Part shown: piece by piece, positions 1-64,000 of the stretch
How positions within the stretch are numbered: position 1 is the first letter of the stretch
Layout of the letters: each line of letters begins with the position of its first letter
Sequence record: PP496444.1
DNA: 64,000 nt
Direction: 5' to 3' (one strand)
Made by a program: the position numbers and the translations under genes
Notes under the pieces: model-generated
Databases searched by the model: none
Seen by the model: the letters and a program-made list of their open reading frames with translations, nothing else
Told to the model about the DNA's origin: nothing

Positions 1-11
1 CCGGAGGCTAC

Positions 12-752
12 ATGGCATCCCCGTATGGAAAGACAAGTGGCGGGTCAGACCAACCCGCCACCGCAGGATTAACCAACGAACAGGTGATGGACAGTTTGTT
101 CAACTCGTTCAGACCTATCCCGGTCAAATACACGGTGGACGTTATCTCCCCGGTATGGCTGCGAACCGAACCGGCTCACCCCTGTCTAGTTCAAAGCATC
201 CCCGACATACCGGCGCCGCTGGTGGGCGAGTACGAGGAAGCCCCCACAAGCTCGCAGGCGGACGATGAGGACGAAACCCCCGATGATGACCGGTATAAGC
301 GGCTAGCGCTGGCCTATCCGGGACTGACGCGCTCGGAGCTGGAAGCCATTGAAGGTGAAATCGTTGACGTTCTGGATATCGATGAGGACTTCCGAGACGA
401 GTTCCTTCGCGACACCCAAGACATGGCGACCAGTATCCGGGAATTCCTCTTCAAGCAAATCGCGCCGATGGCCGTAGGTTCCAGCATTGCGTTCGACGAA
501 TTCAATCAGGAACTGTCTGCTGTCCTTGGCGACAAGAACGCGACTTCCAATTTCTCCACTGTCAAGCAGATGCTGGAGGATGCCATGACCATGAAGACTT
601 TCGAGTTCCTGACCGAACAGCTCAATCTGTCGTCGGAAAGCTCGCGCAACGTTCTCTCGGTGTTCATGGCGAAGCGCATATCTCCCGGAGGAAAGGGCAG
701 GACCACCGAGTCATTGCTCAAGGATCTGCTCAACGCTACTAAAGGCGCATAA
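12..752 (+). CDS. Hypothetical acidic protein directly upstream of TerL (small-terminase position, function unverified)
   Basis: 246-aa ORF with GGAGG SD; stop at 752 followed by TerL ATG at 754. Confidence 0.6.
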   Translation: MASPYGKTSGGSDQPATAGLTNEQVMDSLFNSFRPIPVKYTVDVISPVWLRTEPAHPCLVQSIPDIPAPLVGEYEEAPTSSQADDEDETPDDDRYKRLALAYPGLTRSELEAIEGEIVDVLDIDEDFRDEFLRDTQDMATSIREFLFKQIAPMAVGSSIAFDEFNQELSAVLGDKNATSNFSTVKQMLEDAMTMKTFEFLTEQLNLSSESSRNVLSVFMAKRISPGGKGRTTESLLKDLLNATKGA

Positions 753-753
753 C

Positions 754-3135
754 ATGGCAGCGAAACCACCTGACAAGATTTCGCGACGTAAGCTACAGGA
801 GCTCTTGGATCGGAAGGAGGATCAACTCAAGTCCGATCGCCGTCCCAAGAAGATCATCACCAAGCTCACGTCGTTCGAGAAGGCGAAAGCCGAATCCAGA
901 GACATCACCAAGCCCTATCACAAGGAAGTGACTCTGGATGACATCATGGATCTTCGCGGGATGCTGGGCGGAAGTCGCGCCATGGCCCCGCTGGAAGGTC
1001 AGTTCTTCATGTCACCCGAGGAGGAACAAATCTCGGAACTGGGACTGTCGGAAACGCTGGAGGAAATCTTCTCCAGTGGTATCGGCTTGCCTCCCGACCT
1101 GAAAATCGATGACCGTGACCTGAAAGCGCTGCCCAACGTATTCGAGTGGACTACCTCGAAGATGGGCGCGAAGATGAAGCCGTACGCCCGCCAGTACGAG
1201 GTGATGATCAAGTCCTGCTCTGAATGGTGCCCCCCCTGCACCAAGAAGCGTTGGCCGAAGCACAAGCTAGGTTTCGCGAAGTCGTTCCATTACTCGCCCG
1301 CTCTCCCCGTGGATTTTGACGTAGCCAACATTGACGACTACGTTCAGCACTTGGAGAACGGGCGTTGTCCGTGTTGCAAGAAAAGAAAGTCGGAGCTGGT
1401 GCGTAGCGGTCAGTTGCCTTTGGTCACCGAACTGGATATGTGTCTGGGACAGCGGGCAGGCAAGTCTGCAACTATTTATTCCCTGATCCCCTATCTCATC
1501 CACCGCTGGCTCAAGGTTCCTTCGCCGGTACAGGCATTGGGGCTGCTGGACAACACCCTGCTGTCCGGGGTAGTGGTGGCATTGACCTACGCTAAAGCCA
1601 CGTCCCTGCTCTGGCAACCGATTCACAACGCTATCTCGAATACTGGCTGGTTCAAAGAGTACAACGCACTGCTGAACCACTACCAAGAGTTCTACGGTGA
1701 AGAATTCTTCAAGCTGAAAGACTCGTTCGTGCAGTACGGTCACCGGAATATGATCTTCAGTCCCTCCGGCCCGAACAAGCGTACGCTCCGGGGTGAGACC
1801 CGTATCTGGACCGGCACGGACGAAATCGGTTTCTTCTACCACGGCGACGATGGAGACGACAAGGAACGCGCATCCGCCAACGAGGTATACGTGTCACTGG
1901 GTAACTCCCTGTTCACGGTTAAGAAGGCGGCGGAGACTGCCTTGCTGTCCGGCATGGACGGTATACCGATGACTCTGATGGCGAACATTTCCTCGCCGTC
2001 CAGCTACAAAGACAAGATCATGTCTTTGATCCGTGAGTTTGAGAACGAACCCACCGTCGTGACCATGCACCTGCCTACTTGGGAGTTCAACCCCAAGACC
2101 AGTAAGGGCGACTTCAAGAAGGAATACGCGGCTGATCCTATCAAGGCAGACCGTGACTTCGGGGCTAACCCTCCGATGTCTGAGAACCCTTACCTTCCTG
2201 ACCTCGAACCCATGAAGCGTCAGGTGCTAAAGTCCCAGCGCAACATGGTAGAGTACGAGTACAAGCTGATCAAGGCTACCAACGGTGCACCCCAGCGCTA
2301 TGCCAAGATCAAGCGCCTCCGTGAGTTCATGGATAAGGTGCCCAAGCACGTAATGACCATCGACGCCGGGCACAGCAACAACTCCTTCGCCTTGACCGTT
2401 GGTTACCCTGAGATGCATCGAGGGAAGCTCCGTCTGGTGTGCACGGGTGTGGTGGAAGTGGCGCCGACACACGGGCAGAACACGATCAACTTCACTAAGA
2501 TCGCCAAGGAAATGATCTATCCTTTGATCGAGCACTTCAACGTGGGTCTGGTGGTGACTGACCGCTGGAACTCTTTGAAGCTGCTGCATGACATAGAAGA
2601 CGAGTATGGCATCTTCACATTGCAGTACAGCTTGCGGCCAGATGACTTCAACTTCATCTACGACTACTACATGGATGAAGACTTCGCGTACGCCCGTATC
2701 CCGGTGCCTGAGATTCCCATCGATACGATCATGGACGTAGACATCGATGAGTATCCGAAGTGCTTCGGCCCCGGCAACAAGACCACGGGCAAACCAATGC
2801 CTGTTGCGCACATGATCCACCAATCCCAAACCGTTCAGGTTAATAGCCGGGGCAGTGTGGATAAAGGGCTGGGCCTGACCGATGACATCTTCCGTGCGTT
2901 CAACTTGCTCACCTACGTCTGCGTGGATGAGGAATACGTGGAAGAGTACATGTTGCTGACGGGTTCGGTCGCTGGGGAGAAGCGTGCCATCGGTGCCATG
3001 GCAAGAGGTGGCATCACGCCGGGCAGTCGGGCCAGTGGTGGCAAGGCCATGAGTACCTCGGTCGGTGCGGTTGCGGGGGCGAGCACAGCCTCCGGCAGCG
3101 GTGGAAGCCGTGTATTCAGCCGTACGTCCCGCTAA
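754..3135 (+). CDS. terL: Terminase large subunit
   Basis: Walker A GQRAGKS, Walker B WTGTDEIG, motif III ISSP, RNase H-like nuclease motifs TIDAG..NSFAL and TDDIFRA; upstream of portal/protease genes. Confidence 0.88.
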   Translation: MAAKPPDKISRRKLQELLDRKEDQLKSDRRPKKIITKLTSFEKAKAESRDITKPYHKEVTLDDIMDLRGMLGGSRAMAPLEGQFFMSPEEEQISELGLSETLEEIFSSGIGLPPDLKIDDRDLKALPNVFEWTTSKMGAKMKPYARQYEVMIKSCSEWCPPCTKKRWPKHKLGFAKSFHYSPALPVDFDVANIDDYVQHLENGRCPCCKKRKSELVRSGQLPLVTELDMCLGQRAGKSATIYSLIPYLIHRWLKVPSPVQALGLLDNTLLSGVVVALTYAKATSLLWQPIHNAISNTGWFKEYNALLNHYQEFYGEEFFKLKDSFVQYGHRNMIFSPSGPNKRTLRGETRIWTGTDEIGFFYHGDDGDDKERASANEVYVSLGNSLFTVKKAAETALLSGMDGIPMTLMANISSPSSYKDKIMSLIREFENEPTVVTMHLPTWEFNPKTSKGDFKKEYAADPIKADRDFGANPPMSENPYLPDLEPMKRQVLKSQRNMVEYEYKLIKATNGAPQRYAKIKRLREFMDKVPKHVMTIDAGHSNNSFALTVGYPEMHRGKLRLVCTGVVEVAPTHGQNTINFTKIAKEMIYPLIEHFNVGLVVTDRWNSLKLLHDIEDEYGIFTLQYSLRPDDFNFIYDYYMDEDFAYARIPVPEIPIDTIMDVDIDEYPKCFGPGNKTTGKPMPVAHMIHQSQTVQVNSRGSVDKGLGLTDDIFRAFNLLTYVCVDEEYVEEYMLLTGSVAGEKRAIGAMARGGITPGSRASGGKAMSTSVGAVAGASTASGSGGSRVFSRTSR

Positions 3136-3188
3136 TCCAGACCCTAATTAAAGCCATTAAACGGATAACCCGAGTCGGGAGACCTGAA

Positions 3189-3416
3189 ATGCTGAACGTA
3201 TTCGATTTGATCAAGAGCAAGATGCCTAACGTCCACATTGAAGAAGCCCGTGTGGCGGAGGAACGTGAGATGGCCACGGCGGGATTGAGCAACGACGATC
3301 CTCTGGTATGCCCGGTGTGCAAGCAGCCGACCCAACCGATCATGGGCGGCAATAACGTGCCCATGCTCATCTGCGAGAAAGACCGCGTAGCCATGCCTGT
3401 TCCCGAAGGGGCCTAA
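3189..3416 (+). CDS. Small Zn-binding protein of head cluster
   Basis: 75 aa, CPVC...ICEKD; GGAG SD; coupled to the next gene. Confidence 0.65.
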   Translation: MLNVFDLIKSKMPNVHIEEARVAEEREMATAGLSNDDPLVCPVCKQPTQPIMGGNNVPMLICEKDRVAMPVPEGA

Positions 3417-3417
3417 C

Positions 3418-5232
3418 ATGATCCGAATGAACAACCGCATGCGGTTATCAGACAAGAATGGTCGCATGACGACCATCGCGTCGCCGCAGAGCATGAGTGG
3501 CGGCATGGGTGCAGGGGGTCACCCCATGACTCGCGCCATGGGTGGCAACGCATCCACACGAGATAGCCTGCTGGACGGCATCTTGAAGCTCGACCCGGAT
3601 GTCATGCGTCAGATCTACATGGACATGTACCTGTTCGACCCAACCATCGGGGGCGCCACTGACTTGCTGGCTCAGAGCCCGTGGTCGGACTACGATCTGG
3701 TAGACGCCGAACCGGAACAGCTTGACGTCTTCTACCGGTCGATGGAACTGCTGAACTACCGAGAGCTGATGCCGGAGTTCACCATTGACTACCTGACACT
3801 GGGTGCCGCTGTAGGTACTCCGTTGTACAGTGCACAGGAAAAGGCATTCACCGATATCATCCCGCACTCTATCGCCAGTATTCAGGTTCAGGAAGTTCCA
3901 CTGTATTCCCAAGATCCTGTGCTGACGCTGCTGGTGCCGGAAGAGATGCGTAACTTCGCGACCAGTCAAGACCCGTATGTGGTCAAGATGCGGCAGCGCA
4001 TGACGCCCAAGATGGTTGAAGCTTTCCGGGCGCAGGAGGTTGCACTCGATCCGGTGACCACGCTGTACGTGCCCCGCACTTCGTTCTCGACAGTGCAGCA
4101 AGGCGTGTCGCTGTACACTCGCTTGATTCCGATCTACTTGCTGGAACGTCTGCTGTACCGTGGCACGCTGACCGAGGCTACACGCCGCCAGCGCTCGACG
4201 TTGCACATTCAGGCCGGTGACGATCTGTGGAACCCGGACGACAACGAGCTGAACAGTCTGGTGCAGTTGTTCCTGCAAGCCGAGCAAGATCCAGTGTCGG
4301 CCATCGTCGCTACCCAGATGAACGTGCAGACTCAGGAGATTCGAGCTGCTGGTGACTTCTGGAAGTGGACGGACAACCTGGAGCAGTTCAACGACATCAA
4401 GCTGCGAGGCATGGGGATCAACGAATCCTACATGTCAGGTGATGTGACCTACGACAACCTCGCCACCAGTGTGACCATGTTCCAAGAGCAGCAAGACGCG
4501 CTCCGGGAAATGATGGTGCGCAAGACGCTGTACACTAAGGTGTTCCCGGTCCTGTCGATCACCCACGACTTCCGCCGCAAGGAAGAAACGCGCCACGCTC
4601 GCCGTGAGATGGCAACTGCCCGTGCTGCCCAGAAGCGTACGTTGAACGATTCGTTCGCGTTCCAGGTGAACGACAAAGCATCACTGGTCATTCCCAAGGT
4701 GGTGTGGCACAAGAAGCTGCGTTCCATGTACACCGAAGGCTCGTTCGACATCCTTGACAAGCTGGCGGAAGCCGGTCTGCCGGTCACCCTTCGGGCGTGG
4801 GCTGCTGCGGGTGGTTACGATCTGGACAGCGCGTTGCAGGCTATGGACGACGATGCCAAGCTGCGCAAAGAAGTGTCGGACTTCAAAGCCAAGAACGGTA
4901 TCGATGCCGGTACGGAAAACGACTTCAACCTTGACGGTGATACCGAGCTGTCGATGGTCAGGTCCGCATCCGCAATGCTGGATAAGGCAATGGGTGGCCG
5001 GGGGATGAAGCCGCTGGGCCTGCTGGGTCGTGAGTTCAGCGAGGCAGACAGTGAAGTGGTGCGTTACGACCATTCCGGCCAACGCAAGTGGGTACCTGAT
5101 CAGCACCGTGCCAAGCGTGAAGAGAACGATAAGGCGATGAAGGCGTTGAAACAGGCTTCTGACCCGGACTTCCGTGCCAAGACGGTTGCCGCCGTTAACC
5201 GTAAACAAGGCGCGAGAAAGACTCGCGGCTGA
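3418..5232 (+). CDS. Probable portal protein
   Basis: 604 aa following TerL; helical composition; D-P-x-I-G-G-A-x-D N-terminal helix and GINES..SG..TY segment resemble portal families; call rests largely on synteny. Confidence 0.6.
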   Translation: MIRMNNRMRLSDKNGRMTTIASPQSMSGGMGAGGHPMTRAMGGNASTRDSLLDGILKLDPDVMRQIYMDMYLFDPTIGGATDLLAQSPWSDYDLVDAEPEQLDVFYRSMELLNYRELMPEFTIDYLTLGAAVGTPLYSAQEKAFTDIIPHSIASIQVQEVPLYSQDPVLTLLVPEEMRNFATSQDPYVVKMRQRMTPKMVEAFRAQEVALDPVTTLYVPRTSFSTVQQGVSLYTRLIPIYLLERLLYRGTLTEATRRQRSTLHIQAGDDLWNPDDNELNSLVQLFLQAEQDPVSAIVATQMNVQTQEIRAAGDFWKWTDNLEQFNDIKLRGMGINESYMSGDVTYDNLATSVTMFQEQQDALREMMVRKTLYTKVFPVLSITHDFRRKEETRHARREMATARAAQKRTLNDSFAFQVNDKASLVIPKVVWHKKLRSMYTEGSFDILDKLAEAGLPVTLRAWAAAGGYDLDSALQAMDDDAKLRKEVSDFKAKNGIDAGTENDFNLDGDTELSMVRSASAMLDKAMGGRGMKPLGLLGREFSEADSEVVRYDHSGQRKWVPDQHRAKREENDKAMKALKQASDPDFRAKTVAAVNRKQGARKTRG

Positions 5233-5256
5233 CACTTATATAACTGGAGAGCATAC

Positions 5257-7128
5257 ATGAAACACAATCCACAAGTCACGCGCCTTTCCGCCTTGGCTAA
5301 CGCTGGCATCAACGTCAAGTCAGGTTCGCCGGTCGATGTCGTGCACCAGCACACTCGCACTCTGGGCAACAACATCGACAAGCTGAGTCAACCTCGTCAG
5401 TGGGCCATCGCTCACCTGATGAACGAAGCGGCCGATCTGCTGGTTGTCGAAACCGGCACGCTGCAAGACGATTACATCGACTACTTCAAAGGTGCGCTGG
5501 AGAAGTTCGGTGTGTCCTCTCCGGCGGAACTGTCCCAAGACAAGGCTTCCGAGTTCTTCAACTGGATTAGCGCCAACTGGAAGAAAGGTGTCGGCCCGAA
5601 AGCCGAAGCCAGCGTGGAGACTGCGGCAACCAACTACTGGGGTTTGAAGAATCCCAAGCACAAGGCTGACGACTATATCAACCTCGGCAAGAAATACGGC
5701 TTCACGTTCGACGGCTTCGACGAATCAGGCATTGCCACGTGGAAGACCACTGGCGCGGAAAGGACTTCGGTCTTCAAAGCTGCACTGGACAAGCTCGAAG
5801 GCAAGAAAGTAGAGCTGATCAAGGAAGAAGCCGGTGTTGAAGTAGCGGCTACCCACTACTGGGGACTTAAGAACCCCAAACACAAGGCTGACGAGTATAT
5901 CAGCCTCGGTAAGAAGTACGGCTTCGTGTTTGACGGTTTCGATGAGTCTGGAATCGCTACATGGAAGACTACAGGGGCGGAGAGACCAGGTCCGTTCCAA
6001 GCCGCGTTGAACAAGCTGGAAGGCAAAAAGGTAGATCTCGTCAAGGAGGAAGCCAGTGTTGAAACCGCCAGCCAGTTCTCCTTCGTCAAAGTATCGCAGG
6101 AAGGTCGTACGTATCGACTGGAAGCGTCGGACAAAGGCAACTTCAGATCGATCATGATCTGGAAGGGTGGCATGTGGGCCAAGCCGGGTCCGGGTGAAGA
6201 GTTCAAGGAAAAAGAACCACATCGCATGCTGGGCGAACTGCGTACCCCGAACGGTGCAGAGCTGGCTACCCTCATGTTGCCTGAGACTCCAGTGGCAAGC
6301 ATGGAAGAGATGGCCGAGTTGTTCAGCCAGATGGGTATCGAGGAAAGCGAGATCCGTCGCTTCTACGGGGGTGGCCCAGAGTGGAACGACCGTAGCGTCT
6401 ACGATGGCGACATCCCGAGCGTATCCCCGGTCAACCTCAGCGCGAACCCAACGTACGCCTACACTGACATGCACCCGCTGCGTGCCTACGAGGCGGAAGA
6501 CACCATCCGTATCAACGGTCTGGATGCCACGCTGCAAGCCATCGACAACGGGCAGGCTGTGTTCACGGCTGACGGCGTAGATACCACCACCGTGCCGCTG
6601 GACAACATTGTGGTCGCTGAAGGTGAAGCCTCAGTAGTAGCTACTGCCATGGTATCTCACCGCGTACTGGTCACTGCCGGTCACGAAGACCTGACGCAGT
6701 ACAAATCGCTGCGTCACGACTTCGAGTCTGCTACGGCTAACCACCAAGAGCTGGCTGGCGTCAAGGTCGGACCAGCACTGCAAGCACTCGCCAAGGCTGG
6801 TAACCGTCGCGCTCTGGTACTGGCTCACGCCGGTGTGCAGCGTATCAACGAAGGCCACGCATTGCTCAAAGCCTCCATCGGCTACGGCAAGGAAGCGGCG
6901 ACCGCCAGCGTCATCACAGAGTTGGCTGACCTGAACAACCTGTGTGGCAAGGATCAAGTATCGCCGCAAGACGTGATCGATTCCGCGCCGGTGGTCACCC
7001 ATCTGAAGCAGGGTGAGTTCAAGGAAGACATGCCGGACACGGTTGACCCTTCGGACTTCGAGCTGAACGACACGCAAGCCGAACAGGCGTCCACGCGCAA
7101 GAGCCGCTTCCCTAGCCGCAAGCGCTAA
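5257..7128 (+). CDS. Putative internal head protein with two 74-aa tandem repeats
   Basis: 623 aa between portal and protease; repeats start 5605 and 5827; GGAG SD; basic C-terminal tail. Confidence 0.6.
   Translation: MKHNPQVTRLSALANAGINVKSGSPVDVVHQHTRTLGNNIDKLSQPRQWAIAHLMNEAADLLVVETGTLQDDYIDYFKGALEKFGVSSPAELSQDKASEFFNWISANWKKGVGPKAEASVETAATNYWGLKNPKHKADDYINLGKKYGFTFDGFDESGIATWKTTGAERTSVFKAALDKLEGKKVELIKEEAGVEVAATHYWGLKNPKHKADEYISLGKKYGFVFDGFDESGIATWKTTGAERPGPFQAALNKLEGKKVDLVKEEASVETASQFSFVKVSQEGRTYRLEASDKGNFRSIMIWKGGMWAKPGPGEEFKEKEPHRMLGELRTPNGAELATLMLPETPVASMEEMAELFSQMGIEESEIRRFYGGGPEWNDRSVYDGDIPSVSPVNLSANPTYAYTDMHPLRAYEAEDTIRINGLDATLQAIDNGQAVFTADGVDTTTVPLDNIVVAEGEASVVATAMVSHRVLVTAGHEDLTQYKSLRHDFESATANHQELAGVKVGPALQALAKAGNRRALVLAHAGVQRINEGHALLKASIGYGKEAATASVITELADLNNLCGKDQVSPQDVIDSAPVVTHLKQGEFKEDMPDTVDPSDFELNDTQAEQASTRKSRFPSRKR
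5605..6069 (+). repeat. Coding tandem repeat, 222-bp unit x2 plus start of a third
   Basis: gaagcc anchors at 5605, 5827 and 6049; peptide YWGLKNPKHKAD.YI.LGKKYGF.FDGFDESGIATWKTTGAER repeated. Confidence 0.9.
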
Positions 7129-7138
7129 TCATCTGGAC

Positions 7139-7158
7139 AGGGGATCGCAAGGTCCCCT
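7139..7158 (+). other. Intergenic hairpin AGGGGATC-GCAA-GGTCCCCT (repeated element, no U-tract)
   Basis: Related copies at 13849-13864 and 49326-49343. Confidence 0.7.
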
Positions 7159-7174
7159 CATCAGGAACTTGACC

Positions 7175-9379
7175 ATGACAATCAAGAGTGCTACATTCGC
7201 GGCAGCGGAATCGCAAGCTCAAGGCCTAGCCAGCTCGATGGGCTGGCCGGGAGAGGTACTGGACAACGGGGATGGCACTGTCACTCTGTCGCCACCCGAC
7301 GCATGGGACGATGAAGAGAATCCCGGCAAGGTGGCAGCGTCCAAGCTGACCGGCAACAAGGACTGTCACGTCTTCGCCAGCATGGCGGTGCCCAGTGAAG
7401 GTGAGTGGATGGCTGTCGTCATTCAAGGCACCCCGGCACTGGTACTCATCGATCAAGGATCTGGTGAAGGCTGGTTGACCCTACAGGCCCCTGCGGACTT
7501 CGATGTTCCGGAGAGCGTGCTGATTCCTTTCCAACAACGCCTGACCCAAACGGAAACTGCTTCAATGGATATCGAAAAAGATGTAGAACTGGCCGCAGGG
7601 AAGAAAGCTTCCGAGGTTGACGTATTGCTCAAGCTGCGTGCTGAGTACGACAGCATCAAGACGGCTAAGTCCCGTGTAGGTATCTTGCGGGCTAGGAACC
7701 CGACTGAGTACAAGAGGAAAGTAGCTGCTCTTACCAAACGGGAAGAAAAGCTGAAAGCTGCTATCGAGAAGATCGTTCCTTCGGGCCGTATGCCGTCACA
7801 AGAAAGTCTGGTTCGCCGGAAGGCAGCAGAATCAGGCAAGCCCGCAGCACCGGTTAAGCGGGTGAGCAAGGAGGCTAAGGACAAGGCAGCAAAGGACCGA
7901 ATCCACCAGAACATGCTTCAAGACTCCAAACGTACCAGTGATACGGTCAAGAAACATGGGGTCTCAGAGTCGGAAGCTCGTACCCTGCACCGGGGCAAGT
8001 ACCCCAAGTCTTACATGCAGGCTGAAAAGGATCTGGACGAACTTACCCACAAGCTAAAAGATCCTGATCTTACTGACGCGCAGGAAGCCAAGCTGGAAAA
8101 AGAAGTAAAGGAACGTCGTGCGCAACTGAAGGCGAAGAAAAAGAAATACGATGCCGTCCTCAAGGAATCGGAGGAAGCCTCAGTCCAGCCGGATACCCGT
8201 ACACAGGTTCTGGCTAACGTATCCAGCGACCCGGCTGCACCTGAGTATCAGGAAGCCTCGATCACGGGTGTCACGCCGGAAGGTCACATCTCAGTAGCGT
8301 TTGCTGATGGCGACATCGGGGTGTACCAAGGTAAATTCGACCCCGCGGGTCTGATGCCAATCGCGGAAGCGGCAGGCGTTGAAGTTGCCAGCTTCAAACA
8401 CCACACCATGGTTCTGGCCAACGTTGGCACTGCGGCAGCACCTGAATACGCCGAAGCCGAGGTGGTTGGTTCCACTGAGGAAGGCCATCTGGAAGTCGCG
8501 TTTGCCGATGGTGACGTGGGCATCTACCGTTCCATGTTCCACCCTACCGGTATCCTGCCGCTGGGTGTGACTGCCGAGACGGCCAGTGTGCTCATCGAGG
8601 TAGCTGCACGTACGGCAATGACCCCGGAGCAGAAGCTCAAGCGTGCACAGGACCTGCTCAAGCTGCGTACGCTGCACGACAAGTACGAGACCAATACCGA
8701 CGCCCTGAAAGGCAAGAAAGGTCCGGATAACAAAGCCAAGCGTGACAAGAACAACGCTGACAAGGCCAAACTCCGCGCCAAGCTGGACAAGATGGGTGTC
8801 ACGTCCCTGCCGAGCAAAGCTCACCTGCAGCGTACCATCAAGCAGCACAGCGATCTGCCGACCCGCATGCGTGCATCGGACAAGAAGCCAGCTGTCAAGC
8901 CTGCAACCAAGCCGGGGGCGAAACCCGCTGCCAAGAAGTCACCGCTTGAGGAACTGCAAAAGCAGATTAGATTCCTCAAGGTGAAGCTCACGTTGCCGGG
9001 CACCGCTGACTCCAAGGCCAAAGTCAAAGCTGACATCAAGAAGCTTACCGATAAGGTGAGCACGATGAAAGCTGACGCCCCGGCCAAGGATAAACCCGCT
9101 GCCAAGAAGCCTAACTCGGTGGCCGTTCTTCGAGAAGCAGCTTTGGCGTTGGAAGACTATCAAAAGTCTATCAAGGGTAAGAAGCATACCCCCGCTAACA
9201 AGTTAAAGCTGGCAGAGCTCAAAGAGGCCGTAGCGGAAGCTAGAAAGATCGCCAAGGCTGACAACGCCAGGTCGGCAGCACGGGGTAAGGCACAGCACGC
9301 GAAAGATAGTGCCAAGCATGCCAAAGGTCAAAGGGAGTTCGATAAAGACGTTAAACTCGGACTGAAGAGCGTTGACTAA
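7175..9379 (+). CDS. Putative head/core protein with Lys-rich regions and two Tudor-like repeats
   Basis: About 735 aa; repeats at 8201 and 8405 (VLANV..P.Y..A.I...T.EGH..VAFADGD.G.Y); Lys/Ala-rich histone-like segments; directly upstream of protease. Confidence 0.6.
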   Translation: MTIKSATFAAAESQAQGLASSMGWPGEVLDNGDGTVTLSPPDAWDDEENPGKVAASKLTGNKDCHVFASMAVPSEGEWMAVVIQGTPALVLIDQGSGEGWLTLQAPADFDVPESVLIPFQQRLTQTETASMDIEKDVELAAGKKASEVDVLLKLRAEYDSIKTAKSRVGILRARNPTEYKRKVAALTKREEKLKAAIEKIVPSGRMPSQESLVRRKAAESGKPAAPVKRVSKEAKDKAAKDRIHQNMLQDSKRTSDTVKKHGVSESEARTLHRGKYPKSYMQAEKDLDELTHKLKDPDLTDAQEAKLEKEVKERRAQLKAKKKKYDAVLKESEEASVQPDTRTQVLANVSSDPAAPEYQEASITGVTPEGHISVAFADGDIGVYQGKFDPAGLMPIAEAAGVEVASFKHHTMVLANVGTAAAPEYAEAEVVGSTEEGHLEVAFADGDVGIYRSMFHPTGILPLGVTAETASVLIEVAARTAMTPEQKLKRAQDLLKLRTLHDKYETNTDALKGKKGPDNKAKRDKNNADKAKLRAKLDKMGVTSLPSKAHLQRTIKQHSDLPTRMRASDKKPAVKPATKPGAKPAAKKSPLEELQKQIRFLKVKLTLPGTADSKAKVKADIKKLTDKVSTMKADAPAKDKPAAKKPNSVAVLREAALALEDYQKSIKGKKHTPANKLKLAELKEAVAEARKIAKADNARSAARGKAQHAKDSAKHAKGQREFDKDVKLGLKSVD

Positions 9380-9401
9380 CCACACCTGACTGGAGCAAGA
9401 C

Positions 9402-10160
9402 ATGAACGTGTTTGAAATGATTGCCCAGCAGAACGCGGAGATGAAACCCATCGACGTGCACGCGCTGGTTAAAGGCAGGGATGTAGATTCAAAGCTGAAA
9501 GAGATGACCACGGCCAAAGTCGGTGTTCCCGGCTTGTCCCAGGCCATCAACTTCGCGGAGTGGTTGCCGTTCGCGGCCAAGACGTATCACTGCTCACCGG
9601 ACCCGAAGGATTACATTCTGGTCCCGAACATCGTGATGCCATCGGAGATCCCTAACCGTAACGGGGTGGGCTTCCCTCTGCAACAACTGGTGCGCTTCAA
9701 CCCAGAGTACGGTTGCCAAGGCTTCCGTACGGCAGTCGGCAAGGGTACATACGCTGACCACCAGAACAACACTGTGGCCCCACTGGCTAAAGGCGTGATC
9801 GTGGATTCGTTCCTGCGCCCGCTGGAAGGCTACAAGGGCGGCGTGTGGAAGTTGCTGTTCCTTCTGGCGTACGACCGCTCCAAAGACCAAGCGCTAACCG
9901 ACGCCATCTTGGCGGGCACTCGTACCAACTACAGCATGGGCGCGTATCTGAGCAAGTACACGTGCTCCATCTGCGGTCGGGACCGGGGCCAGTGCACGCA
10001 CCTGAGCGCACAGAAAGGTTCGGTGAACTTCCGCAAGGTGGGTAACCAGCTGGCATACGCTCAGGCGTACGAACCGGTATTCTTCGAGACGTCCTCGGTT
10101 GAAGATCCGGCATTCGTGTCCAGCGTGACCGGCGCTGATCACCTGCTTATCACTCGGTAA
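9402..10160 (+). CDS. Prohead (capsid maturation) protease, HK97/assemblin-like fold
   Basis: PN.NG..F N-terminal motif, candidate catalytic His (ADH), YSMG, Zn insert CSICG..C.H, and FFETSSVEDPA (E-x-S-x-V-x-x-P-A catalytic Ser motif). Confidence 0.75.
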   Translation: MNVFEMIAQQNAEMKPIDVHALVKGRDVDSKLKEMTTAKVGVPGLSQAINFAEWLPFAAKTYHCSPDPKDYILVPNIVMPSEIPNRNGVGFPLQQLVRFNPEYGCQGFRTAVGKGTYADHQNNTVAPLAKGVIVDSFLRPLEGYKGGVWKLLFLLAYDRSKDQALTDAILAGTRTNYSMGAYLSKYTCSICGRDRGQCTHLSAQKGSVNFRKVGNQLAYAQAYEPVFFETSSVEDPAFVSSVTGADHLLITR

Positions 10161-10192
10161 GCAGGAACTCCGTAAGAAGTAGAGGTGGCATC

Positions 10193-10351
10193 ATGGGTAT
10201 CACTACCATTCTCCTGATCGTGTTGGTTGTACTGCTCATCGGCGGCTTGCCCTTGTTTCCCTACTCCGCAGGTTGGGGTTACGGTCCATCTGGGCTGCTC
10301 ACGGTGATCGTCGTTATCCTGCTGGTCCTCGTCTTGACCGGACGACTGTGA
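10193..10351 (+). CDS. DUF3309-family small membrane protein (52 aa, below ORF-track cutoff)
   Basis: My translation: MGITTILLIVLVVLLIGGLPLFPYSAGWGYGPSGLLTVIVVILLVLVLTGRL; GAGG SD; signature IGGLP..P.S.GWGYGPSG. Confidence 0.85.
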   Translation: MGITTILLIVLVVLLIGGLPLFPYSAGWGYGPSGLLTVIVVILLVLVLTGRL

Positions 10352-10356
10352 CAACC

Positions 10357-10389
10357 GCCCGCTCTGGCAACCGCTGGGGCGGGCTTTTT
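10357..10389 (+). terminator. Rho-independent terminator ending head operon
   Basis: GC stem gcccgctc/ggggcgggc followed by TTTTT. Confidence 0.75.
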
Positions 10390-10427
10390 CGTTTCCGCCA
10401 ACGGGAAACAGGCCTAATTAAAAATAG

Positions 10428-10457
10428 TTGCACGGGCTGTTTTGGGTGTGCTATAAT
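10428..10457 (+). promoter_or_regulatory. sigma70-type promoter (TTGCAC-18-TATAAT, extended -10)
   Basis: ttgcac 10428-33, tgtgc-tataat 10447-57; near-identical to the promoter at 48163. Confidence 0.75.
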
Positions 10458-10510
10458 AGCACCATGGCACTATTCAAGCGCCGCCCACTGTCCCAATGAG
10501 GAAAGCAACC

Positions 10511-12619
10511 ATGGCCAGACCAACCATCGCCGCAATCAAATCCAAGATCGCTGACAAGAAAGCCAAGCAGGTTGTAGCTGCCCCGGCTCGCTTGACGTTG
10601 GCCGCTGTCAACGCGGAGATCGAAAAACTCGGCGGTAAGGAAACTCTGGTCAAGGGCAAAGGCTACTTCTACTGGATAGGTGGCCGCGCCGACGCCGCGC
10701 CCCAAATCTGGACTTCCATTTACGTTGCTGCGCTGAACCAGATGACGCTGGCCCAGTGGTTGGAAGACTGGAAGCGCAATGACGACCAATACACCAAACC
10801 TACTCCCGACAAGGAAACCCGCAAAATGGCTATCACCCACGTTCAGACCCTCGCAGCTCCTGCCAAAAAGTCCACCCATGACTACGCCGAAGAGGGCAAA
10901 CTTATCTCGGCGGCGATGAAAAAGCTTGGCTACAAAATCAAAGCAGGCGACGTCGAGGAGTGGTTTGAAGGCACTGATGACGACAACGGCGACGCCATGA
11001 AGATGGATAATGCGGTCAAGAAATTCATGGGGGAAAAGACATTCGAGTATTACGACTCGGTAGCTCGTCTGCCTAATGCTTTGATGGCTAAGCTTGGACT
11101 GTACAAGGACGCAGCAGAGATTAAGAAGATGGGCGGCGGTATCAATCTGATGCAGAACTTTGACAAGCCAACCGCGAAAAAGAAGACCACTGCTACCACG
11201 GCAGCTCCTGCGCAGGAGACAGCATCCCCGGCTACCGACTTCGCCAAGTCGTTGAAGAAGGGTGTACGTGTACTGGTCAATCTCGGCAACACTAAGGAGC
11301 CGTCCTACTTCCTCGGCGCCATCACCAAGAACAACGCCAGCAAAGGTTCGGTCAACGTGTTGTTTGACGACGGCGACGTTGCAGAGGTTCGTGCGATCAA
11401 ATCCAAGGTCGGCATCGTGGGTATCGCCATCGACAAGGTACGCAAGTCGGAAGTGCCTGCTGACCAGATCAGCAAGTGGCTGGCCGGTGCAGCACCGGCG
11501 ACCAAGACCCCGGCCAAACCCAACGAGCTGAAAAAGGCACTGGACATTCTCGGCCCGGACAAGGGTTCCAAGCCCGCAGCGTTCAGTGTGGAAAATGCCA
11601 GTAAGGTAATCAGTTCCTCGAATGGATGGTTCGCACAAAAAGCAACCGGAAAGGTTAAAGCTAAGTTCATCAAGACGTACCCGAATGGCACGGCCACTGC
11701 TCTGGTGTTCCCGACCCATGTGACATTCGACTATCCGCAGGGAGAGTACGATCAGGTAACTGACGTGTCCCAGATTGCTCGCTGCATCAAGGACCTGGAT
11801 AAGGATATGGCGGCGCTAGCCAAAGAGGCTAACTCAGCGGGTCAGGACACCGAAGTACAAGATATGTACGGTCAGCTGGTGGACAAAATGACGGCTATCT
11901 TGAAAGCCAAGAAGAAGTACAGCCCGGCACTCGACAAGGCCATTGATGCCTACGCCAAGCTGCCCAAGTCAACCAGCAAAGCCGAGAAGATCAAGTCTCT
12001 GCAAGCAGCTATCGGACTCGCTGACTCTCAGTTGGGTGTGTCCAAGGTGTTCAGTCCCGCAGAAGCCCGGAAGGTAATTGGTGCTATCCCCGGCTGGAAG
12101 GCATCTAACGTGAAGAACAAAGCGTCGGCCACGTTCACCAAAGATTACCCGAACGGCGTCACGGCTACGGCTTACGTCTTCCCGCAATACGTATCGTTTG
12201 AATACCCACAAGGTGAGAACGATCACATCAGCGACTTGTCCAAGATCCCAGCTTACATCAAGCAGATCGACGAGGATCAAGCAGTAACACCCGACCAAGG
12301 TAAAGCACTGGATGCTCTTGCCAAAGCGTTGAAGGGCTGGCCGAACAAGGTAATCCAACGGGATGCTGACGAAGACAATTTCCTGCTGCGCGGGTTTGAA
12401 GATGATGATCTTCCGGCTGATGTGGAGCCAACTGCTGACGCCATCGAAGCGCATGCAATCTCGATCTTCAAGAAGATGAAAAGCGTTGACAACTTCAAGA
12501 AGAGCAAGATGTACCACGGCGACAATACGTACTCCTTCTCGGCAGCGGGCACTGTGGGTTACGTGTACTTCGATGAAGATGGCGTCGGCATGGTCCGTGC
12601 AACCCCGTTCCAAGAGTAA
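10511..12619 (+). CDS. Large probable early protein, Lys/Ala-rich, with Tudor-like module and duplicated YPNG/YPQG domain
   Basis: About 702 aa from ATG 10511 after leader motif with GAGG; internal repeats at 11582 and 12050. Confidence 0.75.
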   Translation: MARPTIAAIKSKIADKKAKQVVAAPARLTLAAVNAEIEKLGGKETLVKGKGYFYWIGGRADAAPQIWTSIYVAALNQMTLAQWLEDWKRNDDQYTKPTPDKETRKMAITHVQTLAAPAKKSTHDYAEEGKLISAAMKKLGYKIKAGDVEEWFEGTDDDNGDAMKMDNAVKKFMGEKTFEYYDSVARLPNALMAKLGLYKDAAEIKKMGGGINLMQNFDKPTAKKKTTATTAAPAQETASPATDFAKSLKKGVRVLVNLGNTKEPSYFLGAITKNNASKGSVNVLFDDGDVAEVRAIKSKVGIVGIAIDKVRKSEVPADQISKWLAGAAPATKTPAKPNELKKALDILGPDKGSKPAAFSVENASKVISSSNGWFAQKATGKVKAKFIKTYPNGTATALVFPTHVTFDYPQGEYDQVTDVSQIARCIKDLDKDMAALAKEANSAGQDTEVQDMYGQLVDKMTAILKAKKKYSPALDKAIDAYAKLPKSTSKAEKIKSLQAAIGLADSQLGVSKVFSPAEARKVIGAIPGWKASNVKNKASATFTKDYPNGVTATAYVFPQYVSFEYPQGENDHISDLSKIPAYIKQIDEDQAVTPDQGKALDALAKALKGWPNKVIQRDADEDNFLLRGFEDDDLPADVEPTADAIEAHAISIFKKMKSVDNFKKSKMYHGDNTYSFSAAGTVGYVYFDEDGVGMVRATPFQE

Positions 12620-12678
12620 GCGGTAAATGAGCAATAGCTAAGACACGTGTCCTGCTCCGGTAAGCGTGTCCTAGATTT

Positions 12679-12715
12679 AGCCCGCACTTTCCTCCCCGAT
12701 TGTGCGGGCTTTTTT
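12679..12715 (+). terminator. Rho-independent terminator
   Basis: agcccgcac/gtgcgggct stem followed by TTTTT. Confidence 0.8.
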
Positions 12716-12741
12716 CTCTGCAAAATATATTTGAAAATAAA

Positions 12742-12771
12742 TTGTACACAATGCTGCCCATGTGCTATACT
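12742..12771 (+). promoter_or_regulatory. sigma70-type promoter (TTGTAC-18-TATACT) with AT-rich UP element
   Basis: aaaatatatttgaaaataaa upstream; tgtgc-tatact extended -10. Confidence 0.7.
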
Positions 12772-12842
12772 GGAATCACGGGGGCGTGATACCCCACCAA
12801 TACCGGCCCGAACGGCCACCACTGTCCCGAGAGGAATGTACC

Positions 12843-13337
12843 ATGCCAGCGATGAAGCTGAAGACCACCCCAAGCGAACGCGATATCCAGATTGCAGTCA
12901 GCCAACTGGAAAATTTGAAGACAGTAGCAGACGGTGATATGGATTCGGTATACCGCGATGATCTGCAGTCGTGGTTGGCTGACTGGTATCCAGACTTTTC
13001 GTGGAACCCCAACCAGTCAAGCGTTCAGATTCAAGCGATGGTTGACCTTCCAGAGTTTGCGGAAGTCGAGTCCAAGATAAATGCTCGCTTCAACGTTGAC
13101 TTCTACAAGGAGTTGGCTGACGGTGTAGCAGACGCCTGTGACTACCCACTGGTTCGCAACACGCTGAACGAGATGGGAAGAGACTCAATCCGTAACGCTT
13201 CAAAACGCGGCATGCAGTTTCACGTATTCGTTGACGGCATCTGGCAAACAAGCTGGAACAGCTACGAGGTGGCCAAGTCGATCGAAGCCAAAGAGAAGAA
13301 CGCCGCGACTTATAACTCCCAGTTCGAGACCGTTTGA
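12843..13337 (+). CDS. Hypothetical protein (probably early)
   Basis: ATG 12843 after cactgtcccgagagg leader; in frame with ORF 12762. Confidence 0.7.
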   Translation: MPAMKLKTTPSERDIQIAVSQLENLKTVADGDMDSVYRDDLQSWLADWYPDFSWNPNQSSVQIQAMVDLPEFAEVESKINARFNVDFYKELADGVADACDYPLVRNTLNEMGRDSIRNASKRGMQFHVFVDGIWQTSWNSYEVAKSIEAKEKNAATYNSQFETV

Positions 13338-13365
13338 TCAACCCTATCCCAAAGAGGAATGCACC

Positions 13366-13839
13366 ATGACTTTCAAGTACACTCCAGACTTCGACGTTGC
13401 CAGCCGCACTTATCGTATCCAGTCTGACTTCGACAACAAGGTGTTGACGTTCATTGAAACGCTGTGGGGTCTTCCGGGCGCCGGTGGTACGCCGATCATG
13501 GAACGTGCCATCCAGATGTCCCTGCGCAAGACCAGCACTCACGAAGTTCGCGTTACCAACTACTTCCAAGACTGCAAAGTGCTACTGAAGACAGTCGTGT
13601 CCGTCCGCACTTTCGCGGAGACAGACAGCCCGAGCGCCATCACTAACCACGTTCTGGTAGGCGGCTTTGAGCCAAGCATATCGTGGGGCTCAGACACCAT
13701 GTCGATCTTCAACTCGATCATCATGGAAGCCAACAAGTGGATGAGAGTTGCCGCTGAGCTGGGCGCAGATCAAGCCCACCGGTTGAACGATGTCGAGATG
13801 GACATGCAGGACAGACTGAACAAAGCTGCTGGGCTCTGA
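13366..13839 (+). CDS. Hypothetical protein (probably early)
   Basis: ATG 13366 after ccctatcccaaagagg leader. Confidence 0.7.
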   Translation: MTFKYTPDFDVASRTYRIQSDFDNKVLTFIETLWGLPGAGGTPIMERAIQMSLRKTSTHEVRVTNYFQDCKVLLKTVVSVRTFAETDSPSAITNHVLVGGFEPSISWGSDTMSIFNSIIMEANKWMRVAAELGADQAHRLNDVEMDMQDRLNKAAGL

Positions 13840-13898
13840 TCCACAACCGGGACCGCAAGGTCCCACTCCAACCCAATACCCCTAAGAGGAACGCAACA

Positions 13899-14387
13899 AT
13901 GAACAAGAATACTTTCGCAACCGGCTCCCTGATCCTTCTCGTCACTGGTTTCCTGCTGGCAGGTGTCGCAACCCAAGCAAGCGCCGCAGTGATCGCCCCG
14001 CCGGTCCTCCAGACGAATGGCAATGGTCCGGCACCATCCGCCAACTTCGCCCGCAACGAAGAGATGTTCTGCAAGAAGCTGGGCCGCGTGTCGTTCACTG
14101 CCGCACAGATGCGTGAAGCTGACGCTACACAGGAAGAGACCACGGCGGCGGTAAGCATGCTTACCGCCACGCTGCGTCCAGACACTCGGGAGATGATGAT
14201 GTACTCCGTTGTCAACGCGGTGTACGAAGATGCTGCAAAGCTCACGCCGGAAGAGATATCGTTGAATTTGTTCTCTAATTGTATGGGACGCGTTGATCCC
14301 GCAACTACGTACACCCAGAACGGACGCCCACCGGTACAGCAAGCACCGACCAAGGTTTCCTCCACGCCCGTACCCATCACCCATTAA
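13899..14387 (+). CDS. Hypothetical exported protein
   Basis: Signal-peptide-like N-terminus (..LLVTGFLLAGVATQASA); GAGG SD. Confidence 0.7.
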   Translation: MNKNTFATGSLILLVTGFLLAGVATQASAAVIAPPVLQTNGNGPAPSANFARNEEMFCKKLGRVSFTAAQMREADATQEETTAAVSMLTATLRPDTREMMMYSVVNAVYEDAAKLTPEEISLNLFSNCMGRVDPATTYTQNGRPPVQQAPTKVSSTPVPITH

Positions 14388-14416
14388 CACACGCTGACCG
14401 CGTAAGGTAGACTACC

Positions 14417-14725
14417 GTGAAAGACAAAATCGCCCTCGTACTTTTTGCCGTGTATCTGATGTTCGTGCCAATCGCACAGGCCGCAGACACCAACGTCATC
14501 GGTACTGAATACGAAACGTGGGAGAAAGGTGTTGCCGCTTGCCTTCGCACTCAGGTGGTGGGCGGGTACGGATGCGACGGCGGCAATGGCGTCAAGCTGT
14601 TCTCGCAGTACGTGCAAGCGATTTTGGAGAGTAACGGGCGGGAAGCCTACAAGAGTCGAGTAGTCGCGCTGGACTACAGAGGTGATGGCGCGATTATCAT
14701 CCACTACGTGTTCACTGGCAAGTAA
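14417..14725 (+). CDS. Hypothetical exported protein
   Basis: GTG start; signal peptide KIALVLFAVYLMFVPIAQA. Confidence 0.65.
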   Translation: MKDKIALVLFAVYLMFVPIAQAADTNVIGTEYETWEKGVAACLRTQVVGGYGCDGGNGVKLFSQYVQAILESNGREAYKSRVVALDYRGDGAIIIHYVFTGK

Positions 14726-14729
14726 CGTC

Positions 14730-14763
14730 AAGCCCGCCCGGATAGCCCCGAGGCGGGCTTTTT
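14730..14763 (+). terminator. Rho-independent terminator
   Basis: aagcccgcc/ggcgggctt stem plus T-tract; near-duplicate at 29960. Confidence 0.8.
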
Positions 14764-15001
14764 CGTTTCCGGCGCACCATCGATGCCGATATCCCGGCAT
14801 CGCACCGCCTGCGTGATCCTACGCGGTCCGGTACAGCGCCAGCCGGGCGCGGATCAACGTGGCTAAGGGCTAATTTAAACGGTAAATGATTCACAGTCCC
14901 ACCCTAGATAAAGAACCATCCCTACCTAAATGCATCTCGCAGGTAAGCACCGCCATTAATTTCAAGGGGTCTGCGGCCCCACCGTTTCGGAGCAAAACAG
15001 A

Positions 15002-16198
15002 ATGACGAAGAAGATTGGTAATGCACTGGCCTTACTGGTGTGCATGTTGACACTACAAGGTCAGGCACACGCCGACTACGACACCAAGGCTTGCAACGTG
15101 TCGTTCACGGAAGAGCAGGAACGAATACTGGGGAGTGCCCATCAGGTGGGTTCCCCGGTCAACTTCGGAGTGACTCTCCAAGCCATCGCGTGGAAAGAGT
15201 CCTTCGTAGGTGACAAGGTAGTTCGTGCCAACCCAACCGACGGGCGTTACGGTTCTTACGGCATCACCCACGTGCAGCTCTCGACGGGCGCATGGATGCT
15301 GGACCAGAAGCCCACCAAACCATTCCGAACAGGTCTTCGTAACGATCTAGTCACCGACGACAGCTATGCGCTCCAGTTCGCTGCTGCCTATCTGGTGCAC
15401 ACGGAAACCATCGCCAAGAAGATCACCCGTGACGGTAACCGCCAATGGCGAGCCACGGTGGCGTCTTACAACGGATCAGGTGCCCAAGCGCGCCGCTACG
15501 TGGAAGACGTTGCCGACAAAGTATCCTACCTTAAATCATGTGGGTTGACCAAGACCATGAAACGAATCAGTACGCCGCTGGTTGCTGCAGACAGCACCGC
15601 CAAGAAGTCCGCCAAGGAAAAGCTGCGTGATCGACTTGCCGAGAAGCGTAGCATCACGAAGGAAGCCAAGGCTCTGGTCACCGAGCAGAAGGCCAGCAAG
15701 CGAGCTAACACCAAGTCTCGCAAAGTGGCGGATGAGCCGGTCAAGACGAAGCGTGCACGTGACGTACTGGCCGACGCCGGGGCACTGCCGCGCAAGGCAC
15801 CCAAGTCCGTCCTGCGCAATGCGGACCCGTTGACCAAAGAGTACATCCAGAAGAAGACGATGGACATCTACGAGCGTGCGCTCAAGCGAGCCAAAGGTGA
15901 TCCTACCATAATCGCATGGGCCAAAGGTCTGGCGGTCAAGCACGTCAAAGATCCACTGGATCAACAGTTCATGTTCTCGGTGCACACACTGACGGCATGT
16001 TGCGTAGCGTCCGGCCAGACGAAGTTCCAAACCGATCTGGACTTCCTCAACTTGATGCTGGCCACCTACATGAACCCAAGCGTTGCGCTGGTGTTCAAGA
16101 ACGGCAAGTTCGATTCCGCGCTGGTCAGCAAGCAAGATGCTGCGGCCCGTATGGAAAGCGAAGACGGCATCAGCGTCATCTACAGCGTCGTCGTATAA
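15002..16198 (+). CDS. Lytic transglycosylase (SLT/GH23-like) with signal peptide and Lys-rich C-terminal extension
   Basis: AIAWKES (catalytic Glu), SYGITHV (motif II), ASYNG (motif III). Confidence 0.75.
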   Translation: MTKKIGNALALLVCMLTLQGQAHADYDTKACNVSFTEEQERILGSAHQVGSPVNFGVTLQAIAWKESFVGDKVVRANPTDGRYGSYGITHVQLSTGAWMLDQKPTKPFRTGLRNDLVTDDSYALQFAAAYLVHTETIAKKITRDGNRQWRATVASYNGSGAQARRYVEDVADKVSYLKSCGLTKTMKRISTPLVAADSTAKKSAKEKLRDRLAEKRSITKEAKALVTEQKASKRANTKSRKVADEPVKTKRARDVLADAGALPRKAPKSVLRNADPLTKEYIQKKTMDIYERALKRAKGDPTIIAWAKGLAVKHVKDPLDQQFMFSVHTLTACCVASGQTKFQTDLDFLNLMLATYMNPSVALVFKNGKFDSALVSKQDAAARMESEDGISVIYSVVV

Positions 16199-16208
16199 GG
16201 AGAGCAGC

Positions 16209-16379
16209 ATGGCAAGTTCCAAGAAGAAAGACAAGTACCAAGACATCGATGTGGAACTTGCCATTCTAACCACGGTCAAGACCGTAAAGACTGGGAAGCA
16301 ACTGACGGATAAGGTCCGGGAAGCATTCCCCGGACTCCCGGACGATCAACTCAAACGTTGCCTAGACAGACTGTGCTGA
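16209..16379 (+). CDS. Small hypothetical protein (56 aa)
   Basis: GGAG SD then ATG 16209 (MASSKKKDKYQDIDVELAIL...). Confidence 0.6.
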   Translation: MASSKKKDKYQDIDVELAILTTVKTVKTGKQLTDKVREAFPGLPDDQLKRCLDRLC

Positions 16380-16406
16380 GCCTACCCTAATCCGAGATAC
16401 CCTACC

Positions 16407-17387
16407 ATGAAATACATCATCTTCGACGTGACGGTGAGCAAAGGGGTAAAGAAGAAGGTTCCCGTGATCTTCGATGAATTCCTTGTGCATGCGGATGTCG
16501 CCCGTAAGCTTCAAGACGTATCCAAGCCGCTGAAGATGCGCCCGGCCACGGCTGGCTTTATCGACTTCGATGTCAAGCAGACGTACGGTAAGTCTAGCTC
16601 GCTGGGTATCGGTATCGGCATTGATGATTGCGAGATCATCGAGCGGATGTATCTCACCAAGGGGTATCAAAGCCCGGAAATGGACGAGCTGATTAACGAT
16701 CTGGTCAGCAAAGCGGAAGCTGTCGCCAGCAAGATGGTGGGTAAGGTAGCCAACGATGGTGGCCCATTGATCTGCCCCGTGTGCACTCGCCCGGACAACC
16801 GCCCGCATGAAGGCTGGCATGCTATCTACAACTGCCACTACGACTGCATCAAGGGTTTTGAAGCGATAGCGGAAGATCCTATGCTCGCACCGCCTGCCAG
16901 CGTACCCAATCTCATGGTGTCGGCACGGCAAGCTCTGGACCAGTCCCGTGCAGCCAAGCAAGAACCAACACTGGCCCATGCGTTCACTCACACCTGCCAG
17001 CTGCCCAACGTGGTGCCGAACATCCAGATGGACAAGCGCACCGCCAAGCCGCTGCTATTCACGTGCCAGCGAGCCGTCCAGGCGCTCATTGCAGCGCGTC
17101 CGGCCAGTCCCCTATTCAAACGGGCGCACTGGCACAGCAAACAAGCCCTGATGGCGTCACAGCGCTTCACACAAGCATACCTGTTCCATGCGTACCAGCT
17201 CGCGGCAATGTCGGAGTGGGACGAACACGCCGAGAAGATTGAGTGCATGACCTTGATCAACTTGGTACAGACTATGGACCCGCACAACGAACTCCGTGAC
17301 AAGGTTTTCACGGTAAATACTCAACATGGAACAGTGACTACTCACTCTCTATCCCAAGCCAAATCCTTTGCTAGCAGGCAGGTTTAA
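16407..17387 (+). CDS. Hypothetical multidomain protein
   Basis: 326 aa; N-terminal MKYI..PVIF..H..A..AGF..G.S.SL pattern seen in phage proteins; central CPVC..HYDC. Confidence 0.65.
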   Translation: MKYIIFDVTVSKGVKKKVPVIFDEFLVHADVARKLQDVSKPLKMRPATAGFIDFDVKQTYGKSSSLGIGIGIDDCEIIERMYLTKGYQSPEMDELINDLVSKAEAVASKMVGKVANDGGPLICPVCTRPDNRPHEGWHAIYNCHYDCIKGFEAIAEDPMLAPPASVPNLMVSARQALDQSRAAKQEPTLAHAFTHTCQLPNVVPNIQMDKRTAKPLLFTCQRAVQALIAARPASPLFKRAHWHSKQALMASQRFTQAYLFHAYQLAAMSEWDEHAEKIECMTLINLVQTMDPHNELRDKVFTVNTQHGTVTTHSLSQAKSFASRQV

Positions 17388-17388
17388 A

Positions 17389-18498
17389 ATGAGCACTAAG
17401 ACAATGCTGTTGAACAACGTCACCGCCATCGACGTAGGCTTCCTGACCGACCGAGGTGTGTTCGGTGCCAGCGTACGCCCTTCGTTCCTGATCACCGGCG
17501 AGATGTCCGAGGACGAACAGGTGGTCGTGGATTTCTCCACGATCAAGAAGTCCATCAAGGATCTGATCGACCACAAAGAGCTGGGCATCGATCACAAGAC
17601 CATCGTCATCGGTAATTGCCGTAAAGAGTTGTCAGCAGAGGAAGGTGATAACACCATCCGCGTTGTGATGGATGGCCCGGAAGGTGGCGCTGTTTGCATG
17701 GATGCACCTGTTGACGCCTTCGTGTTCTTGGAAGACCGCTGCCCCGGTATCCTCAGCACAGACTGGAACACCAAAGGTAAGCCGCTGGTAGACACGCTGA
17801 CCGTAGGCCGTTATGGTACGCTGGTAGCCGCCGAGCGTTTCGTCATTCCGTTGGTGCAAGAGCTCCTGAGCCGTGAACTGCCCAAGCACTTCTTAGGGCT
17901 GACCGACATCAAGGTGTTCTACAACATGGACGTAACAACGCCCGTGCAACCTAGTCATGTCCGCGCGAACGCCACGTTCAAAGACGCTGACCACAACCCG
18001 CTGTCGGACATGCAAGTAGAAGACAGCATCCGTATCACCTACTCGCACGGCCTGCCGCGCTCCACCAGCTGGGGTTGCCAGAACATCGTGCACGGGCATG
18101 TCAGCGTTGTGACACTTGCTCTTCCCCATGCCCGCGTTGAACGAGCGTCCAAGATCTTGCAGGACATTCGCCATGATCTGGCGGGCAAGTATCTGGTGGC
18201 CGAGCGTGACGTACTCCCGGCAGTAGTTGAACCCGCCGAAGAAGGTGAGGAACAAGCCCAGCCACAAGGTACGTGGGTCGGTTTCGAGTCCATGTCTCGC
18301 GGTCCGTTCAGCCTCTTCCTGCCGTACGGCGACACCCAGATCAAAGTGATGCCCACCGACACCACCGTCGAGAACATCGCCCAGTACATCTGGGACACTC
18401 ACGTCCAACCAGCCATTGAAGCCTACGAACTGACCGACGTATCCATGTACGTCTCGGAAGGCTTGGACAAAGGCGCATTCATCCGACAGCAGGCATGA
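17389..18498 (+). CDS. Two-domain 6-pyruvoyl-tetrahydropterin synthase / QueD-like protein
   Basis: T-fold motifs VVDFSTIKKSIK..IDH, SHGL...GCQNIVHGH and TDTTVENIAQYI, as in the duplicated-PTPS family of Gammaproteobacteria. Confidence 0.75.
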   Translation: MSTKTMLLNNVTAIDVGFLTDRGVFGASVRPSFLITGEMSEDEQVVVDFSTIKKSIKDLIDHKELGIDHKTIVIGNCRKELSAEEGDNTIRVVMDGPEGGAVCMDAPVDAFVFLEDRCPGILSTDWNTKGKPLVDTLTVGRYGTLVAAERFVIPLVQELLSRELPKHFLGLTDIKVFYNMDVTTPVQPSHVRANATFKDADHNPLSDMQVEDSIRITYSHGLPRSTSWGCQNIVHGHVSVVTLALPHARVERASKILQDIRHDLAGKYLVAERDVLPAVVEPAEEGEEQAQPQGTWVGFESMSRGPFSLFLPYGDTQIKVMPTDTTVENIAQYIWDTHVQPAIEAYELTDVSMYVSEGLDKGAFIRQQA

Positions 18499-18527
18499 AC
18501 ATGCTCGCACAACTTCGAGGCAACACC

Positions 18528-18884
18528 ATGATGAAGCTCGCACTGGCAGCTCTGATGACGGCATGGGCGCTGTACGGCCTGCCTATGGCCCAAGCGGCAG
18601 CACCGCTGGAAGGTAAGTACGAGGGTTACGAGTTCGGCGTGACCCGCTGTGACGCAGACAACATGTCGGAAATGGGCCAAGGTTGTATCGTCCGGCAGTC
18701 CATGTTCGAGGTGAAAGCCCTGAACTGGTCTGACTGGATCGTCGAGCTGACCCAGAACCCATCGGCCATCGTCACCGACATTCGCTATCAAGATGTCAAG
18801 TCCGGTTCCAAGCCTTTCATCAGCGTGTACTACATCTACAACCCCAAAGTCCGGTACGACGCGATAGTACCCAAGAAGGAGTAG
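18528..18884 (+). CDS. Hypothetical exported protein
   Basis: GAGG SD; signal peptide MMKLALAALMTAWALYGLPMAQA. Confidence 0.65.
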   Translation: MMKLALAALMTAWALYGLPMAQAAAPLEGKYEGYEFGVTRCDADNMSEMGQGCIVRQSMFEVKALNWSDWIVELTQNPSAIVTDIRYQDVKSGSKPFISVYYIYNPKVRYDAIVPKKE

Positions 18885-18888
18885 TACC

Positions 18889-19461
18889 ATGATCATCTTT
18901 CCGCCGGGACTGGACGTAACTCAGAAGGACAGCGCCGAGTGCGCCTACAATCGTCTGATGCTGCAATTGGATTTAGTTGAAGACGATAGCCAGCGTTCCC
19001 TTGAGATGGAGCACATGCTGGCCGAACATCGCCAGCAATTGAACCTGTGGGTTTGCATGTTCATGGAGAAGATCGCGCTGGGGTTGCACTCCAGTCAAGC
19101 GTGGCAAGAGTCCGCGTTGTTGAATATGCAGGCGATTCAGTCCACGCTTGACATCATGGTCGTCTTGGTCGGCAGCATTGACCCCAAGGAAATGATGGAA
19201 GGCGAGTTCCCGGAACGGCGGACAAGATCAGTGGCGCTGGCTCAGTCCTTTGAGAACCAGCGTCGGATGAAGAACTACTTCGTCAACACGGTGGAGAGTT
19301 TCTTTTGCTCTTTGTTCCTCGCCGTGTACCGATACAACTGGCCTTACGTGGGCAAGCTGGCCCCGGAAGATGTGGCGCTGGTGTCCCTGATGGAAGAGGG
19401 TCGCCGCTACATTCGTTCTCTGGAAATCAAGCACACCCAGATGAATAATGCCAAGGCCTGA
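18889..19461 (+). CDS. Hypothetical protein
   Basis: 190-aa ORF, GGAG SD, phage-like codon usage. Confidence 0.65.
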   Translation: MIIFPPGLDVTQKDSAECAYNRLMLQLDLVEDDSQRSLEMEHMLAEHRQQLNLWVCMFMEKIALGLHSSQAWQESALLNMQAIQSTLDIMVVLVGSIDPKEMMEGEFPERRTRSVALAQSFENQRRMKNYFVNTVESFFCSLFLAVYRYNWPYVGKLAPEDVALVSLMEEGRRYIRSLEIKHTQMNNAKA

Positions 19462-19561
19462 CTGAAATTTTCTACCTTTTCTGCTGAATCACCACCCCTT
19501 GGACAAGCTAATTCCAAGCATGTCCAACGAAATATATAACCTGCTTTAGGAGTGCTACCAG

Positions 19562-22477
19562 ATGTATGTAATCCGCCGAGACGGAAGTCGTTCCTTGTTC
19601 CAGAGCGAGAAAATCCGGGCTGCTATCGAGCGAGCCTTCTTCGCGGTCCATGGTCGAAACAGTGAAAATCCTCAGCATACTCTCCGTGTTACAGCGGCAG
19701 TAGAAGCTGGGGTGAAGTCAATGGAAACCACCGGCCAAGAAGACGTACATATCGAAGTCATTCAGGAAGGCGTACTTGCTGCGCTGATCTCTGAAGGCCA
19801 TCCCCGCGTCGAACATGCGTACCGCGTGTATCGAGATGCCCGCACTGCACAGCGTGAGCTGCCCCAGGCTTACACTGACGAGAACGGCACTGCTATCAGC
19901 ATCCCGGCTCTAACCGACATCCTAGCCCGCGTATCCTCCCGTTTGCCAGACCACGTGACTGTTCACTTGGACCTGGTGGCCGTGGCGCGCTCGGCGTTCC
20001 TGCAGATGTTCAACGGTATCAAGGCTGCTGACGTGCACAACGCGCTGATCTTGGCGACCCGTGCGTTCATCGAGCGGGCACCGGAGTACAGCAATCTGGC
20101 AGCGCAACTGCTGCTGGCTCAGACCGCACGTGAAGTGTGGGACCTTGACGCCACCACGTACCCCACCGCCGAGACCTACGCCAAGTGCTACAAGCAGGAG
20201 ACGGTAAGGCTTCTGCTCATCGGCGTGAAGGACGGCATCTACGACCCTACGCTGACCACCGGCGGCAAGCGCGGCTTTGACCTTGAGCTGCTCCGGTCAG
20301 CTATCAAGCCAGAACGCGACCTGCAGTTCGACTACTTGGGTTTGCAGACCCTATACGACCGCTACTTCATCCGCCGCGCTGGGGAAGGCGTTCGTATCGA
20401 AATGCCGCAAACGTTCTTCATGCGCGTGGCAATGGGTCTGGCGATCCTCGAAAGCGATCCGACATCCTCGGCGCTTGAGTTCTACGACGTGCTGTCCACG
20501 TTCGACTACATGGCCTCGACCCCGACCCTGTTCAACGCAGGCACCACGCACAGCCAGATGTCGAGCTGCTACTTGACCACGGTGCCGGACGACCTGCTAG
20601 GCATCTACGGCGCCATCCAAGACAACGCCATGCTGTCCAAGTATGCAGGCGGTCTGGGCAACGACTGGACGCCGGTGCGTGCACTGGGTAGCCTGATCAA
20701 AGGCACCAATGGCCGTTCGCAAGGCGTGGTTCCGTTCCTCAAGGTGGTCAACGACACCGCTGTCGCCGTGAACCAAGGTGGCAAGCGCAAGGGTGCGGTG
20801 TGTGCATACCTTGAAACGTGGCACATGGACATCGAAGAGTTCACCGAGCTGCGCAAGAACACAGGTGATGATCGCCGTCGTACCCACGACATGAACACCG
20901 CCAACTGGGTTCCTGACCTGTTCATGGATCGCCAGATGAAGGATATGGACTGGACCTTGTTCACTCCGTCGGAATGCCCTGATCTGCATGAGCTGTACGG
21001 CGAGGCGTTCAAAGCCCGTTACGAGTTCTACGAAGCCGAAGCTGCCGCTGGCCGTATCAAGACCTTCAAGACCGTGCGCGCCAAGGACTTGTACCGCAAG
21101 ATCCTGTCCATGATCTTTGAAACCGGCCATCCATGGATCACGTTCAAAGATCCGTGCAACATCCGCAGCCCGCAGAGTCACGTCGGCGTCGTGCACAGCT
21201 CCAACCTGTGTACCGAGATCACCCTCAATACGAAGTCCTCCTCACCTGAACTCAAGGATGGCGAGACGGCCGTGTGCAACTTGGGTTCGGTCAACCTGCC
21301 GCAGCACTTGAAATACGTGGGTGAAGGTGGAGTTGCAGTGGACATCGACCACGAGAAGCTGAAACGCACTGTTACTCTGGCCGTGCGTATGCTGGACAAC
21401 GTGATCGACATCAACTTCTACCCGACCAAGGAAGCGAAGAACAGCAACATGCGCCACCGCCCTATCGGTCTGGGTGTCATGGGCTTCCAAGACGTGCTGT
21501 ATGCCAACAACGTAGGCTATGACAGCCCGCACGCCGAGTTCTGGGCCGGTTACTTCCAGCGCTCCATCGCCTTGTACGCCATCAACGCATCGGCTGACCT
21601 GGCTCAACTACGTGGTACGTACGAATCGTTCCAAGGTTCGGACTGGTCGCTGGGTATTCTTCCAGTGCACACGTTCCAAACTCAGATCGATACCCGTCGT
21701 CGTCAGGGCTTCAAGGTTGACGCTGCGCAGAAAGCTCAAGATCTGGCCGACACCATTGGCAAAACCAAGATCAACGGCAAGACACTGGCCGAACTGGAAA
21801 GCTATCTGGCGAACAAGGTCACTCACGGCATGCGTAACAGCAACGTGATGGCGATTGCACCGACGGCCACCATCTCGAACATCGTTGGCGTTACTCAGAG
21901 CATCGAGCCCACGTACGAGCAGGTGTTCGTCAAGGACAACCTGAGCGGCAAGTTCACCGTGATCAACCGATTCTTGGTTGAGCAGCTGCGCAAGCATGGT
22001 CTGTGGGACTCGGACATGCTCGATCAGCTCAAGATGAACAACGGGTCCATTCAGGGCATCCCTGAAATCCCGGAAGGCATCAAGGATACGTATCGCACCG
22101 CGTTCGAGTACGAGCCTGAAGTACTGATCAACTGCGCCATCCAGCGTCAGATCCCTATCGATCAGGCACAGTCGCTCAACCTGTACATGGCGAATCCGTC
22201 GGGCAAGAAGCTGGCGAACACGTACGACTGGTGCTTCGAGACTGGTTTGAAGACCACGTACTACCTCCGCGCCAAGTCTGCTTCGTCCATCGAGAAGTCC
22301 ACCAGTCGTACCGGCGGTGAGCTGAACAGCGTCAAGAACGAGGTGAAGCCTACGGAAGCGGAGCTGCTTGTCCAGAGTGGATTAGCGAGTGCGGCCCCAA
22401 TGCCGGAAGCTGAAGGTGCTGCGTGCTTCCTGCGTCCAGGTGATCCGGGCTGGGAAAGTTGTGATGCCTGTCAATAA
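19562..22477 (+). CDS. nrdA: Class Ia ribonucleotide reductase alpha subunit with tandem ATP cones
   Basis: ATP cone VIRRDG; SSCYL (C225 equivalent), SNLCTEI (N437/C439/E441), VCNLGS (C462), TTYYLR (Y730/Y731), C-terminal CDAC. Confidence 0.97.
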   Translation: MYVIRRDGSRSLFQSEKIRAAIERAFFAVHGRNSENPQHTLRVTAAVEAGVKSMETTGQEDVHIEVIQEGVLAALISEGHPRVEHAYRVYRDARTAQRELPQAYTDENGTAISIPALTDILARVSSRLPDHVTVHLDLVAVARSAFLQMFNGIKAADVHNALILATRAFIERAPEYSNLAAQLLLAQTAREVWDLDATTYPTAETYAKCYKQETVRLLLIGVKDGIYDPTLTTGGKRGFDLELLRSAIKPERDLQFDYLGLQTLYDRYFIRRAGEGVRIEMPQTFFMRVAMGLAILESDPTSSALEFYDVLSTFDYMASTPTLFNAGTTHSQMSSCYLTTVPDDLLGIYGAIQDNAMLSKYAGGLGNDWTPVRALGSLIKGTNGRSQGVVPFLKVVNDTAVAVNQGGKRKGAVCAYLETWHMDIEEFTELRKNTGDDRRRTHDMNTANWVPDLFMDRQMKDMDWTLFTPSECPDLHELYGEAFKARYEFYEAEAAAGRIKTFKTVRAKDLYRKILSMIFETGHPWITFKDPCNIRSPQSHVGVVHSSNLCTEITLNTKSSSPELKDGETAVCNLGSVNLPQHLKYVGEGGVAVDIDHEKLKRTVTLAVRMLDNVIDINFYPTKEAKNSNMRHRPIGLGVMGFQDVLYANNVGYDSPHAEFWAGYFQRSIALYAINASADLAQLRGTYESFQGSDWSLGILPVHTFQTQIDTRRRQGFKVDAAQKAQDLADTIGKTKINGKTLAELESYLANKVTHGMRNSNVMAIAPTATISNIVGVTQSIEPTYEQVFVKDNLSGKFTVINRFLVEQLRKHGLWDSDMLDQLKMNNGSIQGIPEIPEGIKDTYRTAFEYEPEVLINCAIQRQIPIDQAQSLNLYMANPSGKKLANTYDWCFETGLKTTYYLRAKSASSIEKSTSRTGGELNSVKNEVKPTEAELLVQSGLASAAPMPEAEGAACFLRPGDPGWESCDACQ

Positions 22478-22544
22478 AGTGAATGCGACAGGTCAACAAT
22501 GATCAATGGCTAATTCAAAGTAGCAGCCCTACCGAGAGTTAGCC

Positions 22545-23246
22545 ATGAAGACTTATCCACATCCTGTCTTTGCAAGTATCTGCGCCACCCGCTCCGGTCG
22601 TGTATTTTCTCAAGGACGAGAATTGCATGGCGCCACGGACTCATCTGGATATACCCAGATAAACATTCGAGACATAGGTAAGCTTCGACAGAAGCACCGA
22701 ATCGTATATGAGTGCGTAACGGGAAAAGAGTTGCCACCTTACCAGCGTGAAGGCTCTGGTGGATTGGAACTCAACCATGATGACGGGGATAAGACCAACA
22801 ACCGATTCAGCAATCTGGAACTGGTAACCCACCAGTCCAACGTCCAACACTCTTGGCAAGTGCTGGGAAACCGGCAGTCCTTTGCTTCGGGTGAGAAGTG
22901 TGCGATGGCTAAGCTGTCCTATGAAGATGTGGTAAAGATCCTAAAGCTATTAGCTAAAGGAAAGACCGCGTTAGAGATTGGAGGTAAGTTCGGAGTTCAT
23001 CCTTCGAATATAACCAACATCAAGAACGGGAAAGCTTACAAGCCAGAGACGGAACGAGCTGAAAAAGAGTTGGGACTATCAGCCCCCGGAAAGACTATCG
23101 GGGTCACTAAGCACCTGGTCAAACGAGTCCTAAGGCGGCTTAGACTAGGGTGGGCTGGCACAGTCATAGCAGATCATTATAATGTGTCGCAGGCAACAGT
23201 ATCCAGCATCAAAACCGGAAAGTACGATCATCTACTAGCAATGTAA
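22545..23246 (+). mobile_element. Free-standing HNH homing endonuclease with C-terminal HTH repeats
   Basis: KHRIV..ELNHDDGDKTNNRFSNLELVTHQSNVQH; two HTH-like segments; visibly more AT-rich codon usage than neighbours. Confidence 0.85.
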
Positions 23247-23309
23247 ATGATAGGGCGGGCAGGCAACTGTTTCCGCCCTATTTCATCTGTTGCACATGAG
23301 GCTTACCTT

Positions 23310-24095
23310 ATGAGTGTTGTACCCAATCGTGTGTCCCTAGTGGACAAACGCATCTTCAACGGAAAGGCTGATGTCAATGCCTTGCTACCACTTCGTTACC
23401 CGTGGGCCTATGACGCCTACGTGAACGCGAACAAGAACCACTGGCTTCCCGGCGACATCCACCTTGATCTGGATCGAGTCAACCACAAGCATCAAGCGTA
23501 CTGGCCTGCGGTCAGCAACTTCCTGATCAGCGTAGCCCAGCGTGCCGAGATTGATCGCCAGCACATGCTCTTCGTGTACCGGGCCACTACGGCGCCCGAG
23601 GTTCGTCAGCGCTTCCTTCGCATGGGACAGGAAGATACCATCGCCATCATGCTGGCTCAAGACATGGGGCTGGCACTGGAAGACTTCGTCCCGTCTCCCG
23701 AGGTGGTGTTACTGACCTCGGAGAAAGCCTATCTGGCCGGGCTCATGGAACTGATCGAGCGCAAGCTCTTGTCCGTGGCCGAAGGCAAGTACATCCTCGA
23801 AGAAGTACCGGGGGTGCACCAGCATATCCGCAAAGCAGTTGAGAACATACACCGCGACGTGGATTCTCAGTTGGACTTCCTGTTCACCCTGTTGCGTACC
23901 TTCCTCGGCGAATGCGAGACCAACTCCTACCGGGGTTGCAACACGCAGGCGTTCTGGCAGAGCAGCAACCAGTACCACGCCCACCTGAACTCGATTGTTC
24001 TGAACATTCTGACGGGGGCGCCGGTTACTCCCACGCCGTATCAGATGCAGGTGGTCGCGGATAACCAAACGAAAGACACACTGACCTGGGACTGA
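23310..24095 (+). CDS. Degenerate NrdB paralog lacking most diiron ligands and the radical Tyr
   Basis: N-terminal RVSLVDKRIFNG..DVNALLPLRYPWA and NHWLP match proteobacterial NrdB; EEAFHTESY becomes EDTIAIMLA and RDESGH becomes RDVDSQ; ends LTWD; GAGG SD supports ATG 23310. Confidence 0.75.
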   Translation: MSVVPNRVSLVDKRIFNGKADVNALLPLRYPWAYDAYVNANKNHWLPGDIHLDLDRVNHKHQAYWPAVSNFLISVAQRAEIDRQHMLFVYRATTAPEVRQRFLRMGQEDTIAIMLAQDMGLALEDFVPSPEVVLLTSEKAYLAGLMELIERKLLSVAEGKYILEEVPGVHQHIRKAVENIHRDVDSQLDFLFTLLRTFLGECETNSYRGCNTQAFWQSSNQYHAHLNSIVLNILTGAPVTPTPYQMQVVADNQTKDTLTWD

Positions 24096-24097
24096 CT

Positions 24098-25072
24098 ATG
24101 ACCGTTCTTACTCACGTAAACCCGCACGAACATGAGTGGGCGTTGGAAAAGACCTTGGCGTCAAACGCGAACCACTGGTTACCGCAAGAGATTGGACTGT
24201 CTACCGATATCCTGCAATGGAAGACCGGGCAGTTGAGCGACGATGAGATGCGCATGGTCAAGCGTAACCTCGGGTTCTTCTCCACTGCCGACTCACTGGC
24301 CGCGAACAACATCATTCTCGGAACCATACGCCACATCAAGAACAGGAACTGTCGCCACTACCTGTTCCGCCAAGCGTATGAAGAGGCGTTCCACACGGAG
24401 TCCTACGCGTACGTGATCGAGAGCCTCGGTTTGGATCAGGGCGAGATCTTCAACGCCTACAACGAGATCGAATCGATCCGGGCCAAGGATGACTTCCTTC
24501 TTCCGTACATCGAGGTGCTGACCGATCCGGCGTTCCAAGCGGACACCACCGAGAACGTCCAGACCCTGCTCAAGTCGTTGTTCGCGTTCGCGTGCATCAT
24601 GGAAGGCCTGTTCTTCTACGTCGGCTTCGTTCAGATGCTATCGCTGGGCCGTCGCAACAAGCTGCCCGGTTCCTCGCAAGAGTTCCAGTACATCCTGCGT
24701 GACGAGAGCGGCCACTGCAACTTCGGTATCGACCTGATCAACACGATCAAGCGCGAATACCCAGGCGTGTGGACTACGGAACTCCAGAAGGAGTGCACCG
24801 ACATGCTGCGCACTGGCGTTGACCTGGAGCAAGCTTACGCGGTAGACACTCTGCCTAACGGCGTGCTGGGTCTGAACGCTGGCAACACCCGCCAGTATCT
24901 GGAGTTCATCGCTGATCGGCGCTGCATTCAGGTAGGACTGCCGGTGCAGTACAACCAGAACGAGAACCCGTTCCCATGGATGTCGGAAATGGTTGACTTG
25001 AACAATGAAGAGAACTTCTTCGAGAAAAAGGTCACGGCGTACCAGCAAGCCGCCGGCCTGGAGTGGGATTAA
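24098..25072 (+). CDS. nrdB: Class Ia ribonucleotide reductase beta subunit
   Basis: NHWLP, ADS (D84), EEAFHTESY (E115/H118/Y122), IMEG (E204), RDESGH (E238/H241), NFFE..V..YQ..LEWD tail. Confidence 0.96.
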   Translation: MTVLTHVNPHEHEWALEKTLASNANHWLPQEIGLSTDILQWKTGQLSDDEMRMVKRNLGFFSTADSLAANNIILGTIRHIKNRNCRHYLFRQAYEEAFHTESYAYVIESLGLDQGEIFNAYNEIESIRAKDDFLLPYIEVLTDPAFQADTTENVQTLLKSLFAFACIMEGLFFYVGFVQMLSLGRRNKLPGSSQEFQYILRDESGHCNFGIDLINTIKREYPGVWTTELQKECTDMLRTGVDLEQAYAVDTLPNGVLGLNAGNTRQYLEFIADRRCIQVGLPVQYNQNENPFPWMSEMVDLNNEENFFEKKVTAYQQAAGLEWD

Positions 25073-25073
25073 C

Positions 25074-25175
25074 ATGATCTATACATGTCCGAAATGTAGC
25101 AGGCTCCATTCAGATGGAACAAGTAACTTTGAGCTGGTCGTTCTGTGCCGGTATTGCAACCCGCTGAAGGGGTAA
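25074..25175 (+). CDS. 33-aa micro-protein with two CxxC motifs
   Basis: My translation: MIYTCPKCSRLHSDGTSNFELVVLCRYCNPLKG; begins 1 nt after nrdB stop and precedes the terminator. Confidence 0.55.
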   Translation: MIYTCPKCSRLHSDGTSNFELVVLCRYCNPLKG

Positions 25176-25187
25176 TACGGTCCGGTA

Positions 25188-25220
25188 AATAGGGGAGTGA
25201 GCAATCGCTTCCCTATTTTT
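25188..25220 (+). terminator. Rho-independent terminator closing RNR operon
   Basis: aataggggagtga-GCAA-tcgcttccctatt followed by ttt. Confidence 0.75.
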
Positions 25221-25236
25221 ATGTCTGGAGTCTTCT

Positions 25237-25671
25237 ATGAAGCAGCCAGTGTGGGTCACCTTGACCGGCAACACCAAGATGCACAACGTCCCCTACCAGA
25301 TCGATCAGCGCCACGTGCGCGAGTGGCTGCACTGGGGCCTTAAGATGTACCCTATCCAGTTCCCACCGCCACCTGACACGCTGGTAGGTACGCATTCCAT
25401 GTCGTTGAAGTTCTGGGACATGCGCAAGTTCTACTTGTGGAGCGTTAAGTGCACGTGCATCTATACTGGTGAAGTGCACCACCTTGGCGGCGGTTCGTGG
25501 CTGACCAAATCTCAAGCGAAAGTCCTGCAAGACGACGGGATCGAGCTGGGTATCTTGTTGAACACCGTCCCAGAGTGGGTGGTGGATATGGGACTGCTCA
25601 AGCCTTGGTGCTTCTTACAGGACCTGTTCGCGTTCCGTAATCCCTTCCCTCAACGGGAGAAGAACAGATGA
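25237..25671 (+). CDS. Hypothetical protein
   Basis: 144 aa, GGAG SD. Confidence 0.65.
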   Translation: MKQPVWVTLTGNTKMHNVPYQIDQRHVREWLHWGLKMYPIQFPPPPDTLVGTHSMSLKFWDMRKFYLWSVKCTCIYTGEVHHLGGGSWLTKSQAKVLQDDGIELGILLNTVPEWVVDMGLLKPWCFLQDLFAFRNPFPQREKNR

Positions 25672-25997
25672 CTGACAAACCCACCCCGAAGATTAAGCGC
25701 AAGGTATACGCCGAGTTGGCGGTCCCCAAGGAAGAGCCGGGTCAGAATAAAGCCAAGATACGGTTTGCCGTCGGGGATAGTGTGACTCAAGGTTACGTGG
25801 AGCGACATACGGATAAGATGTATGCCAACTTTGAAGCTCTGGTTCAGGCCGTCAAACTTGACATCAAGGCCAGCTCTGAGGTTTCGGAACTTAGGAGTGA
25901 GATCGACGACATCATGGATGAAGCCCACGCCAAGGTTATCGATGTGCTCGTTCGTGAAGGCATTATCGAGCGCCCCACACGGCCCTACTACGACTAG
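25668..25997 (+). CDS. Hypothetical protein
   Basis: 109 aa, ATGA overlap with previous gene. Confidence 0.65.
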   Translation: MTDKPTPKIKRKVYAELAVPKEEPGQNKAKIRFAVGDSVTQGYVERHTDKMYANFEALVQAVKLDIKASSEVSELRSEIDDIMDEAHAKVIDVLVREGIIERPTRPYYD

Positions 25998-26004
25998 GTG
26001 ACTT

Positions 26005-26304
26005 ATGCCAGATTGCTTTGTGGTGCACGCCGACACAGTATATGGAAGCCCGGTGACCCTCAAGGTATTCCGGCGAAAATACAAAGCCAAGCTCTACGTC
26101 CGCATGCTGAAAGAGTATCACGCGCTTCGCCCTAAGATGCCGTCAGCCGACAACGCTATCGGTGCCCCGTATCCTGAGAGCGTGTATCAAGCTCATCTGG
26201 ACGTGTACTACCTTGATAACACCGACTGGGCGAGCTCTCACCCGGCGGGTATGGTCGGGGAAGCCGCTGAAGACTTCACAATCACCCAATTACCTTTGGA
26301 ATAG
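26005..26304 (+). CDS. Hypothetical protein
   Basis: 99 aa; shares an L-x-x-Y-H-x-x-x-P...Y...W...HP-x-G pattern with the next ORF (likely tandem paralogs). Confidence 0.6.
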   Translation: MPDCFVVHADTVYGSPVTLKVFRRKYKAKLYVRMLKEYHALRPKMPSADNAIGAPYPESVYQAHLDVYYLDNTDWASSHPAGMVGEAAEDFTITQLPLE

Positions 26305-26310
26305 TTCAAG

Positions 26311-26625
26311 ATGATTGATAATGCTGGTAAGGTTTTCCTTATCCTCGGTGTTCACGGTATCCAGAGGGAGCAGGTACTCTTTGCGGTTGGCACGGAAGCA
26401 GGTGCTACCCTATTGCGGGATACTCTGTTGCAGTATCACGAGACGTATCCATGGCTTGGTCCTGAAGACGTGTACACAGACGAATACGAAGCAAAGCTTG
26501 CGGTGTGGCGAGACAAACATCCGGGCGGGGAGCGGTGTGCCAATATTGACACCTACCTATTGCGTGAAGTTCCTTTAACCACCTCGGCTGAACTGGCCGA
26601 CATTTTGAGTAAGGCAGATGAATGA
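26311..26625 (+). CDS. Hypothetical protein
   Basis: 104 aa; LLQYHETYPW...WRDKHPGG resembles previous ORF. Confidence 0.6.
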   Translation: MIDNAGKVFLILGVHGIQREQVLFAVGTEAGATLLRDTLLQYHETYPWLGPEDVYTDEYEAKLAVWRDKHPGGERCANIDTYLLREVPLTTSAELADILSKADE

Positions 26626-27715
26626 TGATCTGAAAATCACAGAGGTCAACTCTGTGAAGGAATACGATGAGCATGTGGAAGACCTGCTACTGACCTTGTT
26701 GGGGTTGGGCGCTTCCGTCACGCGCAACGACCAAGGTACTCGCAAGCTGGGCGCCACGTCGATCAGCTTCAACCTGCTGTCGATGTACCCCTCGATCCCG
26801 ATGACCACGCTGCGTCCGATCTCGTGGGCCAGTATCCTCGGTGAGACGCTGGGTTTCATCCGGGGCGAGACCAATGTGCAAGCGTTCAAAGACCTAGGCA
26901 CCAACGTCTGGAACGCCAATGCCAAGGAACCAGCGTGGAAGAACGACTTGCTGGCGCCGAACGAAGGCGACCTTGGTCCGATCTACGGTAAGCAGTGGCG
27001 CAAGTGGGAGGACATCAAGCTGGCGGATTATGGCCGTGACCTGTCCAAGTTGGGCTACACCCAGGTGGGCTGGCTGCATGACGGATCGAGTTGGGAGGCT
27101 GTAGGCTCGCCGAATCCCGGTGTATGGCGCCGCGAGGTTGACCAGCTGATGGATGCCTTGAACCGCATCAAGGCCAATCCCAATGACCGTCGCGCTGTCA
27201 TCTCGGCGTGGAATCCCGGTGACATGGACTTCATGGCTCTGCCGCCGTGCCACGTAATGATGCAGCTGACCACGGTGCCTTATGATCAATTCCGGGGCGG
27301 CAGCTACACAGATGGGGTCAATGAATACGAAGCTGACATCGAGGTGGTACCGGAGTTTGTACTCAACCTGGTTGTGACCCAGCGCAGCCAAGACACACTG
27401 CTTGGTCGGGCGTACAACATCCCGGCCTACTCCACTCTGCTTCGCCTGTTCGCTCACCTGCTGGAAATGGTGCCGGGTAATCTGGAGTTCAACGTCGGCG
27501 ACCAGCATCTGTACAGTAACCATGAAGCAGCCGCTGACGAGGTTACCGACCGCCTGAGCCTTGATGAAGATGGGGAAGGCGAAAAGCTGTTCCAACTCTC
27601 CATCGTCGGGGTGAACACGTTTGAAGACCTGGACACCCTCACTGCCGACAACTTCGTTCTGACTCATCAGGTTACACACGATAAGTTGGAATCCGACACC
27701 AAGATGACTGTGTAA
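26618..27715 (+). CDS. thyA: Thymidylate synthase
   Basis: LGPIYGKQWR, RRAVISAWNP, ALPPCH (catalytic Cys), QRSQD, YNI (N177 equivalent), DQHLYSNH. Confidence 0.95.
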   Translation: MNDDLKITEVNSVKEYDEHVEDLLLTLLGLGASVTRNDQGTRKLGATSISFNLLSMYPSIPMTTLRPISWASILGETLGFIRGETNVQAFKDLGTNVWNANAKEPAWKNDLLAPNEGDLGPIYGKQWRKWEDIKLADYGRDLSKLGYTQVGWLHDGSSWEAVGSPNPGVWRREVDQLMDALNRIKANPNDRRAVISAWNPGDMDFMALPPCHVMMQLTTVPYDQFRGGSYTDGVNEYEADIEVVPEFVLNLVVTQRSQDTLLGRAYNIPAYSTLLRLFAHLLEMVPGNLEFNVGDQHLYSNHEAAADEVTDRLSLDEDGEGEKLFQLSIVGVNTFEDLDTLTADNFVLTHQVTHDKLESDTKMTV

Positions 27716-27726
27716 GGAGATTCACC

Positions 27727-28473
27727 ATGAGCACCAATGCACCAATCAACGCTCGCATCCTCAACCTGAAACCCCGCTCCGTTCAAGTCTACGATTTGAT
27801 CTTGGACGACACCGATGACCGCACATTGCAGGAACAGACGCACTGCGTGCTTCAAAACATCTTCAGCTGGACGCTCCACGAAGAGAGTACGTCGGGAGAA
27901 GAAGAACGTCGGGAGGGCACGGTTATCAACACCGAGCATCTTACCAAAGCAACCATCGTCGCCGTGATCTACGACCCGAGCATTCGCGTTGCCTACCTGG
28001 TTGGGCAGGATCGCCGGGACGACATGATCTCCGGCGTGTTCCCCGGCGCCCCGATGAATCCTGAGTTCTACCTGAGCACTGACGCTCAAGAGTGGACGTC
28101 AGCGTTCTTCGGCATCAATGGCAAGTGCTTGAAAGACCTGACCGAAGACACATTGTTCGGCTGGTTCGCCAACGCCATCGAGCGCGGCATAGCTGACGGC
28201 GTCAATGATACCTACAACAAGCTGGGCATCGTTCAACCCGGCCTGCAAGGTATCAAGAAAGGCATCCCGCTGATGGCCCTGATCGAGGCCGGCATCATTC
28301 CACATACCGCGTTCTGGTCCGATCCGCAGGCGCCTGACTACGTCAAGTGGCTGGAGCAGCAAGGTCGTATGGCAGGGCACATCGCAACGGCCATGTCAGT
28401 CGCGGACCTGCTCGAAGAAAAGAGTGATTACACGGAAGCTGACAACAACCTGAAACAAGATGGGGAGTCCTGA
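27727..28473 (+). CDS. Hypothetical protein
   Basis: 248 aa, AGGAG SD. Confidence 0.65.
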   Translation: MSTNAPINARILNLKPRSVQVYDLILDDTDDRTLQEQTHCVLQNIFSWTLHEESTSGEEERREGTVINTEHLTKATIVAVIYDPSIRVAYLVGQDRRDDMISGVFPGAPMNPEFYLSTDAQEWTSAFFGINGKCLKDLTEDTLFGWFANAIERGIADGVNDTYNKLGIVQPGLQGIKKGIPLMALIEAGIIPHTAFWSDPQAPDYVKWLEQQGRMAGHIATAMSVADLLEEKSDYTEADNNLKQDGES

Positions 28474-28475
28474 TC

Positions 28476-29477
28476 ATGCAACATTCATCTGGTCGTCAAG
28501 AGTTGTTCCTGTCCCGCCCGGAAGAAGTACGGGTGCATTACATCGCCAACGGTGAGTCAGTAGACGAAGCCATGGATGCGGTACGGTCCAGGTTCCCTAG
28601 CGTTCGTTCTCCCTCCTACTGGGTCACTCCCGGTGAAGACGCCACCGCCATCCTGATCTACATGCGCAGCGGTCTGGTCGTCGTGGTAGACAACGAGTAC
28701 CTCCCGCGCTTCGTTATTCAAGTGCCGACGCGCGAAGATGGTATGGTGTCCCTGCTCCCAGAACACGTTGACAGCATCACCGAAGACCACAGCGTCATGT
28801 TCGGCGGCTTCGAGTGCAACACCGTCGCCAGTCTCAAGGTGAAGGGTACGGCGTTCCGCATCCAAGGCGAGTCGGGTTGTGTGGACCCTGCGGCGTTCAA
28901 CCCCGCGCTTGGCGAGCAATACGCCGTCAAGTCCGCCAAGAACAATCTGTATCCACTCGAAGGCTACGTGCTGGCGCGTATGCTGGGTCTGGCCGGGGTG
29001 ACCACGGTTGACCATACGTCCGAGTACCAGACGGGCTTCACATTCGATGGCACGCAGCAGATCATGTTCCCGGACTACGCCACGCAGTATCCAGACGAAC
29101 CGGTAGCCGAGGAAAAGCCCATCGACCTGACCAATGAGTGCATTGACGCAATCGTTCGGGCCGCGGAGAGGTGCTGGAGCGCGACGGTAGAGAATGGCGG
29201 TGACCGACTGACACAGGCCGTGATATTCCCTAGCCTGCACGATGAGCTGCTTTTTCGTCGCATGGGCACCTACCTACTCGAACTCAATCGCCGGGTACAG
29301 GAAGTCACAGAGAACAAAGCCATGTTCTTCCAGTGCACGACGCCGGGCAATCCAGACGTTAACCTTGTCCTGATGAACAAGGAAATCGGTGCGACCATGT
29401 ATCCAGGTGAAGACGGTTACTTCCAGTTGCCTCGGAACTTCCCGATGACCAACTGCTATGTGACTGACCTGCCGTAA
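28476..29477 (+). CDS. Multidomain protein with a Phage_gp49_66 (Acb4-like) domain
   Basis: Central segment GESGCVDPAAFNPALGEQYA..A.NNLYPLEGY.L matches the Gp49 signature GES.CV.P..F...G...A....LEGY. Confidence 0.65.
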   Translation: MQHSSGRQELFLSRPEEVRVHYIANGESVDEAMDAVRSRFPSVRSPSYWVTPGEDATAILIYMRSGLVVVVDNEYLPRFVIQVPTREDGMVSLLPEHVDSITEDHSVMFGGFECNTVASLKVKGTAFRIQGESGCVDPAAFNPALGEQYAVKSAKNNLYPLEGYVLARMLGLAGVTTVDHTSEYQTGFTFDGTQQIMFPDYATQYPDEPVAEEKPIDLTNECIDAIVRAAERCWSATVENGGDRLTQAVIFPSLHDELLFRRMGTYLLELNRRVQEVTENKAMFFQCTTPGNPDVNLVLMNKEIGATMYPGEDGYFQLPRNFPMTNCYVTDLP

Positions 29478-29536
29478 TAGGTCTGTTTTAGCTACTTCCA
29501 AGTATTGAATGAATAGTTTTTCACTTGGAGGTAGCT

Positions 29537-29947
29537 ATGAAAAGCCGGGTAGGGATTCCGGTCGGGGAAACCTTGGTTTTCGAGGACAGGACCAACACTA
29601 ACAATCTTGGTCAGCTCTACAGAATCACTGTTAAGAATGTGGTGTTCCATCACATTCAAGGTGAACTCGCCCGGACCGTCGAATTGTTTATGGAGATCGT
29701 GGATGGAAAAGGTGTTGTTGCTCGGCAGCAGACTTTCTTCACCCAGCAGAACAGCCCATTCCCGTTTGGTAAGCTCTCGCTCACTGTCGGGATGGTCAGC
29801 AAGTCAAGAGTCAGTAAATCCATGGTGATCCTGGCCTGCATCCATCCGCACTGGATGAAAGTGTACCCGGAGAACCAAAGCTTCCCGCTCACCACGCGGG
29901 ACGTGATCAACCATGAGCCTGAGTTGAAAGCCCAAGCATGTATATAA
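29537..29947 (+). CDS. Hypothetical protein
   Basis: GGAGG SD then ATG 29537; AT-rich upstream region. Confidence 0.6.
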   Translation: MKSRVGIPVGETLVFEDRTNTNNLGQLYRITVKNVVFHHIQGELARTVELFMEIVDGKGVVARQQTFFTQQNSPFPFGKLSLTVGMVSKSRVSKSMVILACIHPHWMKVYPENQSFPLTTRDVINHEPELKAQACI

Positions 29948-29959
29948 GCCACGCCCCAC

Positions 29960-29989
29960 GCCCGCCCCGGTAGCCCCGAGGTGGGCTTT
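29960..29989 (+). terminator. Probable Rho-independent terminator
   Basis: gcccgcc/ggtgggc stem plus ttt; near-copy of 14730 element. Confidence 0.6.
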
Positions 29990-30028
29990 CCCGTTTTAGG
30001 GTCTTGGAAATTATTTTATGCTGCCCAC

Positions 30029-30057
30029 TTGACACTATGAAATATACCTGACATAAT
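30029..30057 (+). promoter_or_regulatory. sigma70-type promoter TTGACA-17-CATAAT
   Basis: Perfect -35, 17-bp spacer, 5/6 -10, AT-rich upstream. Confidence 0.8.
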
Positions 30058-30147
30058 GGTGCCATGCTGGGGTTTCATGGGCCGGTAAACAATGATACCA
30101 GCCACCCCCATCATCACCACTACCGATGTCCTTTAGGAGATGCACCG

Positions 30148-32040
30148 ATGTCCAATACTTCCAAGGTTACCGCGCTGTCCACTTTCAAGATCGCCAAACT
30201 GACTCAATCGATTTTGGATATCCTGAAAAAAGACGGCTCGATGTCACTCAGCGAATACGGCGAGCTGCCGTTGCAGGTGGGTATGGCAACCGAGGTATTG
30301 CTTCACGCAGACTGTCCCGCCAACACCGTGTTCAGCATCAAGGGCCGCACCATTGGTCGCTACGTCGAACTGACCCATCTCGATGTCGCTGACAAGATCA
30401 AGCCGGACCCACTCGCCACTATCGGCGCTACCAGCGCTGCGCAGATCCCCGCCGCATTGGACGGCGAAGTCAACTTGATGTATCTCGCCATCCCTACCAC
30501 CACCGAAATGGACGAAGACGGTCTGCTCGAATACGTCGAAGAGATGATCGGCGCCATTCGTGAGTCGCTTGTGTCCGAAGGTTACTCCCCCGAGGAACGT
30601 GAGACGCTGATCGGCATTCACAAAGAGTTTGTCGAGCACACTAGCGAAGTGCATATGTTCATCGACAGCGACGTCCTCGAAGACCCGAAATACAGCGTCA
30701 CCATCGACGAGTACTTCGAGCCAGAGTCCTACGAGAAGTTCGACAGCGACGAGTACGACGAGAAGTATCGCTTGCCGGAACTGCTGCGCGGCCTGCCAGA
30801 CGACGTCATGCTGGAACTCGCTGGCAAGCTCGATATCAAGAAGGGCACGACCAAGAAGTCGAAGCTGACCACGGCGTCCATCACCGAGGCCATCCTCAAG
30901 CTCGACGCCGAAGTCGTCAAAGCGGCCATCTCCGAACTGATCGACCCCGCCGCTGCTGCTGACGCTACCCCGGAAGGCGCCGACGCCGATGTGGCCGAGA
31001 CCCTCAGCGGTTTGACGTCCAAGCAACTGCGCGAAGTGGCCGAGCACATGGAGCTGGAAATCGGCAAGAAGGACAAGTCCGAAGCCATTACCGCGCTGAT
31101 CCTCGGTGAAGATGAGGGCGACGTGATCGATGCACTGGACGCACTGGGCTTGCTGGAAGATGAAACCCCGGACGCCACCCCCGAGGAGGAATCGCTGGAA
31201 GATATCCTGAAAGGTTTGGCCGACGGCAGCGTTCGTGCCACGGCCAAAGCGCTGAAGATCACCATGCCGAAGAAGATGGCACTGGACGACGTGATCGCCA
31301 AGCTGCTGGAAGAAGATGCGAACGACGTAGCGGAAGCGCTGGTTGATCTGGGCTTCGTCGAAGCGGACGAGGAAGAAGAGCAGGAGGAAGAAGAGGAGCA
31401 ACCCGAATCCCCACCGGCTGACGACGAGGAAGAAGAGGAAGAAGAACTCGACACCGTGGAACTGGAGAACGCGCTGGCCGAGCTGGACGTTGACCAGATG
31501 ACCGTCGTGATCGAAACGCTGGAGCTGGAGCTGCCGAAGAAGTCGACGCTGGCAACCCTGACCAAGGTGATCATGTCCTCCGTGACCGACGCCGAGTCGC
31601 TGGAAGCGGCGACCGACGCCGTGGCAGCAGAAGCTGGCGAGGGTGAGGAAGGCGAGTCGCTGGAAACGTTGTACAGCGTGCTGGTCGATCTGAAAGCAAC
31701 CCGTGGCAATGCAGCAACCCGCAAGGAAGCGCTGGCCGAGATGTCGGAAACCGACTTGACCGAAGCCAAGCGCAAAGACGTGGTCGCCCTGTTCGCCATC
31801 GCTGAGATGACCGAGCTGGACGAGGACGCCGAAGAGCTGATCACCCGACTGGCCGGTCCCGACTCCGAACTGAACGAGACCGTGATGGGCTACTACACCA
31901 AGGTGTTCGACAAGCTGATCGTGGACAGCACCGAAGATGAAACCCCGGAGCCAGTCAAAGCGCCAGCGAAGGGCAAAGCCAACGCAGCCAAACCGGCGGG
32001 CAAGGGTCCAACCACCCGCAAGCCAGCCAGCAAGAAGTAA
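30148..32040 (+). CDS. Very acidic protein with four Rho_N/HeH-like helical repeats and a basic tail
   Basis: AGGAG SD then ATG 30148; repeats near 30781, 31000, 31204 and 31471; poly-E linkers; C-terminal K/P/A-rich tail. Confidence 0.75.
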   Translation: MSNTSKVTALSTFKIAKLTQSILDILKKDGSMSLSEYGELPLQVGMATEVLLHADCPANTVFSIKGRTIGRYVELTHLDVADKIKPDPLATIGATSAAQIPAALDGEVNLMYLAIPTTTEMDEDGLLEYVEEMIGAIRESLVSEGYSPEERETLIGIHKEFVEHTSEVHMFIDSDVLEDPKYSVTIDEYFEPESYEKFDSDEYDEKYRLPELLRGLPDDVMLELAGKLDIKKGTTKKSKLTTASITEAILKLDAEVVKAAISELIDPAAAADATPEGADADVAETLSGLTSKQLREVAEHMELEIGKKDKSEAITALILGEDEGDVIDALDALGLLEDETPDATPEEESLEDILKGLADGSVRATAKALKITMPKKMALDDVIAKLLEEDANDVAEALVDLGFVEADEEEEQEEEEEQPESPPADDEEEEEEELDTVELENALAELDVDQMTVVIETLELELPKKSTLATLTKVIMSSVTDAESLEAATDAVAAEAGEGEEGESLETLYSVLVDLKATRGNAATRKEALAEMSETDLTEAKRKDVVALFAIAEMTELDEDAEELITRLAGPDSELNETVMGYYTKVFDKLIVDSTEDETPEPVKAPAKGKANAAKPAGKGPTTRKPASKK

Positions 32041-32066
32041 CTGACTGACCAGTACCACCCGCCAAG

Positions 32067-32182
32067 GTGGTACTGTAGGAAAGCCGAAGAAGGTGGTTCA
32101 ACTCCATCAACTCGGAAGGCCCGCCTCCCAACAGGGCTGTTAGCTTACGCTGGTTAAAGCGTCGGCTTTCCTACAGTGCCAC
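32067..32182 (+). ncRNA. Circularly permuted tRNA-like RNA (YrlA / bacterial Y-RNA-like)
   Basis: 21-bp terminal helix (32067-87 with 32162-82) enclosing a T-arm GGTGG-TTCAACT-CCATC, a closed acceptor-like region, TA, and a D-arm GCTT-ACGCTGGTTA-AAGC. Confidence 0.75.
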
Positions 32183-32192
32183 TTTGGCAACG

Positions 32193-32219
32193 TGCCCCGG
32201 TTCCGACTGGGGCATTTTT
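32193..32219 (+). terminator. Rho-independent terminator
   Basis: tgccccgg-ttccga-ctggggca followed by TTTTT. Confidence 0.8.
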
Positions 32220-32252
32220 CTCTCAAGCCCAACTGTCCCATTGAGGTGATCC

Positions 32253-32663
32253 ATGTTCAAGCATTACACGTCCCCTAACCGTAGCGAATCCGCCGATCTT
32301 CCCCCGCATCTGGCGCACTGGCACAAACGATCCACCAAGGTGCTAAGCATGTTGTGGACGGTTAAGTCAACTCCTGATCAGATGAAGGAACGTCGGGTAT
32401 CCCATGGATCTATCCAGCTGACGGAACTGAAATCTCAGGAGGGTGAAGAGGTAGGCATCCACGGGTACACGTACCCGATGCCGGACTGCTACTTGATCCA
32501 CGTCTCCAACTGGCCGATCTATCGGGGCAAGCACCCGAGCAATGAGGTCAAGGACTGGCTGGCCCCGGACCATTCCCATGAGGTGTATGAGTTCACCACT
32601 ATCAACGAGGCATTTGCCTTCCTCGCCCTTTTCACCGCCGACAAGATCTGCATCCAACGCTGA
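32253..32663 (+). CDS. Hypothetical protein (probably early)
   Basis: ATG after aactgtcccattgagg leader. Confidence 0.7.
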   Translation: MFKHYTSPNRSESADLPPHLAHWHKRSTKVLSMLWTVKSTPDQMKERRVSHGSIQLTELKSQEGEEVGIHGYTYPMPDCYLIHVSNWPIYRGKHPSNEVKDWLAPDHSHEVYEFTTINEAFAFLALFTADKICIQR

Positions 32664-32692
32664 TCCACTCCCTGTCCCATTGAGGTGTCACC

Positions 32693-32929
32693 ATGCCAAT
32701 GTCATTCCCAGATATGCAGTCCCTGATCAACCGTGCCGAACAACGAGGCTTCCGCCGTCCGCTCAAAGCGGAAACCGAAGAGGAGTTCCGCAACGCGCTG
32801 GCAGACCACATGCTCAACATCGACCGTGTGGAATCCGCCGAGATCCGTACCGGCAAGGGCTGGGACCAGCAAGACCAGCGCTCCATGTTGTCGGCCATGG
32901 GAATCGATCTCAAGGATTTTGAGCTGTGA
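32693..32929 (+). CDS. Small hypothetical phage protein
   Basis: ATG after ccctgtcccattgagg leader; FR.P...ET.EEFR.ALADH...EIRTGKGWD pattern. Confidence 0.7.
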   Translation: MPMSFPDMQSLINRAEQRGFRRPLKAETEEEFRNALADHMLNIDRVESAEIRTGKGWDQQDQRSMLSAMGIDLKDFEL

Positions 32930-33219
32930 TCCGGGCGCTGCTGGTGCTGGCATTGGCTAGCGTGCTGGTGGGCTGCGCGGGCGCCCCATACGAGCCGTCG
33001 CAGGCGGACGTATACGGGGATTGCCGGACCCAAACCATACCAACGGTGGGCCATGGGCGTTACGAAGCGCCTGCGAGCGCTCAGGAACCCGTGGGCGGCG
33101 TGTACTATGACCCGGAACTGGTCGCCATGCGCCCCAGCTTTGGCACATCCCAGACGATGCGGCAACTACTGCCGCTGATCCGCGTCTTGATCGGTCCGAC
33201 TTCCGACATCTATTTTTGA
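32926..33219 (+). CDS. Putative lipoprotein
   Basis: Hydrophobic leader with lipobox LVGC. Confidence 0.6.
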   Translation: MIRALLVLALASVLVGCAGAPYEPSQADVYGDCRTQTIPTVGHGRYEAPASAQEPVGGVYYDPELVAMRPSFGTSQTMRQLLPLIRVLIGPTSDIYF

Positions 33220-33227
33220 GGTGACAC

Positions 33228-34418
33228 ATGAACACTTTTGAATCTTTCGCTTTCATGGAAGGCGGCGCAGACGAGCTGGCTAAGCTGATCAACCAAGAGA
33301 TCGCGGAATGCCGGGACAGTGGTGCAGACGATGGCTCGTTCGCCATCCACAACTCGGGCCGTTATCAGGTGCAGATCCGTATCACCCGTGAAGCCGACGA
33401 CAAGCTCGACGTTCTGATGTCGGGTGTAGCAGTCCCGACGTCCGAGGAAGAGGACGATGAGGATGACCTCGACGAAGATGATGACGATGCGGACAACGAG
33501 GAAGAGCTAGCCGCATTCATCAAGGACGACGAAGACCGGGAGGAACGTGAAGAAGAGGAAGCGTTCGACCGGGAAGTGCATGACGAGATCATGGCCGGGC
33601 AGGACAGCCGTAACGTGGAAGACTTGAGCAAGTTACTGATGGGACTGTCCATGCTCGGTCTGGTTACTCTGCGGATACATCTGGTAAAGGTCGCAGGAAC
33701 ACAGAATACCGCTGGATTCTTCACCCTCATGGGTAAGGAAGATCGTGTCGATAACTTGCTGGACAACTACACGTCTGAGCAGATCACGGCGGCGCTCGAA
33801 GCCGTTGGGCTGACTAAACCTCACCCGGATCGTGACGTAGAAGAACTGTTCGGGGAGACGGACGATCTAGCAGCGGGTATCCAGAGCGAGGAAGAACTGG
33901 AGCGTCTGGAGGAAGCCCAGTTAAAGGATTTCCCTTCGTCTGAGGGTTACAACAAAGAGAAGACAGAGATTGCTGACATGCTGTCCAATAAGTCGGGATC
34001 TGCCTTGAACTTGATCCACCGGGGGCTGAAGACGATGAGTCTGGATGAGTCGCCGTTTGATCCCATGACCAAGGTGAAGCGGATTCGTGCCATCCTTGCG
34101 TATCCGGTAGGTCATATCCGCGCTGTGATTAGATCGTGCAATCTGGATACCAAACCGGAAGAAGAGGATGAAGACTCGGCAGAAACGCGGGAGCGCAAGA
34201 GTCAACTGGAAAACCAGTCCCGTGAAAATCTGATCCTAATCCTCGAACGCATCGAGACAGATGAAGGACAGTGCGGACTGGTTACGACGGCAGCGACTCC
34301 CAGGTCCACATTGATCAACCACCTGGTGGACTACTACGCCCACGCCCAGATTGTCTACGCAGCCAAGGCTCTTGGGCTCAAGCTGGGCAGCGCCAACGCC
34401 GAAGGGAAAGAGCTGTGA
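33228..34418 (+). CDS. Acidic protein with three helical repeats
   Basis: GAGG SD; D/E-rich tract; repeats ending ..YTSEQITAALEAVGL, ..YPVGHIRAVIRSCNL and ..YAHAQIVYAAKALGL. Confidence 0.7.
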   Translation: MNTFESFAFMEGGADELAKLINQEIAECRDSGADDGSFAIHNSGRYQVQIRITREADDKLDVLMSGVAVPTSEEEDDEDDLDEDDDDADNEEELAAFIKDDEDREEREEEEAFDREVHDEIMAGQDSRNVEDLSKLLMGLSMLGLVTLRIHLVKVAGTQNTAGFFTLMGKEDRVDNLLDNYTSEQITAALEAVGLTKPHPDRDVEELFGETDDLAAGIQSEEELERLEEAQLKDFPSSEGYNKEKTEIADMLSNKSGSALNLIHRGLKTMSLDESPFDPMTKVKRIRAILAYPVGHIRAVIRSCNLDTKPEEEDEDSAETRERKSQLENQSRENLILILERIETDEGQCGLVTTAATPRSTLINHLVDYYAHAQIVYAAKALGLKLGSANAEGKEL

Positions 34419-34921
34419 TCGCGCCGTGGGTTGAATACAAGATGATCAAGTCCTTCTACGGCGACCGCACCGCCGAGCGTAGTAAGGTGCCGTTGATACT
34501 CCACATCGATGAGGGTCTTGCCATCCTTGAAAAGCTGGAGGCCAACGAGACGGTGAAGCGTGCCTTCTGCTTGCACCCGATGCTTCAAGGTGATAAGGAG
34601 TTGAAGGCTAACTGGATTGCCATCTCCTTGAACCCAGCGGTGGACCGGGGCGCCATCTTGCTGGCAATGGAGTACCGGCGTGCCGCCAACGCATACCTAT
34701 GCACCCCGGACACAGACCACTTCCTGCTGGACACTGCCCGTAAGGCTATCGGACTGCTGATGCCGGAGGTTCGTCAGATGCTGCTCGCGGACAAGCGCCA
34801 GAATCAAAAGGACTTCCTCATCCATCACGCCAAGACGCACCCGCGCCGGAATCAGCTTGACGTCTACTTCAAACGCTGGCTCCAGATCCTTGAAGATCCA
34901 AAGCCGTGTGGTAGCGTCTGA
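34415..34921 (+). CDS. Hypothetical protein, possibly HD-superfamily-like
   Basis: GTG start overlapping previous stop; ILHIDEG..AFCLHP..ADK.QN pattern reminiscent of HD/RelA-hydrolase-like folds. Confidence 0.55.
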   Translation: MIAPWVEYKMIKSFYGDRTAERSKVPLILHIDEGLAILEKLEANETVKRAFCLHPMLQGDKELKANWIAISLNPAVDRGAILLAMEYRRAANAYLCTPDTDHFLLDTARKAIGLLMPEVRQMLLADKRQNQKDFLIHHAKTHPRRNQLDVYFKRWLQILEDPKPCGSV

Positions 34922-35106
34922 TGTTCCCGGACGGCATGCCCACTACGCCAGGAGGGTGGGACTGTTATCTCCTGATGCTTCGGATGGTGATGACCCGACA
35001 GGAGGTGGCACTGGAAAAGGAGATGGATGCGTTGCGCCGACACCGGGCAGTGACGTACGCCGAAGAGCCGATGTTCCCCGTGTATGACCCTGCTGATCAC
35101 TATTGA
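34921..35106 (+). CDS. Small hypothetical protein
   Basis: 61 aa, TGATG overlap, followed by terminator. Confidence 0.5.
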   Translation: MFPDGMPTTPGGWDCYLLMLRMVMTRQEVALEKEMDALRRHRAVTYAEEPMFPVYDPADHY

Positions 35107-35115
35107 TCGAACCTG

Positions 35116-35147
35116 AACCCGCCGGTCCCAAGCCGTGCGGGTTTTTT
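35116..35147 (+). terminator. Rho-independent terminator
   Basis: aacccgc/gcgggtt stem plus T-tract. Confidence 0.7.
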
Positions 35148-35200
35148 CGTCTCCGGCGTCCGGTAAATGAGATGTATAAATCCACACTGGAGTCAATACA

Positions 35201-35395
35201 ATGAGACGTCCTTGGCGATTCATCGGTGCCTTATTCTTCACCTTCTGCTTTCTCCTCTTTGCCATGGCCATGGGGTCTGCCATCACAACAGCAGATGCTG
35301 AATATCCCAAACTGATAGGGATTACCTTTTCCCTTTTAACGACAATCCTGATTGCCATTTTGTGGCAGTACGTTCGTGACGGGGAGGACCTATGA
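35201..35395 (+). CDS. Small membrane protein (2 TM)
   Basis: GGAG SD; two hydrophobic segments. Confidence 0.6.
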   Translation: MRRPWRFIGALFFTFCFLLFAMAMGSAITTADAEYPKLIGITFSLLTTILIAILWQYVRDGEDL

Positions 35396-35583
35396 AGCGC
35401 TTCCTGTTCATCGTTGCTGCCGCATGCCTGATTCCACTGGGACTCAAAGCTCTGGTGGAATCCGATGGGACTGTCGTGCACATACCTTTCCTTGCAATGC
35501 TGATGATGCAGTTCGCTGTGGCCTGGCATGCGGGTACATCTTACGACATGTTGTTCCCCGAGGGTAAAGTCCGTGGCCGTTAA
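35392..35583 (+). CDS. Small membrane protein (2 TM)
   Basis: GGAGG SD; ATGA overlap; hydrophobic. Confidence 0.55.
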   Translation: MKRFLFIVAAACLIPLGLKALVESDGTVVHIPFLAMLMMQFAVAWHAGTSYDMLFPEGKVRGR

Positions 35584-36643
35584 AGAGACCAGTGTTGTAC
35601 ATGTGGGGGATTTGCATCTGAACAAGCTGGACCGCGTGTTCGGTGACAAGGCGTTGGACTATCAGTTCGCTGAGATCAGGAAGCCGCTCGACTACGCCGT
35701 GGAGAAGGGCATCAAGCATGTCATCTTCCTCGGTGACATTGCCGACAAGCCCCGCATGACAGAGGAAGCCTTGATCCGGTTGGTGCTCCTGCTTCGAGAG
35801 TACACCGACAAGGGACGCGTACTCCACCTGATCAAAGGGAATCACGATGTTGAGAACAAGGAACGTCACTCGCTGCGCGGGCTGGAAGACCTGTGCAAAG
35901 CGGGCATGCTTCCCAACGTTCACATCTACACTGACCCCGCGCTGGTATGGATCGACGGATGCCCGATCAACTTCGCCCCGTTCCCATCCACAAGCGCGCA
36001 GGCGGACGCTTTGAACATCGGCCACTTCGATACCCCCGGCACCATCCGGGATAACGGCCACGTGGCGCCTGGCGACTTGCCGCCCGCCCGCGACCAATGG
36101 GTGATTGGACACCTGCACACGCCGCAGGAAGGGAACCGCAGGCACTACGCGGGTACCTTGTACCAACTCAGCCGGGCCGAGCAACGAATCAAGAGCTTCA
36201 CCGTCAGTCGTCTCAAGTACGACACCAAAGCCAAGGTGGGTAGCCGACTGACCGTACGCCACCAGCGCGTACCTGTTACTCCCGAATTCCAGTTCGTCAA
36301 CGTCGAGGTGGTTCGCTTGCGTGACCTTGATCAAGTGACGGACAACCCGCTGCATCTACACACGGTGTGGGTGAAGTCCAAGGTGGAACTCCCGGCCACG
36401 TGGTTGCAGCAACACCCCAACGTGATCGATCTGATTCCGTACAGCAACAAGAAGCAGCTCAAGGAACTCCAGAGCACCGGCATTGAGAAAGTTGACCTCG
36501 AACTGGACAAGATGTTCGATCAGTACGTCACCGATAAGTTCTCCCTGACTCCCCAAGAGTTGAAATTCGCTCAGTACACGGTGAACAGGTACCATGGTCA
36601 GATTACAAAGAGTACCCTATCTGCTATTCCACCAGAAGGTTAA
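35573..36643 (+). CDS. Mre11/SbcD-like metallophosphoesterase nuclease subunit
   Basis: GDLH, LGDIAD, KGNHD, IGHF and IGHLH motifs; GTG start after GAGGG. Confidence 0.88.
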   Translation: MAVKETSVVHVGDLHLNKLDRVFGDKALDYQFAEIRKPLDYAVEKGIKHVIFLGDIADKPRMTEEALIRLVLLLREYTDKGRVLHLIKGNHDVENKERHSLRGLEDLCKAGMLPNVHIYTDPALVWIDGCPINFAPFPSTSAQADALNIGHFDTPGTIRDNGHVAPGDLPPARDQWVIGHLHTPQEGNRRHYAGTLYQLSRAEQRIKSFTVSRLKYDTKAKVGSRLTVRHQRVPVTPEFQFVNVEVVRLRDLDQVTDNPLHLHTVWVKSKVELPATWLQQHPNVIDLIPYSNKKQLKELQSTGIEKVDLELDKMFDQYVTDKFSLTPQELKFAQYTVNRYHGQITKSTLSAIPPEG

Positions 36644-36774
36644 AGCGTGCAAGGTGCAGCGCCCGGTGCCCATGGGCCGGGAATACATCAACAAGAAAGG
36701 TGTGGTCGTTGGACTGGCTGAATACCACCGCCATGACAGACCCGTCTACTACATACCAATTGAGGTGCAACTCG

Positions 36775-37755
36775 ATGACTGAATCATGGGACCAACGCCG
36801 GAGACGAATTATGGCCGAGATCAATGCGGAGGAATCTGCCAAAGATCCTGCGCGCAAAAAGGTAACCGTCACCCATACGAAGTGGGTGCCACCAGCAGGT
36901 ATGCTCCGGGGCAGTCTATCCAACTTCTCGGTAGCCCCGTTGCCGTTCAGCCCTCAGGCCAACATCCACAAGCTGATCCACATCTTGACCCACGCCAAGG
37001 AAGAGATCAAGCGGTCGGATCGGCTGGTCACCTTATTCCTGCCCGGTGAAAACACGACCCGGATGCTGGAGCGTGATGCTGCATTGGCCTGCCTGCGCAG
37101 CAACGAGGAAGGTTTCCCTTTCGTACGTGGTCTGGTGTACAGTACGACCGAGTTCAAGATCGATCTTGACGCGTTGGCTATGAGTGAGGCGAAAAGGGAC
37201 GAAGCCTACGACAAAGGTGTGATTACTCCCGTGTATCGTACAAGCCTAGGCGCCAAGGCGAGCTTGTCCGGGTATTCGATCTACTCCGATGAGGATGTGG
37301 TAACACCTTCGGTAGAAATGATCTACTGTATGGCGCGTTGCGTATCGGCGATGTTCCGCAAGATTGTGGCACCAGTCCTGACTGTAGATGTACGGACACT
37401 GATGGTGGCGGTTAACGCCTTCACGGATGAGTTCAACAGGCTCATAGCCCATCGGTACATGCACGGATGGTCAGCACGGTACGAGATAAAAGGTTACGAG
37501 ATTGTCATTCGGCTGGTGCATGAGAAGGCATTCAAGTCGTACACCCTCAATCTGGCGTTTGAACGGTCCGGCATCCTGCTTCATCTGGTCACGCCCAACG
37601 ATGTCCTGACGGTCAACACCTACCGGCTGTTGCTGGCGCTGCTCTATCCCGAAGTGGAGATGCCAGCAATCCTGCGCCGGAACCAGACCACAGCGGGCGT
37701 CATGCCCTACTACTCCAACATCTTGCCCAGCGCCGGTTTCGAGTTGGATCTGTAA
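36775..37755 (+). CDS. Hypothetical protein
   Basis: GAGG SD then ATG 36775; about 326 aa. Confidence 0.65.
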   Translation: MTESWDQRRRRIMAEINAEESAKDPARKKVTVTHTKWVPPAGMLRGSLSNFSVAPLPFSPQANIHKLIHILTHAKEEIKRSDRLVTLFLPGENTTRMLERDAALACLRSNEEGFPFVRGLVYSTTEFKIDLDALAMSEAKRDEAYDKGVITPVYRTSLGAKASLSGYSIYSDEDVVTPSVEMIYCMARCVSAMFRKIVAPVLTVDVRTLMVAVNAFTDEFNRLIAHRYMHGWSARYEIKGYEIVIRLVHEKAFKSYTLNLAFERSGILLHLVTPNDVLTVNTYRLLLALLYPEVEMPAILRRNQTTAGVMPYYSNILPSAGFELDL

Positions 37756-37801
37756 ATAACCAGCAGTACGCTTACACACCTACCGAATAAGGATCAGACA
37801 G

Positions 37802-39001
37802 ATGGCTCGCAGTAGCGAAGTAACCGAAATCAAGAAAGCAACAATCAAGGAGCGCCAGCTCGATCTCAAGTACCGCCCATGGCAGTGGTCTGACGTCGTT
37901 GGTCACGCACCCGTTCTTAACGAACTCAAGTCCATCGTTAAGAACTCCCACAAGGCACTGCCCGCATTGCTCGGGTTCTTCGGTGAGTCCGGTCGGGGCA
38001 AGACTACGCTGGCTCGCATGATGGCTACTTACCTGAACTGCGCGACGGATGACGCTTGCGGTGAGTGTGAGTCGTGCACCTTGATGCTGGACAACCGGCA
38101 CCCCGACTACAAAGAAATCAACATGGCCGAGATCGGTACTGATGAAGTGGGTGCCATCGTCAATCAGGCCAACTTCAAGCCTAGGTTCAAAACCCGCATC
38201 ATCTTCCTCGATGAAATCCACAAGATCAAGTCGCAGGCCGCAATGGACAAGCTGCTCAAGCCGATGGAAGAGCCACCGGTCAACACCATGTGGATTATCG
38301 CGACCAACCTGCCGGAGAAGATCCCGAACAACAAAGCAGTGATCGGTCGTGCACTATCCCTCTGGCTGAACGCCCCGACGCCGGAAGAAATCTCCAAGCG
38401 CTTGCTGGCGATTGCCAAGCTGGAGAAGGTGGAGTGGATCACCAGTGAGATGACCAACACGCTGGCGCAGAACTGCAACGCCCAGGTGCGTAACTCGGTC
38501 AAGTCGCTGGAGCGTCTGATCAATGCCGGTACGGAGTTCTTCTCCAATGACCGCAAGGCCAAGCGCACCGGGAAAATCGACAAGAAGTCGCTGGATGTCA
38601 TGCTCAGCAGCATCACGTCTGCGGGTGTTGGTGAGGATGCCGAAGTCAATCTGCTGGCTTCCGATCTGTTGATGGCGCTGTACACCAGTGATCCGGGCAA
38701 GGCCATGGTCGCCATCATGTCCTGCAAGGATCAGGTGAAGCTGGTCAACTCCATGATGTACCTGAACCAGTACGTGATGGCCGTGCAGTTCACGCAGCGC
38801 TGCCCCGGCATCTGGCACTCGGACACCAACAAGGCGTTCGCAGCACTGGTCAAGAAAGTCTGCAAGGCAATCCCGGCCAACGAGCTGGGCATGCTGCATA
38901 AGGCAATCATTGATCTGCGTATGGCAGTGGTCAGCGGCAACGTAGACGCCACCCAGCACATGATCGCCGGTTGCATGAACCTGATGCTTCCACCGGAGTA
39001 A
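37802..39001 (+). CDS. dnaX: Clamp-loader AAA+ subunit (DNA polymerase III gamma/tau-like)
   Basis: KYRP...DVVGH, Walker A GESGRGKTT, Zn site C...CGECESC, Walker B IFLDEIH, EEPP, R finger (IGR). Confidence 0.9.
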   Translation: MARSSEVTEIKKATIKERQLDLKYRPWQWSDVVGHAPVLNELKSIVKNSHKALPALLGFFGESGRGKTTLARMMATYLNCATDDACGECESCTLMLDNRHPDYKEINMAEIGTDEVGAIVNQANFKPRFKTRIIFLDEIHKIKSQAAMDKLLKPMEEPPVNTMWIIATNLPEKIPNNKAVIGRALSLWLNAPTPEEISKRLLAIAKLEKVEWITSEMTNTLAQNCNAQVRNSVKSLERLINAGTEFFSNDRKAKRTGKIDKKSLDVMLSSITSAGVGEDAEVNLLASDLLMALYTSDPGKAMVAIMSCKDQVKLVNSMMYLNQYVMAVQFTQRCPGIWHSDTNKAFAALVKKVCKAIPANELGMLHKAIIDLRMAVVSGNVDATQHMIAGCMNLMLPPE

Positions 39002-39007
39002 GCAGAC

Positions 39008-39508
39008 ATGATCGCCGCACTGCATGTGAGCAAAGACGGAACAACTGAGATCCCAAAGGATGACGATGACTTCGGTTTGGTAAATCTTCGGCATAATCAC
39101 CCGAAGACCAGCCGAAGTGTTGCGTTCACTATCTCACGGGATGTGAACTACTTCTGGGTGAACACCCTGTCCGCAAGGTATGATACTCCGTCGCTTATTC
39201 CTCGGCTGCGTGGATATCTGGACTGCCGGTTGAACGGCATGCAGACGTATCGCTGGTTATCGGGGTTCAAGATTCACGTCTTCGATAGCTATCGTGTCAA
39301 GCGGCATGGTCTTCTTCGTGCTGACATCGAGTTCACCTGTTCGGAAACGGGATTGACGGTCACCAAGGCTTTCTTCGCCAGCACCGGGCGGCTGTTGAAC
39401 TCTGTAGCGGCTCACGCAATCGCCAGAGGATACACCGTGATCGAATTCAGCCGGGACTATGAACTAGACCGGCACTTCGTTCACCTCAACTTGATCGGGG
39501 AACTGTAA
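39008..39508 (+). CDS. Hypothetical protein
   Basis: 166 aa in operon context. Confidence 0.6.
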   Translation: MIAALHVSKDGTTEIPKDDDDFGLVNLRHNHPKTSRSVAFTISRDVNYFWVNTLSARYDTPSLIPRLRGYLDCRLNGMQTYRWLSGFKIHVFDSYRVKRHGLLRADIEFTCSETGLTVTKAFFASTGRLLNSVAAHAIARGYTVIEFSRDYELDRHFVHLNLIGEL

Positions 39509-39978
39509 TGGCAGATGAATTGAAACGTGAGGTGGTGCCTGCGTACAAGTTCGACACGCTAGTTGCTCACTCTCAAGCGCAGGAAGAGATGATCGCCAAA
39601 CTGACGGCGCGTAACAACCACCTGGAGCTGTACGCCCGCAACGACGTGTGGCACTGGCAGAAGGACGGCGGCAACTTCCTCGAGAGCTTGACGTGTCCGG
39701 TCGTGATTGATCCTGCCGATATGCGAGCCTTCCTGCTTGATAATAATCACGCTACCCGCTTGAAGACCGTCGCGGATAAGTTCGAAGCGTTTCTGGAGGA
39801 AGAAAAGCTTTGTAAGGAGGGTCTTCAGAAGCGCCTGACCCGACTAGCAACTCTGGCCAATACGTTAGTGGAGTCAGACAAACCGTCGGCTCACCCGGAC
39901 TTCCCAGAGTTGCTGGACGCCATTGACGAGGCGATTCCCCGTAAACTGGTCCCTAAGAATCCACCAAAAGGAAGATAA
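39508..39978 (+). CDS. Hypothetical protein
   Basis: 156 aa, TAATG overlap. Confidence 0.65.
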   Translation: MADELKREVVPAYKFDTLVAHSQAQEEMIAKLTARNNHLELYARNDVWHWQKDGGNFLESLTCPVVIDPADMRAFLLDNNHATRLKTVADKFEAFLEEEKLCKEGLQKRLTRLATLANTLVESDKPSAHPDFPELLDAIDEAIPRKLVPKNPPKGR

Positions 39979-39979
39979 C

Positions 39980-40192
39980 ATGAGCGTAGAAAAGATCAAG
40001 CAGTACCTGGATGCTGCCAAGGAATCGAAAGAACAGCACCAGCGGAATCGGGCTGTGCCCACCTCGGGGAATGATCGTGTACAGCAGGCTATGCACTGGT
40101 GGAATGCCCAAACGCAGGCCGTGCGTCTTATCATCGGTTCGCACCTGAAACTGGATACGTCCACTGATGTGACCAACTTCTACTGGGGCTAA
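39980..40192 (+). CDS. Small hypothetical protein
   Basis: AGGA SD then ATG 39980. Confidence 0.6.
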   Translation: MSVEKIKQYLDAAKESKEQHQRNRAVPTSGNDRVQQAMHWWNAQTQAVRLIIGSHLKLDTSTDVTNFYWG

Positions 40193-40194
40193 CC

Positions 40195-40587
40195 GTGAGC
40201 CGGCCTTACTACGTCACCAAGTTTGAAGATGGTGAGCCCAAAGAGGTTCACGTGGTGCCTATGCCGTTGGCACCCGGCGATCTGGGATTCCGTAAGCAGA
40301 TCCACTTCTTCGATGAGTTCAAGCTAGCCAATGCGCCGGGGCGTCGTCCAGGTAGTACTCAGTGGTGGCGTCGGCAGATGGAGGATGACTTCCTATCTTC
40401 GGACCGGGATCGTCGGCGTAGTCAGGAGATCTGCAAAGCGGAAGTGACCGAACTCCCCACGATCACCCATGCTGGTCTGTATGAGTTCTTCCTGCATATC
40501 CAGTGGGACTACGGCTCGCGAGAGTTCAAGGGTGACCGACCTCAATCAACAGTGACCCTATCGGACTCTTGGGGTCGCAACTACTAA
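40195..40587 (+). CDS. Hypothetical protein
   Basis: 130 aa, GTG start. Confidence 0.55.
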   Translation: MSRPYYVTKFEDGEPKEVHVVPMPLAPGDLGFRKQIHFFDEFKLANAPGRRPGSTQWWRRQMEDDFLSSDRDRRRSQEICKAEVTELPTITHAGLYEFFLHIQWDYGSREFKGDRPQSTVTLSDSWGRNY

Positions 40588-40597
40588 AGGAAGATGT

Positions 40598-41077
40598 ATG
40601 TCCATCAAGATCGGGAACTTCGAGGTGAAGTCCAACCAATGGATGTGCCATCCGGAGACGTGCAATCACGACAGCCATCCCGCCTACAGGATCACCTACC
40701 GGGATAAGACGTATCGAAACGCTGACTCGGAGGAAGAGGCTCGGAAGCTCATAGAGTCTTATATCGCGGGGGGCGCTGAAGAGTTTTTGGACAATCTATA
40801 CCATAAAGGTGAAGCTGTCTACCCACATGACGAACTCAAGACGTATGTGGAGGGCTCGGTATCTCCGATGGAAGCCACTTACTTGAAACCGATTCCACTG
40901 TCCACCGAGGAACGGGAAGTGGTTAGTCTGCTGGCTACCGCGTGGAACAAGTTTCATGCGCTCCCGGAAGAACACCCCAACGACCGGCAGACTTTCTGCG
41001 ACCGGATCAATGAACTCCAGAACATGGTCATGTGCCGCCCCGTGCGCCGCATCCCGATAAAGAAGGAAGACGTATGA
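40598..41077 (+). CDS. Hypothetical protein
   Basis: 159 aa, AGGA SD. Confidence 0.6.
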   Translation: MSIKIGNFEVKSNQWMCHPETCNHDSHPAYRITYRDKTYRNADSEEEARKLIESYIAGGAEEFLDNLYHKGEAVYPHDELKTYVEGSVSPMEATYLKPIPLSTEEREVVSLLATAWNKFHALPEEHPNDRQTFCDRINELQNMVMCRPVRRIPIKKEDV

Positions 41078-41589
41078 AGATCAGCATCATTGCAGCAATG
41101 GGCAAGAACCGCGTCATAGGCAAGGACAACACCCTACCTTGGCATGTGCCAGCTGACCTGAAACGCTTCAAGGACCTGACCATGGGCAAGCCGGTGGTCA
41201 TGGGGCGCAACACCTGGGATTCCCTGCCGGACAAGGTACGCCCGCTGCCCGGTCGTCTCAACATCATCCTGTCCAACACCCTACCGGCGGGCACAGACAT
41301 CCACGGCACGGTGGTGTGCACTACCGTCTCCAGTGTGATTAACCACCTTAATGAACTGGAGTCAAAGCCGGAAGATGTGTTCATTATCGGTGGGGCCAAG
41401 CTGTACGCCTTAATGCTGGAATATGATCTGGTGGACAAGATGTACCTGACGTTCGTGGATCAGGAAGTGCCGGACGGCGACGCCTTCTTCCCCGAGTTCA
41501 ACCGGATGGACTGGAACGTTACGTCCTCCGATCTGGACTACTCCGACCGCACCCTGTTCAAGGTGTTCGAGCGCCGGGGTGAGCGATGA
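41074..41589 (+). CDS. folA: Dihydrofolate reductase
   Basis: IIAAMGKNRVIGKDNTLPWHVPADLKRFK, VVMGRNTWDS, RPLPGR.NI, IIGGA.LY, GDAFFP. Confidence 0.95.
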   Translation: MKISIIAAMGKNRVIGKDNTLPWHVPADLKRFKDLTMGKPVVMGRNTWDSLPDKVRPLPGRLNIILSNTLPAGTDIHGTVVCTTVSSVINHLNELESKPEDVFIIGGAKLYALMLEYDLVDKMYLTFVDQEVPDGDAFFPEFNRMDWNVTSSDLDYSDRTLFKVFERRGER

Positions 41590-41900
41590 ACCGGGAGACC
41601 ATTGATCGAGTGCTGGTTAAGACTTCTATGTTCCAGCACGCTCAAGAGATGGATCGGTTGGACGCCATCATCGAGCACAACGATCTGAAGTTCCTGTTCA
41701 ACTTCAAGACCAAGGAACTCAAGGTTGTCAATGCGGACGAACTGGGCTACATCTTCGCCAGCCGTAAGCATTCATGGCTCGTCTTGCACAGCTTCCCGGA
41801 ATATCTGCGGCTGTTTCGGGAGCACTACAAGTTCGAGACGCTCTGGATGGTGATCAAGCCTATCCTTGACCGCTACCCACCACCGCCACCTAAGAGTTAA
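41586..41900 (+). CDS. Hypothetical protein
   Basis: 104 aa, ATGA overlap. Confidence 0.6.
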   Translation: MNRETIDRVLVKTSMFQHAQEMDRLDAIIEHNDLKFLFNFKTKELKVVNADELGYIFASRKHSWLVLHSFPEYLRLFREHYKFETLWMVIKPILDRYPPPPPKS

Positions 41901-41904
41901 TCTC

Positions 41905-42468
41905 ATGATCAACGACTGGATAATCACCCATTCTGGCAAGCGCTTCGAGTTGGCCGACCCCAAGCCAGAGATGGTTTGCCTCAAAGACATTGCCATCGCG
42001 CTGTCCCGACAGACGCGCTTCAACGGGCACTGCAATATGTTCTACTCGGTGGCATATCATTCCTACCTGATTGCCCAACAGTTGCCGGACTATCTCAGAC
42101 TGGAAGGCTTGTTGCATGATGCGGCAGAGGCCTACATCGGTGACATCAGTAGTCCTCTCAAGAAGATCATCAAGGCGCACTGGCCGGGATTCAAGGCATT
42201 CGAGACCCGTATCGAGGAAGTCATCTTTGAAGCGCTGGGGGTTCCTCTGACCAATGATCCGCTGATCAAGGAAGCAGATCTACGGATACTGGCGAACGAG
42301 CATGATCTCCTGATGCCGCAGACGGAACACGAATGGTCGATGTTGAAGGGTGTCTTACCCTTCGATGGGATCTACTTCGACGACCCATGTGACACACCTG
42401 GTCATATGGAAGAAATGGCCCGGAAGTTTATGAGTGCCTTTCACGTGTACAAAGGGAACTGGGGATAA
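41905..42468 (+). CDS. HD-domain 5'-deoxynucleotidase (YfdR/YfbR-like)
   Basis: I.T.SGK.F, DIA.ALS...RFNGH, YSVA.HS, LLHDAAEAY.GD...PLK. Confidence 0.88.
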   Translation: MINDWIITHSGKRFELADPKPEMVCLKDIAIALSRQTRFNGHCNMFYSVAYHSYLIAQQLPDYLRLEGLLHDAAEAYIGDISSPLKKIIKAHWPGFKAFETRIEEVIFEALGVPLTNDPLIKEADLRILANEHDLLMPQTEHEWSMLKGVLPFDGIYFDDPCDTPGHMEEMARKFMSAFHVYKGNWG

Positions 42469-42656
42469 TGGCCAAGATCATAATCTCGGTAGTCGGGGTG
42501 CTGGTCGTATGCCTTATCCTGTACCTTGTTCACGTAAAGGTTGACTTCGACACTAATAGGGGTCAGGTGGCTAGCTTGTTCTTTATGATAGCCATCGTCA
42601 TGGCCGGTATCTCCACGCTGAAGGCACTGGAACTGGTTGACGAAATGCGCCGGTAA
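42468..42656 (+). CDS. Small membrane protein (2 TM)
   Basis: 62 aa, hydrophobic, TAATG overlap. Confidence 0.6.
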   Translation: MAKIIISVVGVLVVCLILYLVHVKVDFDTNRGQVASLFFMIAIVMAGISTLKALELVDEMRR

Positions 42657-42690
42657 ATAAGCCGTATATGATTCATCTTAGGATAGTGCC

Positions 42691-45156
42691 GTGAACACTC
42701 TTCATTCGCTCGAACTCAACAACGTGATCTACATCGAGGAAGCCACCCTAGATCTGGATTACGAAGGTATCACTTGGATCACCGGTAAGAACCTGAACGC
42801 CAAGCTCAAAGGCCGGAACAACGGTGCGGGCAAGTCCCTGCTCGTATCTCCGCTGGCCCAGCTCATGGCTAATAGCCTGCCGACGCAGGAAAAGGGTCAG
42901 CGCTCATCCAAGAACGCCTTCTACCAAAACGGCACTTCGACCGTCCTGACTCAGACTGTCAAGGGCATTACCTACCGCTCCACGAAATCCATGGCCAAGA
43001 ACAAGGTGTCGTGGAACGTGGCGCAGAAGAACGGCGCCGGTAAGTTCGTAGATATGGAGTTCGCAACCCCAAGCAAGGCGGAAGCTTTTGCGTTGGGGCT
43101 CTGTGCGTTGTCCAATGAAGAAGTGTTCAGCACTGTATACCTGGATAGTCGTAAGCCCTTCGTGATGGTCACCGGCACGCCGAGCGAGCGCTTCAACTAC
43201 ATCTCCAACTTGTTCCGGCTGGAAGATTATGACCGTGTTCGCCAGATGGCACTGGACGACTTGGCCGCAGTCAACAAGCAGGAGGTCGAGCTTACTGCCC
43301 TGCGGGAGACGTACGAAGGCACCGTCGTCAACCCCGCTGACCTGCGCAAGTGGAAGAAGCTGCACACCCGTAAGCTGGAAGAAGCAGCAGCGTCCCGTAC
43401 CGAAGCCAACACCCTGCGCACCCATGTGGAAGCGATCAAGGTGTACCTCAAGTACAAGGACGACATCGAACTTCTCGACGTTGACCTGAAAGCGTTGAAG
43501 CGCCAGTGGGCCAGCCACACGAAGCAGAAGCGTGCGTACGAAGACTACCAGTCCGTCATGGCCGACGGCAAGACCGCCAAGCGTGCACTGGCAAAGCTGG
43601 AGCGCAAGGAAGGTGAGTTCCTCATTCGCCTGAAAGAAATGTGCAACCGAGTGTCCGTACCGTTCTCGCTGAAAGATGATCCGCAGGAAGTGATGAGTGC
43701 GCTGGTCAAGGTGTTGGATACGGCGCACAACCTGACGTGTGATCAGGAGGAACTGGTTGAGAAGCTGGACGGCGAACGACTGGACCTGGAAGAAAGCTAC
43801 ATCAAGGTTCAGGACGCCGACAAGGCTCTGCGCATCGCCAAGCGTAAGCTGAAAGGCAAGCTCACCCAACGCGAGGTGTATGGCGAGCAACGGGTGACAG
43901 AACATCGCATCGTGGAGCTGCGCAAGCATCTCGACGCCCATAACGATGGCAAGTGCACCACCTGCGGTCACTCGTACCCGGCCCGTAAAGCCAAGAAGGA
44001 CCTGCTGGTACTGGAGGATCGACTGGCCGAACTGGATCTGCTGGCACGTCAGCATGACAAGTACGAGAAGGCAAGCAAGGAACGCGACAAGCTGTATGAA
44101 GGCACAGCCAAGCAGTTAGACTCTGAGCTGGACACACTGGTCGAGAAACTGGTGATCGCTCAGAGCGTGCTGAACAAGATGCGGGATGAGCTGGCGGCGT
44201 CCGGCTGGGAATCCTTTGCGGTTGCGGCAGATACCGTCAACTCCGAATGGCAGGACGACTGGGAAGATATTGCCAAGGACAAGCCTGCGCTGACCAAACA
44301 GGCACGTGCTGCCCGTAAAGCGACCAAGGTGGAAAAGCCATCCACGGATCGCAAGCTGAAAGACAAACTGATCCGAGCCGAAAAGGTACAGGACCACGCC
44401 GACCTTATTCGTTCGGGCGCGTCAATCGCCCAAGAGTACGAAGTGTCCGGCAAACCAATCTCCAGTATCCTGCGTAGCCTTGAGCGCGGAATCAAACTGG
44501 CCGAGAACAAAGTCGCCAGTGCCAGCGTCAACGCGGGTAAATACGAAACGAAAGTGATGGAAGGTCAACGCACCATCCGTCAGCTCGCCAAGGTCAAGCA
44601 CCGCATCCGTGAACTCCGTGAGAACGTGAAGTTCAAGCGCAGCTATGAAGCGGTGGCAGACGCCTATGGCAAGAATGGGGTGAAGATGTCCCACGTGGAT
44701 ATCCTCTGCCAACGTATCAGCGCCAACCTGAACAAGTACTCCCATCTGTTGTTCCCGGAGAAATTCGAGTTCCAGATTGTGGTCGCTCCGAACACCTTTG
44801 ACGTACTGGTCAAGCGCCCTACAGGTGAGGGACCGGCCAAGGTGTCGGATGCACTGCACTTATCCGGGTCGGAAGGTCGTTCGTTCCAGCTGCTATGGCT
44901 GATCTCCGTGTTGCCGTTCCTGCCCGCCGAGCGTAGGTACAACGTAGCCATCCTCGACGAGATGGAAGCGACCATGGATGAACCAAGCCGAGAGCTGATG
45001 ATCCGTGACTTCCTGCCGGTACTGAACAAGATCATTCCGCACATCGTCTTCATCAGCCCCAACTCTGACAATACGCCGGGTCACAACTACCGTCATCTGG
45101 AAGTGGTCAAGAAGGGTAAAACTTCCACCGTACACCTTATCAACGAGGTAGCCTGA
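42691..45156 (+). CDS. Rad50/SbcC-like ABC-ATPase
   Basis: Walker A NGAGKS, long coiled coil with Zn hook CTTC, signature LSGSE, Walker B ILDE, H-loop FISP. Confidence 0.9.
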   Translation: MNTLHSLELNNVIYIEEATLDLDYEGITWITGKNLNAKLKGRNNGAGKSLLVSPLAQLMANSLPTQEKGQRSSKNAFYQNGTSTVLTQTVKGITYRSTKSMAKNKVSWNVAQKNGAGKFVDMEFATPSKAEAFALGLCALSNEEVFSTVYLDSRKPFVMVTGTPSERFNYISNLFRLEDYDRVRQMALDDLAAVNKQEVELTALRETYEGTVVNPADLRKWKKLHTRKLEEAAASRTEANTLRTHVEAIKVYLKYKDDIELLDVDLKALKRQWASHTKQKRAYEDYQSVMADGKTAKRALAKLERKEGEFLIRLKEMCNRVSVPFSLKDDPQEVMSALVKVLDTAHNLTCDQEELVEKLDGERLDLEESYIKVQDADKALRIAKRKLKGKLTQREVYGEQRVTEHRIVELRKHLDAHNDGKCTTCGHSYPARKAKKDLLVLEDRLAELDLLARQHDKYEKASKERDKLYEGTAKQLDSELDTLVEKLVIAQSVLNKMRDELAASGWESFAVAADTVNSEWQDDWEDIAKDKPALTKQARAARKATKVEKPSTDRKLKDKLIRAEKVQDHADLIRSGASIAQEYEVSGKPISSILRSLERGIKLAENKVASASVNAGKYETKVMEGQRTIRQLAKVKHRIRELRENVKFKRSYEAVADAYGKNGVKMSHVDILCQRISANLNKYSHLLFPEKFEFQIVVAPNTFDVLVKRPTGEGPAKVSDALHLSGSEGRSFQLLWLISVLPFLPAERRYNVAILDEMEATMDEPSRELMIRDFLPVLNKIIPHIVFISPNSDNTPGHNYRHLEVVKKGKTSTVHLINEVA

Positions 45157-45157
45157 T

Positions 45158-45454
45158 ATGGCCCACCCCAAAGCAAGAAAGCTAGACCCGTCTCTGGTAG
45201 ACGATCTGGCTAATCACCTCATCGCATTTTCACGGGAGCATAAGAACCCGGTGCGACTGGTAGGTAACCTGCACGGTCGCAACTTCGTGTGGACACCGGG
45301 CGGCACCCTGCTCTGGTTGCGTACACCCGGCGCTACTCACCCTCGTTCAGAGGACAAGCTGATCGTGGACGGGGATACTCTCAACGGCTGGATGCGTATG
45401 CGGGTCTGCAAGGACGGGCATGCCACCGTGGATCAGGAGTCTAGTCATGGCTAG
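45158..45454 (+). CDS. Hypothetical protein
   Basis: 98 aa, coupled to previous gene. Confidence 0.6.
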   Translation: MAHPKARKLDPSLVDDLANHLIAFSREHKNPVRLVGNLHGRNFVWTPGGTLLWLRTPGATHPRSEDKLIVDGDTLNGWMRMRVCKDGHATVDQESSHG

Positions 45455-45623
45455 ACATCGTGGCCGTGTAAAACCTGAACCCCGCCGTCCCGCGTCTACC
45501 AAGATGAGTGAACTGCTCACCTTGAGCTACGCACGCCCGAGCAGCATCGCCCTCATCTGCCGCTTCCGTGAGATCTTCGGCATGAACTACACGGAGGTCA
45601 AAAATGACCAGCGTAAACGTTGA
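45447..45623 (+). CDS. Small hypothetical protein
   Basis: AGGAG SD then ATG 45447. Confidence 0.5.
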   Translation: MARHRGRVKPEPRRPASTKMSELLTLSYARPSSIALICRFREIFGMNYTEVKNDQRKR

Positions 45624-46044
45624 AGGGCCTGACAGCTGCGGTGTCCTGATCCTCGATCTGCGTAGCCCGGACTTCGACAAGTTCATGGCCTGCGGTTTAC
45701 GGTTCCTGCGGGATGCCCGTCAGATCACGTTCCATACCGAAGAGATGTGGAACCACTTTCACGCGGTTGTCGGCAGACAGTTGATGCCATGGATCTTTCA
45801 GGATGAACGCTTGATGGCGGACATCCAGACTATGGTTACGGGTAAGGTGGTTGCTGTCGGCGCCGATCCGCATTCCTTTCTGGAAATCCGTGAGATCCCC
45901 GGTATGCAACCGGAGCACATGCGCGTCATGTACTCTGAAAAGAAGGCCCGTGTGTTCAATAGCCGCATCGCCGCGCTGAAAGAGTGTGGGACCATCCGGG
46001 ATGACTGGTGGGATGAGGTTATCGTTGGCTGGAAGGAGGCCTGA
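45604..46044 (+). CDS. Hypothetical protein
   Basis: GGAGG SD, 146 aa. Confidence 0.65.
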   Translation: MTSVNVEGPDSCGVLILDLRSPDFDKFMACGLRFLRDARQITFHTEEMWNHFHAVVGRQLMPWIFQDERLMADIQTMVTGKVVAVGADPHSFLEIREIPGMQPEHMRVMYSEKKARVFNSRIAALKECGTIRDDWWDEVIVGWKEA

Positions 46045-46046
46045 TC

Positions 46047-46577
46047 ATGGCTAAAGGAAAGACCGTCAAGTTCTACTTGGCCACCTCGTACGAACTCCAT
46101 GCCTCTGCCGAGCTGTACGTGGACTGGATTCAGAACCATGCCGACACCCAGCTCAAGAACACTGCGCGCTGGATCTGGGATGAAAACGATACCGACCACG
46201 TGGCGCAGAAAGCCAAGATGGACTTCGAGGACATCGACAAGGCAGACGCCCTGATCGCCTTCTGGCCGTTCGGTAAAGGAACCAGCGCCGAGATTGCCTA
46301 CGCGTACGCCAAGGGCTTGCAGATCATCATGTACATCCCGGAGGACTATTACGACGAAGGGAAGATTGCGTGCATGCCGGTCGGCCTAGGTACGCCACTG
46401 GAATACGCCGAGTGGCACACAGTCGACGGTGGGCCGGATGAAAGTTCAGAACCATGGGCGTCGGCGCGTTACCACCCCTGTCACTACAGCAACAAACTTC
46501 TACCTACCGAGCCGGTGATCGTCCACAACCTTAAGGGGCTGTCGTTCGTGCTGCCGCTCCTTACCAAGAGACAGTAA
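46047..46577 (+). CDS. Nucleoside 2-deoxyribosyltransferase / deoxynucleotide N-hydrolase family protein
   Basis: KFYLA, D...IDKADA.IA, GKGTSAEIAYAYAKG (catalytic Glu motif). Confidence 0.8.
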   Translation: MAKGKTVKFYLATSYELHASAELYVDWIQNHADTQLKNTARWIWDENDTDHVAQKAKMDFEDIDKADALIAFWPFGKGTSAEIAYAYAKGLQIIMYIPEDYYDEGKIACMPVGLGTPLEYAEWHTVDGGPDESSEPWASARYHPCHYSNKLLPTEPVIVHNLKGLSFVLPLLTKRQ

Positions 46578-46579
46578 CC

Positions 46580-47035
46580 ATGAACTCCAGAGCCCAGCCT
46601 CAAAGTTCTACCATCCCGTTGTCCATTCGCGTCGGTGTACGGTTAAGCCTTCTGTTCAGCACGACGGCTAAGGCCCTGATCAAGCACCGCAACAGTGTTA
46701 TATCTCTGGCGTTCGCCGGACTGATCGCGACGTGTACCTATCTGTCGCTGGACAACAGCTGCATGCGCCGGTGGGAAGGCGTACCCGTACAAACCCGCTG
46801 GGCCTGGGGTGAATGCCAAGTCAAGGTTGATGACCTATGGCGCGAAGAAGGCTTCGCCGTCAACTACCTGAAAAGCAAGTTCGCTCGGGATGGATTCTTC
46901 ATCCTGTCCAGCAGTGCTATCTACTCCGAGCAGTTCCAAGAGCTGGATATCCACGGACGATCCCAACGTCTGACCCAACCGAAACCTACCGACAAACCCG
47001 AAAAGGAACAGACCCATGCTTCTCCGAAACCCTGA
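46580..47035 (+). CDS. Putative membrane-anchored protein
   Basis: TM segment followed by C...W......W..GEC.VK pattern. Confidence 0.6.
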   Translation: MNSRAQPQSSTIPLSIRVGVRLSLLFSTTAKALIKHRNSVISLAFAGLIATCTYLSLDNSCMRRWEGVPVQTRWAWGECQVKVDDLWREEGFAVNYLKSKFARDGFFILSSSAIYSEQFQELDIHGRSQRLTQPKPTDKPEKEQTHASPKP

Positions 47036-48104
47036 TGGCATCCACGAACAAATGGGTGAAACCATCGAATCCCGCATTCAGCACCTGATCACCATGCTGA
47101 CCATGCAGAACGCCAACAACGAGATCCAGCACGATCGGTTCTGGGCGCACTTCGACAATTCTGTACGCGCCGACTATCGTATGGCCCTGATCGAGCTGGG
47201 CGAAGTGTGGGACCACCTGCCGTCCGGTCAATGGTGGAAGAAGGGCGACCAGACCGAAGCGTTCCTCAATCTGGATCAGCGTGATCAAGCGGCGCTTGAA
47301 ATCGTGGACGCGATGCACTTCGCTCTGAGCCACACCATCCGCAACTACATCGACGATCCAGACCACAGCGTGATGTCCGAGATCATTCCCGACATCGCGT
47401 CGCTGCTCGCGGGCGTCAGCATGCAAGCCTCGGTGGTATACGAAGACTTCCTGCGCAGTGACGTCACCGTTGAGCAGATCATGGTTGAGTTCAACTCTCT
47501 GATCGACACGGCCATCATCAATGCCAACTTCGAGGTGTTGCCACTGGACTCGGTTGCCGTACCTTCCATCCTGCTGGATGCGGGCGTACATCAGAGCTTC
47601 AACTTGTTCTGGTCGAGCGTGTTCCTCGCGCTTCATCTGCTGGACTACAGCTTTGAGCAGGTCGTCGCGCTGTACGTAACCAAGAACCGTCTCAACACCT
47701 TCCGCGTGAAAAACGGTTACACCAAGAAGGCCGGTGAAGATCGTTACGTCAAGCTGGCGTACGACGGCGGTTCTGATACTGTCCCGGTCGAAGACAACCA
47801 CCACGTCCCAGCCATGGCCAGGTCGGCGGCAGAGGCTACTGCGCTGCGCGGCAGTGACCTGATGATGGAGATCGACAACGTCATCCTCTACATGTACCGT
47901 AACCGTCTGGCGCAAGTGTGGGGCGTGATCGACGCTATCTCCAGTCGCTCGATTGCTGCGAACCAAGACGCTTTCCCTTCACATTGGTTGCTACCGGTCG
48001 GCGGCTGGAACCTGGTCAGCACCAACGAAGGCTTGGCGTATCACAACACTGATACCCAAGAGACTATCGTGTATCAAGGCGTGCATCCGCACTTCGCCAA
48101 GTAA
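47016..48104 (+). CDS. Dimeric (all-alpha) dUTP diphosphatase
   Basis: E..E..DH...WWKK, ALEIVDAMHFALS, YVTKNRLNTFRVKNGY. Confidence 0.85.
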   Translation: MLLRNPDGIHEQMGETIESRIQHLITMLTMQNANNEIQHDRFWAHFDNSVRADYRMALIELGEVWDHLPSGQWWKKGDQTEAFLNLDQRDQAALEIVDAMHFALSHTIRNYIDDPDHSVMSEIIPDIASLLAGVSMQASVVYEDFLRSDVTVEQIMVEFNSLIDTAIINANFEVLPLDSVAVPSILLDAGVHQSFNLFWSSVFLALHLLDYSFEQVVALYVTKNRLNTFRVKNGYTKKAGEDRYVKLAYDGGSDTVPVEDNHHVPAMARSAAEATALRGSDLMMEIDNVILYMYRNRLAQVWGVIDAISSRSIAANQDAFPSHWLLPVGGWNLVSTNEGLAYHNTDTQETIVYQGVHPHFAK

Positions 48105-48130
48105 GCTCTGATCCACCGAAGCGGTAAAGG

Positions 48131-48178
48131 AACCCCGTGTAAAACTATCTGTCAAATGGTAGTTGCACGGGGTTTTTT
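48131..48178 (+). terminator. Terminator-like hairpin overlapping the downstream -35 box
   Basis: aaccccgtgtaa...ttgcacggggtt followed by T-tract. Confidence 0.6.
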
Positions 48179-48191
48179 CGTGTGCTATAAT
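48163..48191 (+). promoter_or_regulatory. sigma70-type promoter TTGCAC-17-TATAAT (extended -10)
   Basis: Near-duplicate of the 10428 promoter, including downstream gcaccatggcac. Confidence 0.8.
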
Positions 48192-48258
48192 GGCACCATG
48201 GCACCAGCCATGCCCGGAAACATTGAACTTCCGGCCACTGTCCCAAGAGGAACGCACC

Positions 48259-48594
48259 ATGCCTAAAGTTTCGCTTACCACTTTCGCTGAGCAAGTATTT
48301 CAAGCGGAAGGTGTACGTTTGAGCATAACGACCAGAAGTAAAAAGGTTGAGCCTATGGTCAAGTCTTACGTGGGTAAACGAAAAATAAAAGGCCACGAAG
48401 ATTTACGAGTCTTACTCGTTAGGGTCTACAAAGATCTGGGTCATACCATTGATCCGACCAAGGACATGAGTAAGGTTAACGTCAATGGTACGTATCCAGC
48501 TACCCTTAATATCTGGGATGGCGAAGGCCGTAAGCTTATAAAAAATGATTTTGAGAGCCTAAACTGTCTGGTTCGACTACGTAAAGAAGATTGA
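48259..48594 (+). CDS. Basic hypothetical protein (probably early), AT-rich gene
   Basis: ATG after cactgtcccaagagg leader; resembles the N-terminus of the 49773 ORF. Confidence 0.7.
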   Translation: MPKVSLTTFAEQVFQAEGVRLSITTRSKKVEPMVKSYVGKRKIKGHEDLRVLLVRVYKDLGHTIDPTKDMSKVNVNGTYPATLNIWDGEGRKLIKNDFESLNCLVRLRKED

Positions 48595-48634
48595 TCCTTA
48601 GTATTTCTACGCACTGTCCCAAGAGGAACGCACC

Positions 48635-49312
48635 ATGAAACAATCAGAACTGCAAGTGACTTCCACCAGCGCCAACGTGAACGGCTACCAGGTTGAAATC
48701 AGTGACAACAGCGTCGGCTTCCACTTCCGTCTGCGCCATGTTCCCACTGGCCGCGTAACGCACTGGGCAGGTTATCAGCAGATCGTGATGCTGGACGGCA
48801 TCGCCGCAGCAACCGGCTATTACACCAGCGGCGGCGAGAATGATTGCGTGCCAATGCCCGCTGCAGACATCCTGCGTCAGTTCGCTGTGCAAGACACGGC
48901 GATCAAGTTCGGGGATGAGTTCTCTGAGGTCGGTGACAAGCTGGCGAACGCACTGGAAGGTTCCGGCGAATTGCTGGAGAACATGTCGGATGAAGATTTC
49001 ACTCGCGGCATTCAACGCATTGATCTGGCGTTGAGTGAAGCCAAGCGAGAGCTTACGGACGAAGAGTTCAAAGCCGAAGCGGCGAGGATCGTAGATCATC
49101 TGGACCGGGCAGCTAGTGGTGCTGGCGTGCCGGAACTCATCATATCCACCCAAGTGTTGGAGAAAGGTTCGGAAGTCTACCGCAAGACGGTGGGCGAGGG
49201 CCATCGAGTGCCAGCGTCAAAACGCCCACCAGCAGGTTCAAAGGAACGTAGCCAGTGGGATCGCACCGTGCTGACTCTGATCGTCGATATGTACCGTGAC
49301 GGCGAGATCTAA
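48635..49312 (+). CDS. Hypothetical protein (probably early)
   Basis: Same 26-bp leader as the previous gene. Confidence 0.7.
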   Translation: MKQSELQVTSTSANVNGYQVEISDNSVGFHFRLRHVPTGRVTHWAGYQQIVMLDGIAAATGYYTSGGENDCVPMPAADILRQFAVQDTAIKFGDEFSEVGDKLANALEGSGELLENMSDEDFTRGIQRIDLALSEAKRELTDEEFKAEAARIVDHLDRAASGAGVPELIISTQVLEKGSEVYRKTVGEGHRVPASKRPPAGSKERSQWDRTVLTLIVDMYRDGEI

Positions 49313-49369
49313 CTCAACACTCACCGGGGATCACAAGGTCCCCAACCCTACCCCGAAGAGGGAAGTATC

Positions 49370-49729
49370 GTGCGAGAAATTGAAGACGACTACTGCGATT
49401 TAGACACCAGCTCGGAGGAACTCGAGACTGTTGTGGATGGCAAGCACACTGTCTTCCCCGTCACGGGTAGCAGGACCAAACAGTTCCACGATGCAGAGCC
49501 CGTTGAAGTTGTCGCCGGTCTAGAGCTTTATTACCGCAGCTGGTCGATTATCCGCAACAGCAGAAATGACACGTGGGAGGTATTCCACCCGGATACACCG
49601 GATAGTACTGAAGATGAATATCCCCGTGTCTGGGACTGCATGCGGTGCATAGACAAAGAGATTGAAGACGGTCGCCTTCTTGGCGATGCCGTCACTCCCG
49701 AAACTGAAGACTGCGTACTCCGAGCCTAA
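49370..49729 (+). CDS. Acidic hypothetical protein
   Basis: GTG after ccctaccccgaagagg leader. Confidence 0.6.
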   Translation: MREIEDDYCDLDTSSEELETVVDGKHTVFPVTGSRTKQFHDAEPVEVVAGLELYYRSWSIIRNSRNDTWEVFHPDTPDSTEDEYPRVWDCMRCIDKEIEDGRLLGDAVTPETEDCVLRA

Positions 49730-49772
49730 GCTACTGCTTGAGAGTCCACCCTACCCCAAAGAGGATTACACC

Positions 49773-50927
49773 ATGGCCCGAGTCAATACCGCCCGTTACA
49801 CTTCCCAGCTCCTGAATCTGGAAGGCGTCACCATCAAGATCATCCCAGTGGGTGAGCCGGGAGATAAAGCGCCCGTCAGTCCAACACTGGACGCGTACTT
49901 CTGGACCCGCAAGCTGCCAGACAACGCCACGCTGCGCCAGCTGATCAACCGCATTCGTACATCTGCCGGTCACACGAAGCAAGGTGCCGAAGCGCAGGAG
50001 GCTCCGGGCCATGTGTTGTTGATCGGCAAGCATACCTGCCAGCTGCAAGTGCTCACGGCCAAAGGCACACCGCTGACGAAGAAAGAGATGGTGGTCGGCA
50101 CTATCACCATGGGCCAGCTGCGCAAGCAGGAACCGGCCAAGACCATGCGTAAAGATCACGTCGCGTCTGCCAAAGCATCGATGGCCCAGATAAAGAAAGA
50201 CGATCCAGAGCTGCACGCAGTGGCGACTGGCAAGACGTTCGATCCGGCCAAAGCCCAGACGACAGCGAAGTCGGCAACCTTAGATGCCATCACGGGTATG
50301 CTCGCCCAGTTCAATCACAAGCCCCGTAAGGGTGAGACGAAAGCGGACGTGCTGCCGACAGATCCAAAGGAAGCCGTGCAGTTCCTGCTCCAACACTGGT
50401 ATCTGACCGGTGGCAGAAAAGAAGTGAGCACCACGGTGTCGGCGGAAGGCAAGAAGTTCGTCGATGACATGTACGCCGCTACGTTTCCAAAGACGATAGC
50501 TGAGATGGGCCATCCACCGATTGCGTACTTGATCAAGTTCTGGGAAGTTAACCGCTACCGCTTCGGCATCGGCCATCCGATTCAGATTCCACCCGCTAAC
50601 TTGCCGGTGAAGTCCAAGATGATGGGCAAGGTGTTGTGGCTGGGCGGCAAGCAGAAGAGCGTTATCAAGGAAGTCGTATCGCGTCAGCTGCCGGGTCGTC
50701 CAGAGGGTGAGCGTACCGAGTTCGCTATCACGGTGTCAGGTGATGAAGTGCAGACCAGCCATATGATCGAGCACAAAGGTAACTCGTACCGGATCAAGGA
50801 CTCGGCAATCATCTCGGATGGCATCCTTCGTCCTGAGACGTCAACGGTCACTCCGAAGCCCGGCCCTACCAAACCGAAGAAGCCCGCGCTGGAAATCAAA
50901 GCCAAGAAGAAAGGTAAGAAGAAATGA
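49773..50927 (+). CDS. Basic hypothetical protein (probably early)
   Basis: ATG 49773 after ccctaccccaaagagg leader; KKGKKK tail. Confidence 0.7.
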   Translation: MARVNTARYTSQLLNLEGVTIKIIPVGEPGDKAPVSPTLDAYFWTRKLPDNATLRQLINRIRTSAGHTKQGAEAQEAPGHVLLIGKHTCQLQVLTAKGTPLTKKEMVVGTITMGQLRKQEPAKTMRKDHVASAKASMAQIKKDDPELHAVATGKTFDPAKAQTTAKSATLDAITGMLAQFNHKPRKGETKADVLPTDPKEAVQFLLQHWYLTGGRKEVSTTVSAEGKKFVDDMYAATFPKTIAEMGHPPIAYLIKFWEVNRYRFGIGHPIQIPPANLPVKSKMMGKVLWLGGKQKSVIKEVVSRQLPGRPEGERTEFAITVSGDEVQTSHMIEHKGNSYRIKDSAIISDGILRPETSTVTPKPGPTKPKKPALEIKAKKKGKKK

Positions 50928-51160
50928 GTCGGCTCAAGACGATGTACGGCAACGTCAAAGTGTGGGGCATGCTGCTTCTGGCCATCCTCATCGTCGGTAC
51001 GGGCACGCTCATATGGCTGGCGGGTACGGCCATGGTGCTCGCAGGCGGGGTTTTGCAGCGCATTGGCTCCATGACTGGGGGCATAAGCGTATCGGCCCAT
51101 GAGCGAGGCCACAGCGCGTACGACCGCATTAGGCCCAAGAGCCCTAAAGACCAACGCTGA
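50924..51160 (+). CDS. Small membrane protein
   Basis: Long hydrophobic stretch, ATGA overlap. Confidence 0.6.
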   Translation: MSRLKTMYGNVKVWGMLLLAILIVGTGTLIWLAGTAMVLAGGVLQRIGSMTGGISVSAHERGHSAYDRIRPKSPKDQR

Positions 51161-51217
51161 CCCATTCACGTAGACACTGGTAAATGAGCCAGTGTCACAC
51201 CGATTACCGAGGTACCA

Positions 51218-51541
51218 ATGACTACTCCAGACACCAACCAGACCACTGCGGACATCGAAGCAGTTCTTGTCCAGCTTGAACGCGGAACCAATGCAGACGG
51301 CCAGCCCGTGCATTACTTCCTGACGTACAGAGGCAAGGACGTGCCAGTGAGTGACCGTGAGGTTCGTACCACGGCCAACATCAAGCACGCCTTCCGCTTC
51401 AACACGGAAGAAGAAGCCAACGCGGCTATCCAGTCGGAAGGCTTCCAGCAGCTGGTTTCAAAGATCAACCGGTCCGGCCCCGGCGTCACTAAGGTGACAA
51501 CGCCGAAGATGAGCATTCGTTACGCTCTGCTTCCTGAATAA
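51218..51541 (+). CDS. Hypothetical protein
   Basis: GAGG SD, 107 aa. Confidence 0.65.
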   Translation: MTTPDTNQTTADIEAVLVQLERGTNADGQPVHYFLTYRGKDVPVSDREVRTTANIKHAFRFNTEEEANAAIQSEGFQQLVSKINRSGPGVTKVTTPKMSIRYALLPE

Positions 51542-51591
51542 CCAAACCCAATCTCAATCGCAACATCTAAAGTCCCGATAGGAGTTACACC

Positions 51592-53223
51592 ATGACCGCT
51601 TCAGACCGTTTCGTAGCAGCAGAAGCCAAACTGTACGTCGGCAACAAGGCTGACAACATCCGTATCCAGCTGGCAGGCAACACCGCCCTGATCCAAGGCT
51701 GGAAGGATGACAAGGAAGACACCGAAGTCGCCAGCTATGACTTCAAGACCGCCAAGGAATTGATCGAGCTGATCCAGTCGTCCCGTGATCAGGTCAATGC
51801 TCCCGATGGCCAGATCCGTGTCGTCGATGCCAACGCCAGCGTAATGTTCAACGCAGCTGACGCCGGTGAGAACTCCGTAACGTCTTTCGGCAAGTCCGGT
51901 GCCAAGTTCTTCGACTTCCTGACCGAGCTGGCTAAGGCCGAAGCTGCCGAAAGCGCCGAAGGTGAAGCTGCCCGTGGTCAACTAGCCGAGAAGCTGGCCG
52001 CTGCACTGGCTCACAATACCGAGCTGCCGAAAGACGCCGCCCAGGTCGAAACCGTAGCAGGTACGCTGACCACTGCGCCCAACTCCCCGGTTCAAGGTGC
52101 CAGCCTCGATATGCGATACGATGCCGCTGACCTTGGCAAGGAACTGGGTCTGGTTGACGAAATGGAAGAACAGTTCCAGCATCCCGGTCTGGTGCATCGC
52201 TTCGGCTTCCCGGCTGGGCTCACTCTGGGCGGTAGCTTGGACGTGACCCTGCCAGATGGTAGCGTGACCGAGACGTACGACTTCTCCGACTCTGACGGTG
52301 AGCGTGCCGACGACAGCTCCGAAGGTACCGTGTTCGTTCAAGTGCGCACCTACGCCAAGGACGCCGACGAAAACGAAGAAGACGAGCGCATCCAACTGGA
52401 ACTGCCGACCATCGCCGCAGTGAACCGTCTGCTCAACCTGATCGAGACTCACGGCGACGACTTGCAGCTCAACATGGTGTCTGTGCTGACACTTGACGTA
52501 CCCGCTCTGGAACTGGAATACCGCTACACCCCCGAGAAGGGCAAGCTGACTTCCAAGATCCGTGTCGAGTTCGCCACCGCGTTCATCGCAGACCTTCGCG
52601 CCATTGCCGTGCCAACGTACACCCCGTTCGATCTGCGCATGCACAGCGAATTCAGCTACGAAGACTTCGCCCACGTCACCAGCAACTACGCTGCATCTCT
52701 GAGCGCTCGCTGCCGCAACTCTTCCCCGGCAGCTGTCCTGACCGGCAAGATCGAACTGACCGGCTGGGCCACTCTGGTGGTAGACGGTGAACCCGTCACT
52801 CTGATGTTCGACGGCACATCGGCCAGCAACTCCCAAGGCGATGAAGTGACCATGCAGGCCGCAGTAGCGCAACTGCTCGCCGCCGACAAGATCACGTTCT
52901 TCCCGGACACCCGACTGATGAAGGTGGCCAAAGCGTCCAGCAACAAGGACAAGGCATTCGGCCCGGAAGCGCTGACCGGTATCTGGGTCAAGCTTAACGG
53001 CAAGGACGAAGGCATCATCTACACCACCAAAGGCTTGAGCACCCTGCTCAACAAGTTCCACCAGACCGAAGTGGCCGCAGTCACCGAGGAAGTCAAGAAG
53101 GTGAACGAGCTGGTCGATACCGAACTCAGCATCGTCTTGAGCGAGCTGATGGTTGATCTGCCGCAGGAAGTGCCGGAAAAGAAGATCAAGTCGGTCGAGA
53201 CCCGCCGTCGTATCATTCAGTAA
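51592..53223 (+). CDS. Large acidic hypothetical protein, probably highly expressed
   Basis: 543 aa, AGGAG SD, strong preferred-codon usage; no family recognised. Confidence 0.75.
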   Translation: MTASDRFVAAEAKLYVGNKADNIRIQLAGNTALIQGWKDDKEDTEVASYDFKTAKELIELIQSSRDQVNAPDGQIRVVDANASVMFNAADAGENSVTSFGKSGAKFFDFLTELAKAEAAESAEGEAARGQLAEKLAAALAHNTELPKDAAQVETVAGTLTTAPNSPVQGASLDMRYDAADLGKELGLVDEMEEQFQHPGLVHRFGFPAGLTLGGSLDVTLPDGSVTETYDFSDSDGERADDSSEGTVFVQVRTYAKDADENEEDERIQLELPTIAAVNRLLNLIETHGDDLQLNMVSVLTLDVPALELEYRYTPEKGKLTSKIRVEFATAFIADLRAIAVPTYTPFDLRMHSEFSYEDFAHVTSNYAASLSARCRNSSPAAVLTGKIELTGWATLVVDGEPVTLMFDGTSASNSQGDEVTMQAAVAQLLAADKITFFPDTRLMKVAKASSNKDKAFGPEALTGIWVKLNGKDEGIIYTTKGLSTLLNKFHQTEVAAVTEEVKKVNELVDTELSIVLSELMVDLPQEVPEKKIKSVETRRRIIQ

Positions 53224-53280
53224 TTCAAGTAAGGACATCAGGCCATGGATGGCTATCACGGACAATGCAGGGTTAGGAAA

Positions 53281-54033
53281 ATGAAGGTTTCTACGAAACG
53301 ACGTATCATCTACTGGGCACCGTCGGCGCTTATTTTGCTGGCGTCGATGTCACTGGTCGGTCTTGCCGCGCATGCCAATACGGTGCGAGCTGACGAGGCG
53401 GCTCCGCCCATGAACCCTGAGATCCACCGCGCGGCAATGACGGTGCAAGCGGCACAAGGTTTCAATGGCAATGCCAACCCACTGGCTCTGGAGCGTCCTA
53501 CGTTCTCGCCGGAAGTCAAAGCCAAGATGGACGTGGTGATGAACCAGTGTCCAGTGGACAGCTCGCTGAAACAGGTGCGGTTGTTCCGCTACTCCGAAGG
53601 TGAAGTCCCGGCGCCGAGCATGTTCGATGCCATCTGCAGCTTGCTGGTATTGCCGCCGGACGTGCAACACAAGAGCGATCCGATGCAGTGGCGCAAGTTC
53701 ACCCAGGTGGTCACCCCGGTCAGCGCTGAGATCCTGATCGAGGTGGATTCGAGCCAGCCGCAGAACGACAAGGCACGCTTCCTGTTCCAGCAGGTACTGA
53801 ACAACCCAGACTGGTTCCAACTGGTCGAAGTGAAAAGCATGAAGGTGAAAGGCACGGCGCTGGAACGCACTGTGATCTTCCAGATTCAGCAGTCGGTAGG
53901 TGTATATTACGACATGCTCGCGGCGTACGTCAACCAACAAGGTAAGCCGGTCGTCAAACCCATCCCGACGATTCAGAACGGAAGCCGCAGCACAGACAAC
54001 CGCCCCATCACCATGCTGACCGCTCCGCAGTAA
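53281..54033 (+). CDS. Hypothetical exported/membrane-anchored protein
   Basis: AGGA SD; signal-like N-terminus ending AAHA. Confidence 0.65.
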   Translation: MKVSTKRRIIYWAPSALILLASMSLVGLAAHANTVRADEAAPPMNPEIHRAAMTVQAAQGFNGNANPLALERPTFSPEVKAKMDVVMNQCPVDSSLKQVRLFRYSEGEVPAPSMFDAICSLLVLPPDVQHKSDPMQWRKFTQVVTPVSAEILIEVDSSQPQNDKARFLFQQVLNNPDWFQLVEVKSMKVKGTALERTVIFQIQQSVGVYYDMLAAYVNQQGKPVVKPIPTIQNGSRSTDNRPITMLTAPQ

Positions 54034-54068
54034 TCTGAAACACCCACTGTCCCAATGAGGTATCTACC

Positions 54069-54443
54069 GTGAATAAGTTTACCGATTTCAGAAAAGAAAG
54101 ACAGATCATTCGCTTCCTCCCCGAGACGCCCAAGCCGATGCTCATTCGGCTCAAGGAAAGACCGGATACAGATACAGCCCTTCCCGTGGACTTCTCTTGT
54201 TTGGGGCTTCTGGGTCAGGGATACCCTATAACCAAGTCTTTCAACCTTCCGATCGTGACTGATGAGGGTAGCCACCACGTACTGCGAATGGGTATCAAGG
54301 CCTATGCTCGCATTGATGCTTTCGTCGAGATGAGTGGTCCCTTCAAAGGTAAGGACGTGGGCTTCCGTGCGCAGGCTGATCAAGCCCGTGCTTTCAAGCT
54401 GGCCGATCTGGTACAGCGTAACATGATCAAGTACGGGAAGTAA
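54069..54443 (+). CDS. Hypothetical protein
   Basis: GTG after cactgtcccaatgagg leader. Confidence 0.65.
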   Translation: MNKFTDFRKERQIIRFLPETPKPMLIRLKERPDTDTALPVDFSCLGLLGQGYPITKSFNLPIVTDEGSHHVLRMGIKAYARIDAFVEMSGPFKGKDVGFRAQADQARAFKLADLVQRNMIKYGK

Positions 54444-54446
54444 GAC

Positions 54447-55478
54447 ATGCGCAATCAAGATATGGACAAAGTAGAACTGCACGTAGCAGTGACCGATGAG
54501 ATTCAAGGTGCTTTCAACGACGGCACAAAAGATTACCGGGGTTGCACTCGAGAGCGTATCGAAGATACCCGTGCACTGATCAAGCGGTCTTACGTGTCGC
54601 TGCGTGAGGTTGGGTACTGGCTGGTCAAAGCGTTCGGGGACGAGACTGCCCACGACAAGAAGGAACGCGTCTATCGTTTCACCGAGGAAGCTCTGGAGCT
54701 GGGGCAAGCCACGGGGTTGACGAAGGAAGAAGCGCTTGCACTGGTGGACTACGTGTACGAACGACCTGTCGGGGAAATCAAGCAGGAGGTAGGTGGCGTA
54801 ATGACCACTCTTGCGGCGTTGTGCTTCGCCCACGAGATCGATCACCACGAATGCAGCCGCCTTGAACTGGACCGCGTGCAAGATCCTGCCGTGCTGGAGA
54901 AGATCAGGATCAAGCAAGCCAACAAGAAGATTCGCAGTCCGCTGCCGGGCATCGTTAAAGAAGAGTGCCAAGCGGAACCGGCCCTCAAGGGTTTCGATCC
55001 CGTGTGTTCCTGCAAGGATTGTGAGGTTATTCGGTACGGTAATCGACGTCCTAATCCACGGGCACAACCTGTGTCCCTCGTGGAAGCCGTGATCAACAAG
55101 ATGAGCGAGGATCACGATGCCGGACGCATCGGGGTTACTCTGGTGGTCGTCCGCACCATGATGGAGATTACCCGGATCAGGGAGGCCATGGAAGATAAAG
55201 GCACCGTATGCGTTGTAAAACACATGGGAGGTTTCGACGCGGTTTCAGAATGCGTCGAACAGATGGAAGAAGGTGGCCAGTTGTACGTCATCGGTTCCAA
55301 GAACGTGATGTGTGCGGGTTGGATGTTGAAGACTCCCTTCGATGTTCGTATGTATAGCACCTGCCCCCTGGACGATAATCATTACACCCAGCTGATGTCT
55401 CGCTGGTGGAAAGACGGTGTGCGAATCCCGCCGGTCTACCACTACGTTCCGGGCCGCACAGACAGTCCCGGACTGTAG
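54447..55478 (+). CDS. MazG-like NTP pyrophosphohydrolase domain fused to an unknown C-terminal domain
   Basis: W...FG, ERVYRFTEEALEL (EExxE) and GEIKQEVGGVMTTLAALC helical pattern. Confidence 0.6.
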   Translation: MRNQDMDKVELHVAVTDEIQGAFNDGTKDYRGCTRERIEDTRALIKRSYVSLREVGYWLVKAFGDETAHDKKERVYRFTEEALELGQATGLTKEEALALVDYVYERPVGEIKQEVGGVMTTLAALCFAHEIDHHECSRLELDRVQDPAVLEKIRIKQANKKIRSPLPGIVKEECQAEPALKGFDPVCSCKDCEVIRYGNRRPNPRAQPVSLVEAVINKMSEDHDAGRIGVTLVVVRTMMEITRIREAMEDKGTVCVVKHMGGFDAVSECVEQMEEGGQLYVIGSKNVMCAGWMLKTPFDVRMYSTCPLDDNHYTQLMSRWWKDGVRIPPVYHYVPGRTDSPGL

Positions 55479-55533
55479 TTCTTAATTACAGCGGTCCACT
55501 ACGGGCTTTATTCAATCCGATGGAGATACGATT

Positions 55534-56061
55534 ATGAGTTCCAAAAGACGTGGCAACACCCCGGTCGCAGATTCCACTGGCGCCGGCACTCCGGTCACCG
55601 AGAACGAAAAGACTTCACCGAATCTGACCCAAACCCAGATTCCTTCGGCTGAATCGGGCGTGGAAAAGATTGCGGAGTCGGACGTTGCACCGACCGGCGA
55701 ACCAGCTCGCGAAGACGGTGAACGTCGCGAGCCGAAGCACGAAGACTCGATCAGCTCCGAACAAGTTGGCGACCTGGCTTCCGTCATGGGCAATGGCGAT
55801 ACCGCCGAGAAAGATGCCCCGGTGGAACAGGATCAGTCTTCGGACACCCAACCGGAACCCCGCCAAGAAGCCAGCGAGCAGGGTATCGCACTGGCCGACC
55901 GGCTCTCGGAACTGGAAACCAACAGTGACACCGCTGAAGAGCTGCGCCACAAAGTCAGCGGCGAAGGTGGCATCATGGATCAGTTGAACAAGCTCTCGGA
56001 AGGCAGCGAGCGCGAAGAGCTGACCAAGCGTGCACAAGCAATTCTGGTTAACCGCGTCTAA
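55534..56061 (+). CDS. Acidic low-complexity hypothetical protein
   Basis: GGAG SD; ends before the bidirectional terminator. Confidence 0.65.
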   Translation: MSSKRRGNTPVADSTGAGTPVTENEKTSPNLTQTQIPSAESGVEKIAESDVAPTGEPAREDGERREPKHEDSISSEQVGDLASVMGNGDTAEKDAPVEQDQSSDTQPEPRQEASEQGIALADRLSELETNSDTAEELRHKVSGEGGIMDQLNKLSEGSEREELTKRAQAILVNRV

Positions 56062-56074
56062 ATCTTCGGCGCGT

Positions 56075-56112
56075 AAAAAACCCCACTCGCGGACTTCACG
56101 GGTGGGGTTTTG
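56075..56112. terminator. Bidirectional Rho-independent terminator between convergent genes
   Basis: AAAAAA-ccccactcg...cgggtgggg-TTTT. Confidence 0.8.
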
Positions 56113-56213
56113 TTTTATCTGCAGTATGGCTTAGCAGGCTAGCGTATGGGCGCTTTGGCTATCCCAGCCCGGTCGATATGGCCCCAAGCCGGGATAAACC
56201 CGCCTGCGCGATC

Positions 56214-56888
56214 CTACGCGGTCAGTGCGGCAGCGGCGATATCCCACAAACGCTTCCGGTCGTCAGCTCCGATCTGCCCACCATTGATGGCCTGGGTCAC
56301 ATCGAAGAATCGCCCGGCGTCGGCCAGTTTGTTGCAGTTGTTCTCATCCCAGTAGTCGGCAGCGGCCATGAAGCCTGCTTCCGGTAGGGCCAGCAGATCA
56401 GGGTTGTTGATCAGGGGAATACCCAGCTTGTTCTGCAACTTGAGGTATTCCGCTTTGCCGGTACGCATGATCGGACAGCGGCCTCGATACTTCCACCCGT
56501 CGCCACTGGCCTCGTCACCGTTACCCATGCGGTTCGCATAGCAGTTGTTGGCGATGGCCTGTGGCTTGCGTGCCAGCTTGATCGCCAGATCGTTAGGCGC
56601 TACACGAACTTGGCCTTTATCGTTGGTTATCTTGACACGCTTGCCGTTGGCGTCAACCTTGCCATACCGGGTCGGCCAGGTGTTAGCCAAGCCGTCAGCA
56701 CTGTAGTTCAGGCCTTCCTCGAACTTGGCAAGGTCACCCGATTCATGGTCGATCTGGCCGAGGAACATCGCCATGCGTTGTTTGTTGAGGCTGATCAGGT
56801 ACTTGTCCATGGCAGCTTGCAGTGGCTTAAGGTAGGCCAAGGGCGCCGACGGGAATATCTTCTTGAATTGTAATTCAGTAAGCAGCAT
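56214..56888 (-). CDS. Glycoside hydrolase family 19 endolysin
   Basis: FLGQIDHESG, EEGLNYSA.GL, Y.NRMGNG...GDGWKYRGR, T..INGG..G..DR; GGAG SD favours ATG 56888. Confidence 0.9.
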   Translation of the reverse strand: MLLTELQFKKIFPSAPLAYLKPLQAAMDKYLISLNKQRMAMFLGQIDHESGDLAKFEEGLNYSADGLANTWPTRYGKVDANGKRVKITNDKGQVRVAPNDLAIKLARKPQAIANNCYANRMGNGDEASGDGWKYRGRCPIMRTGKAEYLKLQNKLGIPLINNPDLLALPEAGFMAAADYWDENNCNKLADAGRFFDVTQAINGGQIGADDRKRLWDIAAAALTA

Positions 56889-57216
56889 GGGGTACATCTC
56901 CGTTGTTCAGGGTAGACAGCATTGCCTGCCAGTCTCCAGTGTTGGGCATTCCATCTTCATGGAACCGAAGTGGCACGACGGGGTGAATGGATAAGGCGTG
57001 GTCACGCATCCGCAGCAGAATGGTATCGATGGCGGACTCAATGGTCTCCTTCCGATACTCCATCCGTTGCAGGATCTCTTCCCGAAACATGCGGAACTGC
57101 TCTGGCGGGAAGTTGTAGTTCAGGCACTGGGCGTGAATGTCAGCCTTGTTCTTCTGGTAGTACGTGACCATCGCGGTAACCCGAGGACATCTGGGTGTGT
57201 TGCGTGTTTTGCTCAT
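56875..57216 (-). CDS. Hypothetical protein upstream of endolysin
   Basis: GGAG SD then ATG 57216 (MSKTRNTPRCP...); overlaps endolysin start. Confidence 0.6.
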   Translation of the reverse strand: MSKTRNTPRCPRVTAMVTYYQKNKADIHAQCLNYNFPPEQFRMFREEILQRMEYRKETIESAIDTILLRMRDHALSIHPVVPLRFHEDGMPNTGDWQAMLSTLNNGDVPHAAY

Positions 57217-57349
57217 TGCTCCCTCTCCATGAGGTGTGTTAAGTGAGTGCCCGGACAGATGAGTAATTATTTTAATGGCATTATGAATTACGCAAATTGC
57301 AGGCTGTAAATAGCCGTAAAATACAACCACCAATAGCAAGGACCTTAGT

Positions 57350-58168
57350 ATGGGCTCTATTCTGTATACCCACCGTCAGATCGTCAACACCCCCAACCTG
57401 CGGGAGGAAGCCCGCAAAAGCAAGAGCTTCCGTGAGTACAGCCGCACCGTGGCGAAGAAGGCCAAGCGTCTGCCGATCCCGGTCCTGTACGTAGATGGTA
57501 CGCCGACCACCGAACAGTTCGGCCGCCTGTTGAACGACCGCCTGATTTTTCTGGTGTGCCTGTTCCCGCCAAGCGCCAGCATCGAGAAGCTGACCGAGCT
57601 GTCCAAGGTGTTCAGCAGCCAGCCGTGGTACTTGAATCTGAACAAGATCAAGGTGTACCAGCTGGACGGTTGCATGATGACCCACACCAACCCGGTCACC
57701 AAAGAGACCACTGAAGTGTTCGACTTCCGTACTGCGCAGATGCATGCGTTGCAGGAGATCGACAAGTTGCTCAACACGCAGGAAGGTCAGATTCTGGCGG
57801 CGGCGAAATGCCGTATCGTACCGGAAGGTCAGCCGGACACGTGGGCACAAAGTGGTGGTGGTTTCACCACGAAGCTGCAAGGCGCCCCAGCTGATCAGGA
57901 AACCAACCTGGGTGTTGCGGGACAATCCATTGCCGAGATTCGCGCGGGCATGAATCAGGGCGTCGGTGGGAAGTCAGCGGTAGAGATTCAGTCGGGGATG
58001 TCCGAAGGTGAACCGCAGGATGAAACGGAGTATCTGCTTAGCACTCCGGCCAATGCTGAACATCTGCGCCACCAGATCGATGAGTTGCGCCGTAAGCCTA
58101 TTCGCGGTCTTGATGGCAAGTTCATCAAGATGGATCAAGCATCGTTCAAGAAGGAGGACGGGGAATGA
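57350..58168 (+). CDS. Hypothetical protein
   Basis: 272 aa, AGGA SD, follows a divergent AT-rich intergenic region. Confidence 0.7.
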   Translation: MGSILYTHRQIVNTPNLREEARKSKSFREYSRTVAKKAKRLPIPVLYVDGTPTTEQFGRLLNDRLIFLVCLFPPSASIEKLTELSKVFSSQPWYLNLNKIKVYQLDGCMMTHTNPVTKETTEVFDFRTAQMHALQEIDKLLNTQEGQILAAAKCRIVPEGQPDTWAQSGGGFTTKLQGAPADQETNLGVAGQSIAEIRAGMNQGVGGKSAVEIQSGMSEGEPQDETEYLLSTPANAEHLRHQIDELRRKPIRGLDGKFIKMDQASFKKEDGE

Positions 58169-58590
58169 GCCTTAGTTACCGCCCCGGCATTACCCAAGCG
58201 CTGAACCTGCTGGACACGTACTCGACGGAGCGTGACCCACTGGAGGTGCTGACCGAGTACCGCCAGATGCTGGTCAAGGAACTGGACGACAACCTGCCCA
58301 CCCTGAAAGAAGTGCAGGACTGGATGACTCAGGTGTTGTACCAGAACCATGGCAATCCGTCGCGTTCGGAGCTGGAGCGACGGGCCAAGGAAGAGCTGGG
58401 TATGGATTTCAGGTTCACCCATGCGGATCGTACAGAAGGCGGCAAGCTCATCGCAGTACTTACCTGCAAGCGTCGTACGGTAAATATCGTACTGGAACCC
58501 ACCAAGGTAGCTCCACGCGGTGAGATGTCGCAAGGTCGGGAACGGCTTCACATTACCGCAATCAATGTAGAGGAATGGCCATGGCCTTAG
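58165..58590 (+). CDS. Hypothetical protein
   Basis: 141 aa, ATGA overlap. Confidence 0.65.
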   Translation: MSLSYRPGITQALNLLDTYSTERDPLEVLTEYRQMLVKELDDNLPTLKEVQDWMTQVLYQNHGNPSRSELERRAKEELGMDFRFTHADRTEGGKLIAVLTCKRRTVNIVLEPTKVAPRGEMSQGRERLHITAINVEEWPWP

Positions 58591-59522
58591 CAGCCAAGAA
58601 AAAGATACGCCTGAAACGGCGTCCTCGGGATAAGGCGGAGCAGCCACCGGTCGAGTCCACCAAGGCGGCCGTACGCAACATCGTCGGCGTCTGCAACCAC
58701 AACCCGTATCAGGTAGGTCAGTTGCTGCCCAGCGAGCCTGCGGTCATGGGCATGGACGGTAAGGTGAGTGGGTCACGCAAGGCTCAGTACTTGCTCGTGC
58801 CCTACGTTGCCACTCTGCTCCAGTTCCGCGACACCGTGCTGGCCTTCAAAGGCACCGTGATCGTCTTCGATGATCCGGTCAAGCTGGACCACGTGCTGCA
58901 GATTTCCAACGTGCTGGACATCGTGACCAAGAATCACAGCTACCAGTACACCTTCGGCCCGTTGACATCCGCCAAGCTGGTGGCTGCAGACGAACCCCGG
59001 CGCCCCATCGTCATTGATCAGGAACGTATCAACGTTCTGCCGAACATGATCAATGCGGTGCAGGGCAGTATCGCTCAGGTCATCATGGAAGCCACTCAGA
59101 GCCTGATCCCGACCGTCAAGTCGGACGTGCTCAAGACCATCTTCTCATGGATCAGCGAATCTGACTTGACTACGGACCTGTTGCTACAGGAACTGGTGAA
59201 GCTCAACGTGGAAGACCCTGAGGTTATGATGGCGCCGTTACTGGCGTTCCTCGGCACCGAGCAGGGTGAAAAGACGTGTAAAGCCTTCGCGATGGTGGCC
59301 GAGTACAAAGCCAAGAACAAAAGCGTGCCGTATCCGAAGATCGAAAAGGCAACTGGTGTGCCGTCGTTCGATCTGCAGTTCGCTATCCGCTACATCCGCC
59401 GTACAACCGCCGTGCGTCGGCCAGGTATGACATTGAGTCAGATCCATGCCGCGCGACGTCTTAAATCCAACAACGATATTCTGGTCGGGATCGATGACCC
59501 CGAGGACGAAGAAGATGCTTGA
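58575..59522 (+). CDS. Hypothetical protein
   Basis: 315 aa, GAGG SD; start may be 58581. Confidence 0.7.
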   Translation: MAMALAAKKKIRLKRRPRDKAEQPPVESTKAAVRNIVGVCNHNPYQVGQLLPSEPAVMGMDGKVSGSRKAQYLLVPYVATLLQFRDTVLAFKGTVIVFDDPVKLDHVLQISNVLDIVTKNHSYQYTFGPLTSAKLVAADEPRRPIVIDQERINVLPNMINAVQGSIAQVIMEATQSLIPTVKSDVLKTIFSWISESDLTTDLLLQELVKLNVEDPEVMMAPLLAFLGTEQGEKTCKAFAMVAEYKAKNKSVPYPKIEKATGVPSFDLQFAIRYIRRTTAVRRPGMTLSQIHAARRLKSNNDILVGIDDPEDEEDA

Positions 59523-60429
59523 GTCAATAATGCGAGGGGGCTTTGCCTCCTTCATCTACATCTTGATCATTTTGGGGGTAATCATCTGGGTGGTCAACTC
59601 GATCTACCGACAGAAGAAGATCGCCCAGATCCGGTATCACGAACGGCTGAAGAAGCAAGCCGAGCAGGATCGCAAGGATGTCATCTCCGACGCCGAGGAC
59701 GCACGCCCCATCGAGTACGTGACCGAAGACACGGGGATGTCGGTGTCCAACTTCTACTTGTCCAAGTTCATCGAACAGCTCGCCTTGGTGACCAGTGCGT
59801 CGGTACGCAGGCTTAGTCCCGTGGCCGGTGCTGAAAGTCTGGAGGACTTGCGCGTTGAGTTCTCCCGGATGCAAGCGCTGCTTCACCTTCAGTTTGAAAA
59901 CGTGGTTGGTCCTCCGCTCGAAGAAGAGATTCAATCCTCGTATCGTCGTGTTGAAGAGGCACTGGCCGAAGCGAAAGCCAAAGGCATGGTGCGCGGTGAA
60001 CGTGAGTTCGGTAGCCTGCCGCATACGCAACCGCCGCGTGAGTATCGTACCGTCACCAGTGAACGTCTGGGTATCCGCGTGCATAGCACCATGTCGGACA
60101 TCGAGGTTGCTGAAGCACTCAGATTTGCGGCGCCCTTGGTCATCTCTCCGACTTCAGACGCGGACAAGTTGGAACAACTTCGTAACATCTTGCAGCGGGG
60201 TCAAGTCAACGAAGTCAAGGTTGAACTGATCAGCACCCCGGAACCTCAGGTGTATCGGCATCGGTGGGATACCCTGAACGTGACTACCACGCTACCCCGC
60301 GACGAGGTGGCTACGGTGGTCAAACCTTACCTGGGTATGCCGATCACGGAATCCGTGATGGAGGAGATCAGCTTTATCCTCAAGCAGAAGACCAGCGACG
60401 AAGTGATCGTCGATACAGACGCGACGTAA
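59515..60429 (+). CDS. Hypothetical protein with N-terminal TM anchor and coiled coil
   Basis: ATG 59515; FIYILIILGVIIWVV TM segment. Confidence 0.65.
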   Translation: MLESIMRGGFASFIYILIILGVIIWVVNSIYRQKKIAQIRYHERLKKQAEQDRKDVISDAEDARPIEYVTEDTGMSVSNFYLSKFIEQLALVTSASVRRLSPVAGAESLEDLRVEFSRMQALLHLQFENVVGPPLEEEIQSSYRRVEEALAEAKAKGMVRGEREFGSLPHTQPPREYRTVTSERLGIRVHSTMSDIEVAEALRFAAPLVISPTSDADKLEQLRNILQRGQVNEVKVELISTPEPQVYRHRWDTLNVTTTLPRDEVATVVKPYLGMPITESVMEEISFILKQKTSDEVIVDTDAT

Positions 60430-60434
60430 CAATC

Positions 60435-60463
60435 AGGGTGTTCCTTTCTGGGACACCCTTTTT
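60435..60463 (+). terminator. Rho-independent terminator
   Basis: agggtgt/acaccct stem plus TTTT. Confidence 0.7.
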
Positions 60464-60478
60464 CATTTGGAGATCGTA

Positions 60479-60715
60479 ATGGCTAAGGCAACCTGCTACG
60501 GAATCTGTCCCCAGTGCGGTAGTGATATCACCAAGGTGAATTTCCGCGAGGATGTGATGACCTGCTTGGGTGGGCACCAGTGCAAGTACGCCCACATGAT
60601 TGGTCTGGCGGGCGTTGTGGATGAACCACCTACGGAGGAACTGATCAAGATGGCACAGGAAGCACACGTGTTGCAGCCGCTCTCGCACTTCAAGCGCTTT
60701 TATCGTCGGGATTGA
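60479..60715 (+). CDS. Small Zn-ribbon protein
   Basis: GGAG SD; CPQC...CLGGH. Confidence 0.6.
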   Translation: MAKATCYGICPQCGSDITKVNFREDVMTCLGGHQCKYAHMIGLAGVVDEPPTEELIKMAQEAHVLQPLSHFKRFYRRD

Positions 60716-60740
60716 CAGCTCTGGTAAATGATGTCATACT
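60712..60740 (+). promoter_or_regulatory. sigma70-type promoter TTGACA-17-CATACT with GGTAAATGA in the spacer
   Basis: Boxes read directly at 60712-17 and 60735-40. Confidence 0.6.
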
Positions 60741-60777
60741 GATGGCAAAGCCACGTACTGCGCGGGAGCAGTGATCC

Positions 60778-61176
60778 ATGAGCAAGCAACGCACCACCAA
60801 GAAGCAACGTGAGGAACAGCAGGCCAAGCAGCGCGAGGAAGCCCGGCTGAAGAAGGAGCGGGACCATGCGTTCCGTCCTCTATTCGGGACTGGTGGCTCC
60901 GGGCGCAAGACGCCTAACCGACTGCCGACGCTGGAGACCCCGGTGTACGCCAAAGACAGCAAGCACGTACCTTCACTGATCACGGCCAAGCCGTTCAACA
61001 ATCAGGTGCCGGTCCAGTACGACGAAGAGATGTCGGTACGGGAAGCAGCGGCACAGGTCGAGATTGCACAGAAACGCAAACGGGTTGCTGTCGTCTGCCA
61101 CAAGTCCGGCTATCAGTACGTCGGTGAAGCGGAAGATCCGAAAACTTTCGGCAAGAAATCTCAAGCACTGGAGTAA
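60778..61176 (+). CDS. Basic hypothetical phage protein
   Basis: GGAG SD; C-terminal KR.RVA..HKSGYQY pattern. Confidence 0.65.
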   Translation: MSKQRTTKKQREEQQAKQREEARLKKERDHAFRPLFGTGGSGRKTPNRLPTLETPVYAKDSKHVPSLITAKPFNNQVPVQYDEEMSVREAAAQVEIAQKRKRVAVVCHKSGYQYVGEAEDPKTFGKKSQALE

Positions 61177-61180
61177 GACG

Positions 61181-61339
61181 ATGGACAGTGAAGACAGGCC
61201 ACCGTGCCCTAACAGTGAATGTCAGCACAAGACTTATGAACCGCACACCTGCCCGTACAAGGACAGCGTGAATGACGATACAGAGTCCATGTGCCATTGC
61301 TGTGAGAACTGCAAACAACAATGTACGGATGACATCTGA
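61181..61339 (+). CDS. Small Cys-rich (Zn-binding) protein
   Basis: GGAG SD; C...C...HTCPY...C.CC..C...C..DI. Confidence 0.6.
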   Translation: MDSEDRPPCPNSECQHKTYEPHTCPYKDSVNDDTESMCHCCENCKQQCTDDI

Positions 61340-61782
61340 TGTTAGAGACTTTTGTATGGATTGTATGCGCTGTCGCGGCGTTCTGTGCGTTCCCCTTCGT
61401 ATACATCTGGATTCAGAACATCTTCATCCCTCCGGTGTCGAACTACACCATTGACGGAGGTAATCTGTGTCCAAGACCTAACATGACGGATGAAGATCTG
61501 TACGACTTTGAAGCTGACTCTTTCCATGACATCAAGCCAGAGAATCGTACGTGGCCCAAGCTAACCGACTTTATGATGTACCAAGATCGTAAGTCAGTAG
61601 TGATGGAAGCTCCACTGGAAGGTGAGTTGCTTTATCCAGAGCTGGAAGTAACAGATAACGATACGGTTATCGCTACTACGGCATGGTTACGGTCGCGCGG
61701 GATACCTAGCTCGGAACCCGAACCCAAGAAGATTCGTCATTTACGCGTTGTCGCAAGGATAGATAAAGATGAACAAGATTGA
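61339..61782 (+). CDS. Hypothetical protein with N-terminal TM
   Basis: 147 aa, TGATG overlap. Confidence 0.55.
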   Translation: MLETFVWIVCAVAAFCAFPFVYIWIQNIFIPPVSNYTIDGGNLCPRPNMTDEDLYDFEADSFHDIKPENRTWPKLTDFMMYQDRKSVVMEAPLEGELLYPELEVTDNDTVIATTAWLRSRGIPSSEPEPKKIRHLRVVARIDKDEQD

Positions 61783-62245
61783 TGATGACATGCGGCTGGC
61801 CCACGAACTGGCCGAGGTAGTTGCGTCAGTTCCTGCGAGCTGCGAAAGAGTGGTTGTCGTGGTCCCCGACTACTACGAATCTCTGGGCAAGTCCAGCATC
61901 CTGATGGACTCCGTAGACAGGCTACGGAATGCAGGTATCGTGGTGGACGTGATGAGTCCCGACGATATCCGTAATCTGGAGGGGTTAGAAGCCCACCCAC
62001 TGGATCGTATTCATTTTCCTATGGACTTCTCCGCTATAGAGGAACGTGCAGCTCGGTCGATGTTCTTCGACTCATTCTCAGATTTCTCGGGTACGGATAC
62101 TGGATCAGACAGGGATCAGTTCAAGCGTACACCTACTGCTCGCATCACACCGCATCCGTTGAAGGCTCTGGACTACATCCAGAAGGGTAGCGGAAGACTC
62201 TCCAAAGGTATGAAACTCATGCTGAAAAAGCAAAGGGGTTGGTAA
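61769..62245 (+). CDS. Hypothetical protein
   Basis: 158 aa in operon context. Confidence 0.6.
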   Translation: MNKIDDDMRLAHELAEVVASVPASCERVVVVVPDYYESLGKSSILMDSVDRLRNAGIVVDVMSPDDIRNLEGLEAHPLDRIHFPMDFSAIEERAARSMFFDSFSDFSGTDTGSDRDQFKRTPTARITPHPLKALDYIQKGSGRLSKGMKLMLKKQRGW

Positions 62246-62246
62246 C

Positions 62247-63269
62247 ATGACAGATGCAACGTTGGATACGTACGGTGACGTGCTGGTGCAAGATGCGGCC
62301 AAGATCATCACCGACTTCGTGGATAATGTAATCGCTCCGGTTACTCTGGCGTCGGATAAAGACTACCCGGCCAAGTTCAAAGTCCTAAAGACTAAGCTGG
62401 CCCAGATGGCTGGCAGTGCCATGAGCCTCCCGATATCCGTTGTGGTGATGCGCAACCTTCCTTTTTACGTGTTGCTGAGTTCGCCGAAACAGGTAAGCCA
62501 CATCATCACTCTGGCCAAAGCCATGATGCCCGAAGGTCTTCCACTGAAAGCACTCGGCGCCACATACCACGAGAACGTGGTCAACATACTGTCTCAAGTG
62601 CTGGTCGAGCGCGGTGTGGGTGAGATGTTCCTCGGTAATAGACTGGCCGATCTGCCCAAGTCACCAGTGACGGAAGCCGAACGCAAGGAAGATCCATTCG
62701 CCCCAGTAGATCACGATGACGACAACGTGCACGAACTGAGCAGAATGCTTTCTCCGCAAGGTGCTCCGTGGTACATCACCAACGACCAGATCAGGGCTGC
62801 GCGTAAGGACGCAGGCGGGTCGATGGACGCTGCCATGGTGATGGTTAGCGAGCGCCACGCCAAACGCCACCTGGTCGAGCTAGTGAACGCTGCGCTGCTA
62901 TTCAAGCTGCCGGTCACGCATCCCTATCCCATCTCGGAGTATTCAGCCGAGGATTGGTGGGTGAAAGAGATTGCGGGCATTGCATCTTCACTGGTGCCGC
63001 TGACCGCAGACCAGTACCGTGCTATCCACATCGCCCGGAACTTCGCCCGTCTGGTGTTCGACACAATCAAGGCACCGAGCGATGAAGAGTTGGTCTATCA
63101 GTTCCGCTCGCGCTGGGATACGGAAGATGAGTGGAGCGGTTGGACTAGCACCACTAAAGATGTATTCGATACACGCAAGGAGAGACATGCTCAAGAGCTT
63201 ACCCTAAAGCTGCATGAGTTCCGTGTCCTGCGCGTTATGCCGGAGGTGAGCAATGACATCCCCAACTGA
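62247..63269 (+). CDS. Hypothetical protein
   Basis: 340 aa in operon context. Confidence 0.7.
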   Translation: MTDATLDTYGDVLVQDAAKIITDFVDNVIAPVTLASDKDYPAKFKVLKTKLAQMAGSAMSLPISVVVMRNLPFYVLLSSPKQVSHIITLAKAMMPEGLPLKALGATYHENVVNILSQVLVERGVGEMFLGNRLADLPKSPVTEAERKEDPFAPVDHDDDNVHELSRMLSPQGAPWYITNDQIRAARKDAGGSMDAAMVMVSERHAKRHLVELVNAALLFKLPVTHPYPISEYSAEDWWVKEIAGIASSLVPLTADQYRAIHIARNFARLVFDTIKAPSDEELVYQFRSRWDTEDEWSGWTSTTKDVFDTRKERHAQELTLKLHEFRVLRVMPEVSNDIPN

Positions 63270-63537
63270 ACAGGTGATACCGACCGTCGCGTCGGTGGAA
63301 GATATCGTGACCACCGGCGTCTACCGGGTTGACGACCTAATGGTGATGCAGATGAATTTCACACCTGAATTCACGTCTAGCGTTAAGTTCACACGGGAGA
63401 TCGTCAACCCGGAAACCAAGAAGATAGTATCCCAGCAGGTGGGGTTTGAAGACGGAAGCATCTTCAGTCGTACCCACGGGGAGGATGGGGACTGGACGTA
63501 TGGGCCGTGGGTGAAGGAGGTGTCAGATGTATCGTAG
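63253..63537 (+). CDS. Small protein, weakly pyocin-knob-like
   Basis: GAGG SD; DIVTTGVY...Q...DGSIFSR...W..W pattern. Confidence 0.55.
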   Translation: MTSPTEQVIPTVASVEDIVTTGVYRVDDLMVMQMNFTPEFTSSVKFTREIVNPETKKIVSQQVGFEDGSIFSRTHGEDGDWTYGPWVKEVSDVS

Positions 63538-63697
63538 CGCAGTGAAGTACAAGGATCACGGGTATCTTGCTCCGGGTAGCCGTGCGTTTGAACTCTACCA
63601 CGACAAATCCGACAAAGGCCACAAGTTGCTGGATCAGCACATGGCCGAGGTGGATGCCGCGTGGCGTAAACTGGAGGGGCGCAAGAATGGAAAGTAA
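63527..63697 (+). CDS. Small hypothetical protein (56 aa, below ORF-track cutoff)
   Basis: GGAGG SD; my translation MYRSAVKYKDHGYLAPGSRAFELY...GRKNGK; overlaps both neighbours. Confidence 0.55.
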   Translation: MYRSAVKYKDHGYLAPGSRAFELYHDKSDKGHKLLDQHMAEVDAAWRKLEGRKNGK

Positions 63698-63977
63698 CAT
63701 TGTCCCTCTCAAGTCGGTTGCCCTGAGAAAGGCAGTAAAAGAAATCCGGGGGAGTATCCCTGAGATAAATGAGAGATTGTATCGACTAGAACAGGATGTA
63801 CGATCTTTGTCGGTCCTTATCTGGGGTACATCACTAGAGCAACGGGACACTAACATCAATTCTGCTATCGGGAACATACGAGAGGCTCAATGGCGATTGG
63901 GACTGTTTCTAGAAAATGGATTCACACCTAGCGACTTCCCCGTACTCGACATCAAAGGTGACGACGATGAAAGCTAA
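63687..63977 (+). CDS. Hypothetical coiled-coil protein
   Basis: GGAGG SD then ATG 63687. Confidence 0.55.
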   Translation: MESNIVPLKSVALRKAVKEIRGSIPEINERLYRLEQDVRSLSVLIWGTSLEQRDTNINSAIGNIREAQWRLGLFLENGFTPSDFPVLDIKGDDDES

Positions 63978-64000
63978 TCTAGCCAAGGTAAAGTCCATCA

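Follow-up and report, generated by a model that had tools for sequence, protein, structure and literature searches.

Directly upstream of a canonical nrdB gene, the jumbo Pseudomonas phage vB_PpuM-Peetri (PP496444.1) carries a gene for a second R2-like protein, called here beta-prime, which by comparative sequence analysis is strongly supported as a maintained metal-less R2 paralogue that has kept its C-terminal tail, and not as a decaying duplicate. The window analysed is a stretch of 64,000 nt of this record. The features of the RNR region, with positions counted from the first letter of the window, are the following:

19562..22477, plus strand: nrdA, class I RNR large subunit with ATP-cone, all-alpha domain and barrel (PF03477, PF00317, PF02867; NCBIfam NF005544, 1225 bits)
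22545..23246, plus strand: gene for a free-standing HNH endonuclease with HTH domains (Pfam HNH_3 and HTH families; phrog_59)
23250..23281, plus strand: stem-loop with a 9-bp core stem and a 14-nt loop, 5' of beta-prime and 3' of nrdA or of the HNH gene
23310..24095, plus strand: beta-prime, open frame of 261 aa, labelled 'hypothetical protein' in the record
24098..25072, plus strand: nrdB, encoding the canonical class Ia-type beta, 324 aa (PF00268, 269 bits)
25074..25175, plus strand: 33-codon ORF, not annotated, which begins 1 nt past the nrdB stop and encodes two C-x-x-C pairs
25187..25218, plus strand: terminator-like hairpin followed by a U-run (consensus scan; -23.9 kcal/mol, z -4.0)

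An open beta-prime frame adjoining an intact nrdB had been claimed by an earlier inspection of the letters alone (the sequence-only reading), and coordinates and reading frames both proved correct; the good Shine-Dalgarno sequence attributed to beta-prime is a GAGG found 8 nt 5' of the ATG. In Peetri, 2 nt separate the beta-prime stop from the nrdB start. The start at 23310 is favoured, because an alternative start at 23247 would imply translation of 63 nt holding the stem-loop. Peetri shares this conserved element with the four sister spacers compared (Lauda, Illi-2, SKa-4 and KoPa-5), and the 70-nt stretch which includes it folds at -25.5 kcal/mol (z -3.2), with 0 of 200 shuffles folding as well. 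It may serve in RNA stability, or as a partial terminator. The hairpin at 25187..25218 probably closes the transcription unit running from nrdA to nrdB, and no other terminator-like site was reported on the plus strand by the consensus scan of the interval 19300-25400. The 33-codon ORF preceding this hairpin is kept in 9 of 9 sister phages, with one amino acid change in total, and found no match in PHROGs. The HNH gene is a mobile passenger, outside the RNR system. Inserted between nrdA and beta-prime in Peetri, it is missing from eight sister phages, which feature an 84-nt spacer at this site, and a homologue 45% identical occupies the same nrdA/beta-prime junction in a distant locus, L029. 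The possibility that the HNH element has divided a single gene into beta-prime and nrdB is ruled out, as both products are full-length R2 folds, and the element lies 5' of both genes and is missing in the sisters. A thymidylate synthase gene is also found within the window (Pfam), and related loci carry polA and a clamp-loader-like AAA gene nearby.

Alignment of beta-prime with NrdB over its full length, as originally proposed, is attained at the level of profiles or structures, but not by BLASTP, which joins beta-prime to the neighbouring NrdB over 29 N-terminal residues only (E 1e-5). The motifs listed in support of the alignment are all in place, namely the N-terminal RVSLVDKRIFNG, YPWA, NHWLP, TAPEVRQ and the TLTWD end. 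The protein remains below the threshold of Pfam PF00268 (21 bits versus a cut-off of 33.6) and of NCBIfam NF005550 (61 bits versus 309, residues 6-111 only). The partner beta scores 506 bits against the latter model, with a match starting from profile position 64, and from position 46 in beta-prime. No PHROGs family was matched by beta-prime, and the scans of Pfam, PHROGs and NCBIfam returned nothing but R2, with no extra domain or new motif. Alignment by hhalign of the beta-prime and partner NrdB families gave a probability of 94.6% (E 7e-8, 233 columns, 17% identity). The first half of beta-prime matches bacterial NrdBs at E about 1e-35, and is closer to them than to the partner; past this point identity to bacterial NrdBs is just 10-18%, the second half being reshaped and shortened. 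Nearest solved relatives of the beta-prime family in a PDB profile search are bacterial proteins of the R2c type (6y2n, 1syy), and 6y2n was also retrieved by the partner-NrdB alignment, at E 3e-139. A first AlphaFold2 model, for which 5 sequences were aligned, was of low quality and left the N-terminus unmodelled (pLDDT 65), with R2 at the top of the Foldseek matches at E 0.02. A model built on 62 sequences, an alignment which draws on true NrdBs, reached pLDDT 85 and pTM 0.81, and its top Foldseek matches in the PDB are all R2 proteins, as 1syy (E 1.4e-5, probability 1.00, TM 0.6). Beta-prime is thus predicted to adopt the R2, ferritin-like helical fold. It may derive from a duplication in the phage lineage, or from a second acquisition, and is too diverged for reliable placement.

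Ligand positions, in E. coli numbering, were read from a MAFFT alignment of 30 sequences, including 12 beta-prime representatives and 8 partner betas. Loss of His118 and of the radical Tyr122, both replaced by Ala in the Peetri beta-prime, and of Glu238 and His241, replaced by Val and Gln, had been noticed in the sequence-only reading, and is borne out by the alignment. The equivalents of Asp84 and Glu204 are likewise lost, beyond what was first claimed. In each of the 12 beta-prime representatives, five of the six metal ligands (Asp84, His118, Glu204, Glu238, His241) have given way to other residues, and the position of Glu115 is the sole ligand site still acidic, in 10 of the 12. At the position of Tyr122 the same proteins carry Ala, Val, Ile, Phe or Arg. 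The segment of the tail involved in radical transfer (NFFE...Tyr, including the Tyr356 equivalent) is missing as well; 17 residues follow P-x-P-Y in beta-prime, and 31 the corresponding P-F-P-W in beta. The partner betas are canonical, all six ligands being present in 8 of 8, and the Peetri beta also features the radical tyrosine and the tail tyrosine. Judged by these residues, beta-prime is a predicted catalytically dead paralogue of R2.

Two further observations of the initial inspection, a common tail and an N-terminal arm found in beta-prime and missing from the intact NrdB, were confirmed. In all eight pairs analysed beta-prime ends with L-x-W-D, and beta with L-x-W, followed by D or E in seven. 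The beta-prime tail, about 14 residues shorter than that of beta, has low pLDDT in the AlphaFold2 model, as expected of a flexible tail. NrdA is the presumed docking target of the tails of both small subunits. The L-x-W motif is generic to the clade, occurring in its bacterial NrdBs too, and provides no evidence that the tail of beta-prime is specific for either host or phage NrdA. The N-arm of beta-prime shows 56% identity to the arms of bacterial NrdBs and 30% to the remnant found in its own partner; for the partner beta, identity to the bacterial arms amounts to 38%. The arm is intact in 6 of 6 viral NrdBs which are 49-58% identical to the Peetri beta and occur without beta-prime, and lost in 8 of 8 betas linked to beta-prime. 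Losses are hence complementary: beta has the cofactor site and no N-arm, beta-prime the N-arm and no cofactor site. The eight arm-less betas may share one ancestor, and the association between arm loss and beta-prime may consequently rest on two or three independent events.

The suggestion that the gene is not simply decaying is substantiated by purifying selection (dN/dS about 0.1) and by the occurrence of intact ORFs in eight divergent lineages. Neutral evolution among related phages had been indicated as a sign to look for. dN/dS values for beta-prime against eight sister phages range from 0.10 to 0.12, similar to those of nrdA (0.11-0.15), and neutrality is rejected by a binomial test (p 1.7e-13); against the 59%-identical copy of locus L010 the ratio is about 0.30. 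Beta-prime evolves faster than nrdB. Intact copies of the ORF occur in nine sister genomes and in seven other lineages, at identities as low as 27%, and in 8 of 8 lineages (27-60% identity to the Peetri copy) the gene lies directly 5' of nrdB. nrdA is found upstream at every locus with an assembled upstream flank. Across lineages the beta-prime stop and the nrdB start are separated by 2-4 nt, or overlap by 10 nt, which implies coupled, near-stoichiometric synthesis of the two proteins. Twenty positions are invariant in the family, 16 of which fall within the first 108 residues. The family is distinct, as nine members are retrieved at E <= 1e-82, and the next hits, true NrdBs, at 1e-35. Eight members at <= 1e-30 were identified when 1.84 billion representatives were searched exhaustively by HMM. 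A scan of IMG/VR with beta-prime patterns gave 29 pattern matches and 0 relatives, and a metagenome scan 13 matches, all confined to residues of about 20-111 and taken to be N-termini of ordinary NrdBs.

Two more degenerate R2-like lineages, P0013 and P0012, are each located directly 5' of a canonical nrdB. P0013, found on a 250-kb contig, is more distant, and the product of its partner nrdB is arm-less too. Word-index protein searches with seven other degenerate proteins were dominated by true NrdBs, context being read for P0012 and P0013; IMG/VR scans with P0012, P0015 and P0016 gave no matches. Degenerate R2 paralogues in other large phage contigs suggest a theme wider than the beta-prime family.

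The reading towards which we lean, if only by a little, is that beta-prime and the adjacent NrdB pair as a beta/beta-prime heterodimer, an independently evolved analogue of yeast Rnr2-Rnr4. According to this hypothesis, the phage holoenzyme would be an alpha2-beta-beta' complex. Beta would contribute the radical-transfer tyrosine together with the di-metal/tyrosyl-radical cofactor, and beta-prime the N-terminal arm missing from beta. The second, shorter L-x-W-D tail would take no part in radical transfer, but would anchor the pair to the second protomer of NrdA, and beta-prime may have a role in folding or cofactor assembly. Heterodimer formation is favoured over a role as decoy because of the translational coupling, the complementary losses, and the maintenance of the arm in NrdBs which occur without beta-prime. 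The tight coupling to nrdB would also suit beta-prime as a regulator of beta.

Peptides of the R2 tail are known inhibitors of class I RNR, and beta-prime, alone or as a homodimer, could act as a competitor by filling the small-subunit tail site of NrdA without delivering a radical, either to damp or time the phage RNR, or to block the host NrdA. The generic L-x-W motif would fit such a role equally well. No member of the family departs from the L-x-W-D tail, though the radical machinery has been lost, and bacterial NrdBs of the clade share the L-x-W end, making binding to host NrdA possible in principle. Yet, a tail alone would suffice for the purpose, and the folded N-terminal half and the arm are the most conserved parts of the protein (16 of the 20 invariant positions). 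The phage NrdB bears the same tail, and the phage enzyme would be inhibited too; moreover, stoichiometric coupling to nrdB and the complementary loss of the arm in beta are left unexplained. We regard a decoy as unlikely. Resemblance of the arm to bacterial arms (56% versus 38% for the phage partner), and the match of the first half to bacterial NrdBs at E about 1e-35, would be compatible with capture of a host subunit, beta-prime pairing with the host NrdB through a host-like N-arm and dimer surface. The host radical subunit would in this way be diverted to phage NrdA, or the host enzyme poisoned. This is very improbable, as the phage always has its own complete beta immediately 3' and translationally coupled, and the identity of beta-prime to bacterial NrdBs falls to 10-18% after the first half. 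That beta-prime is a host-directed device of either kind, pairing with the host NrdB via arm and dimer surface or occupying the host NrdA by its tail, is quite doubtful overall. If true, the capacity of the host to generate radicals would be redirected to the phage enzyme, or shut down for its benefit, and the varied degenerate R2 paralogues of several large-phage lineages would represent a general means of viral takeover of dNTP synthesis.

A third sort of role would be that of a scaffold, the R2 fold having been kept for a non-catalytic task, such as tethering RNR to proteins of nucleotide metabolism or replication. The reshaped and shortened second half, the thymidylate synthase gene of the window, and the polA and clamp-loader-like AAA genes of related loci are in line with the idea. 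The absence in Pfam, PHROGs and NCBIfam searches of any domain or motif beyond R2, and the invariant NrdA-type tail, which still links beta-prime to RNR, make it improbable. Scores below the thresholds of family models, the 'hypothetical' annotation and an evolution faster than that of nrdB are what a decaying duplicate or a mis-called, functionless ORF might display. Such an explanation deserves next to no credence, and is refuted by conservation: dN/dS is about 0.1 (p 1.7e-13), 20 positions are invariant, and nine sister genomes and seven other lineages all carry the ORF intact. The heterodimer remains our preferred, though cautiously held, interpretation.

To our knowledge, bacterial and phage class I RNR small subunits have been treated as homodimers. 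The earlier remark that neither a heterodimeric small subunit nor such an inhibitor was known to have been described in phages agrees with our survey, as no prior description of a phage beta-prime was found in the searchable literature, and RNR is not mentioned in the phage-collection paper. As far as found, yeast Rnr4 is the only inert RNR partner subunit known, another being suspected in apicomplexans. A metal-less beta-prime conserved and selected in phages would represent a second, independent origin of a small subunit of the beta/beta-prime type with one cofactor, and the reciprocal loss of the N-arm in beta would offer a natural handle on the roles of arm and second tail in the holoenzyme. 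There are implications for annotation as well: beta-prime genes are labelled 'hypothetical', or would be called as a second nrdB on weak Pfam matches, and the family is missing from PHROGs.

Comparison with known R2 types helps to set beta-prime apart. Metal-free NrdFs of class Ie also have several metal ligands replaced. They keep the radical-bearing tyrosine, which is converted to DOPA, and both histidines, and require NrdI. Assignment of beta-prime to class Ie is ruled out, since the tyrosine and both histidines are replaced; no flavodoxin-like NrdI was found among the neighbours scanned. R2lox proteins have an intact Mn/Fe site and no NrdA-binding tail. Beta-prime has lost the ligands and has the tail, and this identity is ruled out as well; the R2lox models of NCBIfam match beta, not beta-prime. 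Closest solved relatives of both beta-prime and beta are NrdBs of the R2c or PRK07209 type (Chlamydia trachomatis R2, 1syy; 6y2n), which share the N-arm motif and the P-E-C-R-Q helix and, in the aligned 6y2n, also the L-x-W-D tail. However, R2c-type NrdBs are active metal-binding homodimers, whereas beta-prime has no metal site. At the positions of Glu and Phe in the aligned 6y2n, the phage partner beta carries Asp and Tyr, and is in this respect class Ia-like.

In apicomplexans, a eukaryotic lineage, a non-canonical R2 (R2_e2 clade) coexists with a canonical R2, and a role as an Rnr4-like partner has been considered for it (PMC3824934). It resides outside any operon, its function is putative, as is that of the phage beta-prime, and no sequence relationship between the two emerged in any search of this work. 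Yeast R4, lacking iron ligands and without activity of its own, is required for correct folding of R2, and forms with it an active beta/beta-prime heterodimer (PMC3267527; PMC3824934). The hypothesis of a phage Rnr4 analogue, put forward in the sequence-only reading, stands insofar as beta-prime is an R2 paralogue apparently unable to build the metal/radical cofactor, found alongside a canonical R2 and retained under selection. It does not extend to common descent with fungal Rnr4. The beta-prime profile retrieved bacterial R2c-type chains and no yeast chain from the PDB, which points to an analogue of Rnr4, not to a relative; the profile of the partner beta does reach yeast chains (1jk0_A, 1jk0_B). 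The loss is more extreme in beta-prime than in Rnr4, as the radical tyrosine and the part of the tail devoted to radical transfer are missing in addition to five of the six ligands. Unlike that of Rnr4, the phage gene is viral, arranged in tandem and coupled with an nrdB whose product has undergone a reciprocal loss, that of the N-arm.

Ribonucleotide reductase (RNR) genes are clustered on one strand of the 200 kb genome of Pseudomonas phage vB_PpuM-Peetri (PP496444.1), a P. putida phage of the G3 jumbo-phage cluster, to which the window is 100% identical with unchanged coordinates; RNR is unmentioned in the paper presenting the CEPEST collection, to which the phage belongs. The genes are arranged as follows.

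19562-22477, + strand, nrdA
22545-23246, + strand, HNH endonuclease gene
23310-24095, + strand, ORF of the metal-less NrdB paralogue (beta-prime), annotated as 'hypothetical protein'
24098-25072, + strand, nrdB, encoding the canonical small subunit (beta)
26618-27715, + strand, thymidylate synthase gene, further along from nrdB

Beta-prime is coupled to nrdB. A canonical nrdB lies immediately 3' of it in all eight lineages in which it was found (the window and loci L010, L011, L012, L028, L029, L030 and L032), with nrdA 5' in every locus whose assembly extends that far and, on the longer contigs (L011, L012/L013, L028, L029, L030), a gene for a family-A DNA polymerase 3'. Beta-prime stops 2-4 nt ahead of the nrdB start, or overlaps it by 10 nt, and its final codons (Trp-Asp, TGGGA) occupy the position expected for the nrdB ribosome-binding site. 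In Peetri, a terminator-like site 3' of nrdB (25187-25218) is the only one on the + strand within 19300-25400.

The sequence-only reading had aligned beta-prime with NrdB over its full length. This fails in pairwise comparison, as BLASTP aligns only 29 residues to the neighbouring NrdB (E 1e-5), but stands with profiles and structure. Scores of the single protein remain below threshold (Pfam PF00268, 21 bits against 33.6; NCBIfam NF005550, 61 against 309). At the family level, hhalign matches beta-prime to the partner NrdBs over 233 columns (94.6% probability, E 7e-8), and the first half of the profile matches the R2c-type structures 6y2n and 1syy (E 9e-23). R2 proteins, the class I RNR small subunits, lead the PDB matches of an AlphaFold2 model built on a 62-sequence alignment (pLDDT 85, pTM 0.81), with 1syy in first place (E 1.4e-5, probability 1.00, TM 0.6-0.65). 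Beta-prime thus has the R2 fold. The motifs, substitutions, common ...L-x-W-D ends and N-terminal difference reported earlier were all found in the sequence.

The active site of beta-prime is dead. Ligand positions were aligned in 12 beta-prime representatives, 8 partner NrdBs and 10 bacterial NrdBs, numbered as in the established E. coli reference. The canonical Asp, Glu, His, Tyr, Glu, Glu, His are present in 18/18 true NrdBs; in beta-prime only Glu115 is still acidic, in 10 of the 12.

Residues of beta-prime at the other active-site positions (E. coli numbering)
Asp84: Ala, Ser or His; replaced in 12/12
His118: Ala, Trp, Ser or Cys; replaced in 12/12
Tyr122: Ala, Val, Ile, Phe or Arg; replaced in 12/12
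Glu204: Met, Leu, Ser, Phe or Cys; replaced in 12/12
Glu238: Val, Leu, Thr, Ser, Gly or Arg; replaced in 12/12
His241: Gln in 11/12, Met in 1/12

Beta-prime still carries Trp48 and Asp237 equivalents, the Glu that precedes the ligand Glu, and an L-x-W end. Beta residues 117-133 and 301-310 are absent from beta-prime, the latter being the NFFE stretch directly before the radical-transfer Tyr, so that the radical-transfer segment is missing. The P-x-P-Y of beta-prime aligns with the P-F-P-W of true NrdBs, whose prolines are near-invariant; past this point the tail has ~17 residues in beta-prime and 31 in beta, and lacks an equivalent of Tyr356 in beta-prime.

Losses in the two proteins complement each other. 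The N-terminal arm preceding the N-H-W motif is 73% identical among ten bacterial NrdBs of the clade; beta-prime has kept it, its arms being 62% identical to one another and 56% to those of the bacteria. In the partner betas the arm is lost or degraded (38% identity to bacteria, 30% to beta-prime): Peetri beta begins just a few residues ahead of the Trp-Ala motif, and the NCBIfam match starts at profile position 64 in beta versus 46 in beta-prime. The arm is intact in all six IMG/VR viral NrdBs which are 49-58% identical to Peetri beta and have no beta-prime upstream. Arm loss thus marks 8/8 beta-prime-linked betas against 0/6 of the others, though the eight may share one ancestral loss and are not eight independent events. 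Both proteins retain the tail: beta-prime ends in L-x-W-D in 8/8 pairs, and beta in L-x-W in 8/8, with D or E as the next residue in seven and nothing past W in one. The same ending is found in 6y2n and in all ten bacterial NrdBs aligned, and an Acinetobacter-type NrdB ends in A-L-S-W. One phage-collection record, 'Acinetobacter phage MD-2021a' (L038, CAKLQH020000007.1), carries nrdAB flanked by LysR, PhzF-family and Hcp-like genes, with a bacterial-type NrdB of 427 aa; the contig looks chromosomal, not phage.

The ORF is kept in eight sister phages at ~95% protein identity, in genomes with ~92% DNA identity. Peetri-sister dN/dS values (Nei-Gojobori) are 0.10-0.12 for beta-prime, 0.11-0.15 for nrdA and 0.02-0.05 for nrdB, and neutrality is rejected for beta-prime (binomial test, p 1.7e-13). 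Against the L010 copy, 59% identical, dN/dS is 0.30 for beta-prime and 0.22 for nrdB. The earlier suggestion that the gene is functionally maintained is thereby borne out. A word-index search returned nine members of the beta-prime family at E <= 1e-82, set apart by a gap from true NrdBs at ~1e-35, mostly betaproteobacterial, and an exhaustive HMM search of 1.84 billion representatives returned eight at <= 1e-30. The family matched no PHROG family, and a pattern scan of IMG/VR found no member.

Of the two functions proposed in the sequence-only reading, a heterodimeric small subunit and an inhibitor of host NrdA, we favour the former with slightly better than even confidence: beta-prime would be the silent partner of beta in a heterodimer. 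Beta would be the one cofactor-bearing protomer and perform the chemistry; beta-prime would contribute the N-terminal arm and a second tail docking on NrdA, as an anchor only. It might also aid folding or cofactor loading of beta, as reported for yeast R4 and its partner (PMC3267527; PMC3824934).

Beta-prime could instead be a decoy, its tail competing for phage or host NrdA. The L-x-W motif is generic for the NrdB clade, and links beta-prime to the NrdA of that clade without telling phage from host. We deem a decoy unlikely, as it leaves unexplained both why conservation is strongest in the folded core and the arm and why beta has lost its arm. That beta-prime is a re-purposed scaffold seems improbable, and that it captures host NrdB slightly more improbable still. 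Decay of the gene, refuted by the conservation data, retains hardly any likelihood.

Several features surround the cluster. The HNH gene, encoding a free-standing HNH and HTH endonuclease, is found in Peetri only, the eight sisters having an 84-nt spacer in its place. A homologue 45% identical sits at the same nrdA/beta-prime junction of a distant locus (L029, 7307-8011), and these proteins look like a homing-endonuclease family aimed at the junction. Beside the insertion, the last ~40 residues of Peetri NrdA differ from those of the sisters, a pattern expected from flank co-conversion. In L029, besides the downstream HNH gene, nrdA (3356-7246, 1296 aa) probably carries an intein, as a faint intein-splicing match splits the barrel domain. 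A conserved stable stem-loop (23250-23281, +; -25.5 kcal/mol and z -3.2 for a 70-nt stretch) precedes beta-prime, with nrdA or the HNH gene on its other side. In KoPa-5 and Voja-6 the ORF is annotated in a longer version (start 23247) that takes in the stem-loop, which favours the shorter start at 23310. One nt past the nrdB stop begins an unannotated 33-codon ORF (25074-25175, +) with two C-x-x-C pairs, which lies ahead of the terminator-like hairpin and has no PHROG match; all nine sister phages keep it, and a single amino-acid change was seen among them. Just 5' of the cluster, a 369-aa protein (17389-18498, +) carries at its C terminus a 6-pyruvoyl-tetrahydropterin synthase (QueD-like) domain (E 2e-7), and may be linked to deazaguanine or pterin chemistry. 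Thymidylate synthase has 365 aa versus 266 Pfam profile positions, hence ~80 extra residues within the domain; ThyA of the IMG/VR contig L033 (355 aa) is comparably long. In relatives of this phage group, genes with a eukaryotic-type topoisomerase I domain (type IB, PF01028) occur near polA (L013, 9804-11573; L028, 16220-16831).

The exhaustive search also retrieved seven further degenerate R2-like representatives with varied ligand losses; in each of them Trp48 and Asp237 have equivalents and the C-terminal end is of the L-x-W type. P0013 (L035, 855-1874) lies on a 250-kb contig directly 5' of a canonical 480-aa NrdB (1892-3334), in which a long low-complexity N-terminal extension replaces the arm; this NrdB has 16 extra residues past its L-T-W-D. 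P0012 (L037, 6001-7005) lies directly 5' of an NrdB N-terminus (7012-7281) with a partly degraded arm. Both proteins are much more distant, yet repeat the tandem of a degenerate copy 5' of a canonical nrdB. The R2-like protein P0020 (L033, 5001-6071; L034, 5001-6068), from two IMG/VR contigs of 226 and 272 kb, still has Tyr at the radical position and an equivalent of Glu115; the five remaining ligand positions, both His among them, are lost, a pattern fitting neither class Ie nor beta-prime. Its neighbours are thymidylate kinase, thymidylate synthase, NUDIX and NAMPT-like genes, and canonical nrdB is absent within 11 kb.

Beta-prime itself is neither a competent NrdB nor an R2lox or class Ie NrdF protein, as it lacks the features that define each. 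Full-text searches covering few subscription journals turned up no account of a comparable phage or bacterial protein, which does not prove novelty. Beta-prime would work similarly to yeast Rnr4, but is of another lineage, its profile retrieving bacterial R2c-type chains and not yeast chains, and the losses described for Rnr4 go less far than those of beta-prime.

What the first reader, a model, noticed from the sequence alone, without database searches (positions are those of the whole stretch)
30029..32219. Self-contained unit: strong promoter, acidic HeH-repeat protein, tRNA-like RNA, terminator
Seen in sequence: a near-consensus sigma70 promoter (30029-57), one 630-aa gene, the permuted tRNA-like element 27 nt after its stop, then a terminator (32193-219). 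The protein has four repeats of the form L..L....L...A..L.I...KK.....I..I followed by a D.V..AL..LG helix, embedded in poly-Glu linkers. Established knowledge: this spacing resembles Rho_N/HeH (SAP/LEM-like) nucleic-acid-binding bihelical motifs. Inference: protein and RNA may form a two-component RNP. Alternatively the acidic scaffold is a nucleic-acid mimic that titrates host RNA/DNA-binding proteins. A hairpin at 32051-74 competes with the RNA's 5' strand and could act as a processing or folding switch.
Basis: partly seen in the sequence, partly recalled or inferred. Interest (0 to 1): 0.65.

Follow-up and report, generated by a model that had tools for sequence, protein, structure and literature searches.

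The report
Early phage gene with inserted tRNA-mimic RNA
The flagged stretch is a conserved, strongly promoted early gene of a Pseudomonas putida phage, and this one phage alone has picked up a 136-base cassette behind it that encodes a mobile, anticodon-less tRNA look-alike also found in the tRNA clusters of unrelated phages, so the protein and the RNA are neighbours by accident and not a co-evolved pair.

Summary
The window is Pseudomonas phage vB_PpuM-Peetri (PP496444.1).

- **Features:** a sigma-70 promoter matching 11 of 12 positions (30029-30057), the 630-aa gene Peetri_00032 (30148-32040), a permuted tRNA-like RNA, a competing hairpin and an intrinsic terminator (32192-32220).
- **Unit without the RNA:** promoter, gene and terminator are conserved without the RNA in all 8 sister phages and in a 44%-identical metagenomic homologue. 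Peetri carries a 136-nt insertion (32051-32186) between stop codon and terminator.
- **RNA family:** the insert belongs to a rare, horizontally spread phage RNA family, with 18 distinct sequences found. The order is closing stem, T-like hairpin, 7-bp acceptor-like stem with a conserved 6-nt bulge closed by a GCC...AACA loop, D arm. Covariation is strong. In the other named phages and viral contigs examined it sits on the tRNA strand of tRNA clusters.
- **Known RNA families:** it matches no Rfam family at gathering score and fails the YrlA model. No carrier genome tested encodes Ro60/TROVE or DUF2828.
- **Protein and RNA:** the protein occurs in only 9 phages plus one contig, and the two distributions overlap only in Peetri. 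The RNP reading is therefore not supported.
- **Protein repeats:** they model as SAP/HeH-like four-helix modules (Z 5.4-7.8), which supports that part of the reading moderately.

This scan has noted similar permuted tRNA mimics before on other phage DNA.

The parts
30029..30057 (+). sigma-70-type promoter, TTGACA-17-CATAAT with TG extension and an A/T-rich stretch upstream
   Evidence: 11 of 12 positions. Conserved in four aligned sisters and in the distant homologue L038. Only site of this quality in the window.
30058..30147 (+). about 90-nt leader with conserved blocks and an AGGAG ribosome-binding site at 30135-30139
   Evidence: Alignment A6: blocks are conserved even in the homologue with 44% protein identity.
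30148..32040 (+). Peetri_00032: 630-aa acidic protein with an N-terminal region, a ferredoxin-like domain (about aa 98-206), 4-5 SAP/HeH-like repeats in poly-Glu/Asp linkers, a helical C-terminal domain and a basic Lys/Pro/Ala tail (aa 601-630)
   Evidence: dN/dS is about 0.20 against the sisters.
32051..32186 (+). 136-nt insertion present only in Peetri, replacing the 4 nt CGCW of the sister phages
   Evidence: Alignment A1. All 8 sisters match only 32187-32225. The covariance model finds no copy in 4 sister genomes.
32050..32077 (+). 10-bp hairpin that shares bases with the outer half of the closing stem
   Evidence: -17.4 kcal/mol, z -5.0.
32061..32087 (+). 5' strand of the 27-bp closing stem, which stands where a tRNA has its anticodon stem; contains GCCGAAG at 32083-32089
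32092..32108 (+). T-arm-like hairpin: GGTGG, loop TTCAACT, CCATC
   Evidence: All six pairs of this helix covary in the family.
32110..32140 (+). acceptor-like 7-bp stem (32110-11 and 32118-22 paired with 32134-40), with a 6-nt bulge TCGGAA (32112-17), closed by the loop GCC...AACA (32123-33)
   Evidence: five pairs never change; pair 37/68 switches U-A to A-U (13 to 5). GCC and AACA are invariant in 18 sequences.
32143..32160 (+). D-arm: GCTT, a 10-nt loop with GG, AAGC; preceded by TA (the U8 A9 positions) and followed by G (the G26 position)
32162..32188 (+). 3' strand of the 27-bp closing stem
32192..32220 (+). intrinsic terminator: 10-bp stem, 4-nt loop, T run
   Evidence: Conserved in the sisters. 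The L038 homologue has its own terminator directly after the stop.

Best explanation
Two unrelated things lie in one transcript.

(1) A lineage-specific, single-gene early unit. It has a host-type promoter, a conserved leader, the gene for an acidic protein built of SAP/HeH-like modules, and a terminator. It is conserved in the Peetri group of P. putida phages.

(2) A 136-nt cassette inserted into its 3' untranslated region in Peetri alone. The cassette encodes a member of a rare, horizontally spread family of phage RNAs of about 95 nt. These are tRNA bodies in permuted order: T arm, loop-closed acceptor stem, D arm. They have no anticodon loop, and the two RNA ends meet in a helix where the anticodon stem would be.

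Shown: the insertion, the family, its structure, its separation from the protein, and the absence of a phage Ro60.

Inferred: in Peetri the RNA is made as the tail of the gene-32 mRNA and is cut out through its unusually long, fully paired 27-bp stem (two G-U pairs), a plausible RNase III substrate. In the tRNA-cluster copies the neighbouring tRNA processing sites would free it.

Inferred, about one chance in three: the free RNA works alone on a host factor that recognises the tRNA body. It would act as an uncleavable decoy for a tRNA-directed nuclease or defence sensor, or as a competitor for a tRNA-processing enzyme. The invariant acceptor stem, its bulge and the GCC after it would be the recognised surface.

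The protein most likely binds nucleic acid, or docks partners of DNA metabolism, through its repeats and basic tail. Its actual role is open.
For: Insertion: sisters read stop, about 15 nt, terminator, while Peetri has 136 extra nt. The outgroup homologue L038 also lacks it, so it is a gain in Peetri.

Family: the core is 56-80% identical (BLAST segments 81-92%) in GAP31, EC152, FENT2, NINP13076, KE22/23, GSW6, pf16, Psa21, RVTF4, Astolliot, Milchi and in metagenomic contigs. There is one strong copy per genome at 85-102 bits.

Structure: all 10 closing-stem pairs show compensatory changes. 91.7% of cells are paired against 73% in shuffles, and slid controls collapse.

Context: in the named phages and viral contigs examined the RNA sits on the tRNA strand inside tRNA arrays, often 1-5 nt after an upstream CCA.

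Independence: only 136 nt moved, with no protein gene alongside. The protein is in only 9 of 50,697 phage records and gave 8 hits among 1.84 billion representatives. Five RNA carriers lack it. No TROVE or DUF2828 was found in Peetri or 5 carriers.

Protein: dN/dS 0.20; SAP-like fold matches.
Against: No expression data: no sequencing run was listed, so co-transcription, RNase III release and RNA stability are inferred. The decoy function has no direct evidence. The SAP/HeH-like repeats are nucleic-acid-binding folds, so a secondary, Peetri-specific contact between protein and RNA cannot be excluded. The DUF2828 searches had no positive control. The host genome could not be searched for Ro60. 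BLAST and exact-pattern scans may under-count divergent family members.
Confidence: 0.8

Rival explanations
1. One reading: protein and RNA are a dedicated two-component RNP encoded as one unit.
For: They share one promoter and one terminator in Peetri. The repeats have a SAP/HeH/Rho_N-like fold known to bind nucleic acids.
Against: Nine other loci with the gene lack the RNA. Five RNA-carrying genomes lack the protein, and across the phage collection the protein was found only in the nine P. putida phages. The insertion is 136 nt of RNA gene only.
Confidence: 0.06
2. The RNA is a Y RNA of the YrlA type that recruits the host's Ro60 (Rsr), so the phage borrows host RNA quality control or repair.
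For: It has the same permuted order as YrlA: stem, T arm, loop-closed acceptor-like stem, D arm, stem (PMC4201824). Peetri's copy has GCCGAAG at 32083-32089, which fits the YrlA motif GNCGAAN0-1G. A Pseudomonas YrlA is reported in that paper.
Against: Rfam YrlA (RF02553) gives no hit in Peetri, and only 20.5 bits against a gathering score of 69 for the Psa21 copy. No TROVE in 6 carrier phages. The motif is absent from the other 17 members, whose closing stems share no sequence. Host Rsr could not be checked.
Confidence: 0.12
3. The RNA is opened at the acceptor loop by RNase P, trimmed and given CCA, making a two-piece, possibly aminoacylated mini-tRNA, like M. smegmatis YrlA or two-piece tmRNA.
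For: It has a 7-bp acceptor stem followed by an invariant GCC, which fits a discriminator G plus CC, and three members encode GCCA. M. smegmatis YrlA, with a 7-bp stem, is cut by RNase P and receives CCA (PMC4201824).
Against: The 6-nt bulge in the acceptor stem and the invariant AACA before G1 are not tRNA features. No identity element could be assigned. ARAGORN finds no permuted tmRNA. The third pair is G-C, not the G-U of alanine acceptors.
Confidence: 0.15
4. The element is a functionless scar: a junction of two decayed tRNA genes copied by illegitimate recombination.
For: It lies in tRNA clusters. Its distribution is sporadic. An HNH endonuclease gene lies 37 nt upstream in Astolliot, so it could hitch-hike with homing.
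Against: 29 core columns, most of them in the acceptor stem, loop and D stem, are invariant across phages with very different base composition, while the stems keep pairing through compensatory changes. The length and the bulge are conserved in all 18 sequences.
Confidence: 0.08
5. For the protein alone: the acidic scaffold is a nucleic-acid mimic that soaks up host DNA- or RNA-binding proteins early in infection.
For: pI 4.2, with runs of up to about 27 acidic residues per 50. It has the only near-consensus host promoter in the window. The family is very narrow, as is common for host-takeover proteins.
Against: The folded modules are SAP/HeH-like, and the tail is basic. The same module follows SSB-like DUF669 domains in other phage proteins. 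That fits a docking or DNA-binding role in DNA metabolism as well as mimicry does.
Confidence: 0.2

Closest known systems
YrlA, the tRNA-like bacterial Y RNA (Rfam RF02553; Chen et al. 2014, PMC4201824)
   Same: Same circular permutation of a tRNA body: the ends pair in a stem, followed by T arm, loop-closed acceptor-like stem and D arm. The conserved U8, A14, G18 G19 and T-loop-type nucleotides are present. A 7-bp acceptor stem is also seen in M. smegmatis YrlA, which RNase P cuts.
   Different: It fails the Rfam model. There is no Ro60 gene nearby or anywhere in six carrier phages. The family has no conserved Ro-binding motif. It has its own conserved bulge (NNGGAM) and GCC...AACA loop. It lives in tRNA arrays or, in Peetri, in an mRNA tail.
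Two-piece (permuted) tmRNA of alpha-proteobacteria and others (own knowledge; tmRNA review PMC11915505 not read in detail)
   Same: In the gene the 3' acceptor half comes before the 5' half, joined by a loop that is removed in tmRNA. The T loop TTCAACT resembles that of tmRNA.
   Different: There is no mRNA-like domain or tag, no G3-U70, and a true D stem is present. ARAGORN does not call it.
Other permuted tRNA mimics noted by this scan in phages, beside DUF2828 (Ro60-like) or DUF7873 genes
   Same: Same general design and the same habitat: phage tRNA clusters and jumbo phages.
   Different: Those notes describe a stem-plus-CAGCAA handle and a protein partner. Neither is present in this family. 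DUF2828 was not found (no positive control). DUF7873 was not tested.
SAP / HeH / Rho N-terminal bihelical domains (PIAS1 1v66, FAN1, SIZ1, Rho 1a62) and the C-terminal domain of T4 endonuclease VII (1e7d)
   Same: Each repeat is predicted as a small helical module with the helix-extended loop-helix core. These entries are the top structural matches for three different repeats. There is a PHROG 3281 match.
   Different: No Pfam SAP, Rho_N, HeH or LEM match. Z stays under 8. The modules are net acidic apart from a conserved KK in the loop, and each carries an extra D.V..AL..LG helix.

Membership tests
YrlA / bacterial Y RNA (RF02553) | Permuted tRNA-like order: terminal stem, T arm, loop-closed acceptor-like stem, D arm | tested here: met
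YrlA / bacterial Y RNA (RF02553) | Score at or above the Rfam gathering score (69 bits) | tested here: not met
   no hit in Peetri at E<=1; Psa21 copy 20.5 bits; nothing at this site.
YrlA / bacterial Y RNA (RF02553) | Encoded within about 4 kb of a Ro60/TROVE gene on the same strand (PMC4201824) | tested here: not met
   no TROVE in Peetri, GAP31, Psa21, pf16, RVTF4 or GSW6; the controls responded.
YrlA / bacterial Y RNA (RF02553) | GNCGAAN0-1G motif near the 5' end (proposed Ro contact) | tested here: inconclusive
   Peetri has GCCGAAG at 32083-32089. The other 17 members have no such motif.
Canonical tRNA (RF00005) | Anticodon arm and a cloverleaf in the normal order, scoring at least 29 bits | tested here: not met
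   neither ARAGORN nor Rfam calls it. The anticodon loop is replaced by the RNA's two ends.
Canonical tRNA (RF00005) | Conserved elbow nucleotides (U8, A14, G18 G19, A21, T54 T55 C56, A58, G53-C61), 7-bp acceptor stem, 4-bp D stem | tested here: met
   Read from the sequence and alignment A3. Exception: four metagenomic members replace the T loop and the GG of the D loop.
Permuted two-piece tmRNA | Tag reading frame, pseudoknots and G3-U70 | tested here: not met
   (no tmRNA called). The third acceptor pair is G-C in all 18 sequences.
SAP / HeH / Rho_N domain (protein repeats) | Match to the Pfam family models | tested here: not met
   no SAP, Rho_N, HeH or LEM hit up to E 10. A weak relative, P0008, has Rho_N at 22.5 bits against a cut-off of 24.9.
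SAP / HeH / Rho_N domain (protein repeats) | Helix-extended loop-helix fold | tested here: met
   AF2 pLDDT 75-89 in the repeats. PIAS1 SAP Z 6.8-7.8 (60-63 of 65 residues), FAN1 SAP Z 6.7-7.3, SIZ1 SAP Z 5.5-6.5, Rho N-terminal Z 5.4. Z is under 8, so support is moderate.
SAP / HeH / Rho_N domain (protein repeats) | Binds DNA or RNA | not testable with these tools
   Needs EMSA.
Sigma-70 promoter and intrinsic terminator | Consensus hexamers with 17-nt spacing; GC stem followed by a T run | tested here: met

The most novel reading that the evidence does not exclude
A stand-alone, horizontally mobile, anticodon-less tRNA body that needs no Ro60 and no phage protein partner. It would work as a decoy for host tRNA-directed nucleases or defence sensors, or, after RNase P and CCA addition, as a two-piece charged mini-tRNA. 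Peetri would then show that a cassette of only 136 nt, with its own long processing stem, is enough to transplant this function into the tail of an mRNA in a phage that has no tRNA genes.
Probability: 0.25. Interest if true: 0.75.

Novelty: new variant of a known kind. Interest (0 to 1): 0.5.

Why it matters
Phage tRNA clusters are increasingly seen as answers to bacterial defences that cut tRNAs. A conserved tRNA body without an anticodon cannot decode anything, yet it keeps moving between unrelated phages of Pseudomonas and enterobacteria. It would then be an RNA-only player in that conflict, or in tRNA processing.

Peetri is a useful natural experiment for three reasons:
- eight near-identical sister phages lack the element;
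- the insert is tiny and precisely bounded;
- no tRNA gene was found in the phage (Rfam tRNA model).

A clean deletion or transplant therefore tests the RNA's function directly. The analysis also corrects the tempting reading that neighbouring protein and RNA genes form an RNP. Finally, it identifies a recurrent acidic SAP/HeH module in phage DNA-metabolism proteins.

Tried and rejected
- **Bacterial hits:** the 7 genome-contig hits to the acceptor-loop pattern are chance matches. The two I read lie in a coding region and a terminator and have no T or D arm, and ARAGORN finds no tRNA gene in any of the 7 loci. The family therefore looks phage-only at this search depth.
- **Permuted tmRNA:** rejected. 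There is no tag, no G-U third pair, and no ARAGORN call.
- **Two adjacent tRNA halves:** rejected. The flanks pair with each other and covary, and neither half continues into a tRNA.
- **Target-site duplication:** the ends of the insert carry an imperfect 9-nt direct repeat (CAGTACCAC / CAGTGCCAC). It is absent from the empty site of the sisters, so it is not a duplication of this target.
- **Stem-plus-CAGCAA handle from earlier scan notes:** it is not part of this family. CAGCAA at the sisters' empty site is a 6-mer expected about 30 times in the window by chance.
- **Foldseek on the full-length model:** uninformative in both the pdb and viral libraries. The two-repeat model gave only weak FAN1 rows.
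- **Other protein searches:** the ESM Atlas gave no usable hit. Pfam gave nothing for any segment.
- **Neighbouring proteins of the RNA in other phages:** no shared Pfam family.
Full report
**Identity and observation.** The window is identical to Pseudomonas phage vB_PpuM-Peetri (PP496444.1, 200,264 bp, host P. putida KT2440/Paw85), and window coordinates equal record coordinates.
- Promoter: TTGACA-17-CATAAT with TG at 30029-30057, 11 of 12 positions. It is the only site of that quality in 64 kb.
- Gene: a 630-aa ORF at 30148-32040 with AGGAG 8 nt upstream, annotated Peetri_00032, hypothetical protein.
- RNA: a strongly folding stretch after the stop (z -7.4).
- Hairpin: 10 bp at 32050-32077, -17.4 kcal/mol.
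- Terminator: 32192-32220.

**The gene unit is conserved without the RNA.** Eight sister phages from Estonian waters (Lauda, Aura, Pori-4, SKa-4, KoPa-5, Voja-6, Amme-1, Illi-2) align at 86-89% over the region. With the 185 nt behind the stop codon as query, they match only 32187-32225, the terminator.

The alignment of four of them shows stop codon, CTGACTGACC, four bases CGCW, then the terminator. Peetri has 136 extra bases at 32051-32186 in place of CGCW. A covariance model of the RNA finds one copy in Peetri and none in four complete sister genomes.

The only more distant homologue, P0006, is 44% identical and comes from a 4.6-kb assembly contig. It keeps a TTGACA-17-TTTAAT promoter, conserved leader blocks and a terminator directly after the stop, again without the RNA. 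With this outgroup, the simplest history is a gain in the Peetri lineage.

**What the insert encodes.** The core at 32095-32161 matches unannotated DNA in unrelated phages at 81-89%:
- Cronobacter GAP31, Enterobacter EC152 and FENT2, Salmonella NINP13076 and KE22/23 (Seunavirus);
- Salmonella GSW6, a T5-like Epseptimavirus and the only Demerecviridae record among the hits;
- Pseudomonas pf16, Psa21, RVTF4, Astolliot and Milchi.

Pattern scans of viral and metagenomic contigs raised the set to 18 distinct sequences. Seven bacterial hits are chance matches: the two I read lie in a coding region and a terminator and have no T or D arm, and ARAGORN finds no tRNA gene in any of the 7 loci.

In the named phages and viral contigs examined, the element lies inside a tRNA array on the tRNA strand, often 1-5 nt after an upstream CCA. 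Each carrier genome tested has one strong copy at 94-102 bits. No tRNA gene was found in Peetri by the Rfam model.

**Structure of the RNA.** The consensus runs as follows:
- a closing stem of 6-14 bp (27 bp in Peetri);
- about five bases, AGAAC in most members;
- a T-like hairpin;
- a 7-bp acceptor-like stem whose 3'-type strand carries a 6-nt bulge NNGGAM, closed by a loop that begins with an invariant GCC and ends with an invariant AACA;
- UA;
- a D arm GCUU...AAGC;
- G, then the closing stem again.

On 18 sequences, 91.7% of cells are paired against 73.0% in shuffles. There are 88 compensatory cells against 30. All 10 closing-stem pairs and all 6 T-stem pairs show changes on both sides. 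The acceptor pair next to the T stem switches U-A to A-U (13 to 5). Sliding the partners by one to three columns drops pairing to 24-50%.

The order is that of a tRNA opened at the anticodon loop and closed at the acceptor end. U8, A14, G18 G19, A21, G26, G53-C61 and the T loop TTCRANY are in place.

Four metagenomic members replace the T loop with other loops and lose the GG of the D loop. In one (L029) the two loops are Watson-Crick complementary (CGTTA and TAACG), which suggests that the elbow contact is kept by other means (seen in sequence).

By contrast, 29 core columns, most of them in the acceptor stem, its loop and the D stem, are invariant across phages with very different base composition.

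**Known families.** No Rfam family reaches its gathering score at this site in Peetri or six carriers. The closest known design is YrlA, the tRNA-like Y RNA that partners bacterial and phage Ro60. It has the same permuted order, and in M. smegmatis it is cut by RNase P and receives CCA (PMC4201824). Membership fails on three counts:
- RF02553 gives no hit in Peetri, and 20.5 bits against a gathering score of 69 for Psa21.
- No TROVE gene exists in Peetri or five other carriers, and the search rang in two of the 14 control genomes (Deinococcus, Bacteroides). DUF2828 was also not found, but that search had no positive control.
- The closing stems share no sequence.

Peetri alone has GCCGAAG at 32083-32089, which fits the YrlA motif GNCGAAN0-1G. 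I cannot tell whether this is chance. Earlier notes of this scan describe other permuted tRNA mimics in phages next to DUF2828 or DUF7873 genes. This family lacks their handle motif and, as far as tested, their protein partner.

**The protein.** Peetri_00032 is under purifying selection, with dN/dS about 0.20 against four sisters, and the family is very narrow. It occurs in 9 of 50,697 phage records by tblastn. The word search found six clusters. A profile search of 1.84 billion representatives gave 8 hits, only 2 of them strong. Five RNA-carrying phages lack it.

Pfam finds nothing. PHROGs gives a weak match to the family annotated endonuclease VII, over aa 253-318.

AlphaFold models the repeats with pLDDT 75-89, each as four short helices with an extended KK loop. 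An exhaustive structural comparison puts these at the top for three different repeats:
- PIAS1 SAP domain: Z 6.8-7.8, 60-63 of 65 residues aligned.
- FAN1 SAP domain: Z 6.7-7.3.
- SIZ1 SAP domains: Z 5.5-6.5.
- C-terminal domain of T4 endonuclease VII: Z 5.9-6.0.
- Rho N-terminal domain: Z 5.4, 21% identity.

Z stays under 8 and death-fold helical bundles are interleaved, so the support is moderate. Residues 98-206 look ferredoxin-like, which is a generic fold (Z up to 6.4).

The weak sequence relatives P0008, P0010 and P0012 carry the same module in acidic linkers. In P0008 and P0012 the modules follow a DUF669 domain, which matches a PHROG annotated single-strand DNA-binding protein. One P0008 module reaches Pfam Rho_N at 22.5 bits against a cut-off of 24.9. 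The C-terminal 30 residues are a Lys/Pro/Ala-rich basic tail.

**Interpretation.** The protein and the RNA have disjoint distributions that meet only in Peetri, and nothing but the RNA gene was inserted. They are therefore not a co-evolved pair. The transcription unit is an early gene read from a host-type promoter that is conserved even in the 44% homologue.

In Peetri the RNA is most likely made as the tail of this mRNA, because no terminator-like site on the + strand separates them. Its 27-bp helix, fully paired with two G-U pairs, is two to four times longer than in any other member. I infer that it substitutes for the flanking tRNA processing sites by offering an RNase III site. The upstream hairpin competes for the outer 14 bp and could delay or modulate that helix. 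None of this has been tested.

For function, I favour an RNA that acts alone on a host factor that reads the tRNA body. Three observations point that way:
- it travels as a bare cassette;
- it is sporadic and nearly identical across unrelated phages, as is typical of accessory counter-defence genes (own knowledge);
- it keeps an invariant acceptor stem, bulge and GCC, while everything else is conserved only in shape.

A tRNA body without an anticodon loop could bind, but not be cut by, anticodon nucleases or sensors. This is inference, at about one chance in three. The alternatives are listed with their tests: a Y RNA for host Ro60, RNase P/CCA maturation to a two-piece acceptor, or a selfish scar.

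**Limits.**
- No RNA-seq or other run was listed for this phage.
- No host genome could be searched.
- The family census rests on BLAST and exact patterns, not on a full covariance-model scan.
- The protein models rest on a shallow alignment of six sequences.

Noticed in passing
window 8353-8433 (+): ARAGORN calls an 81-nt tRNA-Gly(GCC) here. The Rfam tRNA model finds nothing in the window or in the whole Peetri genome, so it is probably a false call.
   Followed up: partly
L025:1028-1432 (Pseudomonas phage Astolliot): A free-standing HNH endonuclease gene ends 37 nt upstream of the tRNA-mimic RNA. Psa21 also has an HNH gene in the same tRNA cluster. Homing endonucleases could help spread the element.
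   Followed up: no
L029:3569-3664, L033:4604-4697(-), L034:1723-1822(-), L037:4758-4847: Four metagenomic family members replace the T loop by other 5-7-nt loops and lose the GG of the D loop. In L029 the two loops are complementary (CGTTA / TAACG), as if a kissing contact replaced the tRNA elbow.
   Followed up: partly
L002:2404-2478 (GAP31) and L010:5590-5672: Directly upstream of the element lie unannotated tRNA-like stretches, each with a T arm and a terminal CCA. ARAGORN (L010) and the Rfam tRNA model (L002) do not call them. They may be unusual tRNAs.
   Followed up: no
window 29995-30147: The promoter, an A/T-rich upstream stretch and two leader blocks (GGTGCCATG.TGGG and CCATGTCC..TAGGAGA) are conserved even in the homologue with 44% protein identity, which hints at a regulated leader.
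   Followed up: partly
proteins P0008, P0010, P0012 (metagenomic): The same acidic module with a KK loop and a D.V..AL..LG helix recurs in other phage proteins. In P0008 and P0012 it follows an N-terminal DUF669 domain matching a PHROG annotated single-strand DNA-binding protein. This is an undescribed shuffled module.
   Followed up: partly
window 32050-32058 and 32175-32183: An imperfect 9-nt direct repeat (CAGTACCAC / CAGTGCCAC) sits at the two ends of the insert. Both copies are complementary to 32066-32075. It is not present at the sisters' empty site, and its origin is unexplained.
   Followed up: partly
L009 (Illi-2) 2586-2668: Illi-2 lacks the homologue of the next gene, Peetri_00033, so the region just downstream of the terminator is also variable among the sister phages.
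   Followed up: no
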